In this document: positions 1 to 64,000 of the stretch, one piece after another
Layout of the letters: each line of letters opens with the position of its first letter
How positions within the stretch are numbered: position 1 is the first letter of the stretch
Virus record (IMG/VR): IMGVR_UViG_3300009184_000033
Span: 68,045 to 132,044 of that record
DNA length: 64,000 nt
Reading direction: 5' to 3' (one strand)
DNA from: a virus
The notes under the pieces: model-generated
What the model was told of the DNA's origin: nothing
Databases searched by the model: none
The model's input: the letters and a program-made list of their open reading frames with translations, nothing else
Translations under genes and position numbers: made by a program

Positions 1-1
1 C

Positions 2-1564
2 AGCAGAGTTTCCATTGAGTCCCGCAATCCTGGCACCGTGGACATTGTCATCGTAGAAGTTGGCAAACTTGATGAAATCACCAGTCTCAGCGTCGACATA
101 GTCACAACCATCAGATCCCGGCTTAGAGTAAGTGCCGCCATCCTCATCGGTGACCCTAAAGACTCCAGGAATCCCGTGGGTGATGTTTGGTCTGTTGCGG
201 CTCAAGCGCCACTTCCAGGGATTTATGTCAGCGCGGACCTTGCTTGGACCTCCCCAGTACTCGATCACCGGCAGCGCGAGGAGGTCAACCCCAGCTGGGA
301 ACCTCTTACAAAGCTGCTGGACCTTGGAGTAGTCGTCCTCATGGACGACCTCATCGGCGTCCTGTTGCCACAGGAATTCGAGCTTACATCGCCGGCGGGA
401 CTCGGCCTTCTGGGCGCCATCGAACACCGCAAACCGGGGGTGGTTCCAGTCTCTGGCGACCTGGTGGACGTCGAGCTTTGGCTCCAGCTTGGCCCACTCC
501 TGAAGCTCCTCCCAAGTACCATCCTTGCTACCGCCGTCGACCACCACGACTTGCCCGCAGAATCCCAGCAGGGAAGTTATGCTTTCCCGCCAAGGATAAC
601 TGTGCCTTATGCAGTCGAGTGTCGTCGTGTACCCAGAGATTCCCACGACTGGGGTCCTTGAGCTGAGGATGGAGTTCCAGAACTTGCCCCTCGCAGCGTA
701 GAGATAGGATTCAGTGAGACCTGCGTCATCAGTCGCAAACCACTCCTCCTTGGCATGCTCGACGTTGTCGTTGGTTACGACCTCGCAGCCGAGCAGCTTC
801 GCCTCGATGACCATTCGGGGGCAGGTGTCGCCACCGAGCGGGAGGTAGACGAAACCCTCTGCGGTGGACATGCGCTCGAGGACCTGCTCATACCTCCAGC
901 CGCTGATGACCTCGTACTCCTTCCCGTTGTCCTCGCACCACTTCACGGCGTCGGCAAAGCCCTTGATCCAGGAATCAGAACCGAGGACGAGCCACTTTGT
1001 TCGAGGCTTTCCAGCAGCGCGCTCCCTGAGGAACTTCACTGACGCAAAGAACTGGTCGTCAAAGACCGAAGACAGGACCCAGTTCTCTCTCTCGAGCAGG
1101 AACGGGAAACGCTTGGTATACCTCTCCTGCTGGCGCTCAGACATGAACCAGAGGGACTGAGCACCGTACATGAACGCTGATACGAGCTTGCCGTGATCCT
1201 CGTTGTTGCAATTGCAGTGCTTGCCTTCGGCAGCCTCATGCTTCTCGGGAGAGCGGTACCTGCAGAACTTGTAGTCGTACTCAAGGATGGAGTACTTGAT
1301 ATTTGCAGCGATCGACGGGATCAGATTGAGATCCATCTGTGCAAAGTTTCCGAAGATCCAGTACTTGTCCTTGCCCTCTTCGAGGAGCTCGTGCGAAACG
1401 TCCCTGGAGTGGAGCTTCAGGATAGGCAAGGGAGCTGAGCTGATCAGGGCACCAGAGGTGAGCTCCGCACCTCCGAGATACTCCTCCTGGAACAGGTCAG
1501 CTACGAAGATGATCTCGCACTCCTGAGGGATGCTGAGCTTCTTACCAAAGGGACTGTCGAACAT
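2..1564 (-). CDS. Two-domain glycosyltransferase (GT-B-like N-half + GT2/GT-A C-half), runs off left edge
   Basis: Hand-translated, absent from ORF track because no stop in window. ATG at 1564 with GAGGAG RBS. N-half has GGAELT and FVYLPLGGDTCPRMVIEAKLLGC; C-half has ISGYTTT, VVVVDGGSKDGTWE and QQDADEVVH (DxD). Confidence 0.8.
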   Translation of the reverse strand, partial: MFDSPFGKKLSIPQECEIIFVADLFQEEYLGGAELTSGALISSAPLPILKLHSRDVSHELLEEGKDKYWIFGNFAQMDLNLIPSIAANIKYSILEYDYKFCRYRSPEKHEAAEGKHCNCNNEDHGKLVSAFMYGAQSLWFMSERQQERYTKRFPFLLERENWVLSSVFDDQFFASVKFLRERAAGKPRTKWLVLGSDSWIKGFADAVKWCEDNGKEYEVISGWRYEQVLERMSTAEGFVYLPLGGDTCPRMVIEAKLLGCEVVTNDNVEHAKEEWFATDDAGLTESYLYAARGKFWNSILSSRTPVVGISGYTTTLDCIRHSYPWRESITSLLGFCGQVVVVDGGSKDGTWEELQEWAKLEPKLDVHQVARDWNHPRFAVFDGAQKAESRRRCKLEFLWQQDADEVVHEDDYSKVQQLCKRFPAGVDLLALPVIEYWGGPSKVRADINPWKWRLSRNRPNITHGIPGVFRVTDEDGGTYSKPGSDGCDYVDAETGDFIKFANFYDDNVHGARIAGLNGNSA

Positions 1565-1730
1565 TTTTCACTCCTCAAAATTGAACACTTCAACTTCTGG
1601 AGGTACTAGTTTTAAGAGAAAAGAGAACAGAGACTAGTAACGACCAGTAGAACAACTAGTAGATTCTACTGAGCAGAAAAAATAGATAAAAGACTCTATT
1701 GAGGAAGCTTCTCATCTTGAAGAAGTTTCT

Positions 1731-2762
1731 CTAGAAACCTCTTGTTGCTGGGCTATAGAAGACCTTTCCTGTTACAGTCGTCGTCTTGCCGATTGTTGCA
1801 GTCGAGTGGCTGAAGGTCATGATATCACCACCGCCATTCTCACCGAACTGGAACCTGACCGGATAGTAGACTCCAGCAGTGAGTGATGCTGTTCCTGATA
1901 CCTCAACTGGACCATGGAGACCGCCGTTGTTGATAGTCGCATTAGTTGTTGAGAATCCGGAGACTGCGTTACTTCCTATCCACATGTAAGATGCGTCGTC
2001 AGAATTCAGATAGAAAGTGTAGGTCTCTGTGGTCGTAGGAACAAAGTATCCAAGCCACTGCCTGCTGAAGCTCTCGCCTTCTTCTGCGCTGGAATCTTCA
2101 ATGACCGTTGTCTGCACATTAGTGGCCGTAGCCGTCGCAGTTGCGAACCAGCTCACAGCATCTGCGAAGTATCCAGAGTACGTTGTGCGATAGAGACCAG
2201 CAAGGTAAGGGCTCGATCCTCTTGTGATGTAGAAGATCTGTGTTGCCGTTATCCTGCTGGTGGTGATTGAGGCGTCTGTCGACTGGACATAGATTACCGT
2301 CCATGACGAGGCATCATTGCTTCCCTCCAGAATCCACTGGACTGGATCACGACCGTTGACATCGGCACCCGTAATATACCTAAAACCGTCAACTGTTCTT
2401 CTGGAACCAAAGTCAATCTGTAGGACCCAGGACTTGGTGACACCGGTCACATTGCCACTCACAGTTCCGTTTCCAGACCAGTCGAGGAAAACGGTTCCGG
2501 TGTTGTTGTCGATCGCCTTGCTCGCGTCCTGACCGGCTGGGTTGACTCCGCTTGGATTGGTCGCAGTTGCTCCTGTGTAGTCAACACGAGTGCCCATGAA
2601 TGTGAGATGGAATTCAGCCATCTGCATCATCCCGACGGGGTAGGTCGGATCCTGCGTGATGTCGCGTACCTTGGTGACAGCGAATCTGAAGTAACGGAAT
2701 GTTTGGTTTGTCACGTTTCTGGGAGCGAGTGAGCCAGCGAATGAAGAAACTCTAGAAAACAT
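1731..2762 (-). CDS. Discoidin (F5/8 type C)-like + PA14 carbohydrate-binding protein, probable tail-associated lectin
   Basis: FRYFRF..DFGSRRTVDGFRY..RDPVQWILEGSND, then QWLGYFVP..YTFYLNSDDASYMWIG..YYPVRFQFGENGGG (PA14). Confidence 0.75.
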   Translation of the reverse strand: MFSRVSSFAGSLAPRNVTNQTFRYFRFAVTKVRDITQDPTYPVGMMQMAEFHLTFMGTRVDYTGATATNPSGVNPAGQDASKAIDNNTGTVFLDWSGNGTVSGNVTGVTKSWVLQIDFGSRRTVDGFRYITGADVNGRDPVQWILEGSNDASSWTVIYVQSTDASITTSRITATQIFYITRGSSPYLAGLYRTTYSGYFADAVSWFATATATATNVQTTVIEDSSAEEGESFSRQWLGYFVPTTTETYTFYLNSDDASYMWIGSNAVSGFSTTNATINNGGLHGPVEVSGTASLTAGVYYPVRFQFGENGGGDIMTFSHSTATIGKTTTVTGKVFYSPATRGF

Positions 2763-3511
2763 TAGACACCGTACCTGCTGCGACCAGCCTGGAAGTTAGT
2801 TGAGACCTGCCCTGCCGAGAGTGCTATGTTGTACACTTGGAATGCGCCAAGTCTCATGTTGGAGAAAGTTCCGTCTCCCAGGTTCGTTGCGTCTGTGTGG
2901 GCGATGGCGTAGTGTAACGGTAGGTTGCCACCATCGTTGTAGGGAGTCGAACGTGTTATAGTGGAGGATGTAACGGCAAGCGCACCGTTGACATATCCTC
3001 GCAGGACCGATCCATCGAACGTGAAACCTGCGTAGTACCAGGCACTCAGCGGGGTCGATATCGTCGATGAAAATCCTGGCTGGTTGCTCCAGACAGAGAA
3101 CTTCATTGTTCCGGCAACCATCTCAATCTGAGAGTCGTGCCAGGCAGAATTTGGAGTAGTCTGGCCCATCTCCTGGACAATGACACCGTTGTCCATGGGA
3201 TAGACCCAGGTGAATATGGAAATCACTGTCGAAGTGTTTGCCGGAGACAGCTTCGAGTTGAGGCTGGTGTTGGTCGTGAGGTACTGGTTGGTGCCGTTGA
3301 ACGTGAGGTAGCCGGATGCGTATGTCGGGGTGTTGAAAAGAGAGGCATTGCTGCTGGCCTGAAGATCTGTGACAGTCGCGCCGGATCCCGGATAGGAGGA
3401 CGCATTACCGATGTCGTAGTTGAGGATGAGCCCTGTTGACACGATTGAGCTACCGCTCGTGAAAGGGCGGGTTGAGATAGGTCCTGCAAAATTTGAGAAC
3501 CTGCCATACAT
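2762..3511 (-). CDS. LamG/concanavalin-A-like lectin, probable tail-associated
   Basis: GLILNYDIGNASSYPGSG..YLTFNGTNQY..WYYAGFTFDGSVLRGYVNG..FQVYNIALS. Confidence 0.8.
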   Translation of the reverse strand: MYGRFSNFAGPISTRPFTSGSSIVSTGLILNYDIGNASSYPGSGATVTDLQASSNASLFNTPTYASGYLTFNGTNQYLTTNTSLNSKLSPANTSTVISIFTWVYPMDNGVIVQEMGQTTPNSAWHDSQIEMVAGTMKFSVWSNQPGFSSTISTPLSAWYYAGFTFDGSVLRGYVNGALAVTSSTITRSTPYNDGGNLPLHYAIAHTDATNLGDGTFSNMRLGAFQVYNIALSAGQVSTNFQAGRSRYGV

Positions 3512-3515
3512 TAGA

Positions 3516-6500
3516 TCAACCGTATGTGCTCATCTGACCAAGGACCTTCCATGTGGATCCTGATCTGATGAGGCTGAATCCAAAGACATCCTGCTTGCCT
3601 GCAGTTCCAGCTGGAGTAGTTCCGTTTGCCCAGTTGATTGTTTGAACTGCTGTGTCAATTTGGACTGCACTGACGATTCTTGCAGTGGCGCTCTGCGAGA
3701 GGATGACGGTGGGTGTGATAATTCTATTGTTGGTTGTTGGGACATTCGTAAAGTTTGCGGTGATGTCGCCTGTTGGTGCATTGGCATAGAATATGCTTGC
3801 AAGCGACAGGTCATAAGCAACTGTTCCCGTACCGCCGACTGATGGGACCATCTTCTCAGTGATTGATGAGAGTGTAGTCCTTCCGTCAACTTGTATTGCT
3901 CCCGTGAAGCTGCTCGTTGCCATTGTTCCACCAACCAAAATGGAGCTTGCCAAGGTTCCGAAGTTAAGCGTCCCAGTGAGTGCCGTTGTAAGAAGGTTAT
4001 AAGTTGTAGTTGTTACAGTCTGTATTGAACTTCCGCTAACAACCAAACTTCCTGATAGCTCGGCATTTCCGTTCTCACCGACAGAAAATTGGTCGATGTC
4101 CCTCCAATCCCGGACCGCAAACTTGTGCCCTTCAGCGCTATTATCAGTGTCAATCTTTGCGATGATATTTCCGCTGGAGATTAGCGTCATCACATTGTTG
4201 CCTGTCCCAGGCGCACCGATGATATTGCCCGTAGATGTTGCTAGGCTTCCTGTCACCGTGAAGAGACCGTCGCCTCTCAGACTTGCGATCTCTGTTGTTC
4301 CTGCATACCACTTGAAGCGAGGCGTCGTAGTTGCAACATTGACACCAAACCACATGGCTTGGTTCTCCATTCCAATTGCCCAATCTGCGCTAGAAGCACC
4401 TATGCTTGGGTATAGAAGAAGTCGTGTACCGATAGATGAGTTTGTGAACGTGGGTGCGCCTAACGCCCCTCCACCAACTGGGAAGCTAATAAGGCTTCCG
4501 GCCGCATTTGTGAGAGCAATCTTGCCGCTACTTGCTGTAATAACACCATTTAACGTCATTACGCTGTTTGATGATCCTGATCCGATTGTAATGGCTGTTG
4601 CTGATCCGCCGATATTAAGTGTAGCAACAGACCCTGTTACTAGATTAAAAGTTGATGATGTTGATGTTATATCACCACCGTTAACTGCAAGATCTCCACT
4701 TAGAAGTGCATTCGAACCTGTGATATTTCCTTGGAAAGTTGTTGAACCTCCCGAGGCTCCGGCTACAAGTGTTGTTGCAGCTCTCGCGAAATTGACGGTC
4801 GTCGCAGAGCCTGTCACCAGGTTAAATGTTGCTGCCGTTGTTGTGATGTCACCGCCATTGACTGAAAGGTCACCGCTCAGCAACGCGTTCGATCCTGTGA
4901 CGTTACCAGCAAATGTCGTTGCGCTTCCTGCAGCGCCGATGTTGACCGCAGAAGCGCCACCGCCCAAGTTGACTGTTGTCGCAGTTGAGTTCACCAGGTT
5001 GAAAGTACCTGCCGATGTGGTGATGTCCCCGCCGTTGACCGCTAGATCACCCGCTATCGTCAGTGTGTCAGTCGTCTTGTCGTAGGTGAGTCCTGCGTCA
5101 CCGCCGAATGTGGAACCACCATCATTGAACTGGACGTAGGTGTCTAAGCCAGCAGCGCTAGTTGCTCCGACCGCTACACCACCTCCACCACCAGCACCTG
5201 CTCCGCGAGATACACCAGCTTGGATAAATCTTGCTTGTGCTGTGTTAGATAAGTTTGTGGCATTTCCAAGTGCAAGGATGTAACCAACTAAAATAGCAGC
5301 ACCAGCCGTATTTTCACCCTCTACAAAGTTCTCTGATGCAATGCTCTGCTGTGCAACGTCAAGCGCGTTTGTACCTCCGGGTGGATTTGCGTAGACATCA
5401 GAACCATAATAGACGGTGAAAGCACGGGAAACAGTATTAGGATACCAGTAAACTCTTTGAATTGATGCGTCTGATGCTCCAACTGATGCAAGTGTTCCGT
5501 TGTTATTATATTGGGCTGGATTGATAGTGGTGTAACCTGCGTTGTTTACACCCGTATCTAATCTGAGTGTGGAACCAGATACATAAGCCCTGTAAATCTT
5601 AGAAACCGTGACGGCAGTATCGGTTGCAGATGAGATGTTGTTGGGATTATTTGGGTCTGTGGTATAGTTTTTTCCAATAACATAGGAATCACCAGCGGTC
5701 TTTGTGATTCCGAGCGTGGAACCGCTGGCTGCTAGTATGTGACCAGAAACTTTGAGAGGACCAAATGCGCGCATGAAGTCGTCTTGCCAATGATTGTTTC
5801 CGTAAGATACAATGGGTTGTGTAGAAACACCATTTGTTACAGAACCAGATTGATGCAGAACCCTACCGATTGTAATGTAGTCAGAGTCGGTGGTAAGTGT
5901 GAAGGGTGAGGTCTGCTGGATTATTCCACCCGTTGAATTGATTCCGATGTAGGTAGTGAGGGAGGAAGTAACGTAAGTAAGAGATTGGCTAACGTAGGCA
6001 GGCCACTGGACGAAATTGATAGTCGGGTAGGGATCGGTAGTCAACGTGGCATTGTAGGAGAGTATGATGCCCGAACCGGATGTGATCGAGAATGTTGTGG
6101 AACCAGTAGCAGTTGAAAGGACACCGCCGTGAAGGAGACCCGTGGTGAGCATACCTTCCAACCAGCGGAGACGGGTGGTGTTCGTGTAGGGACCCGAGTA
6201 CTGGGTGAAGTAGAGGTCGTTCGTACTTCCTGAGGTGTAGATGTAGCTCGCGGTGGTGTTGGTGGGAATCCGGAGGGTGTTGACCGGCTTCATCTGGAAG
6301 TAGCTGTCAGTTCCGAAAGCTCCGGAGACGAAGGTGTCACCTCCGAAGATCGCATTGGGGGTGTCGGCACCGAGCTGTGTCTTGTTGCCTGAGACAAAGA
6401 GCTTCACACCTGAAGCCAGCGTTGGAAAGCTAGATGGTGCTGCATCCGCTATGATTAGCGTTCCTGATACTGCAGTGGTGGAAGTCAGTGCGCCAGAGCT

Positions 6501-6533
6501 CACACTTCCAGAGATTGTTCCTATTAGCGCCAT
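3516..6533 (-). CDS. Tail fibre-like structural protein (1005 aa)
   Basis: G/S/T-rich; repeated GDL(A/S)VNGGDIT; C-terminal fibre-tip-like domain (INWANGTTPAGTAGKQDVFGFSLIRSGSTW). Confidence 0.7.
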   Translation of the reverse strand: MALIGTISGSVSSGALTSTTAVSGTLIIADAAPSSFPTLASGVKLFVSGNKTQLGADTPNAIFGGDTFVSGAFGTDSYFQMKPVNTLRIPTNTTASYIYTSGSTNDLYFTQYSGPYTNTTRLRWLEGMLTTGLLHGGVLSTATGSTTFSITSGSGIILSYNATLTTDPYPTINFVQWPAYVSQSLTYVTSSLTTYIGINSTGGIIQQTSPFTLTTDSDYITIGRVLHQSGSVTNGVSTQPIVSYGNNHWQDDFMRAFGPLKVSGHILAASGSTLGITKTAGDSYVIGKNYTTDPNNPNNISSATDTAVTVSKIYRAYVSGSTLRLDTGVNNAGYTTINPAQYNNNGTLASVGASDASIQRVYWYPNTVSRAFTVYYGSDVYANPPGGTNALDVAQQSIASENFVEGENTAGAAILVGYILALGNATNLSNTAQARFIQAGVSRGAGAGGGGGVAVGATSAAGLDTYVQFNDGGSTFGGDAGLTYDKTTDTLTIAGDLAVNGGDITTSAGTFNLVNSTATTVNLGGGASAVNIGAAGSATTFAGNVTGSNALLSGDLSVNGGDITTTAATFNLVTGSATTVNFARAATTLVAGASGGSTTFQGNITGSNALLSGDLAVNGGDITSTSSTFNLVTGSVATLNIGGSATAITIGSGSSNSVMTLNGVITASSGKIALTNAAGSLISFPVGGGALGAPTFTNSSIGTRLLLYPSIGASSADWAIGMENQAMWFGVNVATTTPRFKWYAGTTEIASLRGDGLFTVTGSLATSTGNIIGAPGTGNNVMTLISSGNIIAKIDTDNSAEGHKFAVRDWRDIDQFSVGENGNAELSGSLVVSGSSIQTVTTTTYNLLTTALTGTLNFGTLASSILVGGTMATSSFTGAIQVDGRTTLSSITEKMVPSVGGTGTVAYDLSLASIFYANAPTGDITANFTNVPTTNNRIITPTVILSQSATARIVSAVQIDTAVQTINWANGTTPAGTAGKQDVFGFSLIRSGSTWKVLGQMSTYG

Positions 6534-6549
6534 GTGCTTACCTCAGATG

Positions 6550-6556
6550 TAAATAT
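6550..6556 (-). promoter_or_regulatory. ATANTTA late-promoter-like motif (ATATTTA)
   Basis: 16 nt upstream of ATG 6533. Confidence 0.55.
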
Positions 6557-6584
6557 CGCCTCCACCCGGAAGTGGAGGCGATAT
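6553..6584 (-). terminator. Perfect 13-bp stem hairpin between fibre genes
   Basis: atatcgcctccac-ccggaa-gtggaggcgatat; weak U-tract. Confidence 0.55.
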
Positions 6585-6616
6585 GCTCCACTGGGAGCTA
6601 GCTCTTGACTAGATTA

Positions 6617-9226
6617 TCACAGTTCCTGGAGTACGAACTTGTAGCGCTTGCCGCTGATGTTGTTCGTGATCGAGAGGTATTCCTCTTCCTCGATGATGGT
6701 CCAGTTGCCGCGATCGTTGCGGAGGTGCAAGTCTCCGGTGTAGACGTTGGCCCATCGCCTCTGCGGCGAACCGAGGCTCGCTCCTGAGTCTGAGCTCGGG
6801 AAGAGTCCAGTGATTCCATCCACCGTCTGACCGGCCACCGCAAAGGCCGCTCCATCCTTCTTGAAGGTGACGCCAGAAAGAACACTGGCATTGAGCTCAA
6901 CCGCACTTCCACTCATTATAAGAGTCGTTGTTCCAAGTCCAGAGGCCAGAGTAACGCTCTGGCTTGCTGATCCAGACAGTGTTGTCGTTGTACCGGCTGC
7001 ATTGATGTGAAGCTCTGGAGATCCTCCATCTTTCTGGAAGACGAATCCACCTGAACCAGCGTTTGCTACAACTGTGCTGCCGCTGAGAGTAAGAGTGGTT
7101 GCACCAGTTCCTGAACCAAGAGTGACGTTGGCGCTAGTGCCACCGAGTATATTGGCATTGTTGCTCGAGTTCTGGACCGTGAGGAACGTTGTGTTGGAGC
7201 TGTTCTTGTATAGGACCTCGTCGCCAGCAGGCTTCAGGATGATGTCCTGCAGCGCGCTGAACAGTGAGTCTCCAGGGCCATCTGACAAGATCGTAAGGTG
7301 GTCTCCATCAGCGCCTTCCTTCCTGAATGTGTAACCATTGGTTCCGTGTATCGAGCGAATGCCATTTGCGCCGCTGAGCGAGAGAAGAACTCCGCTCTCA
7401 GTTCCTAGCGTCAGAGTGTTTGCTCCATACGTCATCGAACCGCGGTTAGTACCGACAAACCTGTACTCGATGCCCTGAGTGTTGGCACCAAGCACGAGGG
7501 ATGATCCAGTCAGGACCAGCTGCCTTGCGGTTCCAACTCCACCTGCGCCTGGACTCTGCGCGGTTAGGGTGAGGCTCGTGTTTGCAGCGCCGGTGAATCT
7601 TCCGACCTCGATGCCACCGCTGTACATCTTCAAGGCCTGGTTGCCGCCGCTTCCATGTCCAATGTTGACGCTGGTGCCTGAGAGCCAGAGGCTTCCAAGG
7701 CTTGTGCCGTTCATGCCCTTGATCTCGCCCTCTCCTGTACCGGCGATGTCTCCGAACTGGATCCTGGTCGTACCGTTCTGCGAGAATGAAGCCGTTGCAG
7801 AGGTGGCCACCGCTAGATTTACTGACTGGCCGTCAGAAGATGATAGGAATACGTTGATTCCACCGCCAAGCTCGAACTTTCCAGCCCTCAGGTTAGAGTA
7901 GTCAGTTACGGTGATTGGTGAACCAGTTGCAGTGCCTGAAGTGGTCCTGATCGCCGCAAACCCACCCTCAGATTGATCCCAGATGAATGCCGCGTTGTTG
8001 ACTCCGTTGAGTCCACCGATGAATCCTCTGTCTCCGACCGACACCGCCGTCGAGCCGCTGGTGAATCCGAGCCCGATGACTGGATCTTCCATCTCAATCG
8101 TGGTCGCGTCGACCGTTAGCGTGGTTCCCTGGATTGTGAGGTCACCAGGGATGATAACGTTGCCACCCGAGAGCGTGATTGCAGTGGCGCCAGTGCTGGA
8201 CTTGATGTCGTTGCCTGTGACCGTGAGGTCGCCTGCGACTGTGACATCACCGCTTGCTCCAAGCGTGAGGTTTAGGCCTGCTGAACCTGAGATGTAGTTG
8301 CTGTTGACCTGGAGGTCTCCAGCCGTCGTGACCTTTGTGCCGGCAAGAGTGATTGCAGTTGTTCCACCGGAGGACTTTATGTCGTTTCCTGTGACCGTGA
8401 GATCACCAGTTACTGCAACGTCTCCTGTTCCAGAGAACGTGATGGCGGTGGTTCCACCGTTCATCTTAATGTCATTACCACCGACAGTGATGTCACCGCT
8501 CAGTGTAACGTCGCCAACCAGATTCGAAGTTCCTGCAATAGTGAGATTTCCACCAGCCTGGAGGTTGCTGGAACCGCTGATTGCGCCGCCTCTTGTGAGG
8601 TCTACCGCAGTAGAACCATCTGTTGCTACGATGCGTACAAAGGAGCCAGAGGCAATGACAGGACCACCGAATAGAGATACCTTGTTGTTTGCACCACCGG
8701 CGTTGCTGCCTGAGACGAAGAAGAATACATCGGCGCCATTGGCATCTGCGGTGGCCGCAGTTCCAATTGCAATGGAGCTTGTGGTGTATGCCTCTGAAGC
8801 GTTTGCGGCAGTGAAAATTGCGTCGCCGCCACCACCACCTGAAGCTAGCTCTGAAAGCGTCTTACCAGAGGTGTTGTTGCCGTCGAAGAACTTGAGGTCT
8901 GATCCAACGAGAGAGACCCTGTTTGCCGCAGTTCCGAACTGTACGTGACCTGTGCTTCCAATTCGAATGTCATTTGACGTGACCACGATCGAGCCTGAGC
9001 CGACCGTGAGGGCGCCTGAGACCACCATGTCGCCGCCAAATACGGCAACGTTACGTGTAGCACCGCCCTTACCGCCAACTGAGCCAGAGACAAAGAACTG
9101 AACATCAGCTCCAGGTAGGCTTGATGGGAAAGATCCAGCTGGATTGTTTGAGAAGATTACTGAACCGGTGACGCCAATCAGTGAGTTGGCGCTCGATGAA
9201 CCTGATATGTTGCCGACTAAAGCCAT
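6617..9226 (-). CDS. Tail fibre-like structural protein (869 aa)
   Basis: GDLTVTGNDIKSS repeats; C-terminal RWANVYTGDLHLRNDRGNWTIIEEEEYL domain. Confidence 0.7.
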   Translation of the reverse strand: MALVGNISGSSSANSLIGVTGSVIFSNNPAGSFPSSLPGADVQFFVSGSVGGKGGATRNVAVFGGDMVVSGALTVGSGSIVVTSNDIRIGSTGHVQFGTAANRVSLVGSDLKFFDGNNTSGKTLSELASGGGGGDAIFTAANASEAYTTSSIAIGTAATADANGADVFFFVSGSNAGGANNKVSLFGGPVIASGSFVRIVATDGSTAVDLTRGGAISGSSNLQAGGNLTIAGTSNLVGDVTLSGDITVGGNDIKMNGGTTAITFSGTGDVAVTGDLTVTGNDIKSSGGTTAITLAGTKVTTAGDLQVNSNYISGSAGLNLTLGASGDVTVAGDLTVTGNDIKSSTGATAITLSGGNVIIPGDLTIQGTTLTVDATTIEMEDPVIGLGFTSGSTAVSVGDRGFIGGLNGVNNAAFIWDQSEGGFAAIRTTSGTATGSPITVTDYSNLRAGKFELGGGINVFLSSSDGQSVNLAVATSATASFSQNGTTRIQFGDIAGTGEGEIKGMNGTSLGSLWLSGTSVNIGHGSGGNQALKMYSGGIEVGRFTGAANTSLTLTAQSPGAGGVGTARQLVLTGSSLVLGANTQGIEYRFVGTNRGSMTYGANTLTLGTESGVLLSLSGANGIRSIHGTNGYTFRKEGADGDHLTILSDGPGDSLFSALQDIILKPAGDEVLYKNSSNTTFLTVQNSSNNANILGGTSANVTLGSGTGATTLTLSGSTVVANAGSGGFVFQKDGGSPELHINAAGTTTTLSGSASQSVTLASGLGTTTLIMSGSAVELNASVLSGVTFKKDGAAFAVAGQTVDGITGLFPSSDSGASLGSPQRRWANVYTGDLHLRNDRGNWTIIEEEEYLSITNNISGKRYKFVLQEL

Positions 9227-9250
9227 GGGATTACCTCTGCTAGCTGTTTC

Positions 9251-9257
9251 TAACTAT
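9251..9257 (-). promoter_or_regulatory. ATANTTA motif (ATAGTTA)
   Basis: 24 nt upstream of ATG 9226. Confidence 0.55.
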
Positions 9258-9295
9258 TACGTACTAGACGACATTTAACTTTCTAGACGACTCAA

Positions 9296-11026
9296 TCACT
9301 TGATTTCATCAAATTCTGGAGCGCGCTCCAGAACAAACCTGTACCTCTTTCCATTCTTGTTGAACCTCACCGTGAGGCAGTCCTCTTCCTCGATGAGGGT
9401 GTAGTCTCCACGCTCGTTTCTTAGGTGGAGGTCTCCAGTAAATATGTTTGCAAATCTTGCGGTGTCTGAGCCGAGATTCCTGGTCCTATTTCCATCTGGT
9501 ATGATGTCGGAAGCCAGAAGAGAGTTGACCACGAGCGTGTCAGTGGAATCGGTGCCGAGATGAGCTGAGCCTGAGACTACTGCGTCACCACCAAACACGG
9601 AAGCACCGCGGGTGATTCCTCCCTTTGCTCCCCTCTTGCCTGATACAAAGAAAGTCGTGTCGTTCGATGAGAAGGGGTTGGCAGGACCAGCATACAATCC
9701 AGAGAATATCGACATCACTGATCCGGTGGCGGCGCCGTTAGGCCTGACCTCCAGATAGTTTACGGTGTTTCCGATAGAGGTGTTCACTGAGGCGAGGAAT
9801 GTCCCACCCAAGGTCCTGTTCCTGATGCTGAGCTCTCCGCCAGAGCTCATGTTGAAGATTGAGTAGCCTGTTGCGCCGTCAATGTACAGCGTACCTGAGA
9901 CTAGAGTATCACCACCAAACACCGACATGCCAGAAGATGGCTTTGCAGAAAGTGTTCCCTTTGAACCGGAGACAAAGAAGAAGACCTCTGAACCGACATT
10001 TGCCGTGGTGTAGCTGGCGCCCAGCGCTCCTGCCAGTGCAAGGGATCCAGTGGAGTTTAGCTTTCCCGCTGATGGATCTGTGAAGAATGAAGTTCCACTT
10101 CCGCCACCAGCTGCAGAGATAGTGATTGCACCGCTGGAGCCCGTGGTGATTGTGATGTTGGAACCAGCTATGAGATAAGAAGATCCATCTGAGAGCTTAG
10201 TTAGAGATCCCGATATTCCTCGAACTGCAGCTATTGTTCCTGATATGACAAGGTCGCCACCAAAGACTGATGTTCCTCTGGTAGTGCTGCTCCTCGTGCC
10301 TGGAATTCCTTCGACATAGAAGTTTGTGTCTTGAGACACAGTTGGATTTGCAGCAACTGAGCTGGGAAGCGTCCCTGAGCTGATTAGCGTTACGCTTTGG
10401 CCATTATTTCTTGGATAGATTCTGATGACGTTGGCGCCGATACCATTTGGCGCAGTAACACTCAGCCAAAGCTCGCCACCAGACTTTGAGTTTGTGACAT
10501 AGTAGTTCCCATCTGAGTAGTAAGAGTGGTCTACTCTACCTGCGCTTGAGCTCAGGACTAGTTGCGGCCTATCAACATTATCGTCTTTGACCGTGAGAGA
10601 TCCGGTTACTCCAGCTGATCCCGACAGGATCATCGCACCCTTTATGTACGATGAACCGGTTAGGGTCAGGTTGTTGCTGGAGAAAGTTAGGTTGCTGCTT
10701 CCAGCAAAGGAGCCTGCGTTATTGTACTGAATGCTATTTGTCGGAAGACCTGGCGTAGTTGACGAGACTCCGAATAGAGATCCAGAGATGTATACGTCAC
10801 CACCGAAGGTGACTCTGTCGTTGCCACCAGCTGATCCAGATATAAACAGCCATGTGTCTGATCCAGTGCCGGCAAGCACTAGATTGCTGGTATCGACGTT
10901 GACACCTTCGTTTCCAGAGGCTCCACTGCCGATCAGCAAAAGCCTCGGATTCGCAGAGCTACCAGATGCTATGATCCTCTCGGCTCTTATGCCAGATGCT
11001 TTGAAGTCTGATGGTTTCTGTGCCAT
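9296..11026 (-). CDS. Tail fibre-like structural protein (576 aa)
   Basis: Four F(F)VSG..FGGD..SG modules; C-terminal RFANIFTGDLHLRNERGDYTLIEEEDCL domain paralogous to 6617..9226. Confidence 0.7.
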   Translation of the reverse strand: MAQKPSDFKASGIRAERIIASGSSANPRLLLIGSGASGNEGVNVDTSNLVLAGTGSDTWLFISGSAGGNDRVTFGGDVYISGSLFGVSSTTPGLPTNSIQYNNAGSFAGSSNLTFSSNNLTLTGSSYIKGAMILSGSAGVTGSLTVKDDNVDRPQLVLSSSAGRVDHSYYSDGNYYVTNSKSGGELWLSVTAPNGIGANVIRIYPRNNGQSVTLISSGTLPSSVAANPTVSQDTNFYVEGIPGTRSSTTRGTSVFGGDLVISGTIAAVRGISGSLTKLSDGSSYLIAGSNITITTGSSGAITISAAGGGSGTSFFTDPSAGKLNSTGSLALAGALGASYTTANVGSEVFFFVSGSKGTLSAKPSSGMSVFGGDTLVSGTLYIDGATGYSIFNMSSGGELSIRNRTLGGTFLASVNTSIGNTVNYLEVRPNGAATGSVMSIFSGLYAGPANPFSSNDTTFFVSGKRGAKGGITRGASVFGGDAVVSGSAHLGTDSTDTLVVNSLLASDIIPDGNRTRNLGSDTARFANIFTGDLHLRNERGDYTLIEEEDCLTVRFNKNGKRYRFVLERAPEFDEIK

Positions 11027-11268
11027 TATCTAGAGCTCACAATCAAGTAGTTCACGGCAGAGACCTCATCTTGTGTGGCGTTTATGAGGTACACCTCTTC
11101 GTCGACCGTGTGGATCGAGATGTTTGTGTTCTCATCTGGGGTTGCCACTATCGCAGTAGTTGACGTCTCAAGCTCAGTATTGGTGACCAAGAGCGGCGCA
11201 ATGCCACCCGTGGTCACAGATGTCTTCCCAAACTGGATTTGGACGTTGTGTACTCCGAACCAGCTCAT
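11026..11268 (-). CDS. Small hypothetical, probably structural
   Basis: Coupled ORF (stop/start overlap), beta-rich composition. Confidence 0.6.
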   Translation of the reverse strand: MSWFGVHNVQIQFGKTSVTTGGIAPLLVTNTELETSTTAIVATPDENTNISIHTVDEEVYLINATQDEVSAVNYLIVSSR

Positions 11269-11579
11269 GTATTCACCACCACGACTGAGGCTGCGCTATT
11301 GTTTGGTATGCTTGCCCCAATCTGCACCTGAGTCGTGGAGATTGATAGAACAAATACGCTAAAAGATTCATCTAGAGATGTGGCCACGACATTTGGGACT
11401 GACGTATACTCATTCTCAAAGAGATAAGTTACTGTCGAGCCGCCGTTGAAGTTCAGCGTGGCACTCTCTAGGGCAAATGGCTCCTCGGTCGTGTACACGT
11501 TACGAGCAGCCCACCTGACGCCTGGGTAGGTCTTTCTATATCTGTTTAGGTCTCTAGACTTGAGAACGACTCTTCCCAT
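11265..11579 (-). CDS. Small hypothetical, probably structural
   Basis: GAGGG RBS, ATGA overlap with next gene. Confidence 0.6.
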   Translation of the reverse strand: MGRVVLKSRDLNRYRKTYPGVRWAARNVYTTEEPFALESATLNFNGGSTVTYLFENEYTSVPNVVATSLDESFSVFVLSISTTQVQIGASIPNNSAASVVVVNT

Positions 11580-11612
11580 GGAACCCTCTGACGTAAATAG
11601 GCGTCTTTGGGA

Positions 11613-12929
11613 TTATAGTTCTCTGCTTGCCAAAGTTGCAAGAGGAGAACGTTCGCCACGGTCAAGCTTTATGTGTCCAAACAGCTCGTTGCCCTTCAGC
11701 TTCTCGATTGCAATTGCGAGGCCGTTTGAGTGGCGGTCGAGGTACGGAGTGTCAACCTGGTCAGTGTCACCAAGCAGGACAATCTTTGTCCCTGCGCCAC
11801 ATCGAGTCACAATTGTCTTGATCTCATGGATGCTCAGATTCTGAGACTCATCGACAATCACATAACAATTGTTGAAGCTTCTTCCTCTGATGTAGCTTAC
11901 CGGCGAGATTTCGATGTTTCCCTTCTGGCGCATCATCTCAAAGTAGGACGGGTCATGGAATGCGCTCCTGAAGTTGTCAATGATGGGCATCAGCCACGGT
12001 GCCATCTTGTCGTCGATAGTGCCGGGTAGGAATCCGAGGTCGCGACCGACAGGTTCGATGGACCTCGTGATCACAATCCTGTCGTACACCTTGGCGTTGA
12101 GACCTGACATGCCGGCAACAAGAGCCAAGAAAGTCTTTCCAGAGCCGGCTAGCCCCGTGAGGCTTACCAGTGGAATGTCCTTGTTGGTGAGCAGGTGGAG
12201 CGCCGCGGTCTGCTCCTTGCTTCTCGGCTTCACGCCGATCGACTGCTCCATGAACATCTTCGGCTTCACTACCTTTCCCTTGTTGTAGATGCCGATGAAT
12301 CCCTTCTGCGGATCAATGTCGCTAGTCGCATGGACCAGCTGGTTCTCATAGAGCACCACCTCTGGATCAATGAGCTCGACCTCTCCGTCTCGGTAGAAGT
12401 CATCCACATCTCTTGTGGTCACGTCGATTGAGCACTGACCAGTGTATGCCTCTGATCCGTCTCGATAAGCCTTGGGGATGTCCGTGTAGTAGTCCTCGGC
12501 GCGGACACCGAGGGCATCGCACTTGACTCTGAGATTTATGTCCTTGGAGATGACTCTGACTTCTCGGTCAGGATTCTGCGACTTGATGGCCAGTGCGACA
12601 GCGACGATCTTGTTGTCGCCCTTCTCGATAGGAAACTCGACTGGCGTGGCATCTTCCTCGACAGGAACCCGCTCGACTCTGATCACAATGTCGGTGTTTG
12701 GAACCTGGACTCCGTCATGCAAGCTGCCAATCTTACGGAGCGAGTCGAGGAATCTATTGACCTCTCTCGCGGCAGATCCAATCTGCTCCTTCTTCTCCTT
12801 GAAGCGGTCGAGCTCTTCCAGAACGATCAGGGGAATGATAACATCGTTCCCGTGGAAGAACTTTAGCGAATTCGGATCGTACAGCATCACACTAGTGTCG
12901 ATTACTAGAAGCTTTCTCTGGTTCAACAT
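11613..12929 (-). CDS. phoH: PhoH2-type protein (PIN domain + PhoH ATPase)
   Basis: N-terminal VIDTSVMLYDP..VLEELDRFK (PIN); GLAGSGKT; RGRSFNNCYVIVDESQNLS; VLLGDTDQVD. Confidence 0.92.
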   Translation of the reverse strand: MLNQRKLLVIDTSVMLYDPNSLKFFHGNDVIIPLIVLEELDRFKEKKEQIGSAAREVNRFLDSLRKIGSLHDGVQVPNTDIVIRVERVPVEEDATPVEFPIEKGDNKIVAVALAIKSQNPDREVRVISKDINLRVKCDALGVRAEDYYTDIPKAYRDGSEAYTGQCSIDVTTRDVDDFYRDGEVELIDPEVVLYENQLVHATSDIDPQKGFIGIYNKGKVVKPKMFMEQSIGVKPRSKEQTAALHLLTNKDIPLVSLTGLAGSGKTFLALVAGMSGLNAKVYDRIVITRSIEPVGRDLGFLPGTIDDKMAPWLMPIIDNFRSAFHDPSYFEMMRQKGNIEISPVSYIRGRSFNNCYVIVDESQNLSIHEIKTIVTRCGAGTKIVLLGDTDQVDTPYLDRHSNGLAIAIEKLKGNELFGHIKLDRGERSPLATLASREL

Positions 12930-12981
12930 GTCTCCCTTGACAATCTTATCTTATTGGCTTCAGCTGCAGATGATACAGAGA

Positions 12982-15045
12982 TCAATCCAGTGTCGGCACT
13001 AATCCACCGCACACTGCGTACCAACCGTTGTCATTTCCACCGGCAACAAACTTTGCAACTAGCTCGACCCACTGCCTCTGCGTGGGGAGCGTCACAGATC
13101 CAAGGCCTGAAGTGCCAAGAACAATAACATTCTCGGTGCCATCTGGCTTGATTGTTCCAGTGCCACCTGCAAATATCATGTTGGAAATTGTCAGCACCCT
13201 ACCGTGGATCGACTCAGAAAGAGCAGGAAGAGCTAAATCTGCTGTTGCCGTGAACCTTATGTAGCGTGCAGTGCTGCTTACTCCAACATTGGATGAAACA
13301 ACTTGAATGTCGCTTGCGTAGAAGTCGCCATTGTACTCGAATGATCCGCTGACAGTTGTCTTTCCGCCTTGTGCAGTGCCGAGATTGATTACTGTCTTTG
13401 AGCCGCTTGCATTTCCTGTACCAATGTTGACTGTCTTGTCATTACCAGAAGTTGAAGTTCCTGTGCCAATGTTGTAGGTTGAAGCGCCTGTCGAACCACC
13501 GCCTATTGTCACCGTCTGGGCTGCAGAAGCGCCGCCGATGTTGAGAGTGGTAGCAGTTCCAGCAAAACTTACCGTTGTCGCAATCGTGTTCAGGACGTTG
13601 ACACTGGTGAATCCTGTCGAGGGTATCAAATCACCGTTGAAGTAGGTCCTGCCGCGGTGCTCAGTGTCTGCGCTTGATAGCCTTATTGCAACTGCACCCG
13701 ATGATGACTGGATGTCGTTGCCAGAGATGTTGACGCCGTTGTAGACGCCCATCTGGGCACCAACAATAAGCTTTGAGAAGTTTACCTGTCCAATGGTGAG
13801 GGTGTTGTTTCCAAGCGTCGGGAATAGATTTATGTCTTTGGTCGAAGGTATGTCGATCGTGTTTGCACTGCCAATGACTAACGCGCCCGAGAGATAGAGG
13901 TTGTTCCCGTTTGAAGTGTACCAGAGCCCACCGCTTCCGCTGAATGCGCTTCCAGCCGCATTTGCCAGCTGTATCTGGTTTCCAGCGCCGCCTGGAGTTC
14001 CTCCACCTGTAGCTCCAATAGTCCACTGACCGTTTGTGGCATTGTAACTGACCGTTGCGTTTCCACTCTGTGCCAAGAATGCCGTGGAGCCATCGACAGT
14101 GCCAATCGATCCGGTCATGTTTCTGGCCATGAACGAGCCAGTGACGGCTGTCAGGTCAGAGGAGTCATTGCCAAGCAGAGACGTACCAGAGACAATCAAG
14201 TTTCCTGAGACCGCGACATTGCTTCCAGTTGTCTGGATTGCCACAGCTCCGGCGCTTGACTTGATTTCATTTCCCTTGAGCTGGAAGTTTGTGGCCGTGA
14301 TTGTGCCTGAGACATACAGGTTGTTTCCGTTCGAAGTGAACCAAAGCCCGCCGCTTCCGCTGAAAGCCGTGCCTGCTGAGTCCGCTAGCTGTACCTGATT
14401 GGAAGCTCCACCTGGAGTTCCACCACCACCCGATGCGCCGATTGTCCACTGCCCAGTGGCACTGTTGAAGCTCACGGTAGCATTTCCACTCTGTGCAAGA
14501 AATGGCGTAGATCCATCGACCGATGAGATCGAGCCAGTGATGTTTCTAGAGAGCAGAGATCCAGTTATGGTAGTCTTGTTCGAAGAATTCTGTCCAAGAG
14601 TAGAGTTTCCTGAGGTGTAGACACCACCCGAGACGTACAGGTTGTTTCCATTTGACGTGAACCAAAGTCCAGAGCTGGCACTCATGGCACTAGCGCCGGC
14701 ATTCGCCATCTGGATCTGGTTCACAAATCCCGCAGGAGTTCCTCCGCCACTGGCACCAATCGTCCACTGTCCACTTGCGGCATTGTAGCTTACTGTGGCG
14801 CCAGAACCCTGGGTCAGGAAAGCCGTGGAGCCATCGACAGTGCCAATGGATCCAGTCATGCTCCGCGCCTTGAACGATCCAGTGACCTGCACCTGGTCAG
14901 CCAGCGTGTCTCCCATGTAGGAAGATCCGCTCACGATCAGGTTGTTGTTCACAGAATTGATGGAGCCAAGAAGCAGTGAGTAGCTTCCATCAGATCCGCT
15001 GTATGTGTATGTGGTCCCAGGGACTAGCGACAATTTGCTGGCCAA
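12982..15045 (-). CDS. Fibre-like structural protein with three internal repeats (TTG start)
   Basis: 3x [MTGSI..VDGST.FL.Q..ATVS.N...GQWTIGA.GGG.TP.G..NQ.Q.A...GLW.TSNGNNLY.SG]. Confidence 0.7.
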   Translation of the reverse strand: MASKLSLVPGTTYTYSGSDGSYSLLLGSINSVNNNLIVSGSSYMGDTLADQVQVTGSFKARSMTGSIGTVDGSTAFLTQGSGATVSYNAASGQWTIGASGGGTPAGFVNQIQMANAGASAMSASSGLWFTSNGNNLYVSGGVYTSGNSTLGQNSSNKTTITGSLLSRNITGSISSVDGSTPFLAQSGNATVSFNSATGQWTIGASGGGGTPGGASNQVQLADSAGTAFSGSGGLWFTSNGNNLYVSGTITATNFQLKGNEIKSSAGAVAIQTTGSNVAVSGNLIVSGTSLLGNDSSDLTAVTGSFMARNMTGSIGTVDGSTAFLAQSGNATVSYNATNGQWTIGATGGGTPGGAGNQIQLANAAGSAFSGSGGLWYTSNGNNLYLSGALVIGSANTIDIPSTKDINLFPTLGNNTLTIGQVNFSKLIVGAQMGVYNGVNISGNDIQSSSGAVAIRLSSADTEHRGRTYFNGDLIPSTGFTSVNVLNTIATTVSFAGTATTLNIGGASAAQTVTIGGGSTGASTYNIGTGTSTSGNDKTVNIGTGNASGSKTVINLGTAQGGKTTVSGSFEYNGDFYASDIQVVSSNVGVSSTARYIRFTATADLALPALSESIHGRVLTISNMIFAGGTGTIKPDGTENVIVLGTSGLGSVTLPTQRQWVELVAKFVAGGNDNGWYAVCGGLVPTLD

Positions 15046-15068
15046 TCTACGCTCCAGTTCTCACTGAC

Positions 15069-15075
15069 TAAGTAT
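15069..15075 (-). promoter_or_regulatory. ATANTTA motif (ATACTTA)
   Basis: 23 nt upstream of start 15045. Confidence 0.55.
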
Positions 15076-15140
15076 CACTCTCTAGAGCCGCGCCACTGAT
15101 GACAAAATGAACATAGCGTTTTGGACTCTTATAGTATCTC

Positions 15141-15404
15141 ATGGCGGAGATCATGAAAGACACTGTAATACCTGAGACCACTTGCTTTGAGGAGCACAAG
15201 AAGCGCTCACTGACCTGCGAGAAGTCGAGCTGCAGAAACTGGATGAAGTGCGGTGAGCACCTCAATTGCGCGATTCTTGCGGCTGATACTGGACCCTGGA
15301 TCCTTCAGGACATTGGTGACATCTTTGGCGTCACCAGGATGAGAATCTGCCAGATCGAGAAGGACATCATCGGGAAGCTGGCAAAGACTGAGCTCGGTAC
15401 ATAG
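15141..15404 (+). CDS. Stand-alone sigma-70 region-4 HTH protein with Cys-rich N-terminus
   Basis: WILQDIGDIFGVTRMRICQIEKDIIGKL resembles sigma 4.2 TLEEVG..FDVTRERIRQIE..ALRKL; C/H cluster upstream. Confidence 0.75.
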   Translation: MAEIMKDTVIPETTCFEEHKKRSLTCEKSSCRNWMKCGEHLNCAILAADTGPWILQDIGDIFGVTRMRICQIEKDIIGKLAKTELGT

Positions 15405-15408
15405 AGAA

Positions 15409-15432
15409 ATCGCCGGCCTCTCGACCGGCGAT
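15409..15432 (-). terminator. Intrinsic terminator, GAGA tetraloop
   Basis: Minus strand atcgccggtc-gaga-ggccggcgat then ttctct, between convergent genes. Confidence 0.65.
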
Positions 15433-15451
15433 GCGCCTCTGCCTGAGGAAT

Positions 15452-15649
15452 TTACTCCTCAGTCTTTCGATCCTTCTCGACCTCGAGGCTCTCCTTCACC
15501 AGGGCGGCAACCTCGGTCTTCAGGAGGCGAAGTCCCTTTCGGGCTCGAATGCCAGCACTGGCATTTCCATTCTCCTGCTTTGCAATGTCGAGGTCCAAGC
15601 TATCGACCAGGACCTTGATCTCTTCCCACTTGCTCTTTAGATTTGCCAT
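15452..15649 (-). CDS. Histone H1-like Hc1-family nucleoid protein
   Basis: GNASAGIRARKGLRLLK matches the GNxxAGxRARK core of short Hc1-like proteins. Confidence 0.7.
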   Translation of the reverse strand: MANLKSKWEEIKVLVDSLDLDIAKQENGNASAGIRARKGLRLLKTEVAALVKESLEVEKDRKTEE

Positions 15650-15659
15650 GTTGTCTCTC

Positions 15660-15899
15660 CTAAGTTATGATTGGACTGGAACTCTGAGCCTCGTCGAGTC
15701 CATCGAGCAGAGGCTTCACGACTTCCACGACGCCCTCAAGAGCGTCTCTATCTTCTAGCTCAAGGGCTAGCAAGTAGATTATCTTTGTGATCTGATACTG
15801 AGAAACTCCAAACTTGAGTATCTCTTGCGTAATCTCGCGAGACTTGATCGACTCTTCGACCCTCTTCTCGCCCTCAATCTGACCGTATAGCTTTGTCAC
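15660..15899 (-). CDS. Hypothetical protein
   Basis: GTG start overlapping upstream stop. Confidence 0.65.
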   Translation of the reverse strand: MTKLYGQIEGEKRVEESIKSREITQEILKFGVSQYQITKIIYLLALELEDRDALEGVVEVVKPLLDGLDEAQSSSPIIT

Positions 15900-16354
15900 A
15901 TATCCTCCGTGTTGAAGGGCTCGACCCTGAAGTTTGTCGGTCCATCAATCCGCAAGATCTTCCCAGAAGTTCCGCCCTCAAGCTCTTCACGGACCAGCGT
16001 TGTCCATGTTCCCCACTTCTGGTTGTGGAAAGCAAACTGGACTAGCTGCCAGGTCGCCAGGTCGCACGAATAAGACTCAAGGACGTTGGACAGAGATGTC
16101 GGAAGCGTCAGCTTGATGTCTTTTTCAGTGATCATCGACCTGAGCTCGTCTTTGCCGATCATGATTTCAGACTTACAGACGTCAGTGATCTTGTGGACAG
16201 CCCCGCAATTATTGCACTGTGCATGGGCCTGCTGGACCTTTCCCTCGTCATCAATGACACTGAAGACGACAAACTTGTGAAACACCTGATTCGGCTTGCC
16301 CTTTAGCTGGGGCAAGATGCACATACACTCGATCAGATGTTTTGTCCCCTCCAT
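15896..16354 (-). CDS. Hypothetical protein, possible Zn-binding
   Basis: CxC..C and CNNCG..H..C motifs. Confidence 0.7.
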   Translation of the reverse strand: MEGTKHLIECMCILPQLKGKPNQVFHKFVVFSVIDDEGKVQQAHAQCNNCGAVHKITDVCKSEIMIGKDELRSMITEKDIKLTLPTSLSNVLESYSCDLATWQLVQFAFHNQKWGTWTTLVREELEGGTSGKILRIDGPTNFRVEPFNTEDM

Positions 16355-16355
16355 G

Positions 16356-16589
16356 TCAGTTGTACAGTCTCACCAGCTGGTCAAGAGCAACAGTGCGGCT
16401 CTTCTCGTTGCAGACTCGAAGAAGCTCTGCAATCCTCTGTACCGACTCATCATCGAGCTTCAGTAGGCGTCGATTCTCTAAGATTGCCGTAAGAGACTCG
16501 TTTCGATTGATCTCAAACACGTCATTGATCATCTGGCCAACCTGGCCCTGCTTCGGACCAGAGGGCTGTGAACTTGCAGGCTTTAACAT
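16356..16589 (-). CDS. Hypothetical protein
   Basis: Start reassigned to ATG 16589 (AGGAG RBS); track start overlaps upstream gene. Confidence 0.55.
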   Translation of the reverse strand: MLKPASSQPSGPKQGQVGQMINDVFEINRNESLTAILENRRLLKLDDESVQRIAELLRVCNEKSRTVALDQLVRLYN

Positions 16590-16620
16590 TTTTATTGTAC
16601 TCCTGAGGAAGTCTAAGACA

Positions 16621-17127
16621 TTAAGCAGCGTTAGTAAATGCATTTTTGGTCTTTTTGTCCGCGAGACAGCTGGCAGCCCAAGACTCTGGCTTGATGATCG
16701 GCTTGAAACCCATTCCCTGGACATATGACTGGAGGCTCTTCTGGCAAACAGAAGATCCAGCAGAAGGGTCACTGTTGCAGTCCAGGTGGACTGAGATGTC
16801 GAGGCTCTCATTTCTGTCGCGAAGTGTCTGGGCAACTTCAAGCGAGTGTGAAGTCTCGAGCTCCAGCCTCTTCCTGAGATTTGGCACAGAGCTCTTCATG
16901 ATCTTCTCTCGAGACCAGAAGTACTTGCCACCACGTCCAGGTCGATAGAGGGCAATCACAGTGACGAAAGAGACCTGCTTGCCCTTGGGGTCAGAGTCAG
17001 TTCCAACGTGGAGCTCAGCACCGCTCGAGATTTCTTCAAGGACCTGGTCGATGATTTCATTGAAGTCGTACTCGACCTGAGCTCCAGAAAACCAGTTTCT
17101 GTCCTGAATGTTCTTATCTGGTATCAT
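16621..17127 (-). CDS. RNase H-like YkuK/DUF458-family protein
   Basis: LHVGTDS, ETSHSLEVA, VHLDCN, QGMGFKPIIKPESWAASCLAD. Confidence 0.8.
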   Translation of the reverse strand: MIPDKNIQDRNWFSGAQVEYDFNEIIDQVLEEISSGAELHVGTDSDPKGKQVSFVTVIALYRPGRGGKYFWSREKIMKSSVPNLRKRLELETSHSLEVAQTLRDRNESLDISVHLDCNSDPSAGSSVCQKSLQSYVQGMGFKPIIKPESWAASCLADKKTKNAFTNAA

Positions 17128-18424
17128 TTGCGATCACAGCTCCTATCTTTCTCATGGAATCTGCCAGCTCAGTGCCAATCTTCATTCCACTAACCAGAGA
17201 TCCAGCTGGCAAGGACCTAATTTTAGGTAGCAGATCAGAGGTGGAAATTCCCTCAACGTCTCCTGCTGAGATTCTACCCGTCAAACAGAACCCGTTTACG
17301 ATCCCAAGCGCAGAACGTATGCGGTCTTCGATAAGTCCAGACATCTCACCAACGCTGCGACCCAGCCAGATCTCAACAACGGCAGGGTTTAGGTTGGCCG
17401 CTCGATCCTCAAAGAGCTTACGCTTGTCTTCGACTTGCTCGCTTGCAGCCTGATCCAGAAGCCACCTGGCGTGTTCCCAGACGCTGTGGGAACGTTCAGG
17501 ATTTTCGATAGTGCACTCTCTTACGCTAGACACGATCCTCTTGACGCTTGGAATTTCTTCTAGCTTTATGCTCGAGATCAGGTCGCCCTTGAGCGGCGAG
17601 ACAGCCGAATGACCAATGCATACGCAAAGGTCACGGATCAAGTTTATCGTATCCAAGCTCGTGGGCACAATGTGCGGAATGACCCTCAGAGACCCTCTGA
17701 GGTAGTTCACTGCAAGTGTGTGGATTACTTCTGGTTCGAATCCCCGGGCAAACAGAAACAATCTGCGTTTGGTCTGTGAGTATGATTCGAGTATGTGGTT
17801 GATCTCTGAGACGGTGGTGACTACTCCATCGATTGCAGCAACGTCACAGTCGAGAAAATCAAAAGTCTTCTGGCCAGAGCCCTGGCAGAAATTTGGATCG
17901 ACCCCAGCTCCAAACCTGTAGCCCTCGTGGACTTTGATTCTGATGTCGAACTCATCAGATCTCTTCAGGCGAATTGTGCCAGAACTTCCCGCGGCGGCAA
18001 GGGCTTGTCTAACCACCGCGGTGGTGATGGGGCATGATGAGACATGAGATAACGCGGCATTGAGCTCATCTATGTCCATGAACCTCGAAGTGTGGCTGAT
18101 CTCATGCAGGTCCTTTTTACCAGATCCGAGATAAGATGACACGAATCCGCAGACCACAAAATAGCTGGATCCTGGAATCTTCCTCTCGGCTGAGACAATC
18201 GCCTCAATGAGCGCAGCCCTACAAGACCTTGCTGACATTGAATTCGCACGCTGTTCGTGGACGACACGAAGGCAATCAAGGTACTCGAGCCTCTCAGCGC
18301 GATTTCCAAATGAGACTGTGAGATGGCCATCACGAAGCTTCTTCACCGAAGCCTCAAGAGACTCAACCCATGAACGGATCTCGTCGTGGTGCTGGTCTCC
18401 TGAGATGGGAAGGCTATTTTCCAT
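17114..18424 (-). CDS. Highly divergent GroEL/chaperonin-like protein
   Basis: Apical-domain-like AIDGVVTTVSEINHILE..LFLFARGFEPEVIHTLAVN..IRDLCVCIG; no GDGTTT. Confidence 0.6.
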   Translation of the reverse strand: MENSLPISGDQHHDEIRSWVESLEASVKKLRDGHLTVSFGNRAERLEYLDCLRVVHEQRANSMSARSCRAALIEAIVSAERKIPGSSYFVVCGFVSSYLGSGKKDLHEISHTSRFMDIDELNAALSHVSSCPITTAVVRQALAAAGSSGTIRLKRSDEFDIRIKVHEGYRFGAGVDPNFCQGSGQKTFDFLDCDVAAIDGVVTTVSEINHILESYSQTKRRLFLFARGFEPEVIHTLAVNYLRGSLRVIPHIVPTSLDTINLIRDLCVCIGHSAVSPLKGDLISSIKLEEIPSVKRIVSSVRECTIENPERSHSVWEHARWLLDQAASEQVEDKRKLFEDRAANLNPAVVEIWLGRSVGEMSGLIEDRIRSALGIVNGFCLTGRISAGDVEGISTSDLLPKIRSLPAGSLVSGMKIGTELADSMRKIGAVIANDTR

Positions 18425-18696
18425 TAGTTGACGCTCTCGTTCTTGTTTTTGACAAAGCTCGAGAGATTTATCGCAGATCCACGCTCCGCAAGTTTAGAAG
18501 TCAATGATTCCACTGTCTTGCTGAGGATCTCTGCCTGATTCTTCTTCTCCTGAGAGATGTAAGCAAGCCTGAGGAAAGATCCCGCAGATCCCACAGTGAT
18601 GAGGGACCACCCAGGAATGACCTGACCAATCCCAAGCAGCGCAATACCGCCCGCAACCATGATCTCAGGTACCCCAATTGTAATGTTCATTGACAC
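18424..18696 (-). CDS. Small membrane protein
   Basis: Two N-terminal hydrophobic segments. Confidence 0.6.
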   Translation of the reverse strand: MSMNITIGVPEIMVAGGIALLGIGQVIPGWSLITVGSAGSFLRLAYISQEKKNQAEILSKTVESLTSKLAERGSAINLSSFVKNKNESVN

Positions 18697-18737
18697 TCCT
18701 CTTCACAATCTATATTGATTTCGAGAGTGTATAGAGC

Positions 18738-18768
18738 AAAAACTGAAATGGCCCGCCGAAGCGGGCCA
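18738..18768 (-). terminator. Intrinsic terminator after prkA
   Basis: Minus strand tggcccgc-ttcg-gcgggcca-tttcagttttt (cUUCGg loop). Confidence 0.85.
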
Positions 18769-18783
18769 GTCCAGGGCTAAATA

Positions 18784-20730
18784 TCAGCTATCGCGCCACA
18801 GGTTGTTGCTGGCAAAGGTAAGGACCTCTTCCGCAGACTCCGGGGTGTATCCGTACTCGTCAACCATCGTGGTGATCATGTTGGAGTACTTCTTCTGCTG
18901 CTCGTCGTCCCTGGTCTTCGACTTGGTAACGATGCGCGCCATGTCCTTGACGGAGGCGATTAGGTAGCCCTCGATAGCCTCCTTGAGCGGCTCATAGGAG
19001 GTGTAGCTCACCTTCTCGTTGCGACGCATCTTGGCAAACATATAGGCGGTGACGTCTGACCTGAACCCGTCTCGAGAGGAAGCCACAATGCCGATCTGCT
19101 CCTCGATTGCTCGCATGAACTTCTCGTCAGGCTCACGCTCCTCTCTTGTGACTCGATCCTTGATCTTCTGGCGAGTGGTGTGGGCCTCGGCATTGTCAAG
19201 GTAGTTGTCAAACAGGGACTGTGCTTGCTCCTCGTAGGCCGTCACAAACGCCTTTGCGATCTCGGTCTCGAGGATCTTCAGGTACTCCTCGCGGACGACC
19301 TTCTGGATGAGCTCAAGGCACCGGGTGCGGAACTCTTCGTCGATTACCTGCTCCTGCACCTGCTTGGTGACTGCGGACATCACCGAGATGGGCGTGATGA
19401 AGCTCTTTTCGGAATCAGAGAGCGCGTTGTCAATTGCCTTCATGATGAATCGGGTCGAGATGCCATTCATACCCTCATCACGGGACTCCTCACGGAGGTC
19501 CTTGATGTCGATCTTCTTGACCCTGCCCTTCTCGATCACTTCCTCACCGTTGTAGATCTTCATCTTTGTCATGATGTCGCACTTCTGGGTCGGCTTCAGG
19601 CGGCTCATCACGGAGAACATCGAAGCGACCTTGATCGTGTGAGGGGCAATGTGCGCCTTGAAGTCAGACTTCTTGAGGATCTTCTCGTAGATCTTCATCT
19701 CCTGCGCCAGCTCGAGGACATAGGGGACGTTGATCTTGACGATTCGGTCGAGGATCGCCTCGTTGGTGTGCTGCGCGCGGAACCGGTTCCACTCGGCCTC
19801 GTTACAGTGCGCAAGGATCACACCATCGAAGTAGATCATGTCGTGCTTGCCAGGGGACGGGACTCGCTTCTCCTGGGTGGCAGTGATGATAGTGTGGAGG
19901 AACTCGATCTCGTTCTTGAAGACTTCGACAAGCTCCACGATGCCACGGTTTCCGACGTTGAACGCGCCGTTCAGGGACAGGATGCGGGGATCGTCCTCAG
20001 AGAACTTGTCAAGCTTTGAGATGTCCTCAGAGCCGATAAGGACCGATACGTCCTGCGAGTTTGCATCCATGGGCGGGACCACTGCAACACCACGACGAGC
20101 GCGCTGTGAGAACGTAGACTGTACGACCTGGAACTTCTCGTACTCGCCCTTGTACTTCTCGAGGAGGACGTGGCGGGCAACGGGACTGAGGTCACCCTCG
20201 ATCTTCACGCCAAGCAGCTCTTCGAACTCTGGACGAAGGGAGCGGGGGATGAGCTGGAGAGGCTCTCCGCGCTGGGGGTCGTCCTTGAGGTGGTAGAACG
20301 GCTCAGCGTGCTCCACCGCCTTCTTTATGTGTTCTGCAAGGGCAGACTTGCCGGAACCGACAGGACCCATGAGGAGCAGGACCTGGCGGCTCTCCTCACC
20401 CTTGAGGGATGCGGACTTCAGGAAGCGCATGATCTTTGCAATGACTCGCTCATGACCAAAGAACTCGTCCTTGAAGTACTCGTAAAGCTTCAGGTTGTCA
20501 CCGTCAAAGACCTTACGCTTGCGCGGGTCCTCATCCGGTATGATAGAGACTCCGAAACCCTCGATGGTATCGTTGAGTCGCTTGTGGGCGTGCTTCACAA
20601 CGCCCGGGTTATCACGGACCAGGTCGAGGTACTCAAGAAAGTTACCCTCGAACTTGGTGTCCGACTTGTTGTCCCTCTGGCTCTTGATGAGGTCGAGAAA
20701 CTTGTTCTTGCTCTTATCCGACATTGACAC
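18784..20730 (-). CDS. prkA: PrkA/YeaG family AAA+ ATPase / Ser kinase
   Basis: EFFGHE, LLMGPVGSGKS (Walker A), NRGIVELVEVFK, ILAHCNEAEW, GMNGISTRF. Confidence 0.93.
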   Translation of the reverse strand: MSMSDKSKNKFLDLIKSQRDNKSDTKFEGNFLEYLDLVRDNPGVVKHAHKRLNDTIEGFGVSIIPDEDPRKRKVFDGDNLKLYEYFKDEFFGHERVIAKIMRFLKSASLKGEESRQVLLLMGPVGSGKSALAEHIKKAVEHAEPFYHLKDDPQRGEPLQLIPRSLRPEFEELLGVKIEGDLSPVARHVLLEKYKGEYEKFQVVQSTFSQRARRGVAVVPPMDANSQDVSVLIGSEDISKLDKFSEDDPRILSLNGAFNVGNRGIVELVEVFKNEIEFLHTIITATQEKRVPSPGKHDMIYFDGVILAHCNEAEWNRFRAQHTNEAILDRIVKINVPYVLELAQEMKIYEKILKKSDFKAHIAPHTIKVASMFSVMSRLKPTQKCDIMTKMKIYNGEEVIEKGRVKKIDIKDLREESRDEGMNGISTRFIMKAIDNALSDSEKSFITPISVMSAVTKQVQEQVIDEEFRTRCLELIQKVVREEYLKILETEIAKAFVTAYEEQAQSLFDNYLDNAEAHTTRQKIKDRVTREEREPDEKFMRAIEEQIGIVASSRDGFRSDVTAYMFAKMRRNEKVSYTSYEPLKEAIEGYLIASVKDMARIVTKSKTRDDEQQKKYSNMITTMVDEYGYTPESAEEVLTFASNNLWRDS

Positions 20731-20733
20731 CTC

Positions 20734-22044
20734 TCAGATTTCGAAGGGTTCGCCTTCCAAAGTTGTTAGGAGCTTGACTTCGCTCTTCCAGATTTTTGAT
20801 ACGTGGCCTATGACTTTTTCTGCGTAATTGATCTCTAGATCTCTGCCATCGTGCTCGTGGTGAAGCACAAGAACGTTTCCCTTGTCGATCGATTCAACAT
20901 AGATCGTTGGTATCGTATTTGCGCCAACTTGCCTGATTAGGTTATGCTTCACCTCTTTCCAGCCCATCTCATCAGAGACATCCTCGACAACGTAGTTCTC
21001 CTTCTTCCTGCCGTAGGAGAAAAGGTTCAGCTCCTCGCACATCTCTTGGGTGAGGTAGTTTCTGATGAAGGACTCATCGTTGCACGCCTCTCTTGCGATG
21101 AAGCATTCCTCTAGTCCCATACGCTTCTCTATATCGTGAAACATGTGGAAGCCGAGGTGGTAAGGATTGATTGATCCGATCGCGGGTCTGATGACCTGGT
21201 TGTGCGACTTGATGAATGGAAGGTGAAGTTCAGGCGGGAGATTGAGCTCGTGGAGGATCCGGTAGTGCCAGTAGCTGGCCCAGCCCTCGTTCATAATCTT
21301 GGTGCGGATCTGCGGCATGAAGTACTGTGACTCAGTCCTCACAATGTCGAGAACGTCCCTCTCCCAGTCTTCCATGTTTGCGTGCTCGCCCAGGAATCCC
21401 AGAACATCGTACTCCTTCTCCAGAGGAACCTTCTCGAGGCTGTCCATTGAGACCTTGAGTCCGCGTTCCTTCTGCTCCTTGAAGCGTAGTATCATCTCCT
21501 TCTTCTTCACAGAGTGAGGAATGTACTCCTTCGGGAAGCGGTAGGTCTGGAACTGGATTGCGTGCGCAGAATCCAGTAGCTCCTCCACCTTGATGATTCC
21601 AATGCTTGGGTCCTCGATGTAGCCCTGGATGCGCTTTCTGGCATTCCTAAAGCGGTGCACAATGATGTCCGGCTGGGTGCTGGAGAACATCCTGTTGTTC
21701 TTGAAGAAGTCACTGTGGCCAACACAGTGCGCCATGATGAGCACCTGCAGGTACAGAGGATTCTCCCGCATCAGGTAAGCAATGCTGGGATTCGAGTTGA
21801 TGATGAGCTCGTATGGAAGACCCTCAGCACCAATGTTATACATCTGCTGAGTGCGCTCGAAAGACTTTCCGAAAGACCAGTGCGGGTAGTGGCTCGGCAT
21901 GCCGTGGTATGACATGTGGCCCATCATCTCGTAGTAGTCGCAGGTCTCGTACACAATTGGAAACCAGTCGAGATTGTGGCTCTCTGCGATCTCAATGATC
22001 CTCTTATCGTATTCTTCCAGTTCCTTGAAGGTCCAATCTGACAT
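20734..22044 (-). CDS. spoVR: SpoVR/YcgB family protein
   Basis: YPHWSFGK, LPYELIINSNPSIAYLM, AHCVGHSDFFKNN, TKIMNEGWASYWH, NPYHLG. Confidence 0.93.
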   Translation of the reverse strand: MSDWTFKELEEYDKRIIEIAESHNLDWFPIVYETCDYYEMMGHMSYHGMPSHYPHWSFGKSFERTQQMYNIGAEGLPYELIINSNPSIAYLMRENPLYLQVLIMAHCVGHSDFFKNNRMFSSTQPDIIVHRFRNARKRIQGYIEDPSIGIIKVEELLDSAHAIQFQTYRFPKEYIPHSVKKKEMILRFKEQKERGLKVSMDSLEKVPLEKEYDVLGFLGEHANMEDWERDVLDIVRTESQYFMPQIRTKIMNEGWASYWHYRILHELNLPPELHLPFIKSHNQVIRPAIGSINPYHLGFHMFHDIEKRMGLEECFIAREACNDESFIRNYLTQEMCEELNLFSYGRKKENYVVEDVSDEMGWKEVKHNLIRQVGANTIPTIYVESIDKGNVLVLHHEHDGRDLEINYAEKVIGHVSKIWKSEVKLLTTLEGEPFEI

Positions 22045-23213
22045 TAAAGCTTCCCTCCAAAGAATGACTTGAATGCTGGCCAGATGTCTTTCGGCGTGTT
22101 GATGTTGGCGATCTTGAAGTTGCTGTCCTTGAGCGGCTGGAGCAAGTTTCCGAGCATCGAGTCGTTGTGAGCCCAGCGCATCTTGTCCTTCTCAGGCTCA
22201 ATCTCACAGTAGCCGTACAGCTGGCACAGTGGCTTTAGCACTCTGAGTCGCTCAAGGAGCTTTGGATTGTCGTTGGAGAAGTTGTCACCGTCGCTACACT
22301 GGAACGCATAGATGTTCCAGGCGGACTGGTGGTACCGCTTCTCAATGATCTGGCTCACCATCTCGATTGCCGGCGAGACCGTGGTGCCGCCAGAGGATCC
22401 GCGCTTGAAGAACTGGTCTTCCGTGACCTCGTAGGCGGCGGTATCATGGGCAATGAATACGATCTCGGTGTTCTCATACCGTGAGCGTACAAAGTGGTAT
22501 AGCAGGAAGAAGAAGCTCCGTGCGAGATACTTCTTCTCATCGGTCATCGAGCCTGACACGTCCATGATGAAGAAGATCACGGCGTTCGAAGAGGGCTGTG
22601 AGACCTGCTTGATGTGCTTGTAGCGCAGGTCGTCATCATTGAACGAGAAGCTCTCCTGCTCCTCTGGATCATAAGAGCCGCTCGACTTTGCCACGTTTCG
22701 CCGGCGGAGCATGCGCTTCACCGTCTCCTTCTTATCAAGCCTGGGCCTGATTCCCTCGTTCCTGTAGCCGTGGCGCTTTGGCTTCTCGGTGATGATCTGC
22801 TTTAGGGACTTCTTCTCCAGCTCGGGAAGCTCTAGGCTATCGAAAAGGTAGTGTGCGAGCTCTTCGAGCGTGATCTCGACCTCGTACACTTCCTCACCAG
22901 CATCCTCGCCGGCCTTTCCTGGCTTTCCCTTCTGGGGCTTTCCGGCACTGCCGACCGTCTGTCCCCTGGATACGTCCTTTCCTGGAGCAGAACCGACCTG
23001 GCGATTTCCATTATCGCCATAGACGAATCGATACTCCTTGATGCCCTTCACGGGAATCTTGATCTTCTTCTTACCGTCCTGACCTATGATCGACTCATCC
23101 GCGACTATGTCGTGGATTCCGTCCTTGATTGCCCTATCGATCTTCTCTTTGTGACGTCGGCGGTCAGAAGCCGACCTGTCAGCGGAGGTCTTGTGCTCTT
23201 TGAAAACGGACAT
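22044..23213 (-). CDS. yeaH: YeaH/YhbH (DUF444) VWA-like protein
   Basis: VIFFIMDVSGSM (MIDAS), FFLLYHF..Y, SSGGTTVS, WNIYAFQCSDGDN. Confidence 0.92.
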   Translation of the reverse strand: MSVFKEHKTSADRSASDRRRHKEKIDRAIKDGIHDIVADESIIGQDGKKKIKIPVKGIKEYRFVYGDNGNRQVGSAPGKDVSRGQTVGSAGKPQKGKPGKAGEDAGEEVYEVEITLEELAHYLFDSLELPELEKKSLKQIITEKPKRHGYRNEGIRPRLDKKETVKRMLRRRNVAKSSGSYDPEEQESFSFNDDDLRYKHIKQVSQPSSNAVIFFIMDVSGSMTDEKKYLARSFFFLLYHFVRSRYENTEIVFIAHDTAAYEVTEDQFFKRGSSGGTTVSPAIEMVSQIIEKRYHQSAWNIYAFQCSDGDNFSNDNPKLLERLRVLKPLCQLYGYCEIEPEKDKMRWAHNDSMLGNLLQPLKDSNFKIANINTPKDIWPAFKSFFGGKL

Positions 23214-23218
23214 ACCAA

Positions 23219-23225
23219 TAAGTAT
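23219..23225 (-). promoter_or_regulatory. ATANTTA motif, 5 nt before yeaH ATG
   Basis: ATACTTA-ttggt-ATG, no Shine-Dalgarno. Confidence 0.45.
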
Positions 23226-23677
23226 CAGGTTCTGAGCGAGTATAAACTCTCGTTGCTCTTCAGTATGTCACGGGCCCAAACAACTGCTGGCTGAAGGTAG
23301 GGGTGAAACTTATCGTGGTCGGCCTCAAGATCAAGCCACTTGAGTCCGTGATGCTCGAGGATTCCGGTCTTCTCGTTCTTCTTGATCTTTGCGTCCTTGC
23401 TGGTCACCGCAATATAGAGAGTCAGGTGCTTGACTTTGAGGCTGAGATCTCCGAATGGCATCTCGCCGTCTTCGATTAGGATGTCAGCCTCCTCAAAGCA
23501 CTCTCTCTTTGCCGTGCTAAGAAGCGGCTCGCTGTTGGAGTCCACGCCACCCTTGGGTAGATCATAAGTGCTGTAGAACCTGAGCCCCAGCACTTTCCAG
23601 CCGTCATCAAACTTTCGCAGGACTACAAATCCTGCTCCAGGACGCCGCTCCCTCTTATTGCTCCCGCGAGTAGTCAT
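23225..23677 (-). CDS. NUDIX hydrolase
   Basis: LPKGGVDSNSEPLLSTAKRECFEEADI Nudix box. Confidence 0.88.
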   Translation of the reverse strand: MTTRGSNKRERRPGAGFVVLRKFDDGWKVLGLRFYSTYDLPKGGVDSNSEPLLSTAKRECFEEADILIEDGEMPFGDLSLKVKHLTLYIAVTSKDAKIKKNEKTGILEHHGLKWLDLEADHDKFHPYLQPAVVWARDILKSNESLYSLRT

Positions 23678-23996
23678 CTTCAAGCCTCACTACATCGTTG
23701 ATTTCAGGGGTCGAGACTTCAATCAGCTGGACATCACCATCGTAAGCACAGAACCTGTGGACCGTCTTTGGAGTCACGTGAAACGTGCTTCCCTCAGTGT
23801 ATTTCCACTTGTTCTCGCCCTTGGCTCCGACTTCGATTGTGAGAGTTCCACTGAGAACCCTGATTGTCTCGTCCTTGATATTGTGGTACTGACGGCTCAG
23901 ACGGTGGCCATTCTTGATCACCAGAATCTTTCCAAGGTACTTGGGGTTCTCAGCCCAAATCTCTTCGTGTCCCCATGGCTTATTTACGATTCTCAT
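23655..23996 (-). CDS. Cupin (mannose-6-phosphate isomerase type II-like)
   Basis: KPWGHE, LSRQYHNIKDET, TVHRF, IEVSTPEINDVVRLED; start reassigned to ATGA overlap. Confidence 0.85.
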   Translation of the reverse strand: MRIVNKPWGHEEIWAENPKYLGKILVIKNGHRLSRQYHNIKDETIRVLSGTLTIEVGAKGENKWKYTEGSTFHVTPKTVHRFCAYDGDVQLIEVSTPEINDVVRLEDDYSREQ

Positions 23997-24472
23997 TTCT
24001 TCACCTTTGAGACTAGATCTGATGACGACTGGATCTTGCCGCCGCCAATTCCAAATACCACATCGCACCCAATCTTTGAGCACAGCTCAAACTCTGGAAC
24101 GTTCTGCGCCGTGTCTCGGTCTCCACCCTTTGTGAAATAGTTCGGCTTTAGAGCATCAATTGCGCCAACCACGGTCTGTGATCCATCATCCCACGGTACA
24201 ACATAGTCGACTCCTCGGACACCGTCGATTATCTCCATGCGCTCTTCATCGGGCATGAAGGCATAACCCTTCTTCCTGAGGAGAAATCCGTCTCCGTTCA
24301 CAATCACGACCGTTACGCCGCCCTCTTTGCTTGCCAGCCTGGCAGTGTCAAGAAGGCAACGAAGGTGTCCGACGTGCATGGGATCAAATCCGCCGCTCGT
24401 AGCCCAGACCTTCTGGTTTGGGTGGAATTCGCTGAGCACATCTCGCAGGTGCTCGACATTCTTGCAGATCAT
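23993..24472 (-). CDS. Cytidylyltransferase-like nucleotidyltransferase (RfaE-II/TagD family)
   Basis: TSGGFDPMHVGH (HxGH), VIVNGD, ERMEII, KGGDR, QSSS. Confidence 0.88.
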   Translation of the reverse strand: MICKNVEHLRDVLSEFHPNQKVWATSGGFDPMHVGHLRCLLDTARLASKEGGVTVVIVNGDGFLLRKKGYAFMPDEERMEIIDGVRGVDYVVPWDDGSQTVVGAIDALKPNYFTKGGDRDTAQNVPEFELCSKIGCDVVFGIGGGKIQSSSDLVSKVKK

Positions 24473-26100
24473 TTTACGATAGACTCCCTGAAATCTTCTG
24501 GAAAGAACTTGGAGTTCTTCGAGTAAAATCTATCCCAGTCGCCATCGAGAATATAGGTCACTGCGTGGTCAGTCTCACTTCGGACAGATCGGCCCACAGA
24601 CTGGACGATGGTCTTTGCGGTCTGGAGCGGGTACCACCAGGGCCAGCGGTGCATGCGCTTCTTCACGATCTTGTCACCGAGGTAGGGGTATGGGACCTTG
24701 CAGAGGATCTGGAAGCGGCTGGAATCGTCCTTGAGGTCCACACCTTCCGTCATCGAGGGTGACAGCAGAACCGTTGGCTGGGTCCCCGTGATGTGCTTGG
24801 ACAGCGTCTCATCCCGGTCTGCGCTGCCATGGGTAAGGAGCCGGTTGGACTTCACGTTCTTCATGAGATAGTTCGCGATCTTGTAGGAGTGGCAGTGGAT
24901 GATGCCCTTCTCATTCGGGTGATTGCGCAGAATCTCGGTAACGGCGGTGGCCAAACGAGGCAGGGTCTGCTCGATCTTGTCCGCTGACATGCTGCCGACG
25001 GGGCTCACCAGGATCGGCTTGTTCTCGACCGGGAACGGTGACGGGATAGAGATGAAGGCGCAGTCCTCGGACTTGATTCCCAGGAGACCGCAGAAGCCCT
25101 CCTTGTCGAGAATCGTCGCCGACATCAGCAGGACCTTGTGACCGTGACGGAACAGGAACTCGTCCGCATAGTGGGAGACATCAACCGGCTTGAACTCGAG
25201 CTTGCGACCGGACTGCCCCTCGGCAGGAATCAGGTTGAAGATCCAGTTCTCGTCGTCGTAGATCTTCAGGAATCGGTGGACCTTGCAGATGTGCTTGTCG
25301 AGGAGCTCATACCGCTTTGCGATTGTAGTGAACTCCTTGAGTTTGTCCTTGAAGCCGACGTACTTCTCCATCATCTTTTCCATGTGCTTCACATGGGTAT
25401 CAAGCTTGGGCTCGTACTCCTCGCGCAGCCACTTGATCGCCTGGAGCTGGGTCTTGATCTCGGGCATCTCAAGCTTGAGGGCAGTGGATGCAAACCGCTC
25501 GCTGATGTCGATCTCGATGAACTTGCTGAGCTCCATGTCAGCATTGTGCGCCTCGTCGACCACCAGGAGCCGCCGGGGCTGGAGGCGGCCAGCGTACACC
25601 GTCTCAGCCAGGAAGTAGCTGAAGTTCGTCACGCTCTCCTCGCCATTGATGAACGCGTTCTTGGCCTGCCGGTAGACACAGTGGTGGGCACAGTTCTTGA
25701 AGAACGCAGAGGACTTGTCTGCGACCTTGAGTGCCCTGAGGCTGTCCGCGCAGGTGTTCGCCTTGTGGTAAGTGCACTGGAAGTTTGCTGAAGACTTCAG
25801 CGAGAGCATCGTGCCTTTCGGTGCCCCAAAGTCGCGCAGGTACTGGTCCTGCAGGATCTTCTGGGTCGTGATGAAGTAGCCGCCCGGCTTGAAGTCTGCC
25901 GGGGCACTGTGACCGGACACGGTCCGGGAAAGCGCGAGACCGATCGCCGACTTGCCGACGCCGGTACCCGCCTCGATCACCACGAACTTCTTGTCTTCCT
26001 CGAAGAATGCCTTGAGCGCGAACTCGATTGCATCCTTCTGGGCGTCACGGATCTGAGAGAATGGGAAGTTGATCTCGTACTCGGGAATCACAGTTTGCAC
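24469..26100 (-). CDS. DinG/Rad3-like SF2 helicase
   Basis: EAGTGVGKS, VVDEAHN, MSAT, EGVD, KVPYP, QSVGRSVR..D. Confidence 0.9.
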   Translation of the reverse strand: MQTVIPEYEINFPFSQIRDAQKDAIEFALKAFFEEDKKFVVIEAGTGVGKSAIGLALSRTVSGHSAPADFKPGGYFITTQKILQDQYLRDFGAPKGTMLSLKSSANFQCTYHKANTCADSLRALKVADKSSAFFKNCAHHCVYRQAKNAFINGEESVTNFSYFLAETVYAGRLQPRRLLVVDEAHNADMELSKFIEIDISERFASTALKLEMPEIKTQLQAIKWLREEYEPKLDTHVKHMEKMMEKYVGFKDKLKEFTTIAKRYELLDKHICKVHRFLKIYDDENWIFNLIPAEGQSGRKLEFKPVDVSHYADEFLFRHGHKVLLMSATILDKEGFCGLLGIKSEDCAFISIPSPFPVENKPILVSPVGSMSADKIEQTLPRLATAVTEILRNHPNEKGIIHCHSYKIANYLMKNVKSNRLLTHGSADRDETLSKHITGTQPTVLLSPSMTEGVDLKDDSSRFQILCKVPYPYLGDKIVKKRMHRWPWWYPLQTAKTIVQSVGRSVRSETDHAVTYILDGDWDRFYSKNSKFFPEDFRESIVK

Positions 26101-26111
26101 TCCAATACCCG

Positions 26112-26139
26112 ATTATACCACGCGTAAATCGCTTTTCAA
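26112..26139 (-). promoter_or_regulatory. Sigma70-type promoter for the DinG operon
   Basis: TTGAAA-N16-TATAAT with extended -10 TG. Confidence 0.7.
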
Positions 26140-26447
26140 CGCTCTTTTGCCATCTTATCCCGTTTCATCTTCTCGAACTCGGTCCGGATCCACATCTTCG
26201 CTTGCTCTTCATCAGCAAACGTGCGGGTGTAGCTCTGCTTTCTGCCCTTGGTGGTGTCGGTGATGCTGGCAAACGTCTTGCCCTTCTCATCTGTGGAGAT
26301 CTCGTACTCCATGTCTTCGTAGTCTTCCCAGGTGTACGGGTCAGTGTGGACGCTGTGGGCATTTCTACCGACACCGGGAGGGACCTGGGTCATCGAAGTT
26401 CCGAATCCAGTCTCAAAAAGCAGATCGACTAATTTCATTCTGTGCAT
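26136..26447 (-). CDS. Hypothetical with MKLVDLLFE leader
   Basis: Same N-terminus (xRMKLVDLLFE) as 50002..51930. Confidence 0.7.
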   Translation of the reverse strand: MHRMKLVDLLFETGFGTSMTQVPPGVGRNAHSVHTDPYTWEDYEDMEYEISTDEKGKTFASITDTTKGRKQSYTRTFADEEQAKMWIRTEFEKMKRDKMAKER

Positions 26448-26462
26448 GCTATAACTGTACGT

Positions 26463-26804
26463 CTAGTACACATCGTATTCCGTTAGCTTGTCAGCCACTT
26501 CCTCGAGGAAACTTTCAGGGATCCCAACGTAACCGATGTCCTTCGCGGCTCTCTTCAGCTTGCGAACGTTGGTCTCTGCCTTCCTGGAGGGGCGCATCTC
26601 AAGGTCCATCATGGCATCAATAAGCTCCTGCTCCAGGTCCGCCCAGTCAATCTCTTCACCCTGGGGTGTGACGTAGTACTCGGGAGGAGACATAGGAGGG
26701 GGTGCGAGCGTTGACATCTCTGAGATACGACGTGAACGTGTGAGCTTGGAAGCTTCCTCGCGGATGATCTGACGAAGTCTCGTCTCTGTGAGTCTGATTG
26801 CCAT
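26463..26804 (-). CDS. Leader-family protein (MAIRLTETRLRQIIREE)
   Basis: Start reassigned to 26804, AGGAG RBS, ATAGTTA upstream. Confidence 0.75.
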   Translation of the reverse strand: MAIRLTETRLRQIIREEASKLTRSRRISEMSTLAPPPMSPPEYYVTPQGEEIDWADLEQELIDAMMDLEMRPSRKAETNVRKLKRAAKDIGYVGIPESFLEEVADKLTEYDVY

Positions 26805-26832
26805 TTGATGATTCTCCTGTGAGCTGTAACGA

Positions 26833-26839
26833 TAACTAT
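26833..26839 (-). promoter_or_regulatory. ATANTTA motif
   Basis: 28 nt upstream of 26804, just downstream of a terminator. Confidence 0.55.
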
Positions 26840-26867
26840 CCTCTTTCGGGCATGTTTTCAATCTGAC

Positions 26868-26902
26868 AAAAAAAAAGCCGTCGAACCCAAGAGAACGACG
26901 GC
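26868..26902 (-). terminator. Intrinsic terminator after Hsp20
   Basis: gccgtcg stem followed by 9 T on minus strand. Confidence 0.85.
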
Positions 26903-26925
26903 ATCACAGAGCGGGTGATTGCTGA

Positions 26926-27309
26926 CTACTCGACGGAGATGATCCGCTTCACGCTCTTCTGGACGGGGACCTCGACATAGAGGATGCCGGCGTCATACCG
27001 CGCCGAGATTCCATCCTGCGCGACGTTCTCACCGAGAGTCCAGGACCGGGAGTATGTGGACTTGGTGCCGTTCACCTCACGGTTACCGGTGACGGTGAGG
27101 CTGTCGTGCTCGGTGGAGATCTCAATGTCGGAGCGGCTGAGGCCCGGCATCTCCACGGCGATGGAGTAGCCCTTGTCGGTCTCATTGATCTGAGCACGCG
27201 GCATCAGGGCAGTCGTCTTACGAGCGTACCGGTCACTGCGCTCATCGAGGAACGAGTCGAGGAAGGTGTCGAAGCTGGCATAGGGGCTGCGATTCACGAT
27301 GCTGAACAT
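26926..27309 (-). CDS. Small heat-shock protein Hsp20
   Basis: EMPGLSRSDIEIS..LTVTG..YSRSWTL..ISARYDAGILYVEVP alpha-crystallin motifs. Confidence 0.92.
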   Translation of the reverse strand: MFSIVNRSPYASFDTFLDSFLDERSDRYARKTTALMPRAQINETDKGYSIAVEMPGLSRSDIEISTEHDSLTVTGNREVNGTKSTYSRSWTLGENVAQDGISARYDAGILYVEVPVQKSVKRIISVE

Positions 27310-27392
27310 GTTTTCTCTCCTTTTGATCTACGGCGTCGTTGCCGTGTGAAGAAGATAAGCACCAATGCTCATAAGAAAACGGCCTGAGAGAA

Positions 27393-27539
27393 CTATTTTT
27401 TCGCCTCGACGATGAGGTACTTCATGAGCTTCTCTATCTGGATTATCGCGCTGACTGACTGAGGGTCAGTGAACATGAACTTGCACTGGGATAGCAGGAG
27501 GGTGATCTTCTTGATCAGGTAGGCTTTCTGTTGGTCCAT
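27393..27539 (-). CDS. Small hypothetical (48 aa, MDQQKAYLIKK..)
   Basis: Hand-translated; GAGGA RBS; below ORF-track length cutoff. Confidence 0.5.
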   Translation of the reverse strand: MDQQKAYLIKKITLLLSQCKFMFTDPQSVSAIIQIEKLMKYLIVEAKK

Positions 27540-27556
27540 CGAGTCCTCGATACTAA

Positions 27557-28006
27557 CTAGACGTCGCTGAGCTTTCTCGCAACAAATCCGTCATCAAACC
27601 ACAGCATTCCAGAGTCGGGAGAGTACTTGATGAGCACCTCTTCACCTGCCGCAATTGGCTTTCTGGTCCAGATCTGGATGGAGTAGGTGTCCTCACCTGT
27701 GCTCTCGTACTTCCAGAATGCATTTGGCTCGTGGTTGTGGTTGTAGATGCTCGCCCAGCCCAGCGCCACCAGCGCAATCCCATCCTTGTGCATGAAGACG
27801 TAGTCGTGGAGTATGTGCCGAGACTCATGCTCAACCATGTACTCCTTGAGGATCGAGCGACCGAACGCGATCGTTGGCGAGACCTCGACGCAGTAGTGCT
27901 CAGGAAGGTCTTTGGTCGCAAAAACTCCGAGACCGTGGATTGTTGACCTACGGATCTCGACGTCGCGTATGAAGTACGATCCTGGCTTCTGTTTTTCCTT
28001 GAACAT
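27557..28006 (-). CDS. SET-domain lysine methyltransferase
   Basis: STIHGLGVFATKDL, SIYNHNHEPNA, KPIAAGEEVLIKY. Confidence 0.88.
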   Translation of the reverse strand: MFKEKQKPGSYFIRDVEIRRSTIHGLGVFATKDLPEHYCVEVSPTIAFGRSILKEYMVEHESRHILHDYVFMHKDGIALVALGWASIYNHNHEPNAFWKYESTGEDTYSIQIWTRKPIAAGEEVLIKYSPDSGMLWFDDGFVARKLSDV

Positions 28007-28024
28007 CAGTCAAGTTTAAAAACC

Positions 28025-28222
28025 TCAGCGCTGGCGTAAACGCCTGATGCCTTCCTTAATCCTCTTGATCGGCATGGCAAGGTTGTCTCCGCCTGCCCAC
28101 AAATCTTCCTCTGCTTCGACATCGGAGGGGTGGTCGACCTCGATTGGTGTCGCCTCGCCAGAGTGCTCCTGGCTGAGAGCTTCGCGGATGATCTTACGGA
28201 GCTGACGTACGGTGACCCTCAT
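28025..28222 (-). CDS. Leader-family protein (MRVTVRQLRKIIREA)
   Basis: Coupled to upstream gene, leader motif. Confidence 0.65.
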   Translation of the reverse strand: MRVTVRQLRKIIREALSQEHSGEATPIEVDHPSDVEAEEDLWAGGDNLAMPIKRIKEGIRRLRQR

Positions 28223-28824
28223 CTTGAGTCCACCGCGGGAGGTCCTTCCTGCCCATCTTCCTCTTCCTCTGGCTCTTCAGCGTCTTCGTCTTCTTCCTCG
28301 TAGTCTTCTTCCGAATCCTCGGCGTCATCATAGTCACTGATTTCGTACTCACCGGTGTCTGGGTCTTCCGTGTCTTCCTCGGAGTCCTCATAGTCCATGG
28401 AATCATCGGAGTCATCGTCCATGTCTTCCATGCCCTCACCACTCATGAGCGAAGATAGCATGCTTGACATGTCGCCAGAGTCCATCTCGTCAGATTCCAT
28501 GTCATCATCGCCATACTCGGAAGAGTAGTCTGCATCACCACCGCTTCGATCGATCTCGCCATGGAGGTAGTCTGACAGGCTCGTCATGTATGAGTCGGCG
28601 ACAGCCATCTTGCTGAGAACCCAAGCTGGCAAGTCATCGCCATCCTCAAGCGCGTCGTGGAGCTTTGTTGCCCTCGCTGCGATGTTCTTCAGCTGTGTAC
28701 GGGCCATGTCAGCATCACCTGAGTATCCAGGCGAGTGGTCGAAGTCCCGGCCCTGTTGGCCCTCAGCATGCTCACGAAGAGCTTTCCTGACAAAACTGCG
28801 GAGTGTGCTTATTCTAACTCTCAT
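28219..28824 (-). CDS. Leader-family protein with very acidic tail
   Basis: MRVRISTLRSFVRKALRE; MARTQLKNI..LPAWVLSKMAVADSY; D/E-rich C-terminus. Confidence 0.75.
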   Translation of the reverse strand: MRVRISTLRSFVRKALREHAEGQQGRDFDHSPGYSGDADMARTQLKNIAARATKLHDALEDGDDLPAWVLSKMAVADSYMTSLSDYLHGEIDRSGGDADYSSEYGDDDMESDEMDSGDMSSMLSSLMSGEGMEDMDDDSDDSMDYEDSEEDTEDPDTGEYEISDYDDAEDSEEDYEEEDEDAEEPEEEEDGQEGPPAVDSR

Positions 28825-28838
28825 AGTATCCTCGCCAT

Positions 28839-28845
28839 TAAGTAT
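28839..28845 (-). promoter_or_regulatory. ATANTTA motif
   Basis: 14 nt upstream of 28824. Confidence 0.55.
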
Positions 28846-28853
28846 TAGGCGGG

Positions 28854-29123
28854 CTACGAAAGTTCAACCTTGATTAGGTTGGCCTCGTCGCACCATGTCG
28901 TTAGCTCGAACTCAGTTGACATAATCAGGGCACGACCACGCTTTGGTTCTGTTGAGATGTAGGAGACGATTTTATCAGAGTTAGGGTCCCTGTAGGAGTG
29001 GATGCTGGTTCCACCCAGCACATCTGGCTCATACTCAAGCACTGTGACTAAGACCAGACGCTGCTCAGTAGTCCAGCCTCCCGTTCTATACAGGAATTGG
29101 ACCAGATCACCCTTGCTCAGCAT
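28854..29123 (-). CDS. Small KOW/SH3-like protein
   Basis: MLSKGDLVQF; start reassigned. Confidence 0.6.
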   Translation of the reverse strand: MLSKGDLVQFLYRTGGWTTEQRLVLVTVLEYEPDVLGGTSIHSYRDPNSDKIVSYISTEPKRGRALIMSTEFELTTWCDEANLIKVELS

Positions 29124-29124
29124 C

Positions 29125-29565
29125 TTAGTTCTTCCAGCAGATTTCGGCGCAGTAGAGCTTATCGCTCTTGGAGCGGAGCATCGGGGCGCCGCACCGGTTG
29201 CAGGCCTGACCCTCACGGCAGCGCTTCCAGGTCTCCCGAGCGCGCTCGATCATGCGGTCCTTGATCGCCTCGATCTCGCCGGTGCGATTGACCCGGGTGT
29301 TCGAGATCAGTCCGCGCTTGCCCTTGGAGTTCTCGTAGAGGCCTACCACGCGGATCGCATCGGCGCCAGAATCGCGGACCTGGTCACCCTGGATCGAGGT
29401 GTAGACCTGGATGAAGAAGGGCGTGTCTTCAACTGGGCGGGACCAGATCTCCTCCTCGGCCTCGTGGGACTTGGGGAGCTTCTGGAAGCCAGCCGTGTGC
29501 AGCGCGACCTGAAGGGTCGTCGCGAGGAACTTCCGCTGCCAGTCGTGGTGGGGATCGTAGCTCAT
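29125..29565 (-). CDS. Hypothetical with C-terminal Zn-ribbon
   Basis: Start reassigned to MSYDPHH (GAGAGG RBS); CNRCG..YCAEIC. Confidence 0.65.
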   Translation of the reverse strand: MSYDPHHDWQRKFLATTLQVALHTAGFQKLPKSHEAEEEIWSRPVEDTPFFIQVYTSIQGDQVRDSGADAIRVVGLYENSKGKRGLISNTRVNRTGEIEAIKDRMIERARETWKRCREGQACNRCGAPMLRSKSDKLYCAEICWKN

Positions 29566-29590
29566 CGCTTTTCCTCTCCGTAGATCGAAT

Positions 29591-29619
29591 ATAATACATC
29601 GCACCCTCAGTGGGAACAA
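29591..29619 (-). promoter_or_regulatory. Sigma70-like promoter
   Basis: TTGTTC-N17-TATTAT; also reads TTCCCA-N14-TATTAT. Confidence 0.45.
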
Positions 29620-29656
29620 CTTTACCGCCCTCTGAAGCACTTTTATGTTTTGACTG

Positions 29657-29663
29657 ATACTTA
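29657..29663 (+). promoter_or_regulatory. ATANTTA motif
   Basis: 24 nt upstream of + strand ATG 29688; orientation flips with the gene. Confidence 0.6.
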
Positions 29664-29687
29664 CAAAGGTCGCGGAGTACTTGGAAT

Positions 29688-32213
29688 ATGAGAATGTCAC
29701 CGGCAGCGAGAGAGCAGAGGATTGACCAGCTGGCGCAGCTTATCAGAGAGGGCGCAGATTACCGCTGGGAGAACGAGACTGAGCGCCACATCTGGACCCA
29801 GGTCGCAGCAGAGTTTCTCAGCGAGCACCTAGATGGCAGGAAGTCTCTGGTCTCTGAAGCGTGCTTCAGAGCGCACGTGAACAAGAATGACGTGCTCCTT
29901 GCTGAGTCTGCTGCCCGTCTAAACGAAGGTTTCTTCGGTGGACTCAAAGACATGCTCGGAGGCGGGCTCGCCAAGACTTTCGGTAAGGCATTCGGCGGTG
30001 TGAAGTCGAGAAACTGGTGGATCTTCGGGGGTGGAGGCGAGAAGGAGACGGCAAAGTATCGTCAGGCCTACATTGATGCTACCGAAGAGAACCAGGAAGT
30101 GTTTGCAAAGCTGGGTCAGACTACTCTGAAGACATTGGTCGACCAGATCAAGGGTATGATCGAGGAATGGCCCAACGGCGGTAGCGTCAAGGAATTCACA
30201 GATGCGATGGCCAAGTTCGACCAGTTCTATCAGTCGGTCAGGACCGCCGCCGGTGCCGGCACGACGGATGGAACTCCGCCACCCCAGGGCGTTGCACCAA
30301 AGCTCAGCGTCGAAGACGCTAACGCAATCATCAAGAAGCTTCGCCAGGCGATGCAGTTCTTCGACAGGGAACTCAAGGACAGGTACACTTACAATCTCGA
30401 GAGCCGCACTCGTAGGGTTCCAACGCTGGTTGAGGCCCTGCTTCTTGAGGCGGGTGAGGATGATGACATAGGTGCGGAGGGCAGAAAGACCTCAGGCATG
30501 AAGGGTCTTGAGAGCAACCTTGCACCAGGAATATTAGCCGCCCTTGGACTTGGAGGAATTGCAGCTGGACTTCTTGCGCAGTCTGACTGGTTCATCAAGC
30601 TCACCTCGGTAATGAAAGAATCGCCGCCAACGGAAATTGTCCAGAACACCACAAAGTTTGTGGAAGAAACTCTAGGAACAGTGAAAGACGGCCAGGGCTG
30701 GATGTGGAGCATGAACAATCTCACACCCGGAGGACCAAACATCACGGGCGCATCTCCGATGTCAGACGTCGTCAAGAAGATTGCCATGGCTGGCGGTGGA
30801 GATTTTTCCAAGGGCGTCCAGGCATACACCAGCGGTGATCCTCCGTTCCTGATGGGTGGGCAAAAGACTGCTGAGATGCTCATGAAGCTCAAGGACAATC
30901 CAAACGCTTATGGAAAAACGATGATGGACCTTCTTGGGCACACCGGAACAGGCACAGGCAAGAAGATTGGGGATCTTGTCTGGGTCAAGTCAGGCGCCCA
31001 ACTAAAGGGACTGGTGATGAAGCCTGTTCAAGAGGTCATTAAGTCTGCGGGATCTAAGGTGCTGACTCAAACAGCGCTTGGTGCCAAGATCACGGCGCTC
31101 GGTCCGTGGGGAGTAGGAATTGGCGCTGGACTAATCGCCGCCGCCGCCTCGATCAAGGCTCTCAGAGACTACGGCGCAAAGAACAGCAGAACTACTTACT
31201 TCCAGGCAGCCGTCGACCTGTTCAAGGACATTAAGCCCGACGAGGTGAAGGGAGCTACCACGATTCCTGACAATCCTCCAGAAGTCGACCCGCCTCAGGC
31301 AGGGAAAGTCCTGGTAACTCTCGACAATACAAACACAATGGTATCAGTACCAAAAGATGTCGTTGCGTCTCAAGGATTTGAGATTCCCAAAGCCTACACC
31401 CTAGAAGAGATACCGCTTAACGATAAGGAGGAGACAAAGAAAGAGGTTATTGCATACCTCGAGTCTCCTCCGGGTAAGGCGGGAGTCCAGATGGCAGATG
31501 GCAAGTCCGCAAAGGATCTGGAGGGTCTAGAGTTTGAAGTTACAGACAAGCGCAAGAAGTCCAGAGGAAGCTCGACAGAGCCTGGCAAGGGGGCAGTATC
31601 AGTGGTTTCGATCAAAGATTGGAAGATGCCGTCTCTCGCATCAGTGCTATTCGAATCCACCGATGAGTCTGCAGATGTAAGAGTCGCTGGCGCAGACGCC
31701 AAGAAGAGCAAGACCTACAAGGAGCTCAAGAAGAAGTTCAAGAATGATCCGAAGAACTTGCCGCTCCCATCGGGCGTCTCCACAAGAGAAGATGACGTAA
31801 TAAAAGACACCATGAAGCTCACTGACGACGACTTCGATCTCAGGGCTACATCGAAGGACGGCGATGTCCAGCAGGGACTCAATGCCCTTCGCAAGAAGGC
31901 AAAGAGTGGTAACGTCATCCTCACCTTCAGCAACAAGGCGCACGAAAAGCTGGCAACACAGTTCCAGATGTCAGAAGATGACATAAAGAAGTTGTTGGCA
32001 ATATACTCCAAGAAGCCCGAGTCTGCGCCAAAAATAGAAGCCTACAAGTCCATCTTGAGCAAGATTAAGGATGACGCGAAGAAGAAGGAGCTGAGGCAGT
32101 TCATAGTCGACATGGGTATGGCGGTATCTAAGCCGAAAAAGAATGAAGCGCTCGATGCGGGTTCTGAGAACCTCATCATCGAGCGCTGGTCGAAGCTGGC
32201 AGGACTGCTCTAG
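29688..32213 (+). CDS. Large putative internal virion/ejection protein (841 aa)
   Basis: LAQLIREG, LLLEAG, VLFES, C-terminal IIERWSKLAGLL; two Gly/Ala-rich hydrophobic helices. Confidence 0.6.
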   Translation: MRMSPAAREQRIDQLAQLIREGADYRWENETERHIWTQVAAEFLSEHLDGRKSLVSEACFRAHVNKNDVLLAESAARLNEGFFGGLKDMLGGGLAKTFGKAFGGVKSRNWWIFGGGGEKETAKYRQAYIDATEENQEVFAKLGQTTLKTLVDQIKGMIEEWPNGGSVKEFTDAMAKFDQFYQSVRTAAGAGTTDGTPPPQGVAPKLSVEDANAIIKKLRQAMQFFDRELKDRYTYNLESRTRRVPTLVEALLLEAGEDDDIGAEGRKTSGMKGLESNLAPGILAALGLGGIAAGLLAQSDWFIKLTSVMKESPPTEIVQNTTKFVEETLGTVKDGQGWMWSMNNLTPGGPNITGASPMSDVVKKIAMAGGGDFSKGVQAYTSGDPPFLMGGQKTAEMLMKLKDNPNAYGKTMMDLLGHTGTGTGKKIGDLVWVKSGAQLKGLVMKPVQEVIKSAGSKVLTQTALGAKITALGPWGVGIGAGLIAAAASIKALRDYGAKNSRTTYFQAAVDLFKDIKPDEVKGATTIPDNPPEVDPPQAGKVLVTLDNTNTMVSVPKDVVASQGFEIPKAYTLEEIPLNDKEETKKEVIAYLESPPGKAGVQMADGKSAKDLEGLEFEVTDKRKKSRGSSTEPGKGAVSVVSIKDWKMPSLASVLFESTDESADVRVAGADAKKSKTYKELKKKFKNDPKNLPLPSGVSTREDDVIKDTMKLTDDDFDLRATSKDGDVQQGLNALRKKAKSGNVILTFSNKAHEKLATQFQMSEDDIKKLLAIYSKKPESAPKIEAYKSILSKIKDDAKKKELRQFIVDMGMAVSKPKKNEALDAGSENLIIERWSKLAGLL

Positions 32214-32215
32214 TC

Positions 32216-33364
32216 CTAGCGGCAGGCACCAGAGAGGCTCGTAGTGGAGCCGCCCGGAACGTCAACTTCGACAAATGGCTCATAGCAGCCTTCGGAGTTG
32301 ACGTTACGCGTATCAGTCCACACCATGACACCACCGAGGTAGACGTTCACAGTGACATCATTGCGTCCCGAGTAGACGGAACCAGGGTAGTCATGGACAT
32401 AGACAGTGTACGTCCCACGTGCGGGAGAGTCGATATTGATATTCTCCGGACCAGTTCCCGGGATGTCATCGAGGTCGAGGATGGGATCATCCGTTGGACC
32501 ACCAGCCCCCCAGTTGAGTCCGCCCCAAGTGCAATTCGCATAGTAACAGTCAGAATCAGTTGTCAGGACGCCGCCATCATCGAGGAGGTGGAGGTCCATG
32601 TCATCGCCGGAGTATGTCCAGAACATCTCCACCCAGAGCCCGTCACCGGCTGTCGCCTCCAGGGTCGCGAGGCAGGGCTCAGAGACGAGACCGTCGTTAT
32701 CAGTGACCACCAGCTGGCCGACGTACTCGCCTGCTACGTCCGGAGTGAAACCCCGACGATTTGCGGTGCCACCAGGCATTGTGGAGGTGGCACCAGCCGG
32801 CTCAGAGATGAGAGTCCAGTCGTATGAGACGATCGATCCGTCATCGTACGAGGCGCTGCCAATCCAGTCCGCTGACTCATGGATGGCGAGGACGGACGTG
32901 GGATCGACCGAGCATACCGCAACTGGCTGGGAGAGTGGAGGCGCGGTGTCCCCAGTGTCTCCGGTGTCGACTATGACCTCCGCACCGGCTAGCAGAGGCA
33001 CAGTAAGGTTAGGACTAGCAGGATCGTTAGAAAGAATCTGAAGGTCACCGGTTGTCTCGCTCCCATCGGAGGTGTATGTGATCGTGAGCTCAGCGAAGGA
33101 ATCAGGTTCGAAAGAACCGACAATGGGCTCGAGGAGAGTGAATGTCTCACGTCCGTTGCCGATCTGCATTGCGGTCACGTTGAGGTTTGCGTCTCCGAGC
33201 GATGACATGGTGATGATCTGCGCCGAGCTCTCACCGGCTGGGACGATCCCAAAGTCGACAGGGCTGGGGTCGACCTGAATACGCGGTGCGCCATCAGTGG
33301 GTGGATCCTTGATGGAAGTGATCGTATTGTCCATGCATGCGACCGTGAGTAAGAATAACACCAT
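32216..33364 (-). CDS. Lipoprotein: Ig-like (ASH/choice-of-anchor) + PKD-like + YfaP-like domains
   Basis: Lipobox LTVAC at residue 10; VDFGIV; DTGDT linker; DMDLHL..DLDDIPGTGPENINI..GTYTVYVHDY. Confidence 0.7.
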   Translation of the reverse strand: MVLFLLTVACMDNTITSIKDPPTDGAPRIQVDPSPVDFGIVPAGESSAQIITMSSLGDANLNVTAMQIGNGRETFTLLEPIVGSFEPDSFAELTITYTSDGSETTGDLQILSNDPASPNLTVPLLAGAEVIVDTGDTGDTAPPLSQPVAVCSVDPTSVLAIHESADWIGSASYDDGSIVSYDWTLISEPAGATSTMPGGTANRRGFTPDVAGEYVGQLVVTDNDGLVSEPCLATLEATAGDGLWVEMFWTYSGDDMDLHLLDDGGVLTTDSDCYYANCTWGGLNWGAGGPTDDPILDLDDIPGTGPENINIDSPARGTYTVYVHDYPGSVYSGRNDVTVNVYLGGVMVWTDTRNVNSEGCYEPFVEVDVPGGSTTSLSGACR

Positions 33365-33425
33365 TGGGCCTCCGTTAACCTCAACAGTATGTATACTCAG
33401 ATGCTCTCAGATGTACAGAGCTACA

Positions 33426-33677
33426 TCAAGATGTGGAAACACTCATCGCTGACTGGACCTTCCCAGAATCAATCTGAGTGTCTTCCGACACCAGCTCTAG
33501 CCAGTCGGTCGGATAGGTCTCGACCCGACCGTCATTGAGCACCTCTGACCTGTTCTCCCAGTACACGCCACTGCCCTCTCCTGTGGAGACCTCGACAAGC
33601 TCGGTGCTTATGACTATCATGAAGCCACGCGGTAACAGCATGGACCAGTGGAACTTTACGAGACTACCTGGTGCCAT
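33426..33677 (-). CDS. Small KOW/SH3-like protein
   Basis: MAPGSLVKF. Confidence 0.55.
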   Translation of the reverse strand: MAPGSLVKFHWSMLLPRGFMIVISTELVEVSTGEGSGVYWENRSEVLNDGRVETYPTDWLELVSEDTQIDSGKVQSAMSVSTS

Positions 33678-33743
33678 CTCTCTTCGACCATATCCGTTCG
33701 AGAGCCCTCAGGAGCTCAAATGAGAAGTTTCCAAACATGACAG

Positions 33744-33750
33744 TAAGTAT
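33744..33750 (-). promoter_or_regulatory. ATANTTA motif 5 nt before an ATG
   Basis: ATACTTA-ctgtc-ATG (24-codon ORF 33664..33738). Confidence 0.4.
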
Positions 33751-33752
33751 GT

Positions 33753-33950
33753 TCAGTCTCCGTTTCCGAGACCACTCCACAGCGGGACTGCCAGCGTCAT
33801 CTTCTTGTGCTCGTGCGCGTGGTGCTCGATCTCCTCGATGAGCCGGATGATGTCTCCCGCATTCACGTCCAGCGAGTGGTCGATCCTGTGCCGGCACCGC
33901 TCGATCACCTTCTCAATTGGCTCCAATGTCTTCTCGCCTCCACCTGCCAT
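33753..33950 (-). CDS. Hypothetical protein
   Basis: GGAGAGG RBS. Confidence 0.55.
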   Translation of the reverse strand: MAGGGEKTLEPIEKVIERCRHRIDHSLDVNAGDIIRLIEEIEHHAHEHKKMTLAVPLWSGLGNGD

Positions 33951-34140
33951 TTCCCTCTCCGCAGAGACACTGCTCGTGAAAATCGATCACGGGTGTGAGC
34001 GCGGGCTGGTCGCTGCACCTCGCCTCGCATGCCTTCTGGAAGCTCAGTGAGTCGGAGCAGACCCAGATCAGCAGGAGAAATCCAACTGCAAGAGAAATCA
34101 TGGTCACAAACTTTTCGATCTGCTGGTCAGAAAAATTCAT
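33913..34140 (-). CDS. Small membrane protein with four Cys
   Basis: TM helix then CEARC..CLC. Confidence 0.6.
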   Translation of the reverse strand: MNFSDQQIEKFVTMISLAVGFLLLIWVCSDSLSFQKACEARCSDQPALTPVIDFHEQCLCGEGNGRWRREDIGAN

Positions 34141-34155
34141 CTACCCCTCCAGGTT

Positions 34156-34920
34156 CTACCAGTCTCCCTCGTGATTTCCATCGACAACTTTTCCACGGAC
34201 TCGCCGTCCCTTCTTGTTATAGAGGGTCACCTTCTCCTGCAGCATCTGGACCTCCCATCGATCGCTACTGACCTGCTTCAGGCTAAAGGGCCCGTAGCCA
34301 TCGATCCCGAGGAACTCATCGTGCCCATAGTGGATGTTGGCGAGCTCCTTCTTGCCAACTACATTTGCGCACCGTGTCACTTCTTCCTGCAAGCCTGCGT
34401 TGGCCCTGTGAAGCTCACTGTTCTCTTTTAGAAGTTCCCGGATACGATCGCCAGTCGCCTCTTTGAGATCGTCACATTCTTCCTTCAGAGTCCGAATGTC
34501 CTCACAGAGGGTATTGAGCTCATCGCGAGCGTCATCCCTCTCAGAGAGGGTTTGCTTCAGTGCTTCCTGGAGATAGTCCCTCTCAGCAACCACCTTCTCC
34601 GCGTAGACAGACCAGCTTCCCTGCCCAACGAATCCGGGACCACGCTCGGACTCAGGTGGGACAAGCTTCTCAAGGCGCTCGGCCTTCAGAAGGATCTCCT
34701 TCATTCGCTGGGCCTGCTCGGCGTTCTCCTTTCGCAGCTGGTCATTCTCTTTGTCGATGTCCAGTCCAGCCTGATGTGCCTCGTAGCACTCCTTCCGAAG
34801 ACTATCGATCTCATCGAGGAGGACCCTTGCCTGCTCACTGTTGAGCAGTGTACCACCGGCATTGATGTGCTCACGGATTGAATCCTCGGTCAACCAATCT
34901 TGTTCAGCACGCTGGTTCAT
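34156..34920 (-). CDS. Coiled-coil hypothetical protein
   Basis: Heptad E/K/R-rich; ATGA overlap. Confidence 0.7.
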   Translation of the reverse strand: MNQRAEQDWLTEDSIREHINAGGTLLNSEQARVLLDEIDSLRKECYEAHQAGLDIDKENDQLRKENAEQAQRMKEILLKAERLEKLVPPESERGPGFVGQGSWSVYAEKVVAERDYLQEALKQTLSERDDARDELNTLCEDIRTLKEECDDLKEATGDRIRELLKENSELHRANAGLQEEVTRCANVVGKKELANIHYGHDEFLGIDGYGPFSLKQVSSDRWEVQMLQEKVTLYNKKGRRVRGKVVDGNHEGDW

Positions 34921-35156
34921 GGGTTCTCCTTCTTCATGATGTTCTGGATCTTGCTGTCACGTTCCTGGACCAACTGTGACCAGCGTGCGGCATGCTCATC
35001 CGACCGTCGCTTGATCTCATCTGGATCTGTCGACTTGAACTCGTACTCCTTGCTCATCTCCAGGAGTCTCAGGGAGTAATCGATCTCAAGCTCAAGCACA
35101 TCGGACTTACCGGCCGAAGAGAGCGAGGCGAACTGTTCAGGTGTAAGGGCACTCAT
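34917..35156 (-). CDS. Hypothetical protein
   Basis: ATGA-coupled. Confidence 0.65.
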   Translation of the reverse strand: MSALTPEQFASLSSAGKSDVLELEIDYSLRLLEMSKEYEFKSTDPDEIKRRSDEHAARWSQLVQERDSKIQNIMKKENP

Positions 35157-35560
35157 TCTGTCTCCTTGTTGTCAATGTCTCTACACTCTGCGATGATGGC
35201 TTCTCGATTCTTCTCATTGTAGTCGAGAAGTTCCTGGACAATCGCGAGGAGATCGCCGTTTTCACCCTTTTCGAGGGTCTCATTAGCTTTATCAGCAAGG
35301 TTCTTGAAGTCTCTAATGTGCTTGTAATCAGTCATGGGTGCTCCTTCCTGCAAACCATACGGGCTGCGATTCTCGTTTACAAACCGGCGATACTTCTCAA
35401 GAGCGGGATGCGACCCGTCTCTATCGCTTGGATGTCGTGTCGCATCAATCATCTTAACGTGCCGTTCGAGGACATCCCACAGCTCGATGATCGCTTTGTC
35501 GCGATCCTGGATGTCCTCATCTCGAATGTCAGCCAGGTCGATCTCACCCCAGTTTCTCAT
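35153..35560 (-). CDS. Hypothetical protein
   Basis: ATGA-coupled. Confidence 0.65.
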   Translation of the reverse strand: MRNWGEIDLADIRDEDIQDRDKAIIELWDVLERHVKMIDATRHPSDRDGSHPALEKYRRFVNENRSPYGLQEGAPMTDYKHIRDFKNLADKANETLEKGENGDLLAIVQELLDYNEKNREAIIAECRDIDNKETE

Positions 35561-35727
35561 GCGTTCTCCTTCTCCCTGCGAAGCTCCTGAAGACTCTCCT
35601 TCAGGACGGCTGCAAACTTCTCCATCTCCTCTGGGGTCAGGCTATCGAGCTTCTCGATAATCGTGGGATCCGTGATGGGAAAGCTGGCCCCTTCGGGGAC
35701 CTCATTGTCTACGTGCTCGTTGCTCAT
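35557..35727 (-). CDS. Small hypothetical (56 aa)
   Basis: Hand-translated MSNEHVDNE..; ATGA overlaps at both ends. Confidence 0.65.
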   Translation of the reverse strand: MSNEHVDNEVPEGASFPITDPTIIEKLDSLTPEEMEKFAAVLKESLQELRREKENA

Positions 35728-35978
35728 TGATTCTCCTTGACCTTTCGCGGTGGAAGGCCGACCATCTCACGGACCTCATCCTCGTAGGGCTTCCCTTTCA
35801 GGAGACTGAAGTCGATAAGATGGCGAATCCGGTGATCAACGACAGGAATGTCTCCCTCAGGATCATCGTACTCACTGATGAAAGCAAAGATGTTGTTAGG
35901 TACTGTTCCCTTCTCAAAGATGTGCGGGTTCTTCACGTTGGCAAGATGAAGCTGAAAGATTTTGCCGCTTTCTGTCAT
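35724..35978 (-). CDS. Hypothetical protein
   Basis: ATGA-coupled. Confidence 0.65.
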   Translation of the reverse strand: MTESGKIFQLHLANVKNPHIFEKGTVPNNIFAFISEYDDPEGDIPVVDHRIRHLIDFSLLKGKPYEDEVREMVGLPPRKVKENQ

Positions 35979-36139
35979 GATTCCTTCTCCTCATTTCCGT
36001 TTTTAGCCGTATCTCTTTCCTTGTACGCTCTCTCGAGAATCGACCAGAAGTAATCTGTCATCCTCGTCGCATTATACCCCTCATCCATTCTTGCTTCGAT
36101 TTCCTCAAAGAGTTCATCTCTCGTAAAATCCCAGCTCAT
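35975..36139 (-). CDS. Small hypothetical (54 aa)
   Basis: Hand-translated MSWDFTRDE..; ATGA overlaps at both ends. Confidence 0.65.
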   Translation of the reverse strand: MSWDFTRDELFEEIEARMDEGYNATRMTDYFWSILERAYKERDTAKNGNEEKES

Positions 36140-36354
36140 TCTGTCTCCTTGTCTCTATCATAACCATCGGTGTCGTCGTTTACAAGGTCGACTTCGCGAG
36201 GTTTGAACCAAGCGATACCGACCGGCGTGTGGACTCTCAATGGGTTCGGGTTGGTCCCGACTTCAATGATGAGACCGATCTGTTCCCAGTATTTCTCGGC
36301 ATAATCCTTGTCGTATTCCGGTCTGCGGATCCTGACGAGATCACCGGGTTTCAC
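36136..36354 (-). CDS. Small KOW/SH3-like protein
   Basis: MKPGDLVRIRR (GTG start). Confidence 0.7.
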   Translation of the reverse strand: MKPGDLVRIRRPEYDKDYAEKYWEQIGLIIEVGTNPNPLRVHTPVGIAWFKPREVDLVNDDTDGYDRDKETE

Positions 36355-36550
36355 TGATCACCTCCAGATTCTCCTCCGCCCAGGGCTGCATCTCACCGTC
36401 GATCAGGACCCACCAGTCGCACCAACTGTTGATGGGATGGCCGTCCTCGAGTGTGACGGGTTCGACGATCACTCCGGTGTGACCGAGGATATCGTCAGGG
36501 AGTTTCTCTTCGGATGAGTGGACAATCCTAACGAGGTCACCGGGTTTCAT
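36341..36550 (-). CDS. Small KOW/SH3-like protein
   Basis: MKPGDLVRIVH; start reassigned. Confidence 0.7.
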   Translation of the reverse strand: MKPGDLVRIVHSSEEKLPDDILGHTGVIVEPVTLEDGHPINSWCDWWVLIDGEMQPWAEENLEVISETR

Positions 36551-36701
36551 CAAACTCCGACTCATCATCGAATCCTGCAAGACTGGCAATCTCACGCCAG
36601 GCGGCGGTGATCTCTGGTGGGTCCCGGTAGTCGGTTGCTGGATTGTAGTGCCACTCGTAGAGGAGCCTGAGGGTGTCGATGCTGATTGTGACCTCGTTCA
36701 T
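36537..36701 (-). CDS. Small hypothetical (54 aa)
   Basis: Hand-translated MNEVTISIDT..; coupled. Confidence 0.55.
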   Translation of the reverse strand: MNEVTISIDTLRLLYEWHYNPATDYRDPPEITAAWREIASLAGFDDESEFDETR

Positions 36702-36862
36702 TCTTCCTCTTCAGGGCGGCGATCGGGATTGTTTCGGTACCACTCCTCCCGCATCCGCATGTTTTCCTCATGCGTGTACGCCGTGTACCATGGTGGGCCG
36801 ATGTCTGGACACTTGCACTGGCTGTGTAAGAATCTGCAGTCATCGCAGTGGTGGATGCTCAT
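36698..36862 (-). CDS. Small Cys-rich hypothetical (54 aa)
   Basis: Hand-translated MSIHHCDDCRFLHSQCKC..; GGAG RBS. Confidence 0.55.
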   Translation of the reverse strand: MSIHHCDDCRFLHSQCKCPDIGPPWYTAYTHEENMRMREEWYRNNPDRRPEEEE

Positions 36863-36876
36863 GATTCACTCCATTC

Positions 36877-37098
36877 TCAAGGTAGTTGGATGTCCCATTC
36901 TCGCTGAAGATCTTTCAACACGCTTACTCTCCACTCACATACCCGGCAGGGATTGTCATGCCTACACTCGTAGGTGAGCTCACCTGGGTGGGAGACGAGG
37001 CACGGAGCATTTCGAACGTGGTTGAGGAGGTCTTCGATGATCTCCTTCAGTCTTTCGTTCTCGAATGGTAGGTACTGGAGTTTCAGGCCTTCGTGCAT
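36877..37098 (-). CDS. Small hypothetical, Cys motifs
   Basis: CRHDNPCRVC; start uncertain. Confidence 0.5.
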   Translation of the reverse strand: MHEGLKLQYLPFENERLKEIIEDLLNHVRNAPCLVSHPGELTYECRHDNPCRVCEWRVSVLKDLQREWDIQLP

Positions 37099-37772
37099 GG
37101 GATATCCAGGATGTTGCCGTGGCTCGTGATCACGCCCCATTTGCCATCATCCACGCAAGACGCGTTGCTGAACACCGTGCGCATACCGTGCACGGTCCGG
37201 GTCCCTGAGTTCCGGACATCACGGAAGCTGTGCACATGACCAAAGCACATGAGCTGGGGGTCGACCCGCTTCACCGCCTTGAACAGGGCGGAGTCGCCAC
37301 AGAGGTCATACTCATTGTCGCGACGGATAGTGGCATCAAGCACACTGAACGGCGGTCCGTGCGTGATCACCACGTCAACACCCTCAGGAATGGTGTCCCA
37401 CACACGGTTGATCGTGCCACGGTCCTTCATGTAGGACCAGTCTCCATACTTGGGTGTGAAGGGAGATCCCCAGAACCGCAGTCCAGAGATCTCCCTCTCC
37501 TCGGTGAGGAGGAGGTTGATGCCGCGGCTCTCTATGAGTTCACGGCTGACCAGCCCCTTCTCTACCGAGGTGTCATGATTTCCGGGGACGAACACCTTGG
37601 TCGGAATCGGGATGCATGCAAACCAGTCGATGAACGCCCGCATCTCTGGCTCATTCCGGTACGGGTCCCGGTAGTTTGATGCATCTCCAGAGTGGATGAC
37701 GATGTCAACGCCCTCAGGCACAACAAGCTGCCCGTGATTCATATGCGTATCAGAGATGTGCCAGACTTTCAT
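37083..37772 (-). CDS. Calcineurin-like metallophosphoesterase
   Basis: HISDTH, IHSGD, VPGNHD, ITHGPP, FGHVH. Confidence 0.92.
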   Translation of the reverse strand: MKVWHISDTHMNHGQLVVPEGVDIVIHSGDASNYRDPYRNEPEMRAFIDWFACIPIPTKVFVPGNHDTSVEKGLVSRELIESRGINLLLTEEREISGLRFWGSPFTPKYGDWSYMKDRGTINRVWDTIPEGVDVVITHGPPFSVLDATIRRDNEYDLCGDSALFKAVKRVDPQLMCFGHVHSFRDVRNSGTRTVHGMRTVFSNASCVDDGKWGVITSHGNILDIPCTKA

Positions 37773-38002
37773 GTTTTTCCGGTTTCTTGAGAAGGAAGGT
37801 TGATGATTGTCATCAAATGGGTCCAGTCTCCATTGAAATAGAAGATGTTCCCGTCAAGTAAGTAGTGGAAGCCAGTGCTGACAGGTTCGATGACAAGCAT
37901 CGTTCGATTGGCAATGTTCTCAAGGACCCATTGACGATCACTACGTGAGATATCTGTTCGCACATTATGCTCCCGGAGAACAACGAGATCTCCGGGCTTC
38001 AT
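37769..38002 (-). CDS. Small KOW/SH3-like protein
   Basis: MKPGDLVVLRE; ATGA overlap start. Confidence 0.7.
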   Translation of the reverse strand: MKPGDLVVLREHNVRTDISRSDRQWVLENIANRTMLVIEPVSTGFHYLLDGNIFYFNGDWTHLMTIINLPSQETGKT

Positions 38003-38217
38003 TTGGACTCCTTGACTTTGCGGCACCACGTACTGGGAACCGACCACCTCTCACCCTCGTGCAGTACCAGCAGCTCATCCCCGTACTTCGCATCACCCGG
38101 ACGCGACATGGTGGTCTGGATGATGAGGCCGATTCGGGCCCTCTCCCAGTCCATGGGGTCATCGACGCGAGACAGGGATTCAGGCCACACAAACATGATG
38201 AGGTCGCCGGGTTTCAT
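37999..38217 (-). CDS. Small KOW/SH3-like protein
   Basis: MKPGDLIMFV. Confidence 0.7.
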   Translation of the reverse strand: MKPGDLIMFVWPESLSRVDDPMDWERARIGLIIQTTMSRPGDAKYGDELLVLHEGERWSVPSTWCRKVKESK

Positions 38218-38224
38218 TTAAGCC

Positions 38225-39373
38225 CTAGAAGTCAGAGGCGCCGATCTGGTAATTGGGGCGACCCTTCGCCTCTTCTGTGAAGACAATGCGGAACTTGCTT
38301 CCATAGTCCTCGACATCGAAGACGTAGGTCCCCGAGAACGGATCGATACGCGTGAGATTGTCGGTGTGGAGCTCGAGATAGAGCGTCTCGTCAGAATCGT
38401 AGTCGTCCTCATCTTCCTCATCTCGGGACTTGGCTCGCTTGGCGACAACTTCCTTGATCCGCACCGAAATGCAGTTGTCGTACCGATCGGAAGAGATCAT
38501 GTGGAGAGGAGAAGCATCGAGCTGGGACGGAGACTCAACCTCCCACTTGCGACCCTTCTCGCCGGGAGTGGATACAGAGGTCTTCCACTTCGACTTCCCG
38601 CCGTGACCAATGGGCTTCACGTTGAGGATCTCAACGCATTCCTCGAAGGGCCCACCGTAGCGGTTGAGCTCATCTACTAGGACCTGCAGCATGTCGAAAT
38701 TGAACTCATCGCAGGTAGCGCTGAGACCGATGATGGGATCTGTGAAGCTTTGGTCATCCAGACAGTCCTCGCAGTACTCCTTGATGAAGGAGGCATCGAG
38801 ACCGCTGAAGGCGATCGCGTACCGGAGCCGGCTGGGGCGATTGTGGAAGAAGCCCTGCACCGAGTACTTGTCGTTGCAGGTGATGACCATGATCTTGTTC
38901 CGCGCCGTGTAGACGCCGTCAAAGAGGGTGAGAATCGACTCCTGCGCCTCCCGGTCATAGAGCTTCTCAAACTCGTCAAAGATGACAATCGCCGGCTGCT
39001 CGATTCCCTGGATCGTCCGCATGAAGCGCTCGTCCGAGAAGGGAGTGTTGACGATGATGACCGGAAGACCAGAGTTCACCGAGACCTGCTTCGCGAGGAG
39101 GGTCTTGCCGGAGCCCTTCACGCCACTGAGGAACACGCCCACCTGGGTCCCAGGCTGGCGATTCTCGAAGGTCTCGAGGATTCGATCCGCGTACCGGTTG
39201 GTCTTCCCGTAGAGCTTCTTGGGGAGGGTGAAGGGCTCGCTCTCCTCGAGGAAATACTCCTTCGTCAGGGGATTCTGGCAGACTGTGTAGTTTCCCGGCG
39301 GAAGCCTGTCGCGGACATCGAGACGGGCATCAGGAGTGAGGGACCAGGCGTTGTCATTCTTGAGGAACTTCAT
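38225..39373 (-). CDS. AAA+ ATPase
   Basis: GVFLSGVKGSGKT (Walker A), IVIFDEFEK (Walker B), NRPSRLRY. Confidence 0.88.
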   Translation of the reverse strand: MKFLKNDNAWSLTPDARLDVRDRLPPGNYTVCQNPLTKEYFLEESEPFTLPKKLYGKTNRYADRILETFENRQPGTQVGVFLSGVKGSGKTLLAKQVSVNSGLPVIIVNTPFSDERFMRTIQGIEQPAIVIFDEFEKLYDREAQESILTLFDGVYTARNKIMVITCNDKYSVQGFFHNRPSRLRYAIAFSGLDASFIKEYCEDCLDDQSFTDPIIGLSATCDEFNFDMLQVLVDELNRYGGPFEECVEILNVKPIGHGGKSKWKTSVSTPGEKGRKWEVESPSQLDASPLHMISSDRYDNCISVRIKEVVAKRAKSRDEEDEDDYDSDETLYLELHTDNLTRIDPFSGTYVFDVEDYGSKFRIVFTEEAKGRPNYQIGASDF

Positions 39374-39399
39374 GATTTTCTCTTTGTTGGAGTTTGAGT

Positions 39400-39639
39400 C
39401 TATTCTACTGAGTTGTAATTTTCAACTGAGATTAGTGTCCAGTGGTCAGTATCTAGAAATTTGATGCTTCCCTTCGCCAGGACTTCATAGTGACACCTGT
39501 TTGACCTGAGCCTGTGGTGCTCGACAACGTCGTGTGGTAGCGAGAACTGCTTGTGCATCTCTATCAGGATGCAGGGTTCATGAAACTCGCCGCTCTCATC
39601 CAGCGGTAGGAACAGCTTGCCCTTGTCAGCTTCACGCAT
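39400..39639 (-). CDS. Hypothetical protein
   Basis: Short overlap with upstream gene. Confidence 0.55.
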   Translation of the reverse strand: MREADKGKLFLPLDESGEFHEPCILIEMHKQFSLPHDVVEHHRLRSNRCHYEVLAKGSIKFLDTDHWTLISVENYNSVE

Positions 39640-39835
39640 CTGATATCAACCTCGTGAGACTGCGTATCGATTCCTCAGTCATCTCGCTGGTGTGTCCACC
39701 ATTGAACATGACCGTCCATGTGCCTCTGGACTCTGAGATCAGCAACATCATCTCAAAGCCCTCGCCTGGAGGTGTGAGCTTAAAGTACTTTTCCTTCCAG
39801 GTTCGGAGCTGTCCTGCCGACGTGTTGTTATGCAA
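39632..39835 (-). CDS. Hypothetical protein
   Basis: In-run ORF; start uncertain. Confidence 0.5.
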   Translation of the reverse strand: MHNNTSAGQLRTWKEKYFKLTPPGEGFEMMLLISESRGTWTVMFNGGHTSEMTEESIRSLTRLISDA

Positions 39836-39892
39836 GAAGCCTCCAAACCAGTGTAATACTGATCTGGAGGCTGTTCAAGCTCTTTTAGAATT

Positions 39893-40183
39893 TCAGGACT
39901 GCAACTTGTGCAGGAACCTCACTGGGATGCTGAGCTTCTGACCATTGATCAAGACCACATAATGGGTGTCAAAGTCATTCACGCCGAGGTGGTCCAGCTC
40001 AATTACCAGTCCAGAAACTCCGGGGATCAGCTTCTTCCTGGAGATCTTCGTGGCATAGCTTTTGTTGCTTTCCATGACTCTCTTTCTCTCATCGCCTGAA
40101 GTCCATCCCCACGGAGGCTCAATACCCTCACAGTCCCACGGCTCGATTGACACGAGGTCACCGCCCTGAAGCTTCTCGCTCAT
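39893..40183 (-). CDS. Small KOW/SH3-like protein
   Basis: LQGGDLVSIE..GLVIE..YVVLING. Confidence 0.6.
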   Translation of the reverse strand: MSEKLQGGDLVSIEPWDCEGIEPPWGWTSGDERKRVMESNKSYATKISRKKLIPGVSGLVIELDHLGVNDFDTHYVVLINGQKLSIPVRFLHKLQS

Positions 40184-40186
40184 GTC

Positions 40187-41680
40187 TCAGTACCGGTACT
40201 GATTCGACTTGTAGGGACCTTCGACGTCGACTCCAATGTAGCTTGCCTGACTCTCGGTAAGCTTCGTGAGCTTTGCACCGAACTTATCGAGGTGAAGTCG
40301 GGCAACCATCTCATCGAGGTGCTTCGGAAGCGTGACCACGCTCACATTGAGATCAGGAAGCTTGATGCGATTATGACCGTAGAGCTCAGAGAACTTGTGG
40401 AGGTCGATCTGGGCGAGCACCTGATTCGTGAAACTGTTGCTCATCACAAGGCTCGGGTGACCGGTCGCGCATCCAAGATTCACGAGTCGACCCTCGGCGA
40501 GGATCAGGATCTTTCGACCCGTGTCGTCAAACTCCCACTCGTGGACGCCTGGCTTCACTTCGGTCTTAGTAACCAGCCGATCACGGCGCATGCGCTCGAG
40601 GCCTGCCATGTCGATCTCATTGTCGAAGTGGCCAATGTTACAGACGATGGCTCCGTCCTTCATCTGGGACATGTGCTCGGCGTTAATGATGTTCTTGTTC
40701 CCAGTTGCGGTCACAAAGATGTCAGTGTGCGGGAGCGCATCCTCGACCGTAGTGACCTCGAGGCCCATCATACATGCCTGGAGCGCACAGATCGGGTCAA
40801 TCTCAGTGACTGCAACTCTGGCATACTGGCCTCGGAGGCTATCTACTGAACCCTTACCCACGTCACCGTAGCCACAGACCAGGACCCGCTTGCCTGAGAC
40901 CAGCACGTCCGTAGCACGATTGATGGCATCGACGAGAGAGTGGCGGCAACCATAGAGGTTGTCGAACTTCGACTTGGTCACCGAATCGTTGACGTTGATC
41001 GCCGGGAACAAGAGGGTGCCGGCATCGCGCATCTCGTAGAGCCGGTGCACGCCAGTAGTAGTCTCTTCAGAGACACCCTTGATGTTCGCCGCCAGAGGAG
41101 TCCAGAAGTTGTTACCCTTCTCCCTGCGGACATCATGGATGAGCTGGAAGATGACGGCTTCCTCCTCCGAAGATGCAGTAGCTAGGTCTGGCAGCGTATC
41201 ATTCTTCTCGTGCTGGTAGCCGAGATGAACTAGAAGGGTCGCATCACCGCCATCATCGAGGAGGAGCGTGGGACCAGAACCATCAGGCCAGGCGAGCGCC
41301 TGAAGGGTGCACCACCAGTACTCCTCGAGGGTCTCACCAGCCCATGCAAAGACCCGGGTGCCGGTGGAAGCAATAGCTGATGCCGCGTGGTCCTGCGTCG
41401 AGAAGATGTTACAGCTCACCCACTGCACATCTGCGCCGAGGTCTTTAAGGGTCTCGATCAGCACAGCCGTCTGGATAGTCATGTGGAGTGAACCCATGAT
41501 CCGGGCGCCCTGCAGGGGCTTCTCATCCTTGAAGCGATTGCGCACGGACATGAGCCCGGGCATCTCCTTCTGGGCGAGCTCAATCTCCTTCCGACCCCAC
41601 GTCGTCGTCTTGTCAGAATTGTCCTTGACTCTGCTCTGCATGCCCGAGAAAAGCTCGAGGCCAGTATTCATGAATTTCAT
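40187..41680 (-). CDS. ahcY: S-adenosylhomocysteine hydrolase
   Basis: [61 protein letters not shown]; start taken at TAATG overlap. Confidence 0.96.
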
Positions 41681-42846
41681 TAGATCTCCAGGTAACGCTT
41701 GATTGTTGTAACCATGTCCAACTTCTCCCAAGTGAATTCGCCTCGCCCAAAGTGGCCATACGCGGCGGTGCGCTGGTATCCCGGCTTGCGCAGGTCCAGG
41801 CGCTCAATGATTCCCTTCGGCTTCAGCGGGAAGACGTCCTTGACGCAGCGAATGATCTGATCCTCGCTTACCCTGTTGGTGCCGAAAGTATCGACCATCA
41901 CGCTCACCGGTTCTGCGACGCCAATCGCATAGGAGAGCTGGACCAGCGCTCGAGAGCAGGCTCCGGAAGCGACGAGGTTCTTTGCGATGTACCGACCCAT
42001 GTAAGCCGCCGAACGGTCAACCTTGCTGGGATCCTTGCCCGAGAAGGCGCCACCGCCGTGGGCACCGTGGCCACCGTAGGTGTCGACGATGATCTTGCGA
42101 CCCGTGAGACCCGAGTCTCCCATCGGTCCGCCGATCTCAAACTTGCCCGTGGGGTTGACATAGAACTTCGTCTTGTTGTCGATCATGTCAGAGGGCAGGT
42201 ACCGCTTGATGAGACCAGAGACGACCTGCTCATAGATCTCGCCGTGGGCACGGGGCTCGTGCTGGGTAGACAGGACGACGGTATCGATGCGTGAGATCCT
42301 CGAGTCTCGGTACTCCACCGTCACCTGGGCCTTGCTGTCCGGACGGACCCAGGACCAGTCGCTGTCGGTCTTGCGGAGCTTCGAGAGGTTCCGCATCAGG
42401 TCGTGGCTCCACTGGATCGACGCCGGCATGAGCTCTGGCGTCTCAAGGACTGCGTAGCCGAACATCATGCCCTGGTCGCCAGCACCCATCTCAGAGAACA
42501 GGCCAGAGCCCTCATCGACGCCCTGCGCAATATCGGGAGACTGCTCCTCGAGGGCGACCATGACGGCGCAGGTGTTGCCGTCGAATCCCTTGTCAGAGTG
42601 GTTGAATCCGATGTCGTTGATCGTCTTCCTCACCACCTTTGCGATGTCGACCTTGACTTCAGACGGCACGGTGATCTCTCCAGCTACAACGACCAAGCCG
42701 GTCTTCACGAGGGTCTCGCAGGCCACCCTCGAGTTAGGATACTGCTGGAGGTAAGAATCCAACACAGCGTCAGAGATCTGGTCACAGATCTTATCTGGGT
42801 GCCCCTCTGATACGGACTCAGATGTAAACAGGTAGTTCTTCGGCAT
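41680..42846 (-). CDS. metK: S-adenosylmethionine synthetase
   Basis: [54 protein letters not shown]. Confidence 0.97.
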
Positions 42847-42847
42847 G

Positions 42848-43279
42848 TTACCACTCCTCCCCAAGACCGACCCAGTCCTTGTACTTCTCTTCTCCGCCGC
42901 GGGTCTTCCAGTCAGAGTCGATTGTGAGCTTCGAGCTGATTCCACCTCGAGGATTGAACACCATCACGACCCGGAGCCGGTCTGGCTCGTACGCTGCCAT
43001 GAGATCGTCGTAGACGACATTGATCAGCCGCTCATAGGAGATGATCTTCTCGCGGAACTGGTGGAGATAGTACTTCAGAGACTTGAGCTCCACCACCTTG
43101 GAATTCGGATAGATGGTGATGAAGAGGTCTGCGAAATCTGGCTGGTCCTTGACACCGAGAAACGTTACCTCGGGTGACTTGATCTTGACCTCGTAGCCCT
43201 TGCTCGAGGGATTGGGAATTGCCTTCAGGATAGAAGGGTCGCTCCAGACTCTTGACAATTGTCCTCCTTGATTTGACAC
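42848..43279 (-). CDS. QueF-like T-fold protein lacking the catalytic Cys
   Basis: [35 protein letters not shown]; protein contains no Cys. Confidence 0.85.
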
Positions 43280-43310
43280 TATAATCGCTGCGTGGGAATC
43301 TTATAGAGAT

Positions 43311-43649
43311 TCAGCCCAGCTCGCTCCAAGTTCCGTCTTCGAGCTCGATGTTATTGTTGCCGAGAAAGTTCACGAGCGCGTCCCAAGCCTCGCCACTCTC
43401 CTCGTCATCGAACAGGACATAGGTGGAGCCATCGGCAAAACCAGACAGGCCGCTGATCTCACCACCTTTCTGCTCATAGAACTTGACGACTCGCCAAGGC
43501 GTCACACCGTACTTCTCCTCGAACTCGTACCCGAATTCGCTGTCATACTGCTCGCCATCCCACTCCTCCCACTGCTCGAGGAGCCCCAGCTTCTCAGCGA
43601 CGCTGGAATCGATCTCAAAACCAACAGCACTCTTTGGATAGTAACGCAT
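43311..43649 (-). CDS. Acidic hypothetical protein
   Basis: Start reassigned (AGGAGG RBS). Confidence 0.65.
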   Translation of the reverse strand: MRYYPKSAVGFEIDSSVAEKLGLLEQWEEWDGEQYDSEFGYEFEEKYGVTPWRVVKFYEQKGGEISGLSGFADGSTYVLFDDEESGEAWDALVNFLGNNNIELEDGTWSELG

Positions 43650-43674
43650 CTTCCCTCCTGGAGGCTGAGACAAG

Positions 43675-43716
43675 AAAGCCTCCGGTACCAGAATCTAACT
43701 GGAGACCGGAGGCTTT
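43675..43716 (-). terminator. Intrinsic terminator hairpin
   Basis: aaagcctccggt..accggaggcttt 12-bp stem. Confidence 0.7.
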
Positions 43717-43730
43717 ACATCGCGGGAAGA

Positions 43731-43925
43731 TTAGTCTATCGCATCCTTGGCAAGCTGGAGCGCCATCCTCGTGATGAGCGCCTTGATAGCCTTACCCTCT
43801 TCAGGTGTGATTCTGACCTTTCCGTCGTCATCTTTCTTCAGCGCCTTGTTAAGGAGCTCAACGAGCTTGGCAGCGTCTGGTGCGATGGCAAGCAATTCTT
43901 CTGGTTTTAGAGCCATTGTAAACAT
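43731..43925 (-). CDS. Small hypothetical
   Basis: GGGAGG RBS; ATATTTA upstream. Confidence 0.65.
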   Translation of the reverse strand: MFTMALKPEELLAIAPDAAKLVELLNKALKKDDDGKVRITPEEGKAIKALITRMALQLAKDAID

Positions 43926-43955
43926 CCTCCCTTAGCAGATCCGATCTGCTAGTGA

Positions 43956-43962
43956 TAAATAT
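43956..43962 (-). promoter_or_regulatory. ATANTTA motif in divergent intergenic region
   Basis: ATATTTA followed by hairpin tagcagat-cgg-atctgcta. Confidence 0.5.
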
Positions 43963-43976
43963 GTTGGAGGGTCAAC

Positions 43977-44465
43977 ATGGATACACCAGCAGAGATAGTA
44001 AATCACGAAATTGCAACACCGGCGATTGGGCCTGAGGCACCGCCAGAAATGATTGCTGCACAGCCAGCGGTCGAAACTACCGAAATAGTCGAAGCGCCTG
44101 TTACGACTGGAGCGAAAGTTTATCCAAGCCTGTATGACACTATTCCGACAACAATTGCGGCGATCGCGATCGGTATTGGAATCATCGGCGGAATCCAGTG
44201 GACGGTAAGGAAGATCTTCTCTTCGGAAAAGATGGAGCACAAGGCGCTCACGCAGTTCGTAACTGCGATGTTCGCCCTTATTGTTGGCGTCTGGATAGCA
44301 GACAAGCTCATTGCAGGTCCCTCTACCGAACTGCTTCTTCCTGAAGAAAGCACACAACTGCTTACGTTCATCAAGGACATCACGCTCATGGTGTTCAGCT
44401 ACTACTTTGGCACTAAGGCACAGGTTCCTTCTGACGTTGTCGAGAGCGAGGTGATCGATGGCTGA
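43977..44465 (+). CDS. Multi-pass membrane protein, holin-like
   Basis: Three hydrophobic helices, VFSYYFGT C-terminal motif. Confidence 0.55.
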   Translation: MDTPAEIVNHEIATPAIGPEAPPEMIAAQPAVETTEIVEAPVTTGAKVYPSLYDTIPTTIAAIAIGIGIIGGIQWTVRKIFSSEKMEHKALTQFVTAMFALIVGVWIADKLIAGPSTELLLPEESTQLLTFIKDITLMVFSYYFGTKAQVPSDVVESEVIDG

Positions 44466-44928
44466 TCCATTAGCACAGATCCTGGAAGCATCAGGCGGTG
44501 GAAATGTCTGGGCAGTGCTTGGACTTGCGGTCTCCGGTGGTCTAGGCAAGTACGCCTGGGACTTCTACAAGAAGAAGGCAGACCTCAATTTCAAGGCCAA
44601 CGACAATGTCCGTAAGGACGTCAAGGAAGAGAAGCTCCTCGATCGCAAGGAACGGAACGAGTTCAAAGACGACCTGAAGGAGCGCGTCGCCGCTCTTGAA
44701 GTGAAGCTCGAGGCGGCTGTGAAGGCAAAGGAGGACCTCCTCGAGCAGGTTGGTGAGCTTCGCGCAAAGCTGGCCAAGATTGAGACAAAGCTCGAGATCC
44801 TCCTTGCAGGTGGAAAGGTAGCACCAGAGCCACCAGCTCCAGAGCCTCCGCCAAAGAAGACTGCTGCAAAGGCAAATCCGGCATCAAAGCCAGCGGCAAA
44901 GGCCGCAAAGCCAAAGAAGAATGCCTGA
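44458..44928 (+). CDS. N-terminal TM + coiled-coil protein
   Basis: WAVLGLAVSGGLG then long coiled coil, P/K/A tail. Confidence 0.65.
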   Translation: MADPLAQILEASGGGNVWAVLGLAVSGGLGKYAWDFYKKKADLNFKANDNVRKDVKEEKLLDRKERNEFKDDLKERVAALEVKLEAAVKAKEDLLEQVGELRAKLAKIETKLEILLAGGKVAPEPPAPEPPPKKTAAKANPASKPAAKAAKPKKNA

Positions 44929-45559
44929 CTGCACAATCAAGTCTGGGGAAATTGTCAGCCTCGAAGACCTGAGGCTGAATGACCCCAACTGCACAATCGA
45001 GGCTGGGGTCATAATCAGGCCACCTTTAGCTCCAGAAGTTGAGTCTGTCGATAAGAAGGCAGAAACAAAGCCTGCCAAAGTCAAGAAACAGGCAGAAATC
45101 AAAAAGACAGAAGCAAAGCCTGAAGAAGTTGTTGCAAATGTAGAGGCGCCGAAAGTGGCGCCACAGAAGAAAGTGGTCACCAAAGAGGTGATCGAAGTGC
45201 CGCAGCCTGTCATCAACAATGGGCTGTCTTCAAGTGAAATTGCTGCCGGTGCGGCGGTGCTTGGTGTTGCCGCCATAGGTGCCGCAGCGGCAACTTCTGC
45301 CGCAGGAGGAATTTCATCGATACAAGCCAAGATCGCATCGATGTTCGGCTCTAAGGGCGCAATTGCTGGCGCGGCAGCGGTAACCGCTGGTACGATCGTG
45401 GCAGTCAAGGCACTGGAATCAAAGATGGGCAAGCTTGAGCAGGATATGTCAAAAATGAAAGAGGAGGTCGGTGGTGCCGCCTCCTCTATCGATAAGATTG
45501 ACGAGCTACTTGACCGGCTCAGCAGAGACGGTAACGACAAACTCGACCCGCCTGTTTAG
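44921..45559 (+). CDS. Membrane protein with K/E linker, Ala/Gly TM and coiled coil
   Basis: Coupled to previous gene; overlaps convergent 45506..49288 by 54 nt. Confidence 0.6.
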   Translation: MPDCTIKSGEIVSLEDLRLNDPNCTIEAGVIIRPPLAPEVESVDKKAETKPAKVKKQAEIKKTEAKPEEVVANVEAPKVAPQKKVVTKEVIEVPQPVINNGLSSSEIAAGAAVLGVAAIGAAAATSAAGGISSIQAKIASMFGSKGAIAGAAAVTAGTIVAVKALESKMGKLEQDMSKMKEEVGGAASSIDKIDELLDRLSRDGNDKLDPPV

Positions 45560-48500
45560 GGCCTTGCCAGCTGGCGTTCCAGAGGAATCGATCGGAGACT
45601 CATCACCCTTGCCCTCGATCGAGATCCTCTCGGTCGAGATTCCTTTTCCAGCGAGATAGTCGGCGGCAACCTTTGCCCTCTCGTATGAGAGCTCGTCAGG
45701 ATGCTTGTACTCAATCTCAGAGGAATCAGCATAACCAACTACCTTGACTCCAAATCCAGGTCGAGAGTTCAAGATAACCCAAACGCCATCGAGTGTTGCT
45801 TGTCCCCTGGCGTTCAGCTTGGAATCTCCAGCCTTGAAACCTATGCCGATCTCTTGCTTCGGAGCCGTGACCGCGTCTGGCGCAGCTGGAACAACTATCA
45901 CTATCGGCTGCTCGTACACGGTGACTGACTTGCAGTCGCATGCTGGAGCTGGTGGGGGTATGACCAGAGCTGGGGCTGGAATTACTTCAGGTTTATCATC
46001 AGAGCCAAAGGTCAACTGAGCTGATAGTTGCCAGTCGGGGTCTCCTGGCTGGCGGATGATTCCCTTGCTTCCCGCGACTCCCACGGAGAAGTTTCCTATT
46101 GTCCAGTCGAGTGATGTCCCCACAAAGAGCGAGGAAACTGGTCTCTCACCGATGTTGTAGTAGGCTTGCGTATCGACGCCAACCGTGAAGTTACCAAGAC
46201 CGTAGGCAGCTAGAGCGTTAAGGTAAGGACCGTCTCCGAGCTCGTAACCCTCGAGATCAATTTCTGGGTAAACAAGGTAACCACCACCAGCTGTAAAGCT
46301 TAGATCCCCGACCTGTCCCTCGGCACCGGCCTCGACCTGCATCACTGTGTTCGGGTGCGCGACCCCGAGCCCAACGCCAGTGGGAACAACGACCGCGAGA
46401 TCGCCGTAAGCTCCCCAGCCGTCCTCTCCGAATGCCTTTGTATATCCACGAGCTCCACCCCAGGCGTCTCCGATTCTTGGTACACCATCCTGCATAATAG
46501 ATCCCGGGAGACCCACATCGAAGGAGAAGTGATCGAAAGTGTACCTATTTGTCGTCCAGCCCCAGAAGGTGTCACCGATGACGACCGTCTCAGTGCCGTC
46601 TGGATTCACATAGGAGAGCGGGTCAGTAACGATACCGCCGACCACTGCCGATTCCTCACCCTTGAATACCGAGGCTCCCCTCGGAGGAAGAGGAACCACG
46701 CTCATCTCTGGGACCTCACCGCCTGAAGCGCCCATCAATAGTGGAGTACCCAGGATAGCAGCCATGAGACCGAGGCCACGTCGCCTCACCGAGGCGAGGA
46801 GGGCAGCTCCAAGCAAGATGATTCCACCTGATGGTCCACCACCTGTCGTTGAGCATCCGCCAGGAACGTACTTACCCACAGCTGGCTTGACTGGATCTTC
46901 TACGGGGTCTGTGTCGGTATCAACTGCTGTGTCGATGCCTGAATCAATCCCCGAGTCTATTCCGGAATCGATCCCTGAGTCGATGGCAGTATCGACTGCT
47001 GTGTCACCAGTATCTACTGGTCTGTCGTCCACTGGGTCGCATGCGTCTCCGATTCCGTCACCGTCAATATCCGTCTGATCATTAGGCTCACCGAAGCAGT
47101 TGTCGCTGTCGTCGGCGTATGTGTCACCGTCAGCATCAGAGTCACAGAAATCTCCAATACCGTCGTGATCGAAGTCTAGCTGCTCGTCGTTCGGATAGTC
47201 AGGGCAGTTGTCGGCAAGTCCGCAGACTCCGTCAGAATCGACATCGTTCGATGGATCTCCGAGGCAAGTGTCCGATCCATCGCAGACTCCATCACCATCG
47301 GCGTCGTTGAACGGATCGTATGGGCATGGGTCTATGTCAGCGCACTTGTCGTCAGAGTCGACGTCATCTTCCGGATCAAGGGGGCATGCGTCGCATCCGT
47401 CAGGGACAGTGTCGAGGTCAGAGTCGACAAGGTCATCAGAGCCTGCGCAGATGTCGATATCTCCACAGACTCCGTCCGCGTCCGAATCATTCTCAGCATC
47501 AGCTGGGCAGATGTCGACGTCTCCACAGTTTCCGTCCTCATCAGCATCGTTCATGGGATCAAGCGGGCAAGTGTCTGCCGATTCGCAGAGTCCATCGCTG
47601 TCACGGTCATCGAGCGCGTCCGATGGACAGGCGTCGACGTCTCCGCACACCCCATCATCATCTGCATCGTTCAGCTCATCGAGCGGACAGGCATCACAGT
47701 CATCAGAAAGACCATCAGAGTCTACGTCCGCGACGTCGTCGAAGCCAGGGCAGATGTCTGCAGAGTCGCAGGAGCCGTCTCCATCAGAGTCATCTGCTGA
47801 GTCGGTCGGGCAGGTGTCGCATCCGTTCGGAACAGAGTCGCCGTCGACGTCAAGCAGGTCATCGGCGCCTGGGCAAATGTCGTCCGAATCACAAGAACCG
47901 TCAGCGTCAGAGTCATCAAGGGCGTCGAATGGACAGGTGTCACAACCATCTGGGACAAAGTCCAAGTCGGTGTCCATCAGGTCATCAGACCCAGGACAGG
48001 CCTCGTTGTTTCCGCAGACAGTGTCCTCATCCTCATCGTCGAGAGGATCGTAGATGCAGATATCACATCCGTCTGGAGTTCCATCTGAGTCAGAGTCTAC
48101 GATATCGCTAAACCCTGGGCATGTGTCGAAGTCACCGCAGATTCCATCTAGGTCTTCGTCATCGAGAGGATCATTAGGGCAAACATCGCATCCGTCAGGG
48201 GTAAGATCTGAATCTGCGTCAGCAAGGTCATCGTATCCAGGGCAAATGTCGGTATCGCCACAGATACCATCAGCATCCGCATCGTTTTCAGGATCGGTCG
48301 GGCAAGTGTCCTCAGTGTCAGGTATGCCGTCAGAATCTGCATCTGGAATCACGGGTGCCTCGGCACATTCCGTCGCAGCGGTGATCGCAGAGTCATCAAG
48401 TGCATAGACAACCCTGAATGTCTCAGACTGTCCAGGTATCATATCACCTATGCGGACTGCAAGAGAGATTGCCTGATCTGCGGTGGTTGTGGATCCAACT

Positions 48501-49288
48501 GATGAGTTTAGTCCTGAGCCGTTCCAGATATTGGAACCGTCTGTGTTGCTGAATCCGCCGTGCGTGACCTTTGCGCGTGAGTCAGAGGCAAGAAGGTAGA
48601 GGTCAGACCCATCGCCTCCCGTGGCCTTCACCTCAGCGAGATCAGTTGAGGCATTTGGCTGGGAGATGATGGTGTTGGTCGTGCTGTAACCGTAACCAGT
48701 CATCACAGCGTTGTCAGGATCTACGTTCCTGAACCAGTACACGTCCGACAGGGTGCTCGATCCGTTGTTGGTGAGTGTGACGGTCATGACGATGTAGACG
48801 CCGTCATTCACAACGCCGTACTGCGTCTCAATACCAAGGTCTCCCCTGTTTCCGGTCCATGTCGCGGCCCCGCCGAGATTCCCACAGATGTCGACTTCAC
48901 AGGCAGGGTCACCGAGGCTGCCTACAATGTTCTGGCTTCCGTTGAAGTTTGTGTAGGAAGTGCCGTTGACCTCGACTCCCCATCCCTCGAGAGGCGAACC
49001 GGGAGAGAAGAAGTCACCGTAGAATGATGCCCATCCGTTGGCTTGCGGGTTCGCGACAAAACCCATCTGGCCCGTGTTGGAGCGATAGTGCCAGCCAGCA
49101 GGATACCCTCCCTCGCCAAAGGCACCTTCACTTCCAAGACCAAGCTCAACGTAGGAGTTGCGGATGAAGGCTGCGGACCCAGGATCGCTTACCTCACAGA
49201 ATCCGGAGGCGTGTGCTACTCTGGGAGCTGAAGCGAACGCTGCTAAAAGAACAGGGAATAGAATTTGATTTAGACATAGTTTGCGCAT
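45506..49288 (-). CDS. Secreted TSP3-repeat / MYXO-CTERM-like / beta-barrel / OmpA fusion protein
   Basis: Signal peptide (..VAHA); ~22 DxDxD TSP3-type repeats; DTG/DSGI linker; GGCSTTGGG..IILLGAALLASVRRR; C-terminal VVGYADS..LSYERA..GKGDESP..NRRVEF. Confidence 0.85.
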   Translation of the reverse strand: MRKLCLNQILFPVLLAAFASAPRVAHASGFCEVSDPGSAAFIRNSYVELGLGSEGAFGEGGYPAGWHYRSNTGQMGFVANPQANGWASFYGDFFSPGSPLEGWGVEVNGTSYTNFNGSQNIVGSLGDPACEVDICGNLGGAATWTGNRGDLGIETQYGVVNDGVYIVMTVTLTNNGSSTLSDVYWFRNVDPDNAVMTGYGYSTTNTIISQPNASTDLAEVKATGGDGSDLYLLASDSRAKVTHGGFSNTDGSNIWNGSGLNSSVGSTTTADQAISLAVRIGDMIPGQSETFRVVYALDDSAITAATECAEAPVIPDADSDGIPDTEDTCPTDPENDADADGICGDTDICPGYDDLADADSDLTPDGCDVCPNDPLDDEDLDGICGDFDTCPGFSDIVDSDSDGTPDGCDICIYDPLDDEDEDTVCGNNEACPGSDDLMDTDLDFVPDGCDTCPFDALDDSDADGSCDSDDICPGADDLLDVDGDSVPNGCDTCPTDSADDSDGDGSCDSADICPGFDDVADVDSDGLSDDCDACPLDELNDADDDGVCGDVDACPSDALDDRDSDGLCESADTCPLDPMNDADEDGNCGDVDICPADAENDSDADGVCGDIDICAGSDDLVDSDLDTVPDGCDACPLDPEDDVDSDDKCADIDPCPYDPFNDADGDGVCDGSDTCLGDPSNDVDSDGVCGLADNCPDYPNDEQLDFDHDGIGDFCDSDADGDTYADDSDNCFGEPNDQTDIDGDGIGDACDPVDDRPVDTGDTAVDTAIDSGIDSGIDSGIDSGIDTAVDTDTDPVEDPVKPAVGKYVPGGCSTTGGGPSGGIILLGAALLASVRRRGLGLMAAILGTPLLMGASGGEVPEMSVVPLPPRGASVFKGEESAVVGGIVTDPLSYVNPDGTETVVIGDTFWGWTTNRYTFDHFSFDVGLPGSIMQDGVPRIGDAWGGARGYTKAFGEDGWGAYGDLAVVVPTGVGLGVAHPNTVMQVEAGAEGQVGDLSFTAGGGYLVYPEIDLEGYELGDGPYLNALAAYGLGNFTVGVDTQAYYNIGERPVSSLFVGTSLDWTIGNFSVGVAGSKGIIRQPGDPDWQLSAQLTFGSDDKPEVIPAPALVIPPPAPACDCKSVTVYEQPIVIVVPAAPDAVTAPKQEIGIGFKAGDSKLNARGQATLDGVWVILNSRPGFGVKVVGYADSSEIEYKHPDELSYERAKVAADYLAGKGISTERISIEGKGDESPIDSSGTPAGKALNRRVEFVVTVSAEPVK

Positions 49289-49293
49289 ACCTG

Positions 49294-49300
49294 TAATTAT
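49294..49300 (-). promoter_or_regulatory. ATANTTA motif 5 nt before ATG
   Basis: ATAATTA-caggt-ATG, no Shine-Dalgarno. Confidence 0.45.
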
Positions 49301-49399
49301 GCGCTGAGATTTTACATAATTCTTCCAAAATTTACTTTCTTAGATTGGCCATAACCAGAACACGACTAATGAACGCTTCTGGAAATTTTTATAATCTCT

Positions 49400-49669
49400 C
49401 TATTTGATCTCGTCGACTGATTGATCCATCTCTTGATTCCAATTTGTCCTGAGCTGGATGAGCGGATTGAAGCTCGCCTTCTTCCTCTCGAGGACTAGGG
49501 CGGACTGAGGCTTCTGGAGGATTCCCTCGATCTCAAGTTCCTCGAAATCGATCTCGGTCTTCTGCTTGTAGACGACCTTTCCATCCTCGTCCCCGTCTTC
49601 GCCCGCGTTGGCGTGGCCAGGTGCAAAAAGAAGTGCGACAAAGATTGCGATTCTGATCATTCTACTCAT
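49400..49669 (-). CDS. cglF: CglF/GltF-like adventurous gliding motility protein
   Basis: Signal peptide (..HANA) then VVYKQKTEIDFEELEIEGILQKPQSALVLERKKASFNPLIQLRTNW, matching the myxobacterial CglF pattern as I recall it; AGGAG RBS. Confidence 0.7.
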   Translation of the reverse strand: MSRMIRIAIFVALLFAPGHANAGEDGDEDGKVVYKQKTEIDFEELEIEGILQKPQSALVLERKKASFNPLIQLRTNWNQEMDQSVDEIK

Positions 49670-49677
49670 GATGGCTC

Positions 49678-49959
49678 CTATGCATTCTGGATTGTCTGGA
49701 GGAAACACTCGTCCACTCCAAGGATCTGGCCGCGATATAGCACGTCATACAGCGGCTCTCTGGCATCTTCCTCGAACTGATGGCACTCGATTATGGTACA
49801 GATGTCGCCCAGCTGTATCTCTAGTTCATCGCCCTCCTCATCGAAGAGAGTTATCGATATTGCGTCGTGATAAGAGTCTGGAGCAATAAATTTGCAAAGA
49901 GAACCAGGGAACATGTCAGTACTATATCTTCTTGCGACCGCCTTTTCAGGCTGGCCCAT
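49678..49959 (-). CDS. Small KOW/SH3-like protein
   Basis: PGSLCKF..LGDICTII..YDVLY; start uncertain. Confidence 0.5.
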   Translation of the reverse strand: MGQPEKAVARRYSTDMFPGSLCKFIAPDSYHDAISITLFDEEGDELEIQLGDICTIIECHQFEEDAREPLYDVLYRGQILGVDECFLQTIQNA

Positions 49960-50001
49960 CTGCCACAGCGTCATTGAAGATCCAACGCGCAGCAAATCTT
50001 G

Positions 50002-51930
50002 TCAGTACCCGTCCTGCTCTTGAGCATGCTCCAGCGCCGACTCAAGATCTTCCGCAATCCGATTTGCATCCTGCTCGTCGATGTGCTCGCAGTCCCTGAT
50101 TATCGAGATTGCTTCCCTGGTGAGAGGGATGATCATCGCGGTGGTGTAGTTGGGTCTCTCACGGGCGCTGTCTATCATGTCCATCAGCTCAAAGAGCGCG
50201 CCAAGCGCCACTGAGTCCTCTGGACAGCCGGCGTCCTCTAGATCCATCTCCGCCATCTCAAGGGCGGCAAGTAGCTCGGATGTCTGCATCTGCTCGAGGT
50301 CCCTTCCTGCGAACATCTCTCCCGCCTCGGTGAGGCTCTTGCCGCGAACTCTTGATTCGACCACGCCGCGCGGATCCAAGATCGCGAGGACGCGCCCAGT
50401 GGTGATCTTGCCACGGCTCCAGTTGTCGAAGATCTTCTTGAAGGTCTGCCTGGAGTGCGTGACGCTCTCTTCCCAGATGTCACGGTTTTCTGGTGATAGA
50501 GTTTGCTCGAGCTCGTCGAACTTGGACATCACTTTGTGCCTGAGCTTATTGAAAGCTCTTCCGGCCGGAGTCTGTATGTCACGTGCTAGATCAAAGTTAG
50601 TGTCCATGCTTGCATGCCTGTTCTGGGCGAGCTTGTAGTTCTCCCAGATCGCCTTGTACTCTGGTGTCATGTGAAGCGTGTTGAGGAACCTCTGATAGTC
50701 CTCTATCACCTCGTCGTCGCCAGCATTAATGAGCCGCTGCGCCTGGTTGGGTCCAAAGATCTCCTTGAAGATTCCGATCAGACCTGGGATGACAGACCAT
50801 GGAGAGTTGAGAAATGAGTCAATTATTCCGTACTCGCGGAGCAATTTGCCTCGAACAGTTGCCATGACCGCAGACTCACCAATGTCAAGGGTCTTTGGAT
50901 AGCCCTTCTGACCCGGCTTCTTTCTTGGTAAGCCCTTCTTCCTGCGCTGGCGGATATTGTGCCAGAGACCCTTTGGCTTCGCTTCGTTCAGTGGCTCAAG
51001 CCCAGCAAGCTTGTGCCAGCGCTCGAGGATGGGATCTTTGTCGTATCTACGACCTGAATTCTCTTGGCTCTTTGTGGTCTCTTCTTCAGCTGGCTCGAAT
51101 GACTTGTTTGGTGTAGAAGGATTTGCCTCATTGTGAGCAAACTCACCTGGACCATAAATGTGCAGTTCTGCTGGAATCTGCTTTGCCATGTTCTTTTCTA
51201 CGTCATTGGTGTTCTTACTGAGATCATCATAGAAGTGAACTTCCTCTGGCTTTTGCGCGGCTTTGTCAACAAAGTGATCTTTTATCTTCTTGCCCTTGTT
51301 TCCGCCTGAGACGCCGAAGACTCCAGAGTTTGGCTTCGCACCCTGCTTCTCCAAGAACTCTTCCATGTCTTCAGCGTTCGTGGCGGTCAGCTTGTTGCCG
51401 TGAATGTCCTCCACCTGTCCACTGGCGGTCCTGGCAGTTACAACTGCCGTCTTGGAGCCAGCCGCGTTCGCCTTCTTGAGCTTATCAATGGTGGACGAGA
51501 TTGGCTTGGTGGTATCCAGGTTTGTGCTGCTCGAGGGAGTGTAGTCTACCAACACCTCGTCTTGTCCAGAGGCTCCAGTTGGAACTCCGAATCCAGTCGC
51601 AAACTGTCTATCTGATGGTATCTGCGACTGAATCTTGGCAAGAGCAGCAGAATTCACGTAGGCGGCATATGCTCCGTCTTTTTCGGAGATCGGTACGATG
51701 CCCGGATCAAGCAGCGCATTCGTGCTGACGCCGAGGCTCTTGAGCCAACCCTCGACCTCCTGCTTAGACTTGTGGACTGGCTTTCCGTCTCGGTACAACA
51801 TTACGGCATTCGCATTTGTAGTGACGCCAAGCGTGTCGTCAAAATCGAACAAGTGAACTTGCTTCTCTGGAGGAGCGTCACCTGGTACTGCATCTTCGAA
51901 CAATAGATCGACGAGTTTCATCCGCTTCAT
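50002..51930 (-). CDS. Leader-bearing multi-segment protein with HAD phosphatase domain
   Basis: MKLVDLLFE; HLFDFDDTL, VVTAR, HFYDD; internal ILERWHKLAGL-EPLNEA, LLREY, LTEA. Confidence 0.7.
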   Translation of the reverse strand: MKRMKLVDLLFEDAVPGDAPPEKQVHLFDFDDTLGVTTNANAVMLYRDGKPVHKSKQEVEGWLKSLGVSTNALLDPGIVPISEKDGAYAAYVNSAALAKIQSQIPSDRQFATGFGVPTGASGQDEVLVDYTPSSSTNLDTTKPISSTIDKLKKANAAGSKTAVVTARTASGQVEDIHGNKLTATNAEDMEEFLEKQGAKPNSGVFGVSGGNKGKKIKDHFVDKAAQKPEEVHFYDDLSKNTNDVEKNMAKQIPAELHIYGPGEFAHNEANPSTPNKSFEPAEEETTKSQENSGRRYDKDPILERWHKLAGLEPLNEAKPKGLWHNIRQRRKKGLPRKKPGQKGYPKTLDIGESAVMATVRGKLLREYGIIDSFLNSPWSVIPGLIGIFKEIFGPNQAQRLINAGDDEVIEDYQRFLNTLHMTPEYKAIWENYKLAQNRHASMDTNFDLARDIQTPAGRAFNKLRHKVMSKFDELEQTLSPENRDIWEESVTHSRQTFKKIFDNWSRGKITTGRVLAILDPRGVVESRVRGKSLTEAGEMFAGRDLEQMQTSELLAALEMAEMDLEDAGCPEDSVALGALFELMDMIDSARERPNYTTAMIIPLTREAISIIRDCEHIDEQDANRIAEDLESALEHAQEQDGY

Positions 51931-52133
51931 CTTGTTGTACCTACCCTTCCAATTTTTCCATCTGAGAGTATCTTCTTGATATCCTTACCAAGATCGAGAA
52001 CGCCCTGCTTGAACGGCTCGATGAATACATATGCTGCCGCCACGATGGCGATGACGATCACGCTGATGAGGAGCATGTACTCGACAGTGGACTGTCCCTC
52101 GTCATCTGCAATGAGCTGCTTCAGTAGTTCCAT
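51927..52133 (-). CDS. flp: Flp/Fap (type IVb/Tad) prepilin
   Basis: MELLKQLIADDEG|QSTVEYMLLISVIVIAIVAAAY: G/Q cleavage site, E+5 Y+6, hydrophobic helix; GAGG RBS. Confidence 0.88.
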   Translation of the reverse strand: MELLKQLIADDEGQSTVEYMLLISVIVIAIVAAAYVFIEPFKQGVLDLGKDIKKILSDGKIGRVGTTR

Positions 52134-52152
52134 GTGATACCTCAGATACTTA

Positions 52153-52159
52153 TAACTAT
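52153..52159 (-). promoter_or_regulatory. ATANTTA motif
   Basis: 19 nt upstream of pilin ATG. Confidence 0.55.
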
Positions 52160-52467
52160 CAGCCTGATTTGACTGTAACGAGGTGACCTTGCTCAAAGTG
52201 CCACAGGTCTCCCCTGACAAGCACCAGCCAAATCTTGAGCTCACTGAAGGCAAACGGTCCATCCACCACGGTTCCAACGTCCTGCTCGGTGGTCCTACAG
52301 ACATCTTTAAAGAGACGCGAAATGGGATCGACTTCCCTAGTGCCATCGGCGCACAGGGTGTCGACCCCAGTCTCTATCGGCACAAACCTTACCAGGTCGC
52401 CGATCCTGATTTCTGCGCGGTGCTCTACTTCTGCTTGTTGCACGTGTCGCACAGTGTCCGGATCCAT
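52159..52467 (-). CDS. Small KOW/SH3-like protein
   Basis: IRIGDLVRF..VGTVVD..IWLVL; start uncertain. Confidence 0.5.
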   Translation of the reverse strand: MDPDTVRHVQQAEVEHRAEIRIGDLVRFVPIETGVDTLCADGTREVDPISRLFKDVCRTTEQDVGTVVDGPFAFSELKIWLVLVRGDLWHFEQGHLVTVKSG

Positions 52468-52844
52468 CCGCCAGTGCGCTTGTGACCCCTGTTCCCACAG
52501 TTCTCACAGGTGCGATAGCTCACGGACTCTGCCATGGAGATCGCACCCTGGATGTAGTCGTCAGTGTTGTCCATGTAGAAGCGGAGCCCACCGAACTTCT
52601 CCTTCACCTGCGCTGCGACGGGCTGGTGTTCCTCATCGAACTCCCCGTCAGAGAGCTCAGGATGCTGGCGCCGCTTCCAGTCGACGTGGTTCTGGATGTT
52701 TGCGCAGAGGGATTCGACGATGTCGAACCAGCCGTCACCGTGCTCGAAACCCCAGTACATGCAGGACTCCTGCATCGACTTGCCGCGATCTCGGAAGATC
52801 TTTGGGTACTTCTCACAGAGGAGCTTGTCGAGCTCGTCCCTCAC
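52425..52844 (-). CDS. Conserved phage hypothetical with Zn-ribbon
   Basis: GDGWFDIV..AQVKEKFGGLRFY..TCENCG..TLCDTC. Confidence 0.8.
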   Translation of the reverse strand: MRDELDKLLCEKYPKIFRDRGKSMQESCMYWGFEHGDGWFDIVESLCANIQNHVDWKRRQHPELSDGEFDEEHQPVAAQVKEKFGGLRFYMDNTDDYIQGAISMAESVSYRTCENCGNRGHKRTGGWIRTLCDTCNKQK

Positions 52845-53047
52845 TTGGAGCCTCCCTTCACGAAATTGTTGATTGCTTCGATTACAAGAGCTTCAAATCC
52901 AGCCTCGTCGCCTGGCTGAAGACCGAACCTTACGAAGAATTCGTCACTGCGATCATCATCGATTTCGAACACAAAGCGAGTCTTTCCATCAGCGTCAGTC
53001 TCTTCGTAGATCTGCTTCAGGCCTGGAATTTCACTCTGTGTTGCCAT
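52841..53047 (-). CDS. Hypothetical protein
   Basis: Start reassigned (AAGGA RBS). Confidence 0.6.
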   Translation of the reverse strand: MATQSEIPGLKQIYEETDADGKTRFVFEIDDDRSDEFFVRFGLQPGDEAGFEALVIEAINNFVKGGSK

Positions 53048-53369
53048 CTTGCTTGTTCCTTTCGTAGTCTTCGATCCACTTGATTGTGGATTCGAGATCA
53101 AGATTGATCTTCTCGTGGTCTCGGGACGGATCCTTGGCCCACTCGGATGCGAGCCAGCCCTCGACAATCTTGCGCCAGAGGGTCACGTCAATCCGGAGTC
53201 CAAGCTTCGGACGTGGTCCGTTGTCCTCCCGCCAGTCGACATTTGCTGTATCAAGAGATGCTGCCCATCCATCGCCGTCAAGCTGGAGATAGACGTTATC
53301 ATTCTCGAAGCATTCTTGGTAGAAGTGGAAGTCTTTCTGATCGAAAGCGATCGTGCATCGTGTACTCAC
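53031..53369 (-). CDS. Hypothetical protein
   Basis: ATGA-coupled. Confidence 0.65.
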   Translation of the reverse strand: MSTRCTIAFDQKDFHFYQECFENDNVYLQLDGDGWAASLDTANVDWREDNGPRPKLGLRIDVTLWRKIVEGWLASEWAKDPSRDHEKINLDLESTIKWIEDYERNKQDGNTE

Positions 53370-54019
53370 TTTCCCTCCAGAGATTGGATTTTCAGAAGCG
53401 CAGACTCAACAGCTTGGGCGCGCATCTGATCGATATCGATAAGCTCTTCGACGGTCACTGGCCTTTTCAGGAGGCGGTCCCAGAGCTTCAGCTTTCCAGA
53501 CTTGACCGCGGGAACATACCTCTCCGTAAGTCCATCGAGGCGCTTTCCATGCCTCTTATCGAGGATCCCGAGCTTGCCAGTCTTTCCGTTTGGGAGCAGG
53601 ACGGTGTCACACCTGGCGTCTAGAATCTCACCCACGCTCTCGATCAGCACCTGATCGCGGTGGTGAACGCCACGATCGAAGGCCTGAAATACTGCGGCCA
53701 AGATAGTCGGCTTAGTAATTCCCTTCTGCCACGGGTGCTCGACGTAAGGCTGACCCGCACGTCCGGTGCGCTTCCAATCCTTGAGTCCGATCTCACACCA
53801 CCTGGAGCGCTCATGCCGGAGGATGCCCTCACCCATCTCCTGTGGAAGCTGAGGCAGTGCATGGAGCGCCCGATTGATCGGCATCCGGGCAGCTTCCCTC
53901 TCCTCTTCTGACTCGACGTGCGATGACCAAGATGCCTCAAGCACCGTGCACCACAGGCGCGCAGTGTACCAGAGGTTGTGGGAGAACCGCGGGTCTTCTC
54001 GGAAGTTCTGCATCTGCAC
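53366..54019 (-). CDS. Hypothetical protein
   Basis: First gene after sigma70 promoter; GAGG RBS. Confidence 0.65.
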   Translation of the reverse strand: MQMQNFREDPRFSHNLWYTARLWCTVLEASWSSHVESEEEREAARMPINRALHALPQLPQEMGEGILRHERSRWCEIGLKDWKRTGRAGQPYVEHPWQKGITKPTILAAVFQAFDRGVHHRDQVLIESVGEILDARCDTVLLPNGKTGKLGILDKRHGKRLDGLTERYVPAVKSGKLKLWDRLLKRPVTVEELIDIDQMRAQAVESALLKIQSLEGK

Positions 54020-54028
54020 CTCAGTTAG

Positions 54029-54056
54029 ATTATAATCACTTCTGAGGAATTTTCAA
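54029..54056 (-). promoter_or_regulatory. Sigma70-type promoter
   Basis: TTGAAA-N16-TATAAT, same architecture as 26112..26139. Confidence 0.65.
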
Positions 54057-54060
54057 GCAA

Positions 54061-55086
54061 TTATGCAAGTACCGAGGCGTCTACACCAACGTCTGCATCT
54101 GCCCTATCGTACTTCTTCTTGATCCAGTCAGTTATTATCTTGTTGATGTTGATGTCTGCGATCGATTTATCTGGGCTGTCTTTAGCGATCTTCCTCAGCT
54201 CTCCAACATACCACTTGATGTACTCAGCTTCGAGCTTGTCATCAAGGACATCCTCGAGGTCATCATTGAGCTGTAGAGCCTTTCCAAACTTCCCAAGCTG
54301 ATCATTGTCTGGTCCCTTTGCGATCTTCTCGGCAAAGTCAGCAAACTTCTCGTCGGGTGACTGTTGGGACTTCCTAAACGAGGCAAACAGAGACTTGATC
54401 TTGCCTCCGACCTCGACAGCCTTCTTGATCATCTGGTAGCCAGCAACAAGCTTGTCGCCATATGGGATGAGCTTAACGGCTTGCTCTACGAGCTTCTTGA
54501 TTGCCTGCTTCAGCGCCGATGTGAAGACGGTGTCGACTAGCCCCTTGAACGTCTCGTTGCTTGTGTACAGGTCCTTGAGTCCCTTGAAGTGGTCTAGAAC
54601 ATCAGTTATCTGCTCTTTCTTGTTACCCCAAAGCCACTGGAGAGACTTCTTGATATCGTCGTACTTCTTCTTAGCCTCTCTCCAGGCGCTCTGTAAATCG
54701 ACGCCGTACTTCTTCAGGTCAGTGAACCATTCCAGCATCTCCTTCACGTCGTCCTTGTTAGAAGAAGCTAGCTCTGCCGCCTCTTTGGACTTTTTGATCA
54801 TGGCGCTGATGTTCTCTGGCGCATATTCTTCGGCAAACTCAAGTGCTTCCTTGATGAAGTTTGCCATGGAATCATCCATGTCGCTAACGGTCTCGTCAAA
54901 GGAGGCTAGCAAATCTCCGACAGTCATGCCAGCCTCGAGCATCAGCATGTCGGTCTCGTGTTCAAGAATGACGATTCGAAGGTCTTCAGATCTCAGCACC
55001 TCTCTCACCAGGCGTGAGCTTCGGTGTGCTGGGCGAGAGTCCATAAGTTGCTCACGGATGAGAGCGCGAAGGTACTTCTCTTCCAC
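54061..55086 (-). CDS. Leader-family helical protein
   Basis: YLRALIREQ..RLVREV..VILE..LMLEAG. Confidence 0.7.
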   Translation of the reverse strand: MEEKYLRALIREQLMDSRPAHRSSRLVREVLRSEDLRIVILEHETDMLMLEAGMTVGDLLASFDETVSDMDDSMANFIKEALEFAEEYAPENISAMIKKSKEAAELASSNKDDVKEMLEWFTDLKKYGVDLQSAWREAKKKYDDIKKSLQWLWGNKKEQITDVLDHFKGLKDLYTSNETFKGLVDTVFTSALKQAIKKLVEQAVKLIPYGDKLVAGYQMIKKAVEVGGKIKSLFASFRKSQQSPDEKFADFAEKIAKGPDNDQLGKFGKALQLNDDLEDVLDDKLEAEYIKWYVGELRKIAKDSPDKSIADININKIITDWIKKKYDRADADVGVDASVLA

Positions 55087-55093
55087 GATTCTC

Positions 55094-56332
55094 TTACCTC
55101 TTCTTCTTTGGCGGCAGGCTGACGCCTTTCCGGCGGCTGTATTTTATGGTGTAGTCGTCCTGCCACTCAGCGTCATAGAGCTGTGCTCTCATGGTTTTTA
55201 TTGGATCATGTCCACGAACTGAACTCCATTTGCGGGGAGTCATATTCTTTAAGAGCTCAGGGTTGTCATTACCATAGTAGCCAAAATATGGCTCGCCAGA
55301 GAACTTGATGGCGCCAGACTCAGAGTCTCCCGTGACCTCCTTGTCAGACCATGGCAAGTCAAAATACACGTCTTCTGGATTCGACCTGTTGTATGAGTCT
55401 GCAAATGATGCAATCTCTCGCGGGACATCGCCCCACATCTGGTACACCTTGCAGGTGAGCTGTGCTCCAGATTTCACGATGACCTCTCCCTCACCGCCGT
55501 GCTCTGAGTTGACTTCGATGTTGTCGAAATCCACGATGGTGTCCTCTGGATTGACTACAGCACCGATTATGTAGCCACCTTTCTCTGCGTAATTCTTACC
55601 AGACTTTGCTCTGGCGGCCCACTGCATCATTGCCTCGTACTCAGATCCGGCTGATGACATCGTGGCAAAACGCTCTGCGACGCTCTTTGATTTCGTCCAC
55701 GCGCTGGGCTTATCCTGCTGGAATGGGAACGGCCTCTTGCCATCTCCGTACTTTTCTGCAAAGTCGAGGAGGTCCACGACCTCCCTGAATCTGATGCCAC
55801 GGTAGAGGACAGTGCGCTCCTGCATGCGGTACGGCTCGAGGTCAATTACGTACTCTGGCCTCGGCTCTGGCATGCCATAGCCGTTGGTGTTCTTCCACTG
55901 CCTGAGCCACTTCTTAGATCCGAGAGCAGGAGCACCACGACCCTTCTTCTTGCCGACGGTGGAGCGGATCTTCAGCGCGCGCTTGATGATCGGCAACTTG
56001 TCATAGTTGTTCCTGACAAAGCCAAGCGGGTCCAGACTGCGATTCCATTCTATGCGAACTGCGACGTCAGGCTCGTTCATCAGCGCCTTGGCTTCCTGGC
56101 TGTTCTTGAAAGCCTCGAAAGCCGGCGCAAATTTCGCTGCCAGCTCTTTGTTGGAATCTTCGAACTGTGGCGCCCACATGTGGCCTGCATCCACTCTCGT
56201 CAACATAGCCTTGAGCGCGGTAGCAGCCTCACCCGATCCGAACATCAGGTCGTAGACTTCGCCGGCAGAGAGACCCTTGCTCTCTAACATGATCCTGTGG
56301 AGGATTCTCTCTATTAGCGTCTCTCTCATCAT
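55094..56332 (-). CDS. Leader-family protein with ADP-ribosyltransferase-like domain
   Basis: MMRETLIERILHRIMLES; VLYRG, SAWTKS..VAERFA, HGGEGEVIV (R-S-E); start at ATGA overlap. Confidence 0.65.
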   Translation of the reverse strand: MMRETLIERILHRIMLESKGLSAGEVYDLMFGSGEAATALKAMLTRVDAGHMWAPQFEDSNKELAAKFAPAFEAFKNSQEAKALMNEPDVAVRIEWNRSLDPLGFVRNNYDKLPIIKRALKIRSTVGKKKGRGAPALGSKKWLRQWKNTNGYGMPEPRPEYVIDLEPYRMQERTVLYRGIRFREVVDLLDFAEKYGDGKRPFPFQQDKPSAWTKSKSVAERFATMSSAGSEYEAMMQWAARAKSGKNYAEKGGYIIGAVVNPEDTIVDFDNIEVNSEHGGEGEVIVKSGAQLTCKVYQMWGDVPREIASFADSYNRSNPEDVYFDLPWSDKEVTGDSESGAIKFSGEPYFGYYGNDNPELLKNMTPRKWSSVRGHDPIKTMRAQLYDAEWQDDYTIKYSRRKGVSLPPKKKR

Positions 56333-56610
56333 GATGCCTCTGGTGGCATCACATGGACGCCGCCCGGAACTTTGTTGATGGTCCAGCCACGTTGGGTGAG
56401 CTGATTCACGAGAATTGGATTTGGGAGATCGATCGTGTATCCGCCAGTCTCTGCGAGATTCACAGCCTCGATAGCGCCTGCTGGATCCCACTGGGAGTAT
56501 GCTTCGCGAAGGATGCCAAGGGTCCTGTCGGGATTGGGGTTGTATTCTCCATAAGAACCCTCGCCAAGCAGGAATCCACGTGTCATGTCGCGGAACTGGT
56601 TGCTGTTCAT
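56329..56610 (-). CDS. Small hypothetical, leader-like (FLLGEG)
   Basis: GAGGA RBS; start reassigned. Confidence 0.6.
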   Translation of the reverse strand: MNSNQFRDMTRGFLLGEGSYGEYNPNPDRTLGILREAYSQWDPAGAIEAVNLAETGGYTIDLPNPILVNQLTQRGWTINKVPGGVHVMPPEAS

Positions 56611-56617
56611 CTTATCC

Positions 56618-57133
56618 TCACTTTTTCTTCTTTGACTTCTTGACGACAGCCCAGGACTTTGATGGGTTCGCAGAGTTGACCCTCGCCATGGCCCACTGGT
56701 GCTGTGACATTCCCTTCCGTGAGCCAGACCTCGCCCATGCCGCAAGTCCCTTCTCATACTCAGTGTACACAGAACCTGGGGTCAGACCGCGTTTCTCTGC
56801 CTTCTTCTTCAGGGTCTCTTTGGTCTTCTTGGAGAGGGCTTCTACTACGATCTCTTGGATGAGATCAAGCAAGACCTCATGCCCCTCTTTCTGCGAGTCA
56901 GGTCGCGGCTTTGACTCGAACCCAGGCTTCTCGCGCTCCTTCTTCTCCATGCGCTCACGGCGAGCATACGCCCGCTTGATCCTCTCTGGGTCACCAGACT
57001 CCAGATCAGCCTTCGTCATGTCAAGCTGCTTGTCCCGCTTGCTGCCCTCAGGAGCATCATACTGCGGAGGATTTTTGGCCTCCAGCAGTTCTTCCTGTAT
57101 GATCTCTCGCAGCCTGCTCTCTGTGATTTTCAT
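56618..57133 (-). CDS. Leader-family basic protein (MKITESRLREIIQEELLEA)
   Basis: K/R-rich; C-terminal WARSGSRKGMSQHQWAMARVNS. Confidence 0.8.
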   Translation of the reverse strand: MKITESRLREIIQEELLEAKNPPQYDAPEGSKRDKQLDMTKADLESGDPERIKRAYARRERMEKKEREKPGFESKPRPDSQKEGHEVLLDLIQEIVVEALSKKTKETLKKKAEKRGLTPGSVYTEYEKGLAAWARSGSRKGMSQHQWAMARVNSANPSKSWAVVKKSKKKK

Positions 57134-57144
57134 CGAGATTCCAC

Positions 57145-57789
57145 TCAGCCCGATGTATCGATTTCATAGTAGGCGTAGATGCGACCTGAATCGGGGTCTC
57201 GGTACATCTCGAACTTCCACATAGGGGCGCCAGAGAACCTGCTCTGCAGCCACTTCACCGCCTCTTCATCAGAGAGACCCTCTGGCGCGAAGGCAGTGCC
57301 GATATCGGTGTGACCATAGGTGGGACGACCGGCGCCGAGTCCATTCGGTGACATGTTCCTGATGATCATGCCGCCGACACGGAGCTTGTCATCAGCGCGC
57401 CGCTGCTCCTCAGCGCGGGCATTTTCTGCCGAAGTGTGGGAACTCACCGCATCGATGAAGTCCTGGCCTGAGGGACAAGTCCCAGCCTTCGACATCTCAC
57501 CAGCCTTCTGGACGTGGAATGCGATCGCATTGCGAGAGATGCCAGTGGCCTGGGAGATCTGGTCGCAGATCTCGCCCTTGTTTCCACCGGCTCCGAAGAC
57601 CAGACCTGCGCCCATCTCGCACATCATGTCCCAGGCCTTTGCGAGGTCTTGGTGGAGCTCCGTGTCGTTCGGGTGGAGCTTGAACTGTCGCAGCCAGCTT
57701 CGCGTGGTCATGTTTTTCTCGAGGTCCATGGGCGACTCCATGATAGTGCGCCTGATGATCTGGCGAAGTTGCGACTCTGTGATTCTCAT
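57145..57789 (-). CDS. Leader-family protein (MRITESQLRQIIRRTIMES)
   Basis: AGGAG RBS; own ATATTTA motif. Confidence 0.8.
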   Translation of the reverse strand: MRITESQLRQIIRRTIMESPMDLEKNMTTRSWLRQFKLHPNDTELHQDLAKAWDMMCEMGAGLVFGAGGNKGEICDQISQATGISRNAIAFHVQKAGEMSKAGTCPSGQDFIDAVSSHTSAENARAEEQRRADDKLRVGGMIIRNMSPNGLGAGRPTYGHTDIGTAFAPEGLSDEEAVKWLQSRFSGAPMWKFEMYRDPDSGRIYAYYEIDTSG

Positions 57790-57807
57790 GAGATCTCCTA
57801 TCGAGTG

Positions 57808-57814
57808 TAAATAT
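57808..57814 (-). promoter_or_regulatory. ATANTTA motif
   Basis: 18 nt upstream of 57789. Confidence 0.55.
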
Positions 57815-57931
57815 ACCCGCGTGCGGGTTCATTGTGAGCTTGTTCTCTGGCGCGCGTATCAGGTTCCTTGTACAGATCCTTTGATACACTGAGCGAGAAG
57901 CGGACACCCCCTGCGGAAACTATTGCGACTT

Positions 57932-58402
57932 TTAGAAGTCGCGGAGGTCTTCCCTGATGAGGGACCGTATGAGGTGCAGTAGGCTGGATTCGTTGGTCGA
58001 ATCTCCGTCTATTGTCCCTATCTGGCTCGGGTGCGGGTATAGCATGATCCCACGACATCCCGGCGGGAGGTTGTCAAGCTCCTCTTCATCGTCATCGTGA
58101 TGAAGTCTTGAGCCTATTTTGGCGAGAGTGTCCCTCTTCAGCTTGCCGTTCGTGAAGTGGATCTTCGCTATCCCGTCGAGGACTTTCCACTTCCCAAGCC
58201 ACTCGATCGTGTCGTTTCGCATCTTCTCGTAACGGGTGGTGACGATGTGGACCTCGTGGCCGTCACTGATGGCCCGCTTCAGGAGAGCAAGTCCCTCTGG
58301 ATTGGGGCCATCGACAACCACCTCATCTATCTCACCGTCCTCGTCACGGACGTACCTCTTCCAGAGGAGGGTGTCATCGAAATCGAAAGTGACTACGCTC
58401 AT
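57932..58402 (-). CDS. HAD-superfamily phosphatase with C-terminal leader-like tag
   Basis: VTFDFDDTL, IVTTR, LHHDDD; ends NESSLLHLIRSLIREDL. Confidence 0.75.
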   Translation of the reverse strand: MSVVTFDFDDTLLWKRYVRDEDGEIDEVVVDGPNPEGLALLKRAISDGHEVHIVTTRYEKMRNDTIEWLGKWKVLDGIAKIHFTNGKLKRDTLAKIGSRLHHDDDEEELDNLPPGCRGIMLYPHPSQIGTIDGDSTNESSLLHLIRSLIREDLRDF

Positions 58403-59089
58403 TACTCTAGCTTCCAGAGGTACATCTTGCGCACTGTGATCGGACCCATGCCGATCGCCTCCATCTCGTCCTCGACTGTTGGCACACCATCCATCTCATA
58501 GAGGGGAGCACAGTCAAAGAACTTGAGTGGGTTGGCCGCGAGATCCGGCGCAATAGATTACGCCGACAGGCCCCTTTCTGCCGTAGGATGTAGTGCCAGC
58601 AGCGTAGTTCCACACGATACTCGATGTGTCGTCTCGGCTACCGAGCTCGGCGGTAGACCACGAAGAAGCCCATCCTCCTGCAGGTGGGTTCACCACACGG
58701 GGCTTGGTGGAGGCAGCAATCTGATCGACTGGTGCGCTCTTGTACCAGTTCGAATAGCCCAGCGCCTTAAGGTCCTCGAGAGTGATGTTGATGCCCCTGT
58801 AAACAGAGGGCACCTCAGGCTCCATGAAGACGTCAGAGTAGATTCCCTTCTTCATGAAACTCTGGATGAGATTGCACTCAGCGCGAGGCAACAGTGGATT
58901 ATCAGTGAAGTGGTTGATGAGGGCATCGTAGAGCGCCTGTTCCTTCGGCTTGTTCGGCTCAGGCGGGACACTGTCCCTCTGGTCAGCGAACGCCCACCTG
59001 CCAAGGGCAGATCTCGGAGAAGCCGCCCCCTCCATGTCTTCCGTCTCTTCCCTGATGATCCGCCTGAACTGCGACTCTGTGATTCTCAT
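58402..59089 (-). pseudogene. Frameshifted leader-family ADP-ribosyltransferase-like gene
   Basis: MRITESQFRRIIREE, VYRG, ASSWST in frame 1 (stop at 58514); second frame from 58551 gives APDLAANPL..VEDEMEAIGMGPI..LE* whose TAA overlaps next ATG. Confidence 0.7.
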
Positions 59090-59120
59090 TTTATCTCCTG
59101 CCGAAGCATTCAGCGGCGTG

Positions 59121-59693
59121 TTACTCAACCCAACCCATGCGCATCCTCGTGCTGGTGGCATCGGCGGCCTTCTGTTGGGCTGGAGTCATCTTCATGCGCT
59201 TCAGCAGTGTCTCTGCAGACTCCAGGGTCCGGAGTATCTTCTTGAAAGAGCGGGTTAGCTCTGCCTGGAGGGGTTCGTCACTGGGGAACAGGAGCTTGTT
59301 CACCTGTACGGTGACGGTCTTCCGGGAGAGCTTGTTATAGTAAATGAGGTCTCGCAGGCGCAGGAAGTTACCCCTCAGCGCCGGCCTGTCCTGTGCCTCG
59401 ACGTTCTTGTCCATCTCGGACTTGATCTCATCGTATGCGGGCTCAATCACGTTGACAAGCTCCTCACCGAGCTCCTGAAGGGCCTCGCCGTGGTACCAGG
59501 CCTTCTGCTTCTCACCAGGTGTGAAACCGACTCCCCTCTTCACCGGCGCCTGCATGATTGCATCTCGGTCATCCTTGAACTTCTTCAGGATTGCCTGACG
59601 CTCCCCACGCTTTGCGGTGTACTCGGGAGTCTCGATGCTCTCGAGGATCTCCTGTCGGACGATCTTGCGTAGCTGCGACTCTGAGATTCTCAT
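59121..59693 (-). CDS. Leader-family protein (MRISESQLRKIVRQEILES)
   Basis: AGGAG RBS. Confidence 0.8.
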   Translation of the reverse strand: MRISESQLRKIVRQEILESIETPEYTAKRGERQAILKKFKDDRDAIMQAPVKRGVGFTPGEKQKAWYHGEALQELGEELVNVIEPAYDEIKSEMDKNVEAQDRPALRGNFLRLRDLIYYNKLSRKTVTVQVNKLLFPSDEPLQAELTRSFKKILRTLESAETLLKRMKMTPAQQKAADATSTRMRMGWVE

Positions 59694-59701
59694 GTTATCT
59701 C

Positions 59702-60097
59702 CTATACGTGCTCGATGTCCATATCATGAAGGATCATCTGTGTTCCATCCTCCAACTTCACGTAGTGGTGACGGTACTCCTCTCGACCTCCCGGCCCAGG
59801 AACCACGACACCCTCCATCCCGTTGGCGTTCTTGTACTTGTCGGAATGGATTCTTCCAGGTGCTCCCTTCGGCATGTTGACGTTGAGGTTGATCCTCACT
59901 GCATCTCCGTGCTTGAAGAACACCTTCTGTTTCCACACAGGACTGTATAGATCACGCCAGTCATCGCTCTCCCTTCTCTTGAAAGTATCGGTCCACGGAC
60001 GTCCGGGAATGTTCCTCATGATGTCGTCATCGTACTCGGATTCCCTCAGGATCTCCTCACGGACGATCTTGCGAAGCTGTGATTCTGTGATTCTCAT
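59702..60097 (-). CDS. Leader-family protein with KOW/SH3-like C-terminus
   Basis: MRITESQLRKIVREEILRES; FKHGDAVRI..GVVV..YVKLEDG. Confidence 0.8.
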   Translation of the reverse strand: MRITESQLRKIVREEILRESEYDDDIMRNIPGRPWTDTFKRRESDDWRDLYSPVWKQKVFFKHGDAVRINLNVNMPKGAPGRIHSDKYKNANGMEGVVVPGPGGREEYRHHYVKLEDGTQMILHDMDIEHV

Positions 60098-60121
60098 GTT
60101 TGTTACCCAGGAGTAGAAATG

Positions 60122-60454
60122 TCAATATTGTCCGCGAGAATAATCGGGCTTTAGTCTTCCCCAGTACTTGCCAGTCTTGGGATCCCTGTAAACCAGTATG
60201 TTTTTGTGTGAACCCGTGCGGCCTCCCAGCACAACGGTGTTGTATGCAGCCTCAGGGCTAGGGTAGAGCATGTACCCTCCATATACGGGTTCATCTATAA
60301 CTGGTTCCCCGTTTGGAAGTCTGTAGTTCGGTCCGATCACCTCGGTCTTCGGTTCAGGATAGCGCTTCTCGAAGGGCAAAGTGTTCCAGTCTTCCTCATC
60401 GTCATTGAACATTTCACGAATTAGATTCCTGAGCTGGGATTCAGTGATTCTCAT
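60122..60454 (-). CDS. Leader-family protein (MRITESQLRNLIREM)
   Basis: Start reassigned; GGAGAG RBS; ATAGTTA upstream. Confidence 0.8.
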   Translation of the reverse strand: MRITESQLRNLIREMFNDDEEDWNTLPFEKRYPEPKTEVIGPNYRLPNGEPVIDEPVYGGYMLYPSPEAAYNTVVLGGRTGSHKNILVYRDPKTGKYWGRLKPDYSRGQY

Positions 60455-60473
60455 TCTCTCTCCAATACTCGAG

Positions 60474-60480
60474 TAACTAT
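60474..60480 (-). promoter_or_regulatory. ATANTTA motif
   Basis: 19 nt upstream of 60454. Confidence 0.55.
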
Positions 60481-60752
60481 ACTGCCGCCGGTGAAATTTC
60501 ACCATCTGTGCCGACAGACGTGCCGACAGACGTGCCGACAGACGTGCCGACAGGCACGAGGTTGCGCGGGTGGTAGGAGACCACCCGCCCCTCGAAGAGC
60601 ACGTCGACGGCGCCGTCAGGCGCCCAGACCTGCCGCTCGCGGTCGGTGGGCCCGATCACCACGCCCAGCCCCGCCGGGTTCTTCGCGTGCGGGCTCCGCC
60701 GGCGCACCAGCGTCCCCGCCTCGATCCCCACCACGCCCGGCGTGTCCGGCAT
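60477..60752 (-). CDS. Small KOW/SH3-like protein with VGTS repeat tail
   Basis: EAGTLVRRR..LGVVIG; AGGAGG RBS; start reassigned. Confidence 0.6.
   Translation of the reverse strand: MPDTPGVVGIEAGTLVRRRSPHAKNPAGLGVVIGPTDRERQVWAPDGAVDVLFEGRVVSYHPRNLVPVGTSVGTSVGTSVGTDGEISPAAV
60508..60553. repeat. 12-bp tandem repeat (gtgccgacagac) x3.8
   Basis: Exact copies at 60508, 60520, 60532, partial at 60544. Confidence 0.95.
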
Positions 60753-60827
60753 CTCGCCTCCTGCTGGGATATAATCAGGCGCGTGACCGCAGGTCACCCC
60801 GCCGGAAAAAAATCCGGCCGGCGCCGC

Positions 60828-61118
60828 TCAGCCCCGCCGCACCCGGCATGCCGCACTGAAGGCGTCCCACACCGCCCAGTGGGCCTCGGCGTCCCGGGAT
60901 CCCAGGTCCTCGGCACCCGCGAGCACCGCATCGAGCCGCCTCTGCCCGTCGAGCACCGCGTCGCGGACCTCCGCGAGGATCCCGTCGATCTCCTGGTCGA
61001 CCCGGTCGCCGTAGAGCCCGTACTTGCTCCCGCCGAAATCCATGTCGTCGTGTGACTCGGCGAGGCGCCTCGCCTCGTCCCGCACGATCCGCCTCAGCCG
61101 TGACTCCGTGATCCGCAT
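60828..61118 (-). CDS. Leader-family protein (MRITESRLRRIVRDEARRLAES)
   Basis: AGGAG RBS; ATAGTTA upstream. Confidence 0.75.
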   Translation of the reverse strand: MRITESRLRRIVRDEARRLAESHDDMDFGGSKYGLYGDRVDQEIDGILAEVRDAVLDGQRRLDAVLAGAEDLGSRDAEAHWAVWDAFSAACRVRRG

Positions 61119-61140
61119 CTCTTGAACTCCTGTACGCGAG

Positions 61141-61147
61141 TAACTAT
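61141..61147 (-). promoter_or_regulatory. ATANTTA motif
   Basis: 22 nt upstream of 61118. Confidence 0.55.
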
Positions 61148-61352
61148 ACCGACCCGGTGGCATGTGTGGATGCAATGAAAGTGCACCGGTGCGCTGTCAT
61201 GCGGGGGCCCGCAGGGCCCCGGCCAGCCGCCGCCTTGGATTCCATGGCATGCCGGACGGGTGAACCACGCGGGGCACGGGAGTTGGCATGCTGTCTCCCC
61301 ATCGGTGGCATGCATGACCCCGCGCGCGGGGAGGCCGGGGGACCCGGCGGGG

Positions 61353-61533
61353 CCCAAAAATCTCCCGGGAAAAAATCGGGCACGGGGGCACACGGGACTC
61401 TCGTTCCCGCGCGGGAAATCGGGTACCTCGGGAGAATCGGGAAGGGGTGGGCCCAGTGGAAGCCAAAATTTTCTCGGGAAAAACCAGACTCGAGAAGCCC
61501 AGTCAAAGCCAAAAAGTTCTCGGGAAAAAAAAG
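61353..61533. repeat. Three imperfect A-tract repeats CCAAAA-N-(C/T)CGGGAAAAAA
   Basis: Copies at 61353, 61462, 61508 in a GC-rich non-coding stretch. Confidence 0.75.
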
Positions 61534-61642
61534 AATTCCACCTTAGCCAGGCCTCCCCGCGAGGCCCCCGACAGAGCATGCAGCGGGCCCCCAGAGGGGG
61601 GCCCCCTGGGCCCATTTTTGGGGGCCCTCGAGGGGGCCCCTC

Positions 61643-61754
61643 TGTAACGTTACAATGGCCCCCTGCGGGGGGCTAAATAACATGTTACAGGGGGTGTAAC
61701 ATTGGGCCCCATTGTAACGTTACAATCACTGGGGTGTAACCCTGTAACGTTACA
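61643..61754. repeat. Cluster of TGTAACGTTACA palindromes and TGTAAC half-sites
   Basis: Full at 61643, 61713 (16-bp ATTGTAACGTTACAAT), 61743; GGGGTGTAAC at 61691, 61731; TAACATGTTA at 61678. Confidence 0.9.
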
Positions 61755-61755
61755 C

Positions 61756-62109
61756 TCACCACGCCGCTGGGTAGCGGTCCACGTCCGCCTCCCAGTCACG
61801 GCAGGCGTCGGCCTCGCGGCCGTGGGCCAGGAGCTCCTGCGTCATCTCCTCCCACTCCTCGGCGGTGCGCTCCCGCCAGTCGTACCCCCGGGCGCGGAAG
61901 TTGCGGACCTCCTTGTGCGTCTCCGCCCAGTCGCAGTAGGCGAGGTAGCTGTCGAGCTCGGCGCCCGTGTGCACCCCGGACTCGGCCCAGTACTCCGCGC
62001 TCTCGGGCAGGGTCCCGTAGAAGGTGAGACCCATCGCCTCCGCCCGGGCGATCGTGGCGAGGTTGCGCTCCGCGGCGCGGGTGGCGGCGGTGGTGGTGTT
62101 GCTGGTCAT
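61756..62109 (-). CDS. Hypothetical protein (probable early gene)
   Basis: AGGAGG RBS within repeated cassette. Confidence 0.75.
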   Translation of the reverse strand: MTSNTTTAATRAAERNLATIARAEAMGLTFYGTLPESAEYWAESGVHTGAELDSYLAYCDWAETHKEVRNFRARGYDWRERTAEEWEEMTQELLAHGREADACRDWEADVDRYPAAW

Positions 62110-62114
62110 CTCTC

Positions 62115-62158
62115 TGCCTCCTGAGATCTGTTATTCTGGCGAGATGCGGGTGGGAAGG
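62115..62158 (-). promoter_or_regulatory. Repeated promoter/RBS cassette, copy 1
   Basis: CCTTCCCA-N14-GAATAACAGATCTCAGGAGGCA. Confidence 0.75.
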
Positions 62159-62198
62159 TCCGTGCGGGATTTATTTTGTGCCGCGCCCGGAGCGCAGT

Positions 62199-62405
62199 TC
62201 ACTGCGCTCGGTAGATCGACTGGAGACCGGCGTTCTTCGCGTCCCGCTCGTTGTAGTACCCGCCGCCGGACCAGGTCCCCTTCGGGCCCGTCACCTCGAA
62301 GTGCCACCCGAAGCGGGCCACCTTCCAGGTGGTGAGGGTCCAGCCCGGGAAGTTGTTCACGAAGACGTCGAGGTCGAAGGTCTTGACACTGAGTCGGGTC
62401 TGCAT
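62199..62405 (-). CDS. Hypothetical protein (probable early gene)
   Basis: Preceded by cassette copy 2. Confidence 0.7.
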   Translation of the reverse strand: MQTRLSVKTFDLDVFVNNFPGWTLTTWKVARFGWHFEVTGPKGTWSGGGYYNERDAKNAGLQSIYRAQ

Positions 62406-62407
62406 GT

Positions 62408-62451
62408 TGCCTCCTGAGATCTGTTATTCCGGTGGGACCGCGCTGGGAAGG
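62408..62451 (-). promoter_or_regulatory. Repeated promoter/RBS cassette, copy 2
   Basis: Identical 22-mer and 8-mer, same 14-nt spacer. Confidence 0.75.
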
Positions 62452-62467
62452 ATGCGCGGGACTTATT

Positions 62468-62704
62468 TCAGGCCGCGCTCATGAGCTTCTTGACGCGCTG
62501 TCCCTGCTCCTTGATGACCTCGCCGGTCTTCGTGTCCACCATCTCCAGCGCCCAGTAGGCACCGGCGGACGACTGCTCGTGGTGGAAGACCGCCTTCGCG
62601 ACCAGGAGCTGGCGGACCGGGAACCAGCTGAAGGGCTGGTACTCGACCATGTCGCCGACCGAGTAGCTGACGAGGGTCTTCGTGTTCGTGACTTCGCGGA
62701 TCAT
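62468..62704 (-). CDS. Small KOW/SH3-like protein (probable early gene)
   Basis: SYSVGDMVEY; preceded by cassette copy 3. Confidence 0.7.
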   Translation of the reverse strand: MIREVTNTKTLVSYSVGDMVEYQPFSWFPVRQLLVAKAVFHHEQSSAGAYWALEMVDTKTGEVIKEQGQRVKKLMSAA

Positions 62705-62709
62705 TCTGT

Positions 62710-62753
62710 TGCCTCCTGAGATCTGTTATTCTCGCCGCACCCAGTTGGGAAGG
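62710..62753 (-). promoter_or_regulatory. Repeated promoter/RBS cassette, copy 3
   Basis: Identical 22-mer and 8-mer, same 14-nt spacer. Confidence 0.75.
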
Positions 62754-62848
62754 AGGAACTTGCACAATTTTGTCCGCGCGCAGCGTTGCCCGGCGCGCCC
62801 CCGATTTCCAGCAGGCCATGGTGACCTATTGGCCAGGGGCCAGCAGCC

Positions 62849-64000
62849 TCAGGCGGCCTTTGCGGCCGGCCACTTCATCTTGATGACCACGTCGTTCGAC
62901 TGGGGCTTGAACTGGAGTTCACCGCCCGGGGTGATCAGCCAGCACCGGCGGGCGACGCAGGGACCGGGGTCCGAGGCGTACCCGTCCGTGATGATGATGC
63001 CGCCGTCGAACTCGTCCCGGCTGGCGACCAGGTGCTTGCTCGGCGCGCTGAAGTCCGTCCCACCGGTGCGGGTCCGGGTCGGTCCCTTCGCCTTGCCGCG
63101 CTTCCATTCCGCCTTGGACTTCAGGTCGACCTCGGTGTCGAAGTGGAAGGTGGTGAACGACGTGAACTTGGTGAAGGCCTCGAGCTCCCCGAATGCGAGG
63201 GCGAGCTCGTCGTCCCCGACCGAACCCGACTGGTCGATGTAGACTGCGAGCGAGGAGGTGTACCCGCGCTTCGCACCGGTCGCGAGGCCCGGCATCCGCT
63301 TGTTCAGGCGGGACCAGGAGGTCGTCCGGCTGCCGCGGCGGGAGTTCCCGACGAAGTGCTTCAGGACCTCCTGCCAGGGGACCTCATTGGCGAGCATCGC
63401 ACGGATGTTCTCGCGCATCTCGGCCGAGACCGAACCCCACTGGCCCTTGGAGTCGCAATCGCTCGCCGCACGGCGGACGATCTCCTTGAGCTTCGCCTTC
63501 GCCATGGCCTTGGACTCGGCGGACTCATCGCCGGCGGCGTCCCCATCGGACGGGTCGCCACCCCAGTCCCCGTGGTCGTCCATCTCACCGGCGCCACCGG
63601 CACCATTCTCGATCGTGTCCGCAATCTCGGGGTCCGCCATGAACCGGGCGAAGTACTCCTCTGAGGAGAGACCCTTGGGCAGGTCGCGGATGAAGTCCGA
63701 CAGCTTCTGCCAGCGGGCGACCGCCTCGGCACCCATCTTCGCCTGCTCCTTCGCGGTCAGGGGCTTGAACGCCTCACCGGGGATGAGGCCACAGTCCGGG
63801 AGGAGTTCCCGGGCGATCTGGGAGTTGATCGCGCAGTCGGTGGAGTAGTTCCACACCCGGTGGGGTTCGTGGCGTCGGGTCGTACAGTGCTCGTAGACCA
63901 GGTGCAGGCACTCGTGGATGTTGAGACCTTTGACCTTGCCGGCGGACTGCTTGGCGAGCGTCGCGAGGAACTTCGGGTTCCAGTAGAACCGGATGTCGCC
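62849..64000 (-). CDS. DUF2201-type HEXXH metallopeptidase + VWA protein, 5' end outside window
   Basis: Frame open to 64000: YWNPKF..IHECLH..WNYSTDCAIN; VYIDQSGSV (MIDAS), GGTDF, IIITDGY. Confidence 0.88.
   Translation of the reverse strand, partial: GDIRFYWNPKFLATLAKQSAGKVKGLNIHECLHLVYEHCTTRRHEPHRVWNYSTDCAINSQIARELLPDCGLIPGEAFKPLTAKEQAKMGAEAVARWQKLSDFIRDLPKGLSSEEYFARFMADPEIADTIENGAGGAGEMDDHGDWGGDPSDGDAAGDESAESKAMAKAKLKEIVRRAASDCDSKGQWGSVSAEMRENIRAMLANEVPWQEVLKHFVGNSRRGSRTTSWSRLNKRMPGLATGAKRGYTSSLAVYIDQSGSVGDDELALAFGELEAFTKFTSFTTFHFDTEVDLKSKAEWKRGKAKGPTRTRTGGTDFSAPSKHLVASRDEFDGGIIITDGYASDPGPCVARRCWLITPGGELQFKPQSNDVVIKMKWPAAKAA

What the first reader, a model, noticed from the sequence alone, without database searches (positions are those of the whole stretch)
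49400..49669. Phage-encoded CglF/GltF gliding-motility protein directly upstream of the TraAB-like gene
Seen: secreted 89-aa protein with YKQKTEIDF..IEG.LQKP..LVLERK..F..LI.LR. Known: CglF is one of the Cgl proteins restored between cells by TraAB exchange. The motif match is from memory. Inference: a functional or dominant-negative motor component; its adjacency mirrors the host functional link.
Basis: partly seen in the sequence, partly recalled or inferred. Interest (0 to 1): 0.75.

Follow-up and report, generated by a model that had tools for sequence, protein, structure and literature searches.

The report
Phage copy of gliding-machine linker GltF
A large uncultured phage carries its own exported copy of GltF (CglF), the small periplasmic linker of the myxobacterial gliding machine. 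Dozens of other uncultured phages keep this one subunit and none of the rest, so phages appear to act on that machine during infection.

Summary
Window 49400-49669 (- strand) encodes an 89-aa protein with a Sec-type signal peptide and exactly the quoted motif. It matches NCBIfam NF033764 (CglF) over its full length (E 5.5e-16, 58 bits). That is below the 90-bit equivalog cut-off, but GltF genes lying between gltE and gltG in Myxococcota genomes score the same.

The contig is a real large phage with tail sheath, head and portal genes. Thirty-four other IMG/VR viral contigs carry a relative, and none carries any other glt gene in the DNA held. In all 18 cellular loci the gene sits in a gltA/B-C-D-E-F-G-H cluster. 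The window's copy belongs to a phage-only clade (support 100/99), has phage-like GC, is under purifying selection (omega 0.05-0.16) and keeps every conserved family residue.

The best reading is a working GltF that plugs into the host Agl-Glt-type complex. I rate identity at about 0.9. Whether it substitutes for the host subunit or poisons the complex is unresolved.

The "TraAB-like neighbour" part is not supported. That gene matches neither the TraA nor the TraB model beyond an OmpA domain, and the adjacency is not conserved. The conserved neighbours are a Flp-like prepilin and a HAD-like gene.

This scan found phage GltF before on other DNA (e1-5411243).

The parts
49400..49669 (-). gltF/cglF-like CDS, 89 aa plus stop
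   Evidence: NF033764 E 5.5e-16, full-length match
49675..49679 (-). AGGAG ribosome-binding site, 5 nt before the ATG; overlapped by the TAG stop of the upstream ORF
   Evidence: read directly
49604..49669 (-). Type I signal peptide, residues 1-22 (basic n-region, hydrophobic core, A-N-A then G)
   Evidence: Sequence reading. The AF2 model has a helix at 3-19. A22 is conserved in at least 90% of 122 homologues. No signal-peptide predictor was available.
49511..49573 (-). Conserved block, residues 33-53 (VYKQKTEIDFE..E.EG.LQK). It is the inferred counterpart of the GltF strand that pairs with the GltG TonB-like C-terminal domain.
   Evidence: Conservation. The mapping to the published model (PMC11761067) is my inference from a 58-residue numbering offset.
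49403..49447 (-). C-terminal helix, residues 75-89. It is the inferred counterpart of the GltF helix that inserts into the GltC crevice.
   Evidence: AF2 helix at 78-88; published model read; the mapping is inferred
49678..49995 (-). 105-aa ORF directly upstream, ending 8 nt before the gltF ATG; no family match, no homologue in the related loci
50002..51930 (-). 642-aa HAD-like gene. Its two halves are separate genes in other phages and lie beside gltF there.
   Evidence: DUF2608/HAD; families 1 and 4 are found in 23 and 16 viral loci.
51927..52133 (-). 68-aa Flp-like prepilin (G|QSTVEY), ATGA-overlapped with the HAD-like gene. It is next to gltF in all six closest phage loci.
   Evidence: Pfam support is weak only (Class III signal peptide and DUF4244, E 0.018).
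45506..49288 (-). Downstream 1260-aa envelope protein with TSP3 repeats, an internal Cys + hydrophobic + RRR tag and a C-terminal OmpA domain. It is not demonstrably TraA or TraB.

Best explanation
The gene encodes a phage-borne, exported homologue of GltF (CglF). GltF is the small, largely unfolded periplasmic linker of the Agl-Glt-type envelope machine of Myxococcota. After Sec export and cleavage behind Ala22, the 67-residue mature peptide would most likely bind the host's own Glt proteins in the way host GltF is modelled to do. In that model a strand pairs with the TonB-like C-terminal domain of GltG, and the C-terminal helix inserts into GltC. The phage protein would thus take the linker position between the motor-coupled inner-membrane part and the outer-membrane platform. 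I think it most likely acts as a working replacement or supplement that keeps or sets the state of that machine while the host's own supply fails during infection. This would be analogous to phage copies of labile host subunits. Shown: family identity, phage location, spread among phages, purifying selection, and retention of all conserved residues. Inferred: export, binding partners, effect on motility, and a Myxococcota host. Confidence in identity is about 0.9. Confidence in the 'working linker' mechanism is about 0.45-0.5.
For: Family identity: NF033764 E 5.5e-16 over the full length. The core is 34-43% identical to copies that exceed the curated cut-off. It is 57-73% identical to cellular copies that lie between gltE and gltG in a gltA/B-C-D-E-F-G-H cluster in 18 of 18 loci.

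Cut-off: those syntenic copies score 54-59 bits, as the phage copy does. Only 3 of 151 Myxococcota genomes exceed the cut-off, while 109 have a match.

Phage setting: sheath, head and portal genes are on the same record.

Spread: 34 further viral contigs carry a relative, in phage-type neighbourhoods, and none has another glt gene (tblastn at E 1e-3).

Long residence in phages: the window's copy falls in a phage-only clade with support 100/99. The gene's GC is 0.51, against 0.54 for the phage and 0.60-0.70 for cells.

Selection: dN is 0.08-0.3 with saturated dS, giving omega 0.05-0.16 where it can be computed.

Function kept: every family-wide conserved residue is present and most phage-specific changes are conservative (D46E, V47I, D61E, F77W, M81I). 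The constraint profile along the peptide is the same in phages and cells, with no relaxation of either putative interface.

Shape: the AF2 model gives a signal helix, an extended middle and a C-terminal helix. This matches the published description of GltF, which bridges GltC, GltD and GltG (PMC11761067).

Biology of the host protein: GltF is an 89-aa protein with a signal peptide, is needed for gliding and localises to focal adhesions (PMC3169522).
Against: The host is unidentified. The phage GC (0.53) is far from that of the closest cellular carriers (0.60-0.70). A search for host DNA at the GC-rich contig end found only chance-level matches. Whether the cellular clusters drive gliding in those uncultured organisms is itself inferred, since Myxococcus also has a paralogous Nfs spore-coat version. 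Clade-wide phage-specific substitutions include one non-conservative change (E50 to I/V). These could mean altered rather than preserved function. The score is below NCBI's equivalog cut-off. Only 39% of the phage genome is held, so other glt genes elsewhere in the phage cannot be excluded.
Confidence: 0.5

Rival explanations
1. Poison or re-tuning subunit. The phage GltF binds the same partners but blocks or alters force transmission. This would stop or change host gliding, for example to keep the infected cell in place within a swarm or biofilm.
For: All eight members of the window's phage clade share fixed differences from cellular copies (E46, Q52, E61, W77, and I/V at 50 where cells have E). 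Of the 120 closest metagenome clusters, 110 carry the same E+W signature. Carrying a single subunit without its partners is what a dominant-negative factor would look like.
Against: Neither putative interface is lost or relaxed, whereas a simple decoy would be expected to lose one. Most substitutions are conservative. The second phage clade keeps F77 and V52 as cells do.
Confidence: 0.25
2. Superinfection exclusion or receptor control. By changing the state of the Glt outer-membrane platform, or with the Flp-like pilin the state of Tad-type pili, the phage hides its own receptor from later phages.
For: gltF is tightly linked to a nearly invariant Flp-like prepilin in the six closest phages and lies next to a large exported OmpA-domain protein. 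This looks like a cluster of envelope-directed genes. The Glt platform is reported to control surface exposure of the adhesin CglB (abstract listed).
Against: GltF is periplasmic and cannot mask a surface receptor directly. The receptor is unknown. The low-GC phage clade has gltF without the Flp-like gene.
Confidence: 0.1
3. Adaptor for a viral purpose unrelated to motility. The peptide hooks onto the proton-driven, TonB-like GltG/AglRQS motor, or onto a non-gliding Glt/Nfs-like machine. It would energise or position phage-made envelope proteins, or assist entry or release.
For: In cells a second, more distant paralogue exists in each genome. Glt-like clusters serve other roles in Myxococcus (Nfs; my knowledge of Luciano et al. 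2011 and Wartel et al. 2013). The genes surrounding gltF in phages are conserved phage genes of unknown function.
Against: No phage partner with a TonB-like or Glt-like domain was found in the record. The phage copy resembles the cluster-encoded paralogue rather than the distant one.
Confidence: 0.1
4. Artefact: a piece of host DNA, a chimeric assembly, or a chance ORF.
For: The record is a metagenome assembly rated only 39% complete. The last 4 kb of the window has host-like GC.
Against: The gene lies 10 kb from that end, between phage genes on the same strand. Its GC is phage-like. The same gene, with the same phage neighbours, recurs in independent viral contigs from many samples. It is under purifying selection.
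Confidence: 0.02

Closest known systems
GltF = CglF of Myxococcus xanthus (MXAN_4868; NCBIfam NF033764)
   Same: Both are 89 aa with a type I signal peptide. They share the conserved skeleton VVYK.KT..DFE....G.L.(K/R)P......R......LI..R..F..EM..S..E. The predicted shape is also the same: extended, with a C-terminal helix. The core is 34-43% identical to copies above the model cut-off (PMC3169522, PMC11761067).
   Different: It is encoded by a phage and stands without any other glt gene. It scores 58 bits against the 90-bit equivalog cut-off. It carries clade-specific substitutions (E46, I50, Q52, E61, W77).
GltF orthologues in the contiguous gltA/B-C-D-E-F-G-H clusters of uncultured freshwater Myxococcota MAGs (loci L036-L053)
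   Same: These are the nearest cellular relatives, 57-73% identical, with the same length and motifs and the same HMM score range.
   Different: They always lie between gltE and gltG. Their GC is 0.60-0.70, against 0.51 for the phage gene. They read DV.GEL / LDRKK / DFN where the phage clade reads EIEGIL / LERKK / DWN or NWN.
Phage auxiliary genes that encode a single labile subunit of a host machine (for example cyanophage psbA/D1). This is an analogy from my own knowledge.
   Same: One subunit of a multi-protein host complex is carried alone. It is conserved across many phages and under purifying selection.
   Different: The target is a motility and envelope machine rather than metabolism. 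Nothing shows that GltF is short-lived or limiting.
TraA/TraB outer-membrane exchange proteins
   Same: The neighbour has Cys/Asp-rich repeats, an internal Cys-hydrophobic-RRR tag and an OmpA domain. This resembles the TraA + TraB outline described in PMC3325183.
   Different: There is no TraA model match. The TraB match is confined to the OmpA domain. No PA14 domain is found. The relatives of the C-terminal half are generic OmpA proteins.

Membership tests
GltF/CglF (NF033764) | Significant full-length match to the family profile | tested here: met
   E 5.5e-16, 58.4 bits, profile positions 7-88 of 88; 1.6e-16 in the six-frame search
GltF/CglF (NF033764) | Score above NCBI's curated equivalog cut-off (90 bits) | tested here: not met
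   The phage copy scores 58.4 bits. The cut-off is narrow: only 3 of 151 sampled Myxococcota genomes pass it while 109 match. Syntenic GltF genes score 54-59 bits. I therefore file it as a family homologue, not as an NCBI equivalog.
GltF/CglF (NF033764) | Small (about 80-95 aa) exported protein with a type I signal peptide | tested here: met
   89 aa. The n-, h- and c-regions with A-N-A|G are read from the sequence. A22 is conserved in at least 90% of homologues. The model has a helix at 3-19. No dedicated signal-peptide predictor was available.
GltF/CglF (NF033764) | Conserved residue skeleton of the mature peptide | tested here: met
   All columns conserved across phage and cellular copies are present.
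GltF/CglF (NF033764) | Largely unfolded peptide with a C-terminal helix | tested here: met
   AF2: pTM 0.23, extended at 20-77, helix at 78-88. The published description is in PMC11761067.
GltF/CglF (NF033764) | Gene located between gltE and gltG in a glt cluster | tested here: not met
   No other glt gene is found in the phage record or in the 34 viral loci. The feature is met in 18 of 18 cellular loci wherever the contig reaches far enough.
GltF/CglF (NF033764) | Binds GltG C-terminal domain, GltC and GltD; needed for gliding; localises to focal adhesions | not testable with these tools
   Needs multimer modelling or experiments. Only single-chain prediction was available.
TraA (NF033759), for the downstream neighbour | Match to the TraA profile; PA14-like head | tested here: not met
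   No match in the record at E 0.01 (the controls also did not ring). No PA14 domain or any other family in residues 1-330.
TraB (NF033763), for the downstream neighbour | Match to the TraB profile beyond the OmpA domain | tested here: not met
   25.7 bits against a cut-off of 700, confined to the OmpA domain. Residues 820-1140 match no family. The relatives found are generic OmpA proteins.
MYXO-CTERM sorting tag, for the downstream neighbour | Cys, Gly-rich stretch, hydrophobic helix, Arg cluster | tested here: inconclusive
   The motif is visible by eye around residues 800-830, but no NCBIfam hit at E 0.1. Here it is internal, not C-terminal.
Flp-family type IVb prepilin, for the upstream neighbour 51927-52133 | G|XXXXEY processing site followed by a hydrophobic helix; profile match | tested here: inconclusive
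   G|QSTVEY + hydrophobic stretch is read from the sequence and is invariant in six phages. The only profile hits are weak: Class III signal peptide and DUF4244, both E 0.018 and below gathering scores.

The most novel reading that the evidence does not exclude
The phage GltF is not a spare part but an adaptor. Through it, large phages of gliding predatory bacteria would commandeer the host's proton-driven, TonB-like Agl/GltG motor and outer-membrane platform. CglF-class proteins can pass between cells on contact, so the effect might even reach uninfected neighbours and change group movement in the phage's favour.
Probability: 0.08. Interest if true: 0.85.

Novelty: new variant of a known kind. 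Interest (0 to 1): 0.62.

Why it matters
GltF is the least understood core part of the myxobacterial focal-adhesion gliding machine. It is known only from genetics, localisation and a predicted model in which it ties GltC, GltD and GltG together.

At least 35 uncultured phage genomes, in two or more clades, keep just this 89-aa subunit under strong purifying selection. That marks GltF as a control point, or a labile point, of the machine. It also supplies a natural panel of variants for testing which residues matter.

The gene is a host marker for a set of large aquatic phages with no cultured relative; no GenBank phage record has the gene. It would also be a rare example of a phage auxiliary gene aimed at surface motility rather than metabolism. 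I found no paper describing it in the library searched.

Tried and rejected
I therefore cannot show that the 110 clusters with the phage-clade signature are phage-borne. That is inferred from the signature alone.

2. GenBank phages: no DNA match for 44-54 kb of the window and no tblastn match for the protein, even at E 1.

3. Host identification from the GC-rich window end (59.8-64 kb) against 182 genomes of the class that holds the closest cellular GltF: only matches of 27-91 bp, at chance level. There are no tRNAs in the window.

4. Other Glt parts in the phage: GltG, GltC, the AgmX/PglI tail domain and tblastn with eight cluster proteins all gave nothing.

5. TraA/TraB identity of the neighbour: rejected at the sequence level.

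6. Single versus multiple acquisition: a tree on 62 columns cannot decide. It needs 3 label changes, but the well-supported branches force only 1.

7. Promoter and terminator scan of 45-52.6 kb: the counts are no higher than in shuffled sequence, so I make no claim about transcription signals.

8. Pathak & Wall 2012 (PMC3318471), the primary cglF paper, is not held. The statement that cglF is stimulatable rests on PMC3325183 and PMC4488436.

9. A decoy that has lost one interface: rejected as the leading model, because constraint is equal along the peptide in phages and cells.

Full report
**What is there.**
On the - strand, 49669 down to 49400 is an 89-codon ORF. It is preceded by AGGAG at a 5-nt spacing, and the stop codon of a 105-codon upstream ORF overlaps that site.
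- The product starts with a basic n-region, a hydrophobic core and A-N-A|G, which is a typical signal peptidase I site.
- Ala22 is conserved in at least 90% of 122 homologues.
- The mature 67 residues begin with an acidic stretch.

**Is it CglF/GltF?**
- NCBIfam NF033764 (gliding_CglF) matches from profile position 7 to 88 of 88, with E 5.5e-16 and 58.4 bits.
- Pfam and PHROGs have no model for it.
- The score is below NCBI's 90-bit equivalog cut-off, so I tested what that cut-off means.
- Among 151 genomes sampled across the phylum of the nearest cellular carriers, 109 have a match but only 3 exceed 90 bits.
- Copies above the cut-off align with the phage protein at 34-43% identity and share the skeleton VVYK.KT..DFE....G.L.(K/R)P...R......LI..R..F..EM..S..E.
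- The closest cellular relatives are 57-73% identical. They come from freshwater MAGs labelled Myxococcota or Deltaproteobacteria, with GC 0.60-0.70.
- These relatives were tested by context. In L041 the neighbours are two OMP_myx_plus barrels, then GltC, a GltD-like TPR protein, GltE, [CglF], GltG and CglE (GltH).
- The same order holds in all 17 other cellular loci as far as each contig reaches.
- Those syntenic GltF genes score 54-59 bits on the same model.
- The phage protein is therefore as good a GltF as the bona fide GltF of non-Myxococcaceae.
- CglF and GltF are the same gene (PMC4488436).
- M. xanthus GltF (MXAN_4868) is 89 aa with a signal peptide and no Pfam domain. It is required for gliding and localises to focal-adhesion clusters in an AglQ-dependent way (PMC3169522).

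**Is it in a phage?**
- The window is the right-hand 64 kb of a 132-kb IMG/VR record that CheckV rates 39% complete, which implies a genome of roughly 300 kb or more.
- The record encodes a tail sheath, a major head protein and a portal.
- It also encodes tail fibres, PhoH, a helicase and an ATPase.
- Nearly all genes are on one strand.
- The gltF-like gene has GC 0.51, like its surroundings (0.54) and unlike cellular gltF regions.

**How widespread is it?**
- A scan of IMG/VR found 34 further viral contigs with a relative.
- Six of them (L002-L007) share other genes with the window, including tail fibres, an 841-aa protein and an ATPase.
- The rest are mainly low-GC (0.34-0.42) contigs of up to 289 kb. 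They share a long syntenic, single-strand block around the gene.
- That block is typical phage DNA: nuclease, NUDIX and PHROG-only families.
- None of the 34 loci, nor the 132-kb record, contains any other glt gene.
- No GenBank phage record has the gene.
- Of the 120 closest 90%-identity clusters in metagenomes, 110 carry the LER..+W77 signature. In my labelled set that signature occurs in 8 of 8 members of the window's phage clade and in no cellular copy.

**History and selection.**
- On a 62-column tree the window groups with L002-L009 in a phage-only clade with support 100/99.
- Most low-GC phages form a second clade (90/96).
- One or several acquisitions cannot be told apart.
- Within the window's clade, synonymous sites are saturated (dS at least 0.9, or not computable) while dN is 0.08-0.3. 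Omega is 0.05-0.16 where it can be computed.
- The clade spans phages with GC from 0.38 to 0.57, yet the protein cores stay 61-89% identical.
- This is an old, maintained phage gene, not a recent pick-up.

**What the sequence says about function.**
- Every column conserved across cells and phages is intact.
- The phage-clade differences are mostly conservative (D46E, V47I, D61E, F77W, M81I). The exceptions are V52Q and E50 to I/V.
- Mean pairwise identity by segment is the same in phages and cells. The 33-53 and 54-74 blocks are high and the C-terminal helix is moderate.
- Neither end is therefore decaying.
- AF2 with 122 homologues gives a signal helix, an extended middle and a helix at 78-88 (pLDDT 77, pTM 0.23).
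- This fits the published picture of GltF as largely disordered with a C-terminal helix.
- In that model (PMC11761067) the C-terminal helix sits in a GltC crevice and a strand pairs with the GltG TonB-like domain. GltF thereby bridges GltC, GltD and GltG.
- The paper numbers a 147-residue form. Subtracting 58 puts the strand at about 36-53 and the helix at about 75-89 of an 89-residue protein, which are the two conserved blocks here.
- That mapping is my inference.

**Mechanism.**
- The most economical reading is an exported peptide that occupies the GltF position in the host's machine.
- I favour a working substitute or supplement (about 0.45-0.5).
- The alternatives are a poison or re-tuning subunit (0.25), a role in superinfection exclusion (0.1), and an adaptor for some other viral use of the motor (0.1).
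- An artefact is very unlikely (0.02).

**The neighbour claim.**
- The 1260-aa gene downstream has TSP3 repeats and an OmpA domain.
- It gives no TraA match, a TraB match only in the OmpA domain and no PA14 domain. Its relatives are generic OmpA proteins.
- A homologue lies near gltF only in L004/L005.
- The linkage that is conserved is with a 68-aa Flp-like prepilin. That protein is nearly invariant in six phages, though its profile support is weak.
- A second conserved linkage is with a HAD-like gene found beside gltF in 23 viral loci.

**Earlier notes.**
The scan has seen phage GltF on other DNA (e1-5411243, followed up; e1-5780627; e1-5780637). My results agree with those notes. They add the cluster synteny, the phage clade, the selection analysis and the negative result on TraAB.

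Noticed in passing
window 51927-52133 (-): A 68-aa Flp-like prepilin (G|QSTVEY followed by a hydrophobic helix). Its mature part is almost invariant in six related phages, including one with 38% GC. It is always beside gltF there and is absent from the low-GC phage clade. Profile support is weak (E 0.018).
   Followed up: partly
window 50002-51930 (-): A 642-aa HAD/DUF2608-like gene. Its N- and C-terminal halves are separate adjacent genes in other phages. The N-terminal family lies near gltF in 23 of 34 viral loci, making it the most conserved neighbour.
   Followed up: partly
window 45506-49288 (-): A 1260-aa exported protein with an unassigned 330-aa head, TSP3 repeats, an internal Cys + hydrophobic + RRR tag, an unassigned 300-aa region and an OmpA domain. 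It does not match the TraA or TraB models. Close relatives exist only as short metagenome fragments and in L004/L005.
   Followed up: partly
window 60000-64000: GC rises from about 0.54 to 0.63-0.65 at the contig end. An HNH endonuclease (PHROG 1314) lies at 62849-63856. A search of 182 genomes of the candidate host class gave only short, chance-level matches.
   Followed up: partly
window 18784-23213 (-): Three adjacent genes match the PrkA/YeaG-type kinase and neighbouring families, one of them annotated 'sporulation protein'. The kinase is about 32% identical to genes in Thermus phages, Ralstonia phage RsoM2USA and 600-kb metagenomic phages.
   Followed up: no
cellular genomes G001-G005 and proteins P0149, P0199, P0262; G112:C258, G105:C278: Each cellular genome has a second, more distant CglF-family paralogue (23-35 bits). 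Some genomes also have a CglF-like segment inside open frames of 860-1390 aa, which may be fused forms.
   Followed up: no
L029 (for example 5175-6221, 8644-9111, 10566-11555, 11557-12255): Several unrelated proteins of the low-GC phages begin with a similar leader (..LLENWRKF(I/V)TE..).
   Followed up: no
L006 and L009 versus the window: Phages whose GC differs by 13-19 points (0.38-0.41 against 0.54-0.57) carry GltF and Flp-like proteins 71-92% identical to the window's. The protein is strongly constrained across very different genome compositions.
   Followed up: partly

What the first reader, a model, noticed from the sequence alone, without database searches (positions are those of the whole stretch)
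54061..61118. Tandem array of unrelated cargo genes sharing an N-terminal MRITESQLRxIIREE leader
Seen: seven genes start M(R/K)I(T/S)ES(Q/R)(L/F)RxI(I/V)(R/Q)x(E), mostly closing with (L/I)xE-S/A, and three more have variants. Bodies are unrelated (ART-like, basic, SH3-like, helical). Known: T4 internal proteins use a short N-terminal capsid-targeting sequence removed by gp21 at (L/I)xE. Inference: a generalised, portable packaging tag that loads a diverse effector arsenal into the head for injection.
Basis: partly seen in the sequence, partly recalled or inferred. Interest (0 to 1): 0.85.

Follow-up and report, generated by a model that had tools for sequence, protein, structure and literature searches.

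The report
Shared head-targeting tag on phage cargo
An uncultured T4-like jumbo phage starts at least seven adjacent, mostly unrelated genes with the same roughly 20-residue peptide, which matches the start of its head-core proteins and ends at its head protease's cutting motif, so it is most likely a longer, much more widely used version of phage T4's "load me into the capsid" tag.

Summary
Seven minus-strand genes between 57133 and 61118 start M(R/K)I(T/S)ES(Q/R)(L/F)Rxx(I/V)(R/Q). Three more tagged genes lie at 26.4-28.8 kb, and three array genes (I, J, K) carry looser variants.

The 132-kb contig is a T4-like myovirus with a gp23 capsid protein, a gp20 portal and an intact gp21-type (S77) prohead protease. 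Five results tie the tag to head assembly:
- It is profile-similar to the conserved N-terminus of a small protein encoded beside the protease.
- It ends in (L/I)xE followed by S/A/G in 82-87% of bearers, against 3-13% in later windows.
- It is conserved as protein, not as DNA.
- It heads at least 917 protein clusters, mostly unrelated in body.
- It gave 23 hits in viral contigs and none in 596 Gb of cellular genomes, and 5 of 5 long tagged contigs encode an S77 protease.

One cargo (J) has R / S-x-S / E-x-E motifs and an ADP-ribosyltransferase-like fold, a parallel to T4 Alt.

Best reading: a capsid-targeting propeptide removed by the head protease. This is a new variant of T4's capsid targeting sequence system. 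Packaging, cleavage and injection are not shown. This scan has reported analogous tags, with other sequences, in other uncultured T4-like phages.

The parts
60828..61118 (-). Gene A, 96 aa, tag MRITESRLRRIVRDEARRLAE|S. GC is 0.71 against 0.49-0.58 for most of the array. It has its own promoter-like site and a terminator-like hairpin.
60477..60797 (-). Untagged 106-aa gene inside the array (GC 0.70). Its 3' end holds a 12-nt tandem repeat (3.8 copies) that encodes the GTSV repeats.
60122..60454 (-). Gene B, 110 aa, tag MRITESQLRNLIRE|M. Its C-terminal motif is shared with G.
59702..60097 (-). Gene C, 131 aa, tag MRITESQLRKIVREEILRE|S. Homologues in metagenomes carry the same tag.
59121..59693 (-). 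Gene D, 190 aa, tag MRISESQLRKIVRQEILE|S. The body is basic (pI 9.4).
58514..59089 (-). Gene E, 191 aa, tag MRITESQFRRIIRE|E. No Pfam or PHROG family matches the body.
57932..58402 (-). Gene F, 156 aa, weak HAD-phosphatase-like matches. No N-terminal tag, but a tag-like C-terminus ...SSLLHLIRSLIREDLRDF. A relative in G007 ends ...VTESRLRQIIRNSLL.
57145..57789 (-). Gene G, 214 aa, tag MRITESQLRQIIRRTIME|S, with a promoter-like GTATATTTAC 26 nt upstream.
56618..57133 (-). Gene H, 171 aa, tag MKITESRLREIIQEELLE|A. The body is very basic (pI 9.8) and has a DUF5824 match.
56329..56610 (-). Gene I, 93 aa, weak variant N-terminus MNSNQFRDMTRGFLLGE|G. Membership is uncertain.
55094..56332 (-). Gene J, 412 aa, variant tag MMRETLIERILHRIMLE|S (relatives have ILLE|G, FLVE|A). 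Residues about 130-305 are ADP-ribosyltransferase-like, with invariant YRG, SAW(T/S)xS and EGEVI.
54061..55086 (-). Gene K, 341 aa, helical and acidic, variant N-terminus (V)EEKYLRALIRE|Q. It has weak tape-measure-like PHROG matches.
28219..28824 (-). Second cluster: 201-aa protein starting MRVRISTLRSFVRKALRE|H, followed by a very acidic tail (pI 4.1).
28025..28222 (-). Second cluster: 65-aa protein starting MRVTVRQLRKIIRE|A.
26463..26804 (-). Second cluster: 113-aa protein starting MAIRLTETRLRQIIREE. A near-identical tag (MAIRLTESRLRQIIREE) occurs in contig G007.

Best explanation
The conserved N-terminal peptide has the consensus MRITESQLR(R/K)I(I/V)R(E/Q)E plus 3-6 semi-conserved residues that end in (L/I)xE. 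It is most likely a capsid-targeting propeptide. It is probably an amphipathic helix that makes any protein fused to it co-assemble with the prohead core of this T4-like jumbo phage, as the core proteins that carry the same motif do. After the shell closes, the gp21-type S77 protease cuts after the Glu of the closing (L/I)xE, and the mature cargo stays inside the head with the DNA. The cargo then most likely enters the host with the genome, as T4 IPI-III and Alt do. It includes an ADP-ribosyltransferase-like enzyme, basic proteins and many small proteins of unknown family.

Shown here:
- the tag and its statistics;
- the T4-type head module and an intact protease;
- the tag's likeness to head-module proteins;
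- the motif at the tag's end;
- protein-level conservation of the tag;
- portability across unrelated bodies;
- restriction to viral sequence.

Inferred: binding to the core, cleavage, retention in the virion, ejection, and an effector role.
For: 1. The contig encodes gp23 (PF07068, E=5e-80), gp20 portal (PF07230, 4e-79) and Peptidase_S77 (PF03420, 8e-26), plus terminase and tail sheath. The protease is 31% identical to T4 gp21 (E=3e-21) and keeps the GE..HP and G(I/V)SSRG(V/L)GS stretches.

2. Two small proteins between the protease and capsid genes carry the tag motif. They are p157 (MMSKLSRDELKSIVKECLVEILSE|G) and p91 (..SLTPALLRKIVLEERAKLME|V). Their homologues sit beside the protease in four related contigs and keep the motif, with E-G invariant in p157. 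hhalign of the tag profile against the p157 N-termini gives probability 82% and E=1e-5, aligned from residue 1 of the tag.

3. [LI]xE with its Glu at residues 16-25 occurs in 87% of 135 database representatives. In 38 proteins chosen on residues 1-9 alone it occurs in 82%. Later 10-residue windows show 3-13%. The next residue is mostly S, A or G. Residues 22-31 are rich in G, P, A, S and D, like a linker.

4. Among the seven copies, 51% of codon pairs that encode the same residue differ. Third positions are 52% identical, against 75% for first and second positions.

5. The profile finds 917 clusters at E<=0.001 among 1.84 billion representatives. In 134 of the top 150 the tag starts at residue 1. 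Of 166 tagged proteins, the bodies fall into 115 BLAST-unlinked groups. Only about 6 of 142 have any Pfam domain.

6. The DNA pattern for MRITESQLRxI gives 23 loci in IMG/VR, where my own estimate of chance is about 0.05, and none in 596 Gb of bacterial and archaeal genomes. All five long tagged contigs encode an S77 protease. Related contigs carry 5-10 tagged genes with different cargo.

7. Cargo J has invariant YRG, SAW(T/S)xS and EGEVI. Its model matches ADP-ribosyltransferases almost exclusively over residues 130-305, at Z 4-6. This parallels T4 Alt, which is packaged in the head and processed by gp21 (PMC5694885).

8. The tag also occurs at the C-terminus of a HAD-like enzyme in a relative, which fits a position-independent address peptide.
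Against: - There are no protein-level data: no virion proteome, no N-terminal sequence, and no cultured relative carrying the tag.
- The tag has no sequence likeness to T4's MKTYQEFIAE, so the function is assigned by analogy.
- (L/I)xE also occurs inside the conserved part (ITE at residues 3-5, IRE at 12-14), so the real cutting position is unknown. B and E lack a site at residues 16-25.
- J's fold matches are modest (Z<=6.1, model pLDDT 62). J matches no Pfam ART family and shows no profile match to T4 Alt.
- The upstream motif shared with the sheath and portal genes is short and overlaps sigma-70-like -10 boxes, so late expression is not established.
- The S77 co-occurrence (5 of 5) has no measured background rate.
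Confidence: 0.65

Rival explanations
1. The tag sends proteins into the prohead, but they are assembly-only core or scaffold components. Like T4 gp22, gp67 and gp68, they would be degraded and expelled during maturation and not delivered as effectors.
For: The same motif heads p157 and p91, which sit in the head-assembly module. One tagged protein (28219-28824) has a long, very acidic tail. Many tagged proteins are small and have no recognisable enzyme domain.
Against: The bodies are extremely diverse and vary between related phages, which is unlike structural scaffolds. They include folded enzyme-like domains: an ART-like fold in J, and HD, GDSL and tRNA-ligase CPD domains among database members. 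The (L/I)xE motif concentrates at the tag's end and is not spread through the bodies.
Confidence: 0.15
2. The shared peptide is a docking or oligomerisation helix for a partner unrelated to the capsid, such as a phage or host chaperone, a modifying enzyme (as proposed elsewhere in this scan for an RB43 tag linked to a radical-SAM enzyme), or a common host target. It would not be removed.
For: Short conserved amphipathic N-terminal helices can serve many purposes. A cautionary case exists in this scan (e1-127136). No direct evidence of packaging exists here.
Against: There is no radical-SAM gene in the contig and no modifying enzyme among the array's neighbours. This reading does not explain the in-register likeness to proteins of the head-assembly module. 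It also does not explain the protease-type motif placed exactly at the end of the conserved part, or the presence of S77 in 5 of 5 contigs.
Confidence: 0.12
3. The conservation acts at the nucleic-acid level. The tag would be a translation-initiation or mRNA-stability element, or a homology patch for recombinational swapping of gene cassettes, and the peptide itself would have no function.
For: The genes are arranged as cassettes. A has its own promoter-like site and terminator, and GC content differs sharply between neighbours, so exchange between phages does occur.
Against: Measured nucleotide identity is only 67%, and half of the same-residue codon pairs differ. For example, Ser is encoded by TCA, TCC, TCG and AGC, and Arg by AGA, CGG, CGC, AGG and CGT. 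The same peptide is kept in AT-rich (MKITKSQLKQIIKEE) and GC-rich versions and at a C-terminus.
Confidence: 0.03

Closest known systems
Phage T4 capsid targeting sequence (CTS) on internal proteins IPII/IPIII (MKTYQEFIAE), IPI and Alt, removed by the prohead protease gp21 (Mullaney and Black 1996, as cited in PMC3012670 and PMC5694885)
   Same: Both are short N-terminal peptides shared by otherwise unrelated proteins of a phage with a gp23/gp20/gp21 head module. Both end in hydrophobic-x-Glu, with a small residue often following. One cargo in each case is an ADP-ribosyltransferase or looks like one. The T-even internal proteins are described as a highly diverse set that shares only the CTS (PMC3012670).
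   Different: There is no sequence similarity to MKTYQEFIAE. The tag is about twice as long (17-21 against 10 residues). This 39%-complete contig has at least 10 and up to about 14 tagged genes, whereas my pattern scan finds the exact decapeptide twice in T4, at the ipII/ipIII locus. The tag heads at least 917 protein clusters in public data. It is visibly related to the N-termini of two conserved head-module proteins. It occasionally sits at a C-terminus or inside two-unit fusions. Function has been shown for T4 but not here.
Processed propeptides of inner-body and ejection proteins in phiKZ-like giant phages (phiKZ, 201phi2-1, SPN3US), cut by a gp21-related protease at (S/A/G)-x-E (PMC5694885, PMC10052503)
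   Same: Both are jumbo phages with a T4-related protease that cuts after Glu. Many head-internal proteins have N-terminal propeptides thought to act in targeting, and some paralogues share identical N-termini (SPN3US gp53/gp54).
   Different: Those propeptides are mostly over 100 residues, the processed proteins are few (8 of about 50 in SPN3US), and they belong to paralogous families. No single portable short tag on unrelated bodies is described there. The P3 preference also differs (A/S/G there, L/I here).
T4 Alt, a head-packaged mono-ADP-ribosyltransferase
   Same: Cargo J combines an N-terminal tag-like helix ending in LxE with an R / S-x-S / E-x-E ART-like domain. Alt is likewise processed by gp21 and enters the host with the DNA (T4 record annotation; PMC5694885).
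   Different: No detectable homology: hhalign probability is 0.1%. J is 412 aa against 682 aa for Alt. Its target and activity are unknown.
Encapsulin cargo-loading peptides
   Same: Both are short, portable peptides that direct unrelated proteins into an HK97-fold shell. The tag here can also be C-terminal.
   Different: Encapsulin peptides are usually C-terminal, are not removed by a protease, and bind the shell protein directly. No encapsulin is involved here. This comparison rests on my own knowledge and was not tested.
Analogous tags reported earlier in this scan in other uncultured T4-like phages (e1-3862018 MIKLKDLLKE, e1-5376900, e1-1066390, e1-5841484, e1-5826867, e1-5756021)
   Same: The architecture is the same: a lineage-specific N-terminal tag ending in hydrophobic-x-Glu on many unrelated proteins, in phages with a gp21-type protease, sometimes as multi-module chains.
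   Different: The tag sequences and the phage lineages differ. Those are unchecked AI notes, not published work.

Membership tests
T4-type CTS-tagged head-internal proteins (IP/Alt system) | The phage builds its head with a gp23 capsid protein, a gp20 portal and a gp21-family (Peptidase S77) prohead protease | tested here: met
   PF07068, PF07230 and PF03420 hits in the contig. The protease is 31% identical to T4 gp21, and the His and Ser motifs are kept.
T4-type CTS-tagged head-internal proteins (IP/Alt system) | A short N-terminal peptide is shared by proteins whose remaining sequence is unrelated | tested here: met
   Seven strict copies plus variants. The bodies of 166 bearers fall into 115 BLAST-unlinked groups.
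T4-type CTS-tagged head-internal proteins (IP/Alt system) | The peptide ends in the protease recognition motif (L/I)-x-Glu | tested here: met
   82-87% of bearers have it at residues 16-25, against 3-13% in later windows. This is a sequence motif only; cleavage itself was not shown.
T4-type CTS-tagged head-internal proteins (IP/Alt system) | Sequence homology of the tag to the T4 CTS (MKTYQEFIAE) | tested here: not met
   The T4 decapeptide was read from the T4 record and has no resemblance to MRITESQLRxI(I/V)REE. Only the scaffold-like 613-aa protein of this phage starts with a T4-like ..FQEAVIE|A. The tag is therefore an analogue, not a homologue, of the T4 CTS.
T4-type CTS-tagged head-internal proteins (IP/Alt system) | The tag is linked to prohead core components | tested here: met
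   Conserved head-module proteins p157 and p91, encoded beside the protease, carry the motif. hhalign gives probability 82% and E=1e-5.
T4-type CTS-tagged head-internal proteins (IP/Alt system) | The proteins are present in proheads and virions, the tag is removed, and the cargo is ejected with the DNA | not testable with these tools
   This needs virion proteomics or reconstitution. No cultured phage with the tag was found.
R-S-E clade ADP-ribosyltransferases (for cargo J) | Catalytic Arg, Ser-x-Ser and Glu-x-Glu motifs in the right order | tested here: met
   LYRG(I/V)RF and HGxEGEVI are invariant across the seven family members, and the S-x-S stretch (SAWTKS, TSWSTS in the most distant member) is conserved.
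R-S-E clade ADP-ribosyltransferases (for cargo J) | ART fold | tested here: inconclusive
   The AlphaFold model has pLDDT 62. In VIA-align, most hits over residues 130-305 are ARTs (Arr, diphtheria toxin, Vis, C2-I, SpvB, C3, VIP2 and others), but at Z 4-6 only. Foldseek's best hits are PARP catalytic domains at E about 0.02.
R-S-E clade ADP-ribosyltransferases (for cargo J) | Match to a curated ART sequence family or to T4 Alt | tested here: not met
   No Pfam hit at E<=1. No PDB sequence hit with the profile. hhalign to Alt gives probability 0.1%.
Leader peptides recognised by a co-encoded radical-SAM/SPASM maturase | A radical-SAM enzyme is encoded with the tagged genes | tested here: not met
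   No PF04055 match in the 132-kb contig, while the controls were positive. None is found among the array's neighbours. The contig is only about 39% complete, so absence from the whole genome is not proven.
Sec/Tat/lipoprotein signal peptides | A hydrophobic core of 10 or more residues after a short charged N-region | tested here: not met
   Read directly from the sequence: the tag is charged throughout (R, E, K, Q at 9 of the first 15 positions) and has no hydrophobic run.

The most novel reading that the evidence does not exclude
A virus-only, position-independent address peptide of about 20 residues, derived from the N-terminus of prohead core proteins, may have been fused to roughly a thousand unrelated protein families across uncultured T4-like jumbo phages. 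Some fusions form two-unit or multi-module chains joined at (L/I)xE protease sites. The heads of this lineage would then be programmable protein-delivery vehicles carrying a very large, fast-turning-over and almost entirely uncharacterised effector repertoire. That repertoire includes an ADP-ribosyltransferase class unrelated in sequence to Alt.
Probability: 0.5. Interest if true: 0.75.

Novelty: new variant of a known kind. Interest (0 to 1): 0.6.

Why it matters
If the tag works as proposed, three things follow.
- It marks, by sequence alone, a catalogue of about a thousand families of candidate virion-delivered proteins in environmental jumbo phages. Fewer than 5% of them have any known domain. 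This would be a direct way to find first-minute host-takeover and anti-defence factors that genome annotation cannot otherwise pick out.
- It would show that T4's capsid targeting principle is general and evolvable. Different T4-like lineages would use different tags that resemble their own core proteins, which suggests how such tags arise.
- It would give a second, longer and possibly stronger packaging tag for engineering protein delivery in phage heads.

The claim can be tested with a cloned head module and a tag-reporter fusion, without needing the unknown host.

Tried and rejected
- tblastn of a 25-aa tag and of an AT-rich two-tag protein against 50,697 cultured or deposited phage records gave no convincing tag in any cultured phage. 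Only weak hits appeared in the uncultured 484-kb phage LR756508. The low-complexity filter may hide some.
- The search for homologous proteins on residues 1-40 of C returned only 15 proteins, because of its word pre-filter. The unfiltered profile search was needed.
- The single-sequence AlphaFold model of J was useless (pLDDT 35). phmmer and a profile against PDB sequences gave nothing meaningful.
- Foldseek gave only weak PARP hits.
- hhalign of the J family against T4 Alt found no relation.
- The protein atlas gave only unnamed viral clusters and a DUF4765 lead that I did not follow.
- The search for related loci for J in IMG/VR found no relatives.
I therefore could not get the genomic context of the NCBI-derived J homologue P0169, or any expression or habitat data.
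- A T4-late-type promoter could not be established. The motif [GT]ATA[GTC]TTA[CT] occurs 14 times against 8.5 in shuffles. Ten of the 14 lie 13-40 nt upstream of starts, including sheath, portal, A, B, G and the 26804 gene. It overlaps sigma-70-like -10 boxes, so I give it little weight.
- Complex prediction was not run. The binding partner of the tag is unknown (scaffold, p157/p91, capsid propeptide or protease), and a failed run would say nothing.
- The idea that the seven copies are a recent DNA duplication was rejected on codon evidence.

Full report
**What is there**

The region 54061-61118 is a tight run of twelve minus-strand genes. Seven of them start with almost the same peptide:

| Gene | Start codon | N-terminus |
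|---|---|---|
| A | 61118 | MRITESRLRRIVRDE |
| B | 60454 | MRITESQLRNLIREM |
| C | 60097 | MRITESQLRKIVREE |
| D | 59693 | MRISESQLRKIVRQE |
| E | 59089 | MRITESQFRRIIREE |
| G | 57789 | MRITESQLRQIIRRT |
| H | 57133 | MKITESRLREIIQEE |

A six-frame regular-expression scan finds these seven and nothing else in the window. An HMM built from them scores the copies 34.6-40.9 bits, while unrelated six-frame segments of the whole 132-kb contig reach about 6 bits. Most copies have an AGGAG-type ribosome-binding site just upstream of the ATG. That fixes the starts even where the open frame runs further upstream.

Three more array genes (I, J, K) have looser variants. F and the gene at 60477-60797 have no N-terminal tag. 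The same search uncovered a second cluster at 26.4-28.8 kb with three further tagged genes, starting at 28824, 28222 and 26804.

**Where it sits**

The window is the right-hand 64 kb of a single 132,044-bp viral contig. CheckV rates the contig about 39% complete, so the phage is probably a jumbo phage.

The left part of the contig encodes a T4-type virion module:
- tail sheath;
- gp23-family major capsid protein (PF07068, E=5e-80);
- gp20 portal (PF07230, 4e-79);
- large terminase;
- Peptidase_S77 prohead protease (PF03420, 8e-26).

The protease is 31% identical to T4 gp21 (E=3e-21) and keeps the GE..HP and G(I/V)SSRG(V/L)GS stretches that hold the catalytic His and Ser. The nearest capsid proteins in deposited phages are an uncultured 484-kb phage, Flavobacterium phage immuto, Microcystis phage Mel-JY01 and Rhodothermus phage RM378, all below 50% identity.

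**Link to head assembly**

Between the protease and capsid genes lie small genes with no family match. Two of them begin with the tag motif:
- p157 (contig 13941-14414): MMSKLSRDELKSIVKECLVEILSE|G
- p91 (contig 13604-13879): MSRNVRSLTPALLRKIVLEERAKLME|V

Homologues of both sit next to the S77 gene in four related contigs and keep the motif. In p157, L, K, KEC, E and a closing E-G are invariant.

A profile of 23 cargo tags aligns to the p157 N-termini, from the first residue of the tag, with hhalign probability 82% and E=1e-5. By my own estimate from residue frequencies, the regular expression shared by p91 and the cargo tag, [IL]T...L[RK][RK]I[IV].EE, would occur about 1e-5 times by chance in a proteome of this size.

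The 613-aa acidic, coil-rich protein next to the capsid gene looks like a scaffold. It starts MSINIFQEAVIE|A, which resembles T4's own CTS and the gp22 start (MKTYQEFIAE|A, MLKEQLIAE|A).

By alignment to T4 gp23, the capsid protein's propeptide would end near VLRE|V, 26 residues before the conserved VRR block. The spacing in T4 is 32 residues. The T4 cleavage position comes from my own knowledge.

So the cargo tag looks like the N-terminal module that this phage's own core proteins carry.

**The tag ends at a protease-type site**

S77-family proteases cut C-terminal to Glu (PMC5694885). The T4 motif (L/I)-x-E is textbook knowledge (Black, Showe and Steven 1994, from memory).

I measured how often [LI]xE falls with its Glu at residues 16-25:

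| Set | Residues 16-25 | Four later 10-residue windows |
|---|---|---|
| 135 database representatives | 87% | 5-9% |
| 38 distinct proteins chosen on residues 1-9 only | 82% | 3-13% |

The second set was made because the search profile could favour such hits. In both sets the residue after the Glu is mostly S, A or G.

Conservation is near-absolute over residues 1-15, partial over 16-21, and then stops. Residues 22-31 are enriched in G, P, A, S and D, like a linker.

In proteins that share the exact 20-residue tag MRITESQLRKIVREEILRE(S/T), similarity ends immediately after it. The same set shows body modules being shuffled. P0002 is tag plus module X, P0005 is tag plus X plus Y, and P0008 is tag plus Y. 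Module Y is preceded by LLE|A in both proteins that carry it.

**Selection acts on the peptide**

Over the first 15 codons the seven copies are 69% identical as protein and 67% as DNA. Of codon pairs that encode the same residue, 51% use different codons. Third positions are 52% identical, against 75% for first and second positions.

It rules out a recent duplication and a purely nucleic-acid element.

Gene A writes the same peptide in 71% GC, next to genes of 49-58% GC. Database members write it in AT-rich form, as MKITKSQLKQIIKEE.

**Breadth and portability**

- A profile of the tag finds 917 clusters (50% identity) at E<=0.001 among 1.84 billion representatives. In 134 of the best 150 the match starts at residue 1.
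- Bodies of 166 tagged proteins fall into 115 BLAST-unlinked groups, 82 of them singletons. The median length is about 120 aa.
- Only about 6 of 142 have any Pfam domain: HD, a RelB-like antitoxin, a zinc ribbon, tRNA-ligase CPD, GDSL lipase and Tudor.
- A degenerate DNA pattern for MRITESQLRxI hits 23 IMG/VR loci, where I expect about 0.05 by chance (my estimate). It hits none in 596 Gb of bacterial and archaeal genomes.
- All five long tagged contigs encode an S77 protease.
- Related contigs hold 10, 6 and 5 tagged genes with different cargo. One of them keeps a homologue of the window's gene 53031-53369 beside its array, so the locus seems conserved while its content is not.
- The 484-kb phage LR756508 has 19 weaker matches, several of them just upstream of its capsid gene.
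- A few database proteins contain two tag-cargo units in one frame, with the internal Met kept.
- In contig G007 a HAD-like enzyme related in type to gene F ends in ...VTESRLRQIIRNSLL. F itself ends ...SSLLHLIRSLIREDLRDF. The tag can therefore also sit at a C-terminus.

**Cargo**

- H has a DUF5824 match and is very basic. D is basic. Most of the others are acidic. No other cargo has a family match.
- J has six relatives, which keep LYRG(I/V)RF and HGxEGEVI unchanged and conserve an S-x-S stretch (SAWTKS, TSWSTS in the most distant). This is the R / S-x-S / E-x-E arrangement of ADP-ribosyltransferases. The relatives also keep an N-terminal helix ending ILLE|G or FLVE|A.
- An AlphaFold model built from that alignment (pLDDT 62) matches ADP-ribosyltransferases almost exclusively over residues 130-305. 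The hits include Arr, diphtheria toxin, Vis, C2-I, SpvB, C3 and VIP2, but only at Z 4-6.
- J is not detectably related to T4 Alt. It does parallel Alt functionally, because Alt is packaged through an N-terminal propeptide and processed by gp21 (PMC5694885; T4 annotation).

**Mechanism proposed**

The tag, probably an amphipathic helix, would co-assemble with the prohead core in the way p157 and p91 do. The S77 protease would then remove it at the closing (L/I)xE, and the mature cargo would remain in the head and enter the host with the DNA.

- Shown: all the sequence-level facts above.
- Inferred: binding, cleavage, retention and ejection.

**Rivals**

- The tagged proteins are assembly-only core components that are degraded (0.15).
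- The tag is a docking helix for some partner unrelated to the capsid (0.12). This scan's RB43 case was a useful warning. Here, though, the contig has no radical-SAM gene and the array has no modifying enzyme among its neighbours. This rival also does not explain the likeness to head-module proteins or the placement of the protease motif.
- The conservation is at the DNA or RNA level (0.03). contradicts this.

**Comparison with what is known**

This is the T4 CTS principle. [quoted passage not shown]

It differs in several ways:
- the sequence is unrelated;
- the tag is roughly twice as long;
- it is visibly derived from, or shared with, core-protein N-termini;
- the copy number per genome is higher;
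- the number of families that bear it is far larger;
- it is occasionally C-terminal or internal.

I therefore rate it a new variant of a known kind, not a homologue of the T4 CTS. This scan has already reported analogous tags, with other sequences, in other uncultured T4-like phages. I did not check those notes. I found no paper that describes this tag.

**Limits**

- No protein-level evidence exists, and no cultured phage carries the tag.
- Two tools that could have given context or expression data were unavailable.
- The promoter-like motif shared with the sheath and portal genes is weak evidence.
- J's fold assignment is moderate.

Noticed in passing
window 60477-64000: This block is much richer in GC (0.63-0.71) than the rest of the contig (about 0.53). 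It includes tagged gene A and the untagged 106-aa gene. It looks like a recent acquisition from a higher-GC phage or host, yet gene A keeps the tag in GC-rich codons.
   Followed up: partly
window 62112-62159, 62405-62452, 62707-62754: A 48-nt direct repeat (75-83% identical) recurs every 300 nt or so. On the minus strand it lies directly upstream of three small genes (61756-62109, 62199-62405, 62468-62704) and contains AGGAGG. It is a shared 5' region for another set of small gene cassettes, this time without a shared peptide.
   Followed up: no
window 61150-61760: A GC-rich stretch with open frames in several phases but no convincing gene. It holds direct repeats (38 nt, three copies; 23 nt, three copies) and palindromes around TGTAACGTTACA. 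It may be a regulatory or origin-like region.
   Followed up: no
window 60508-60553: A perfect 12-nt tandem repeat (3.8 copies) encodes the GTSV repeats at the C-terminus of the untagged 106-aa protein.
   Followed up: no
window 57932-58402 (gene F); L041 15054-15653; L039 11469-12203: Enzyme-like genes inside tag arrays carry a tag-like peptide at the C-terminus instead of the N-terminus. They are two HAD-like proteins and a 244-aa gene in L039 that starts MRIGIFGGGFKPFTSGHF. Their C-termini read ...SLLHLIRSLIREDLRDF, ...VTESRLRQIIRNSLL and ...SENTLRRAIRAMIMVG.
   Followed up: partly
proteins P0016, P0018, P0027, P0047, P0117 (public metagenomes): These single open frames contain two complete tag-cargo units, with the internal Met kept. 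They may be polyproteins, lost stop codons, or products of phages that read a stop codon as sense.
   Followed up: partly
L039 14959-15207 / L025 6921-6953: A tag followed by a stop codon after 17 residues (MRITESQLRKIVREEYR*). This looks like a decayed or truncated cassette in a related contig.
   Followed up: no
G000 contig 8619-10517 (outside the window): The major capsid protein is 632 aa, against 521 aa for T4 gp23. About 240 extra residues rich in Gly, Ser and Thr are inserted between the N-terminal block and the gp23 core (the Pfam match is split into 3-119 and 94-364).
   Followed up: no
L039 and L041 (contigs G006, G007): Many short frames between the tagged genes translate like tRNA genes (for example ...GIEPTTSSVSERRSNQLSYEP), which suggests tRNA genes interspersed with the cargo arrays in related phages. 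The window itself has no tRNA gene.
   Followed up: no
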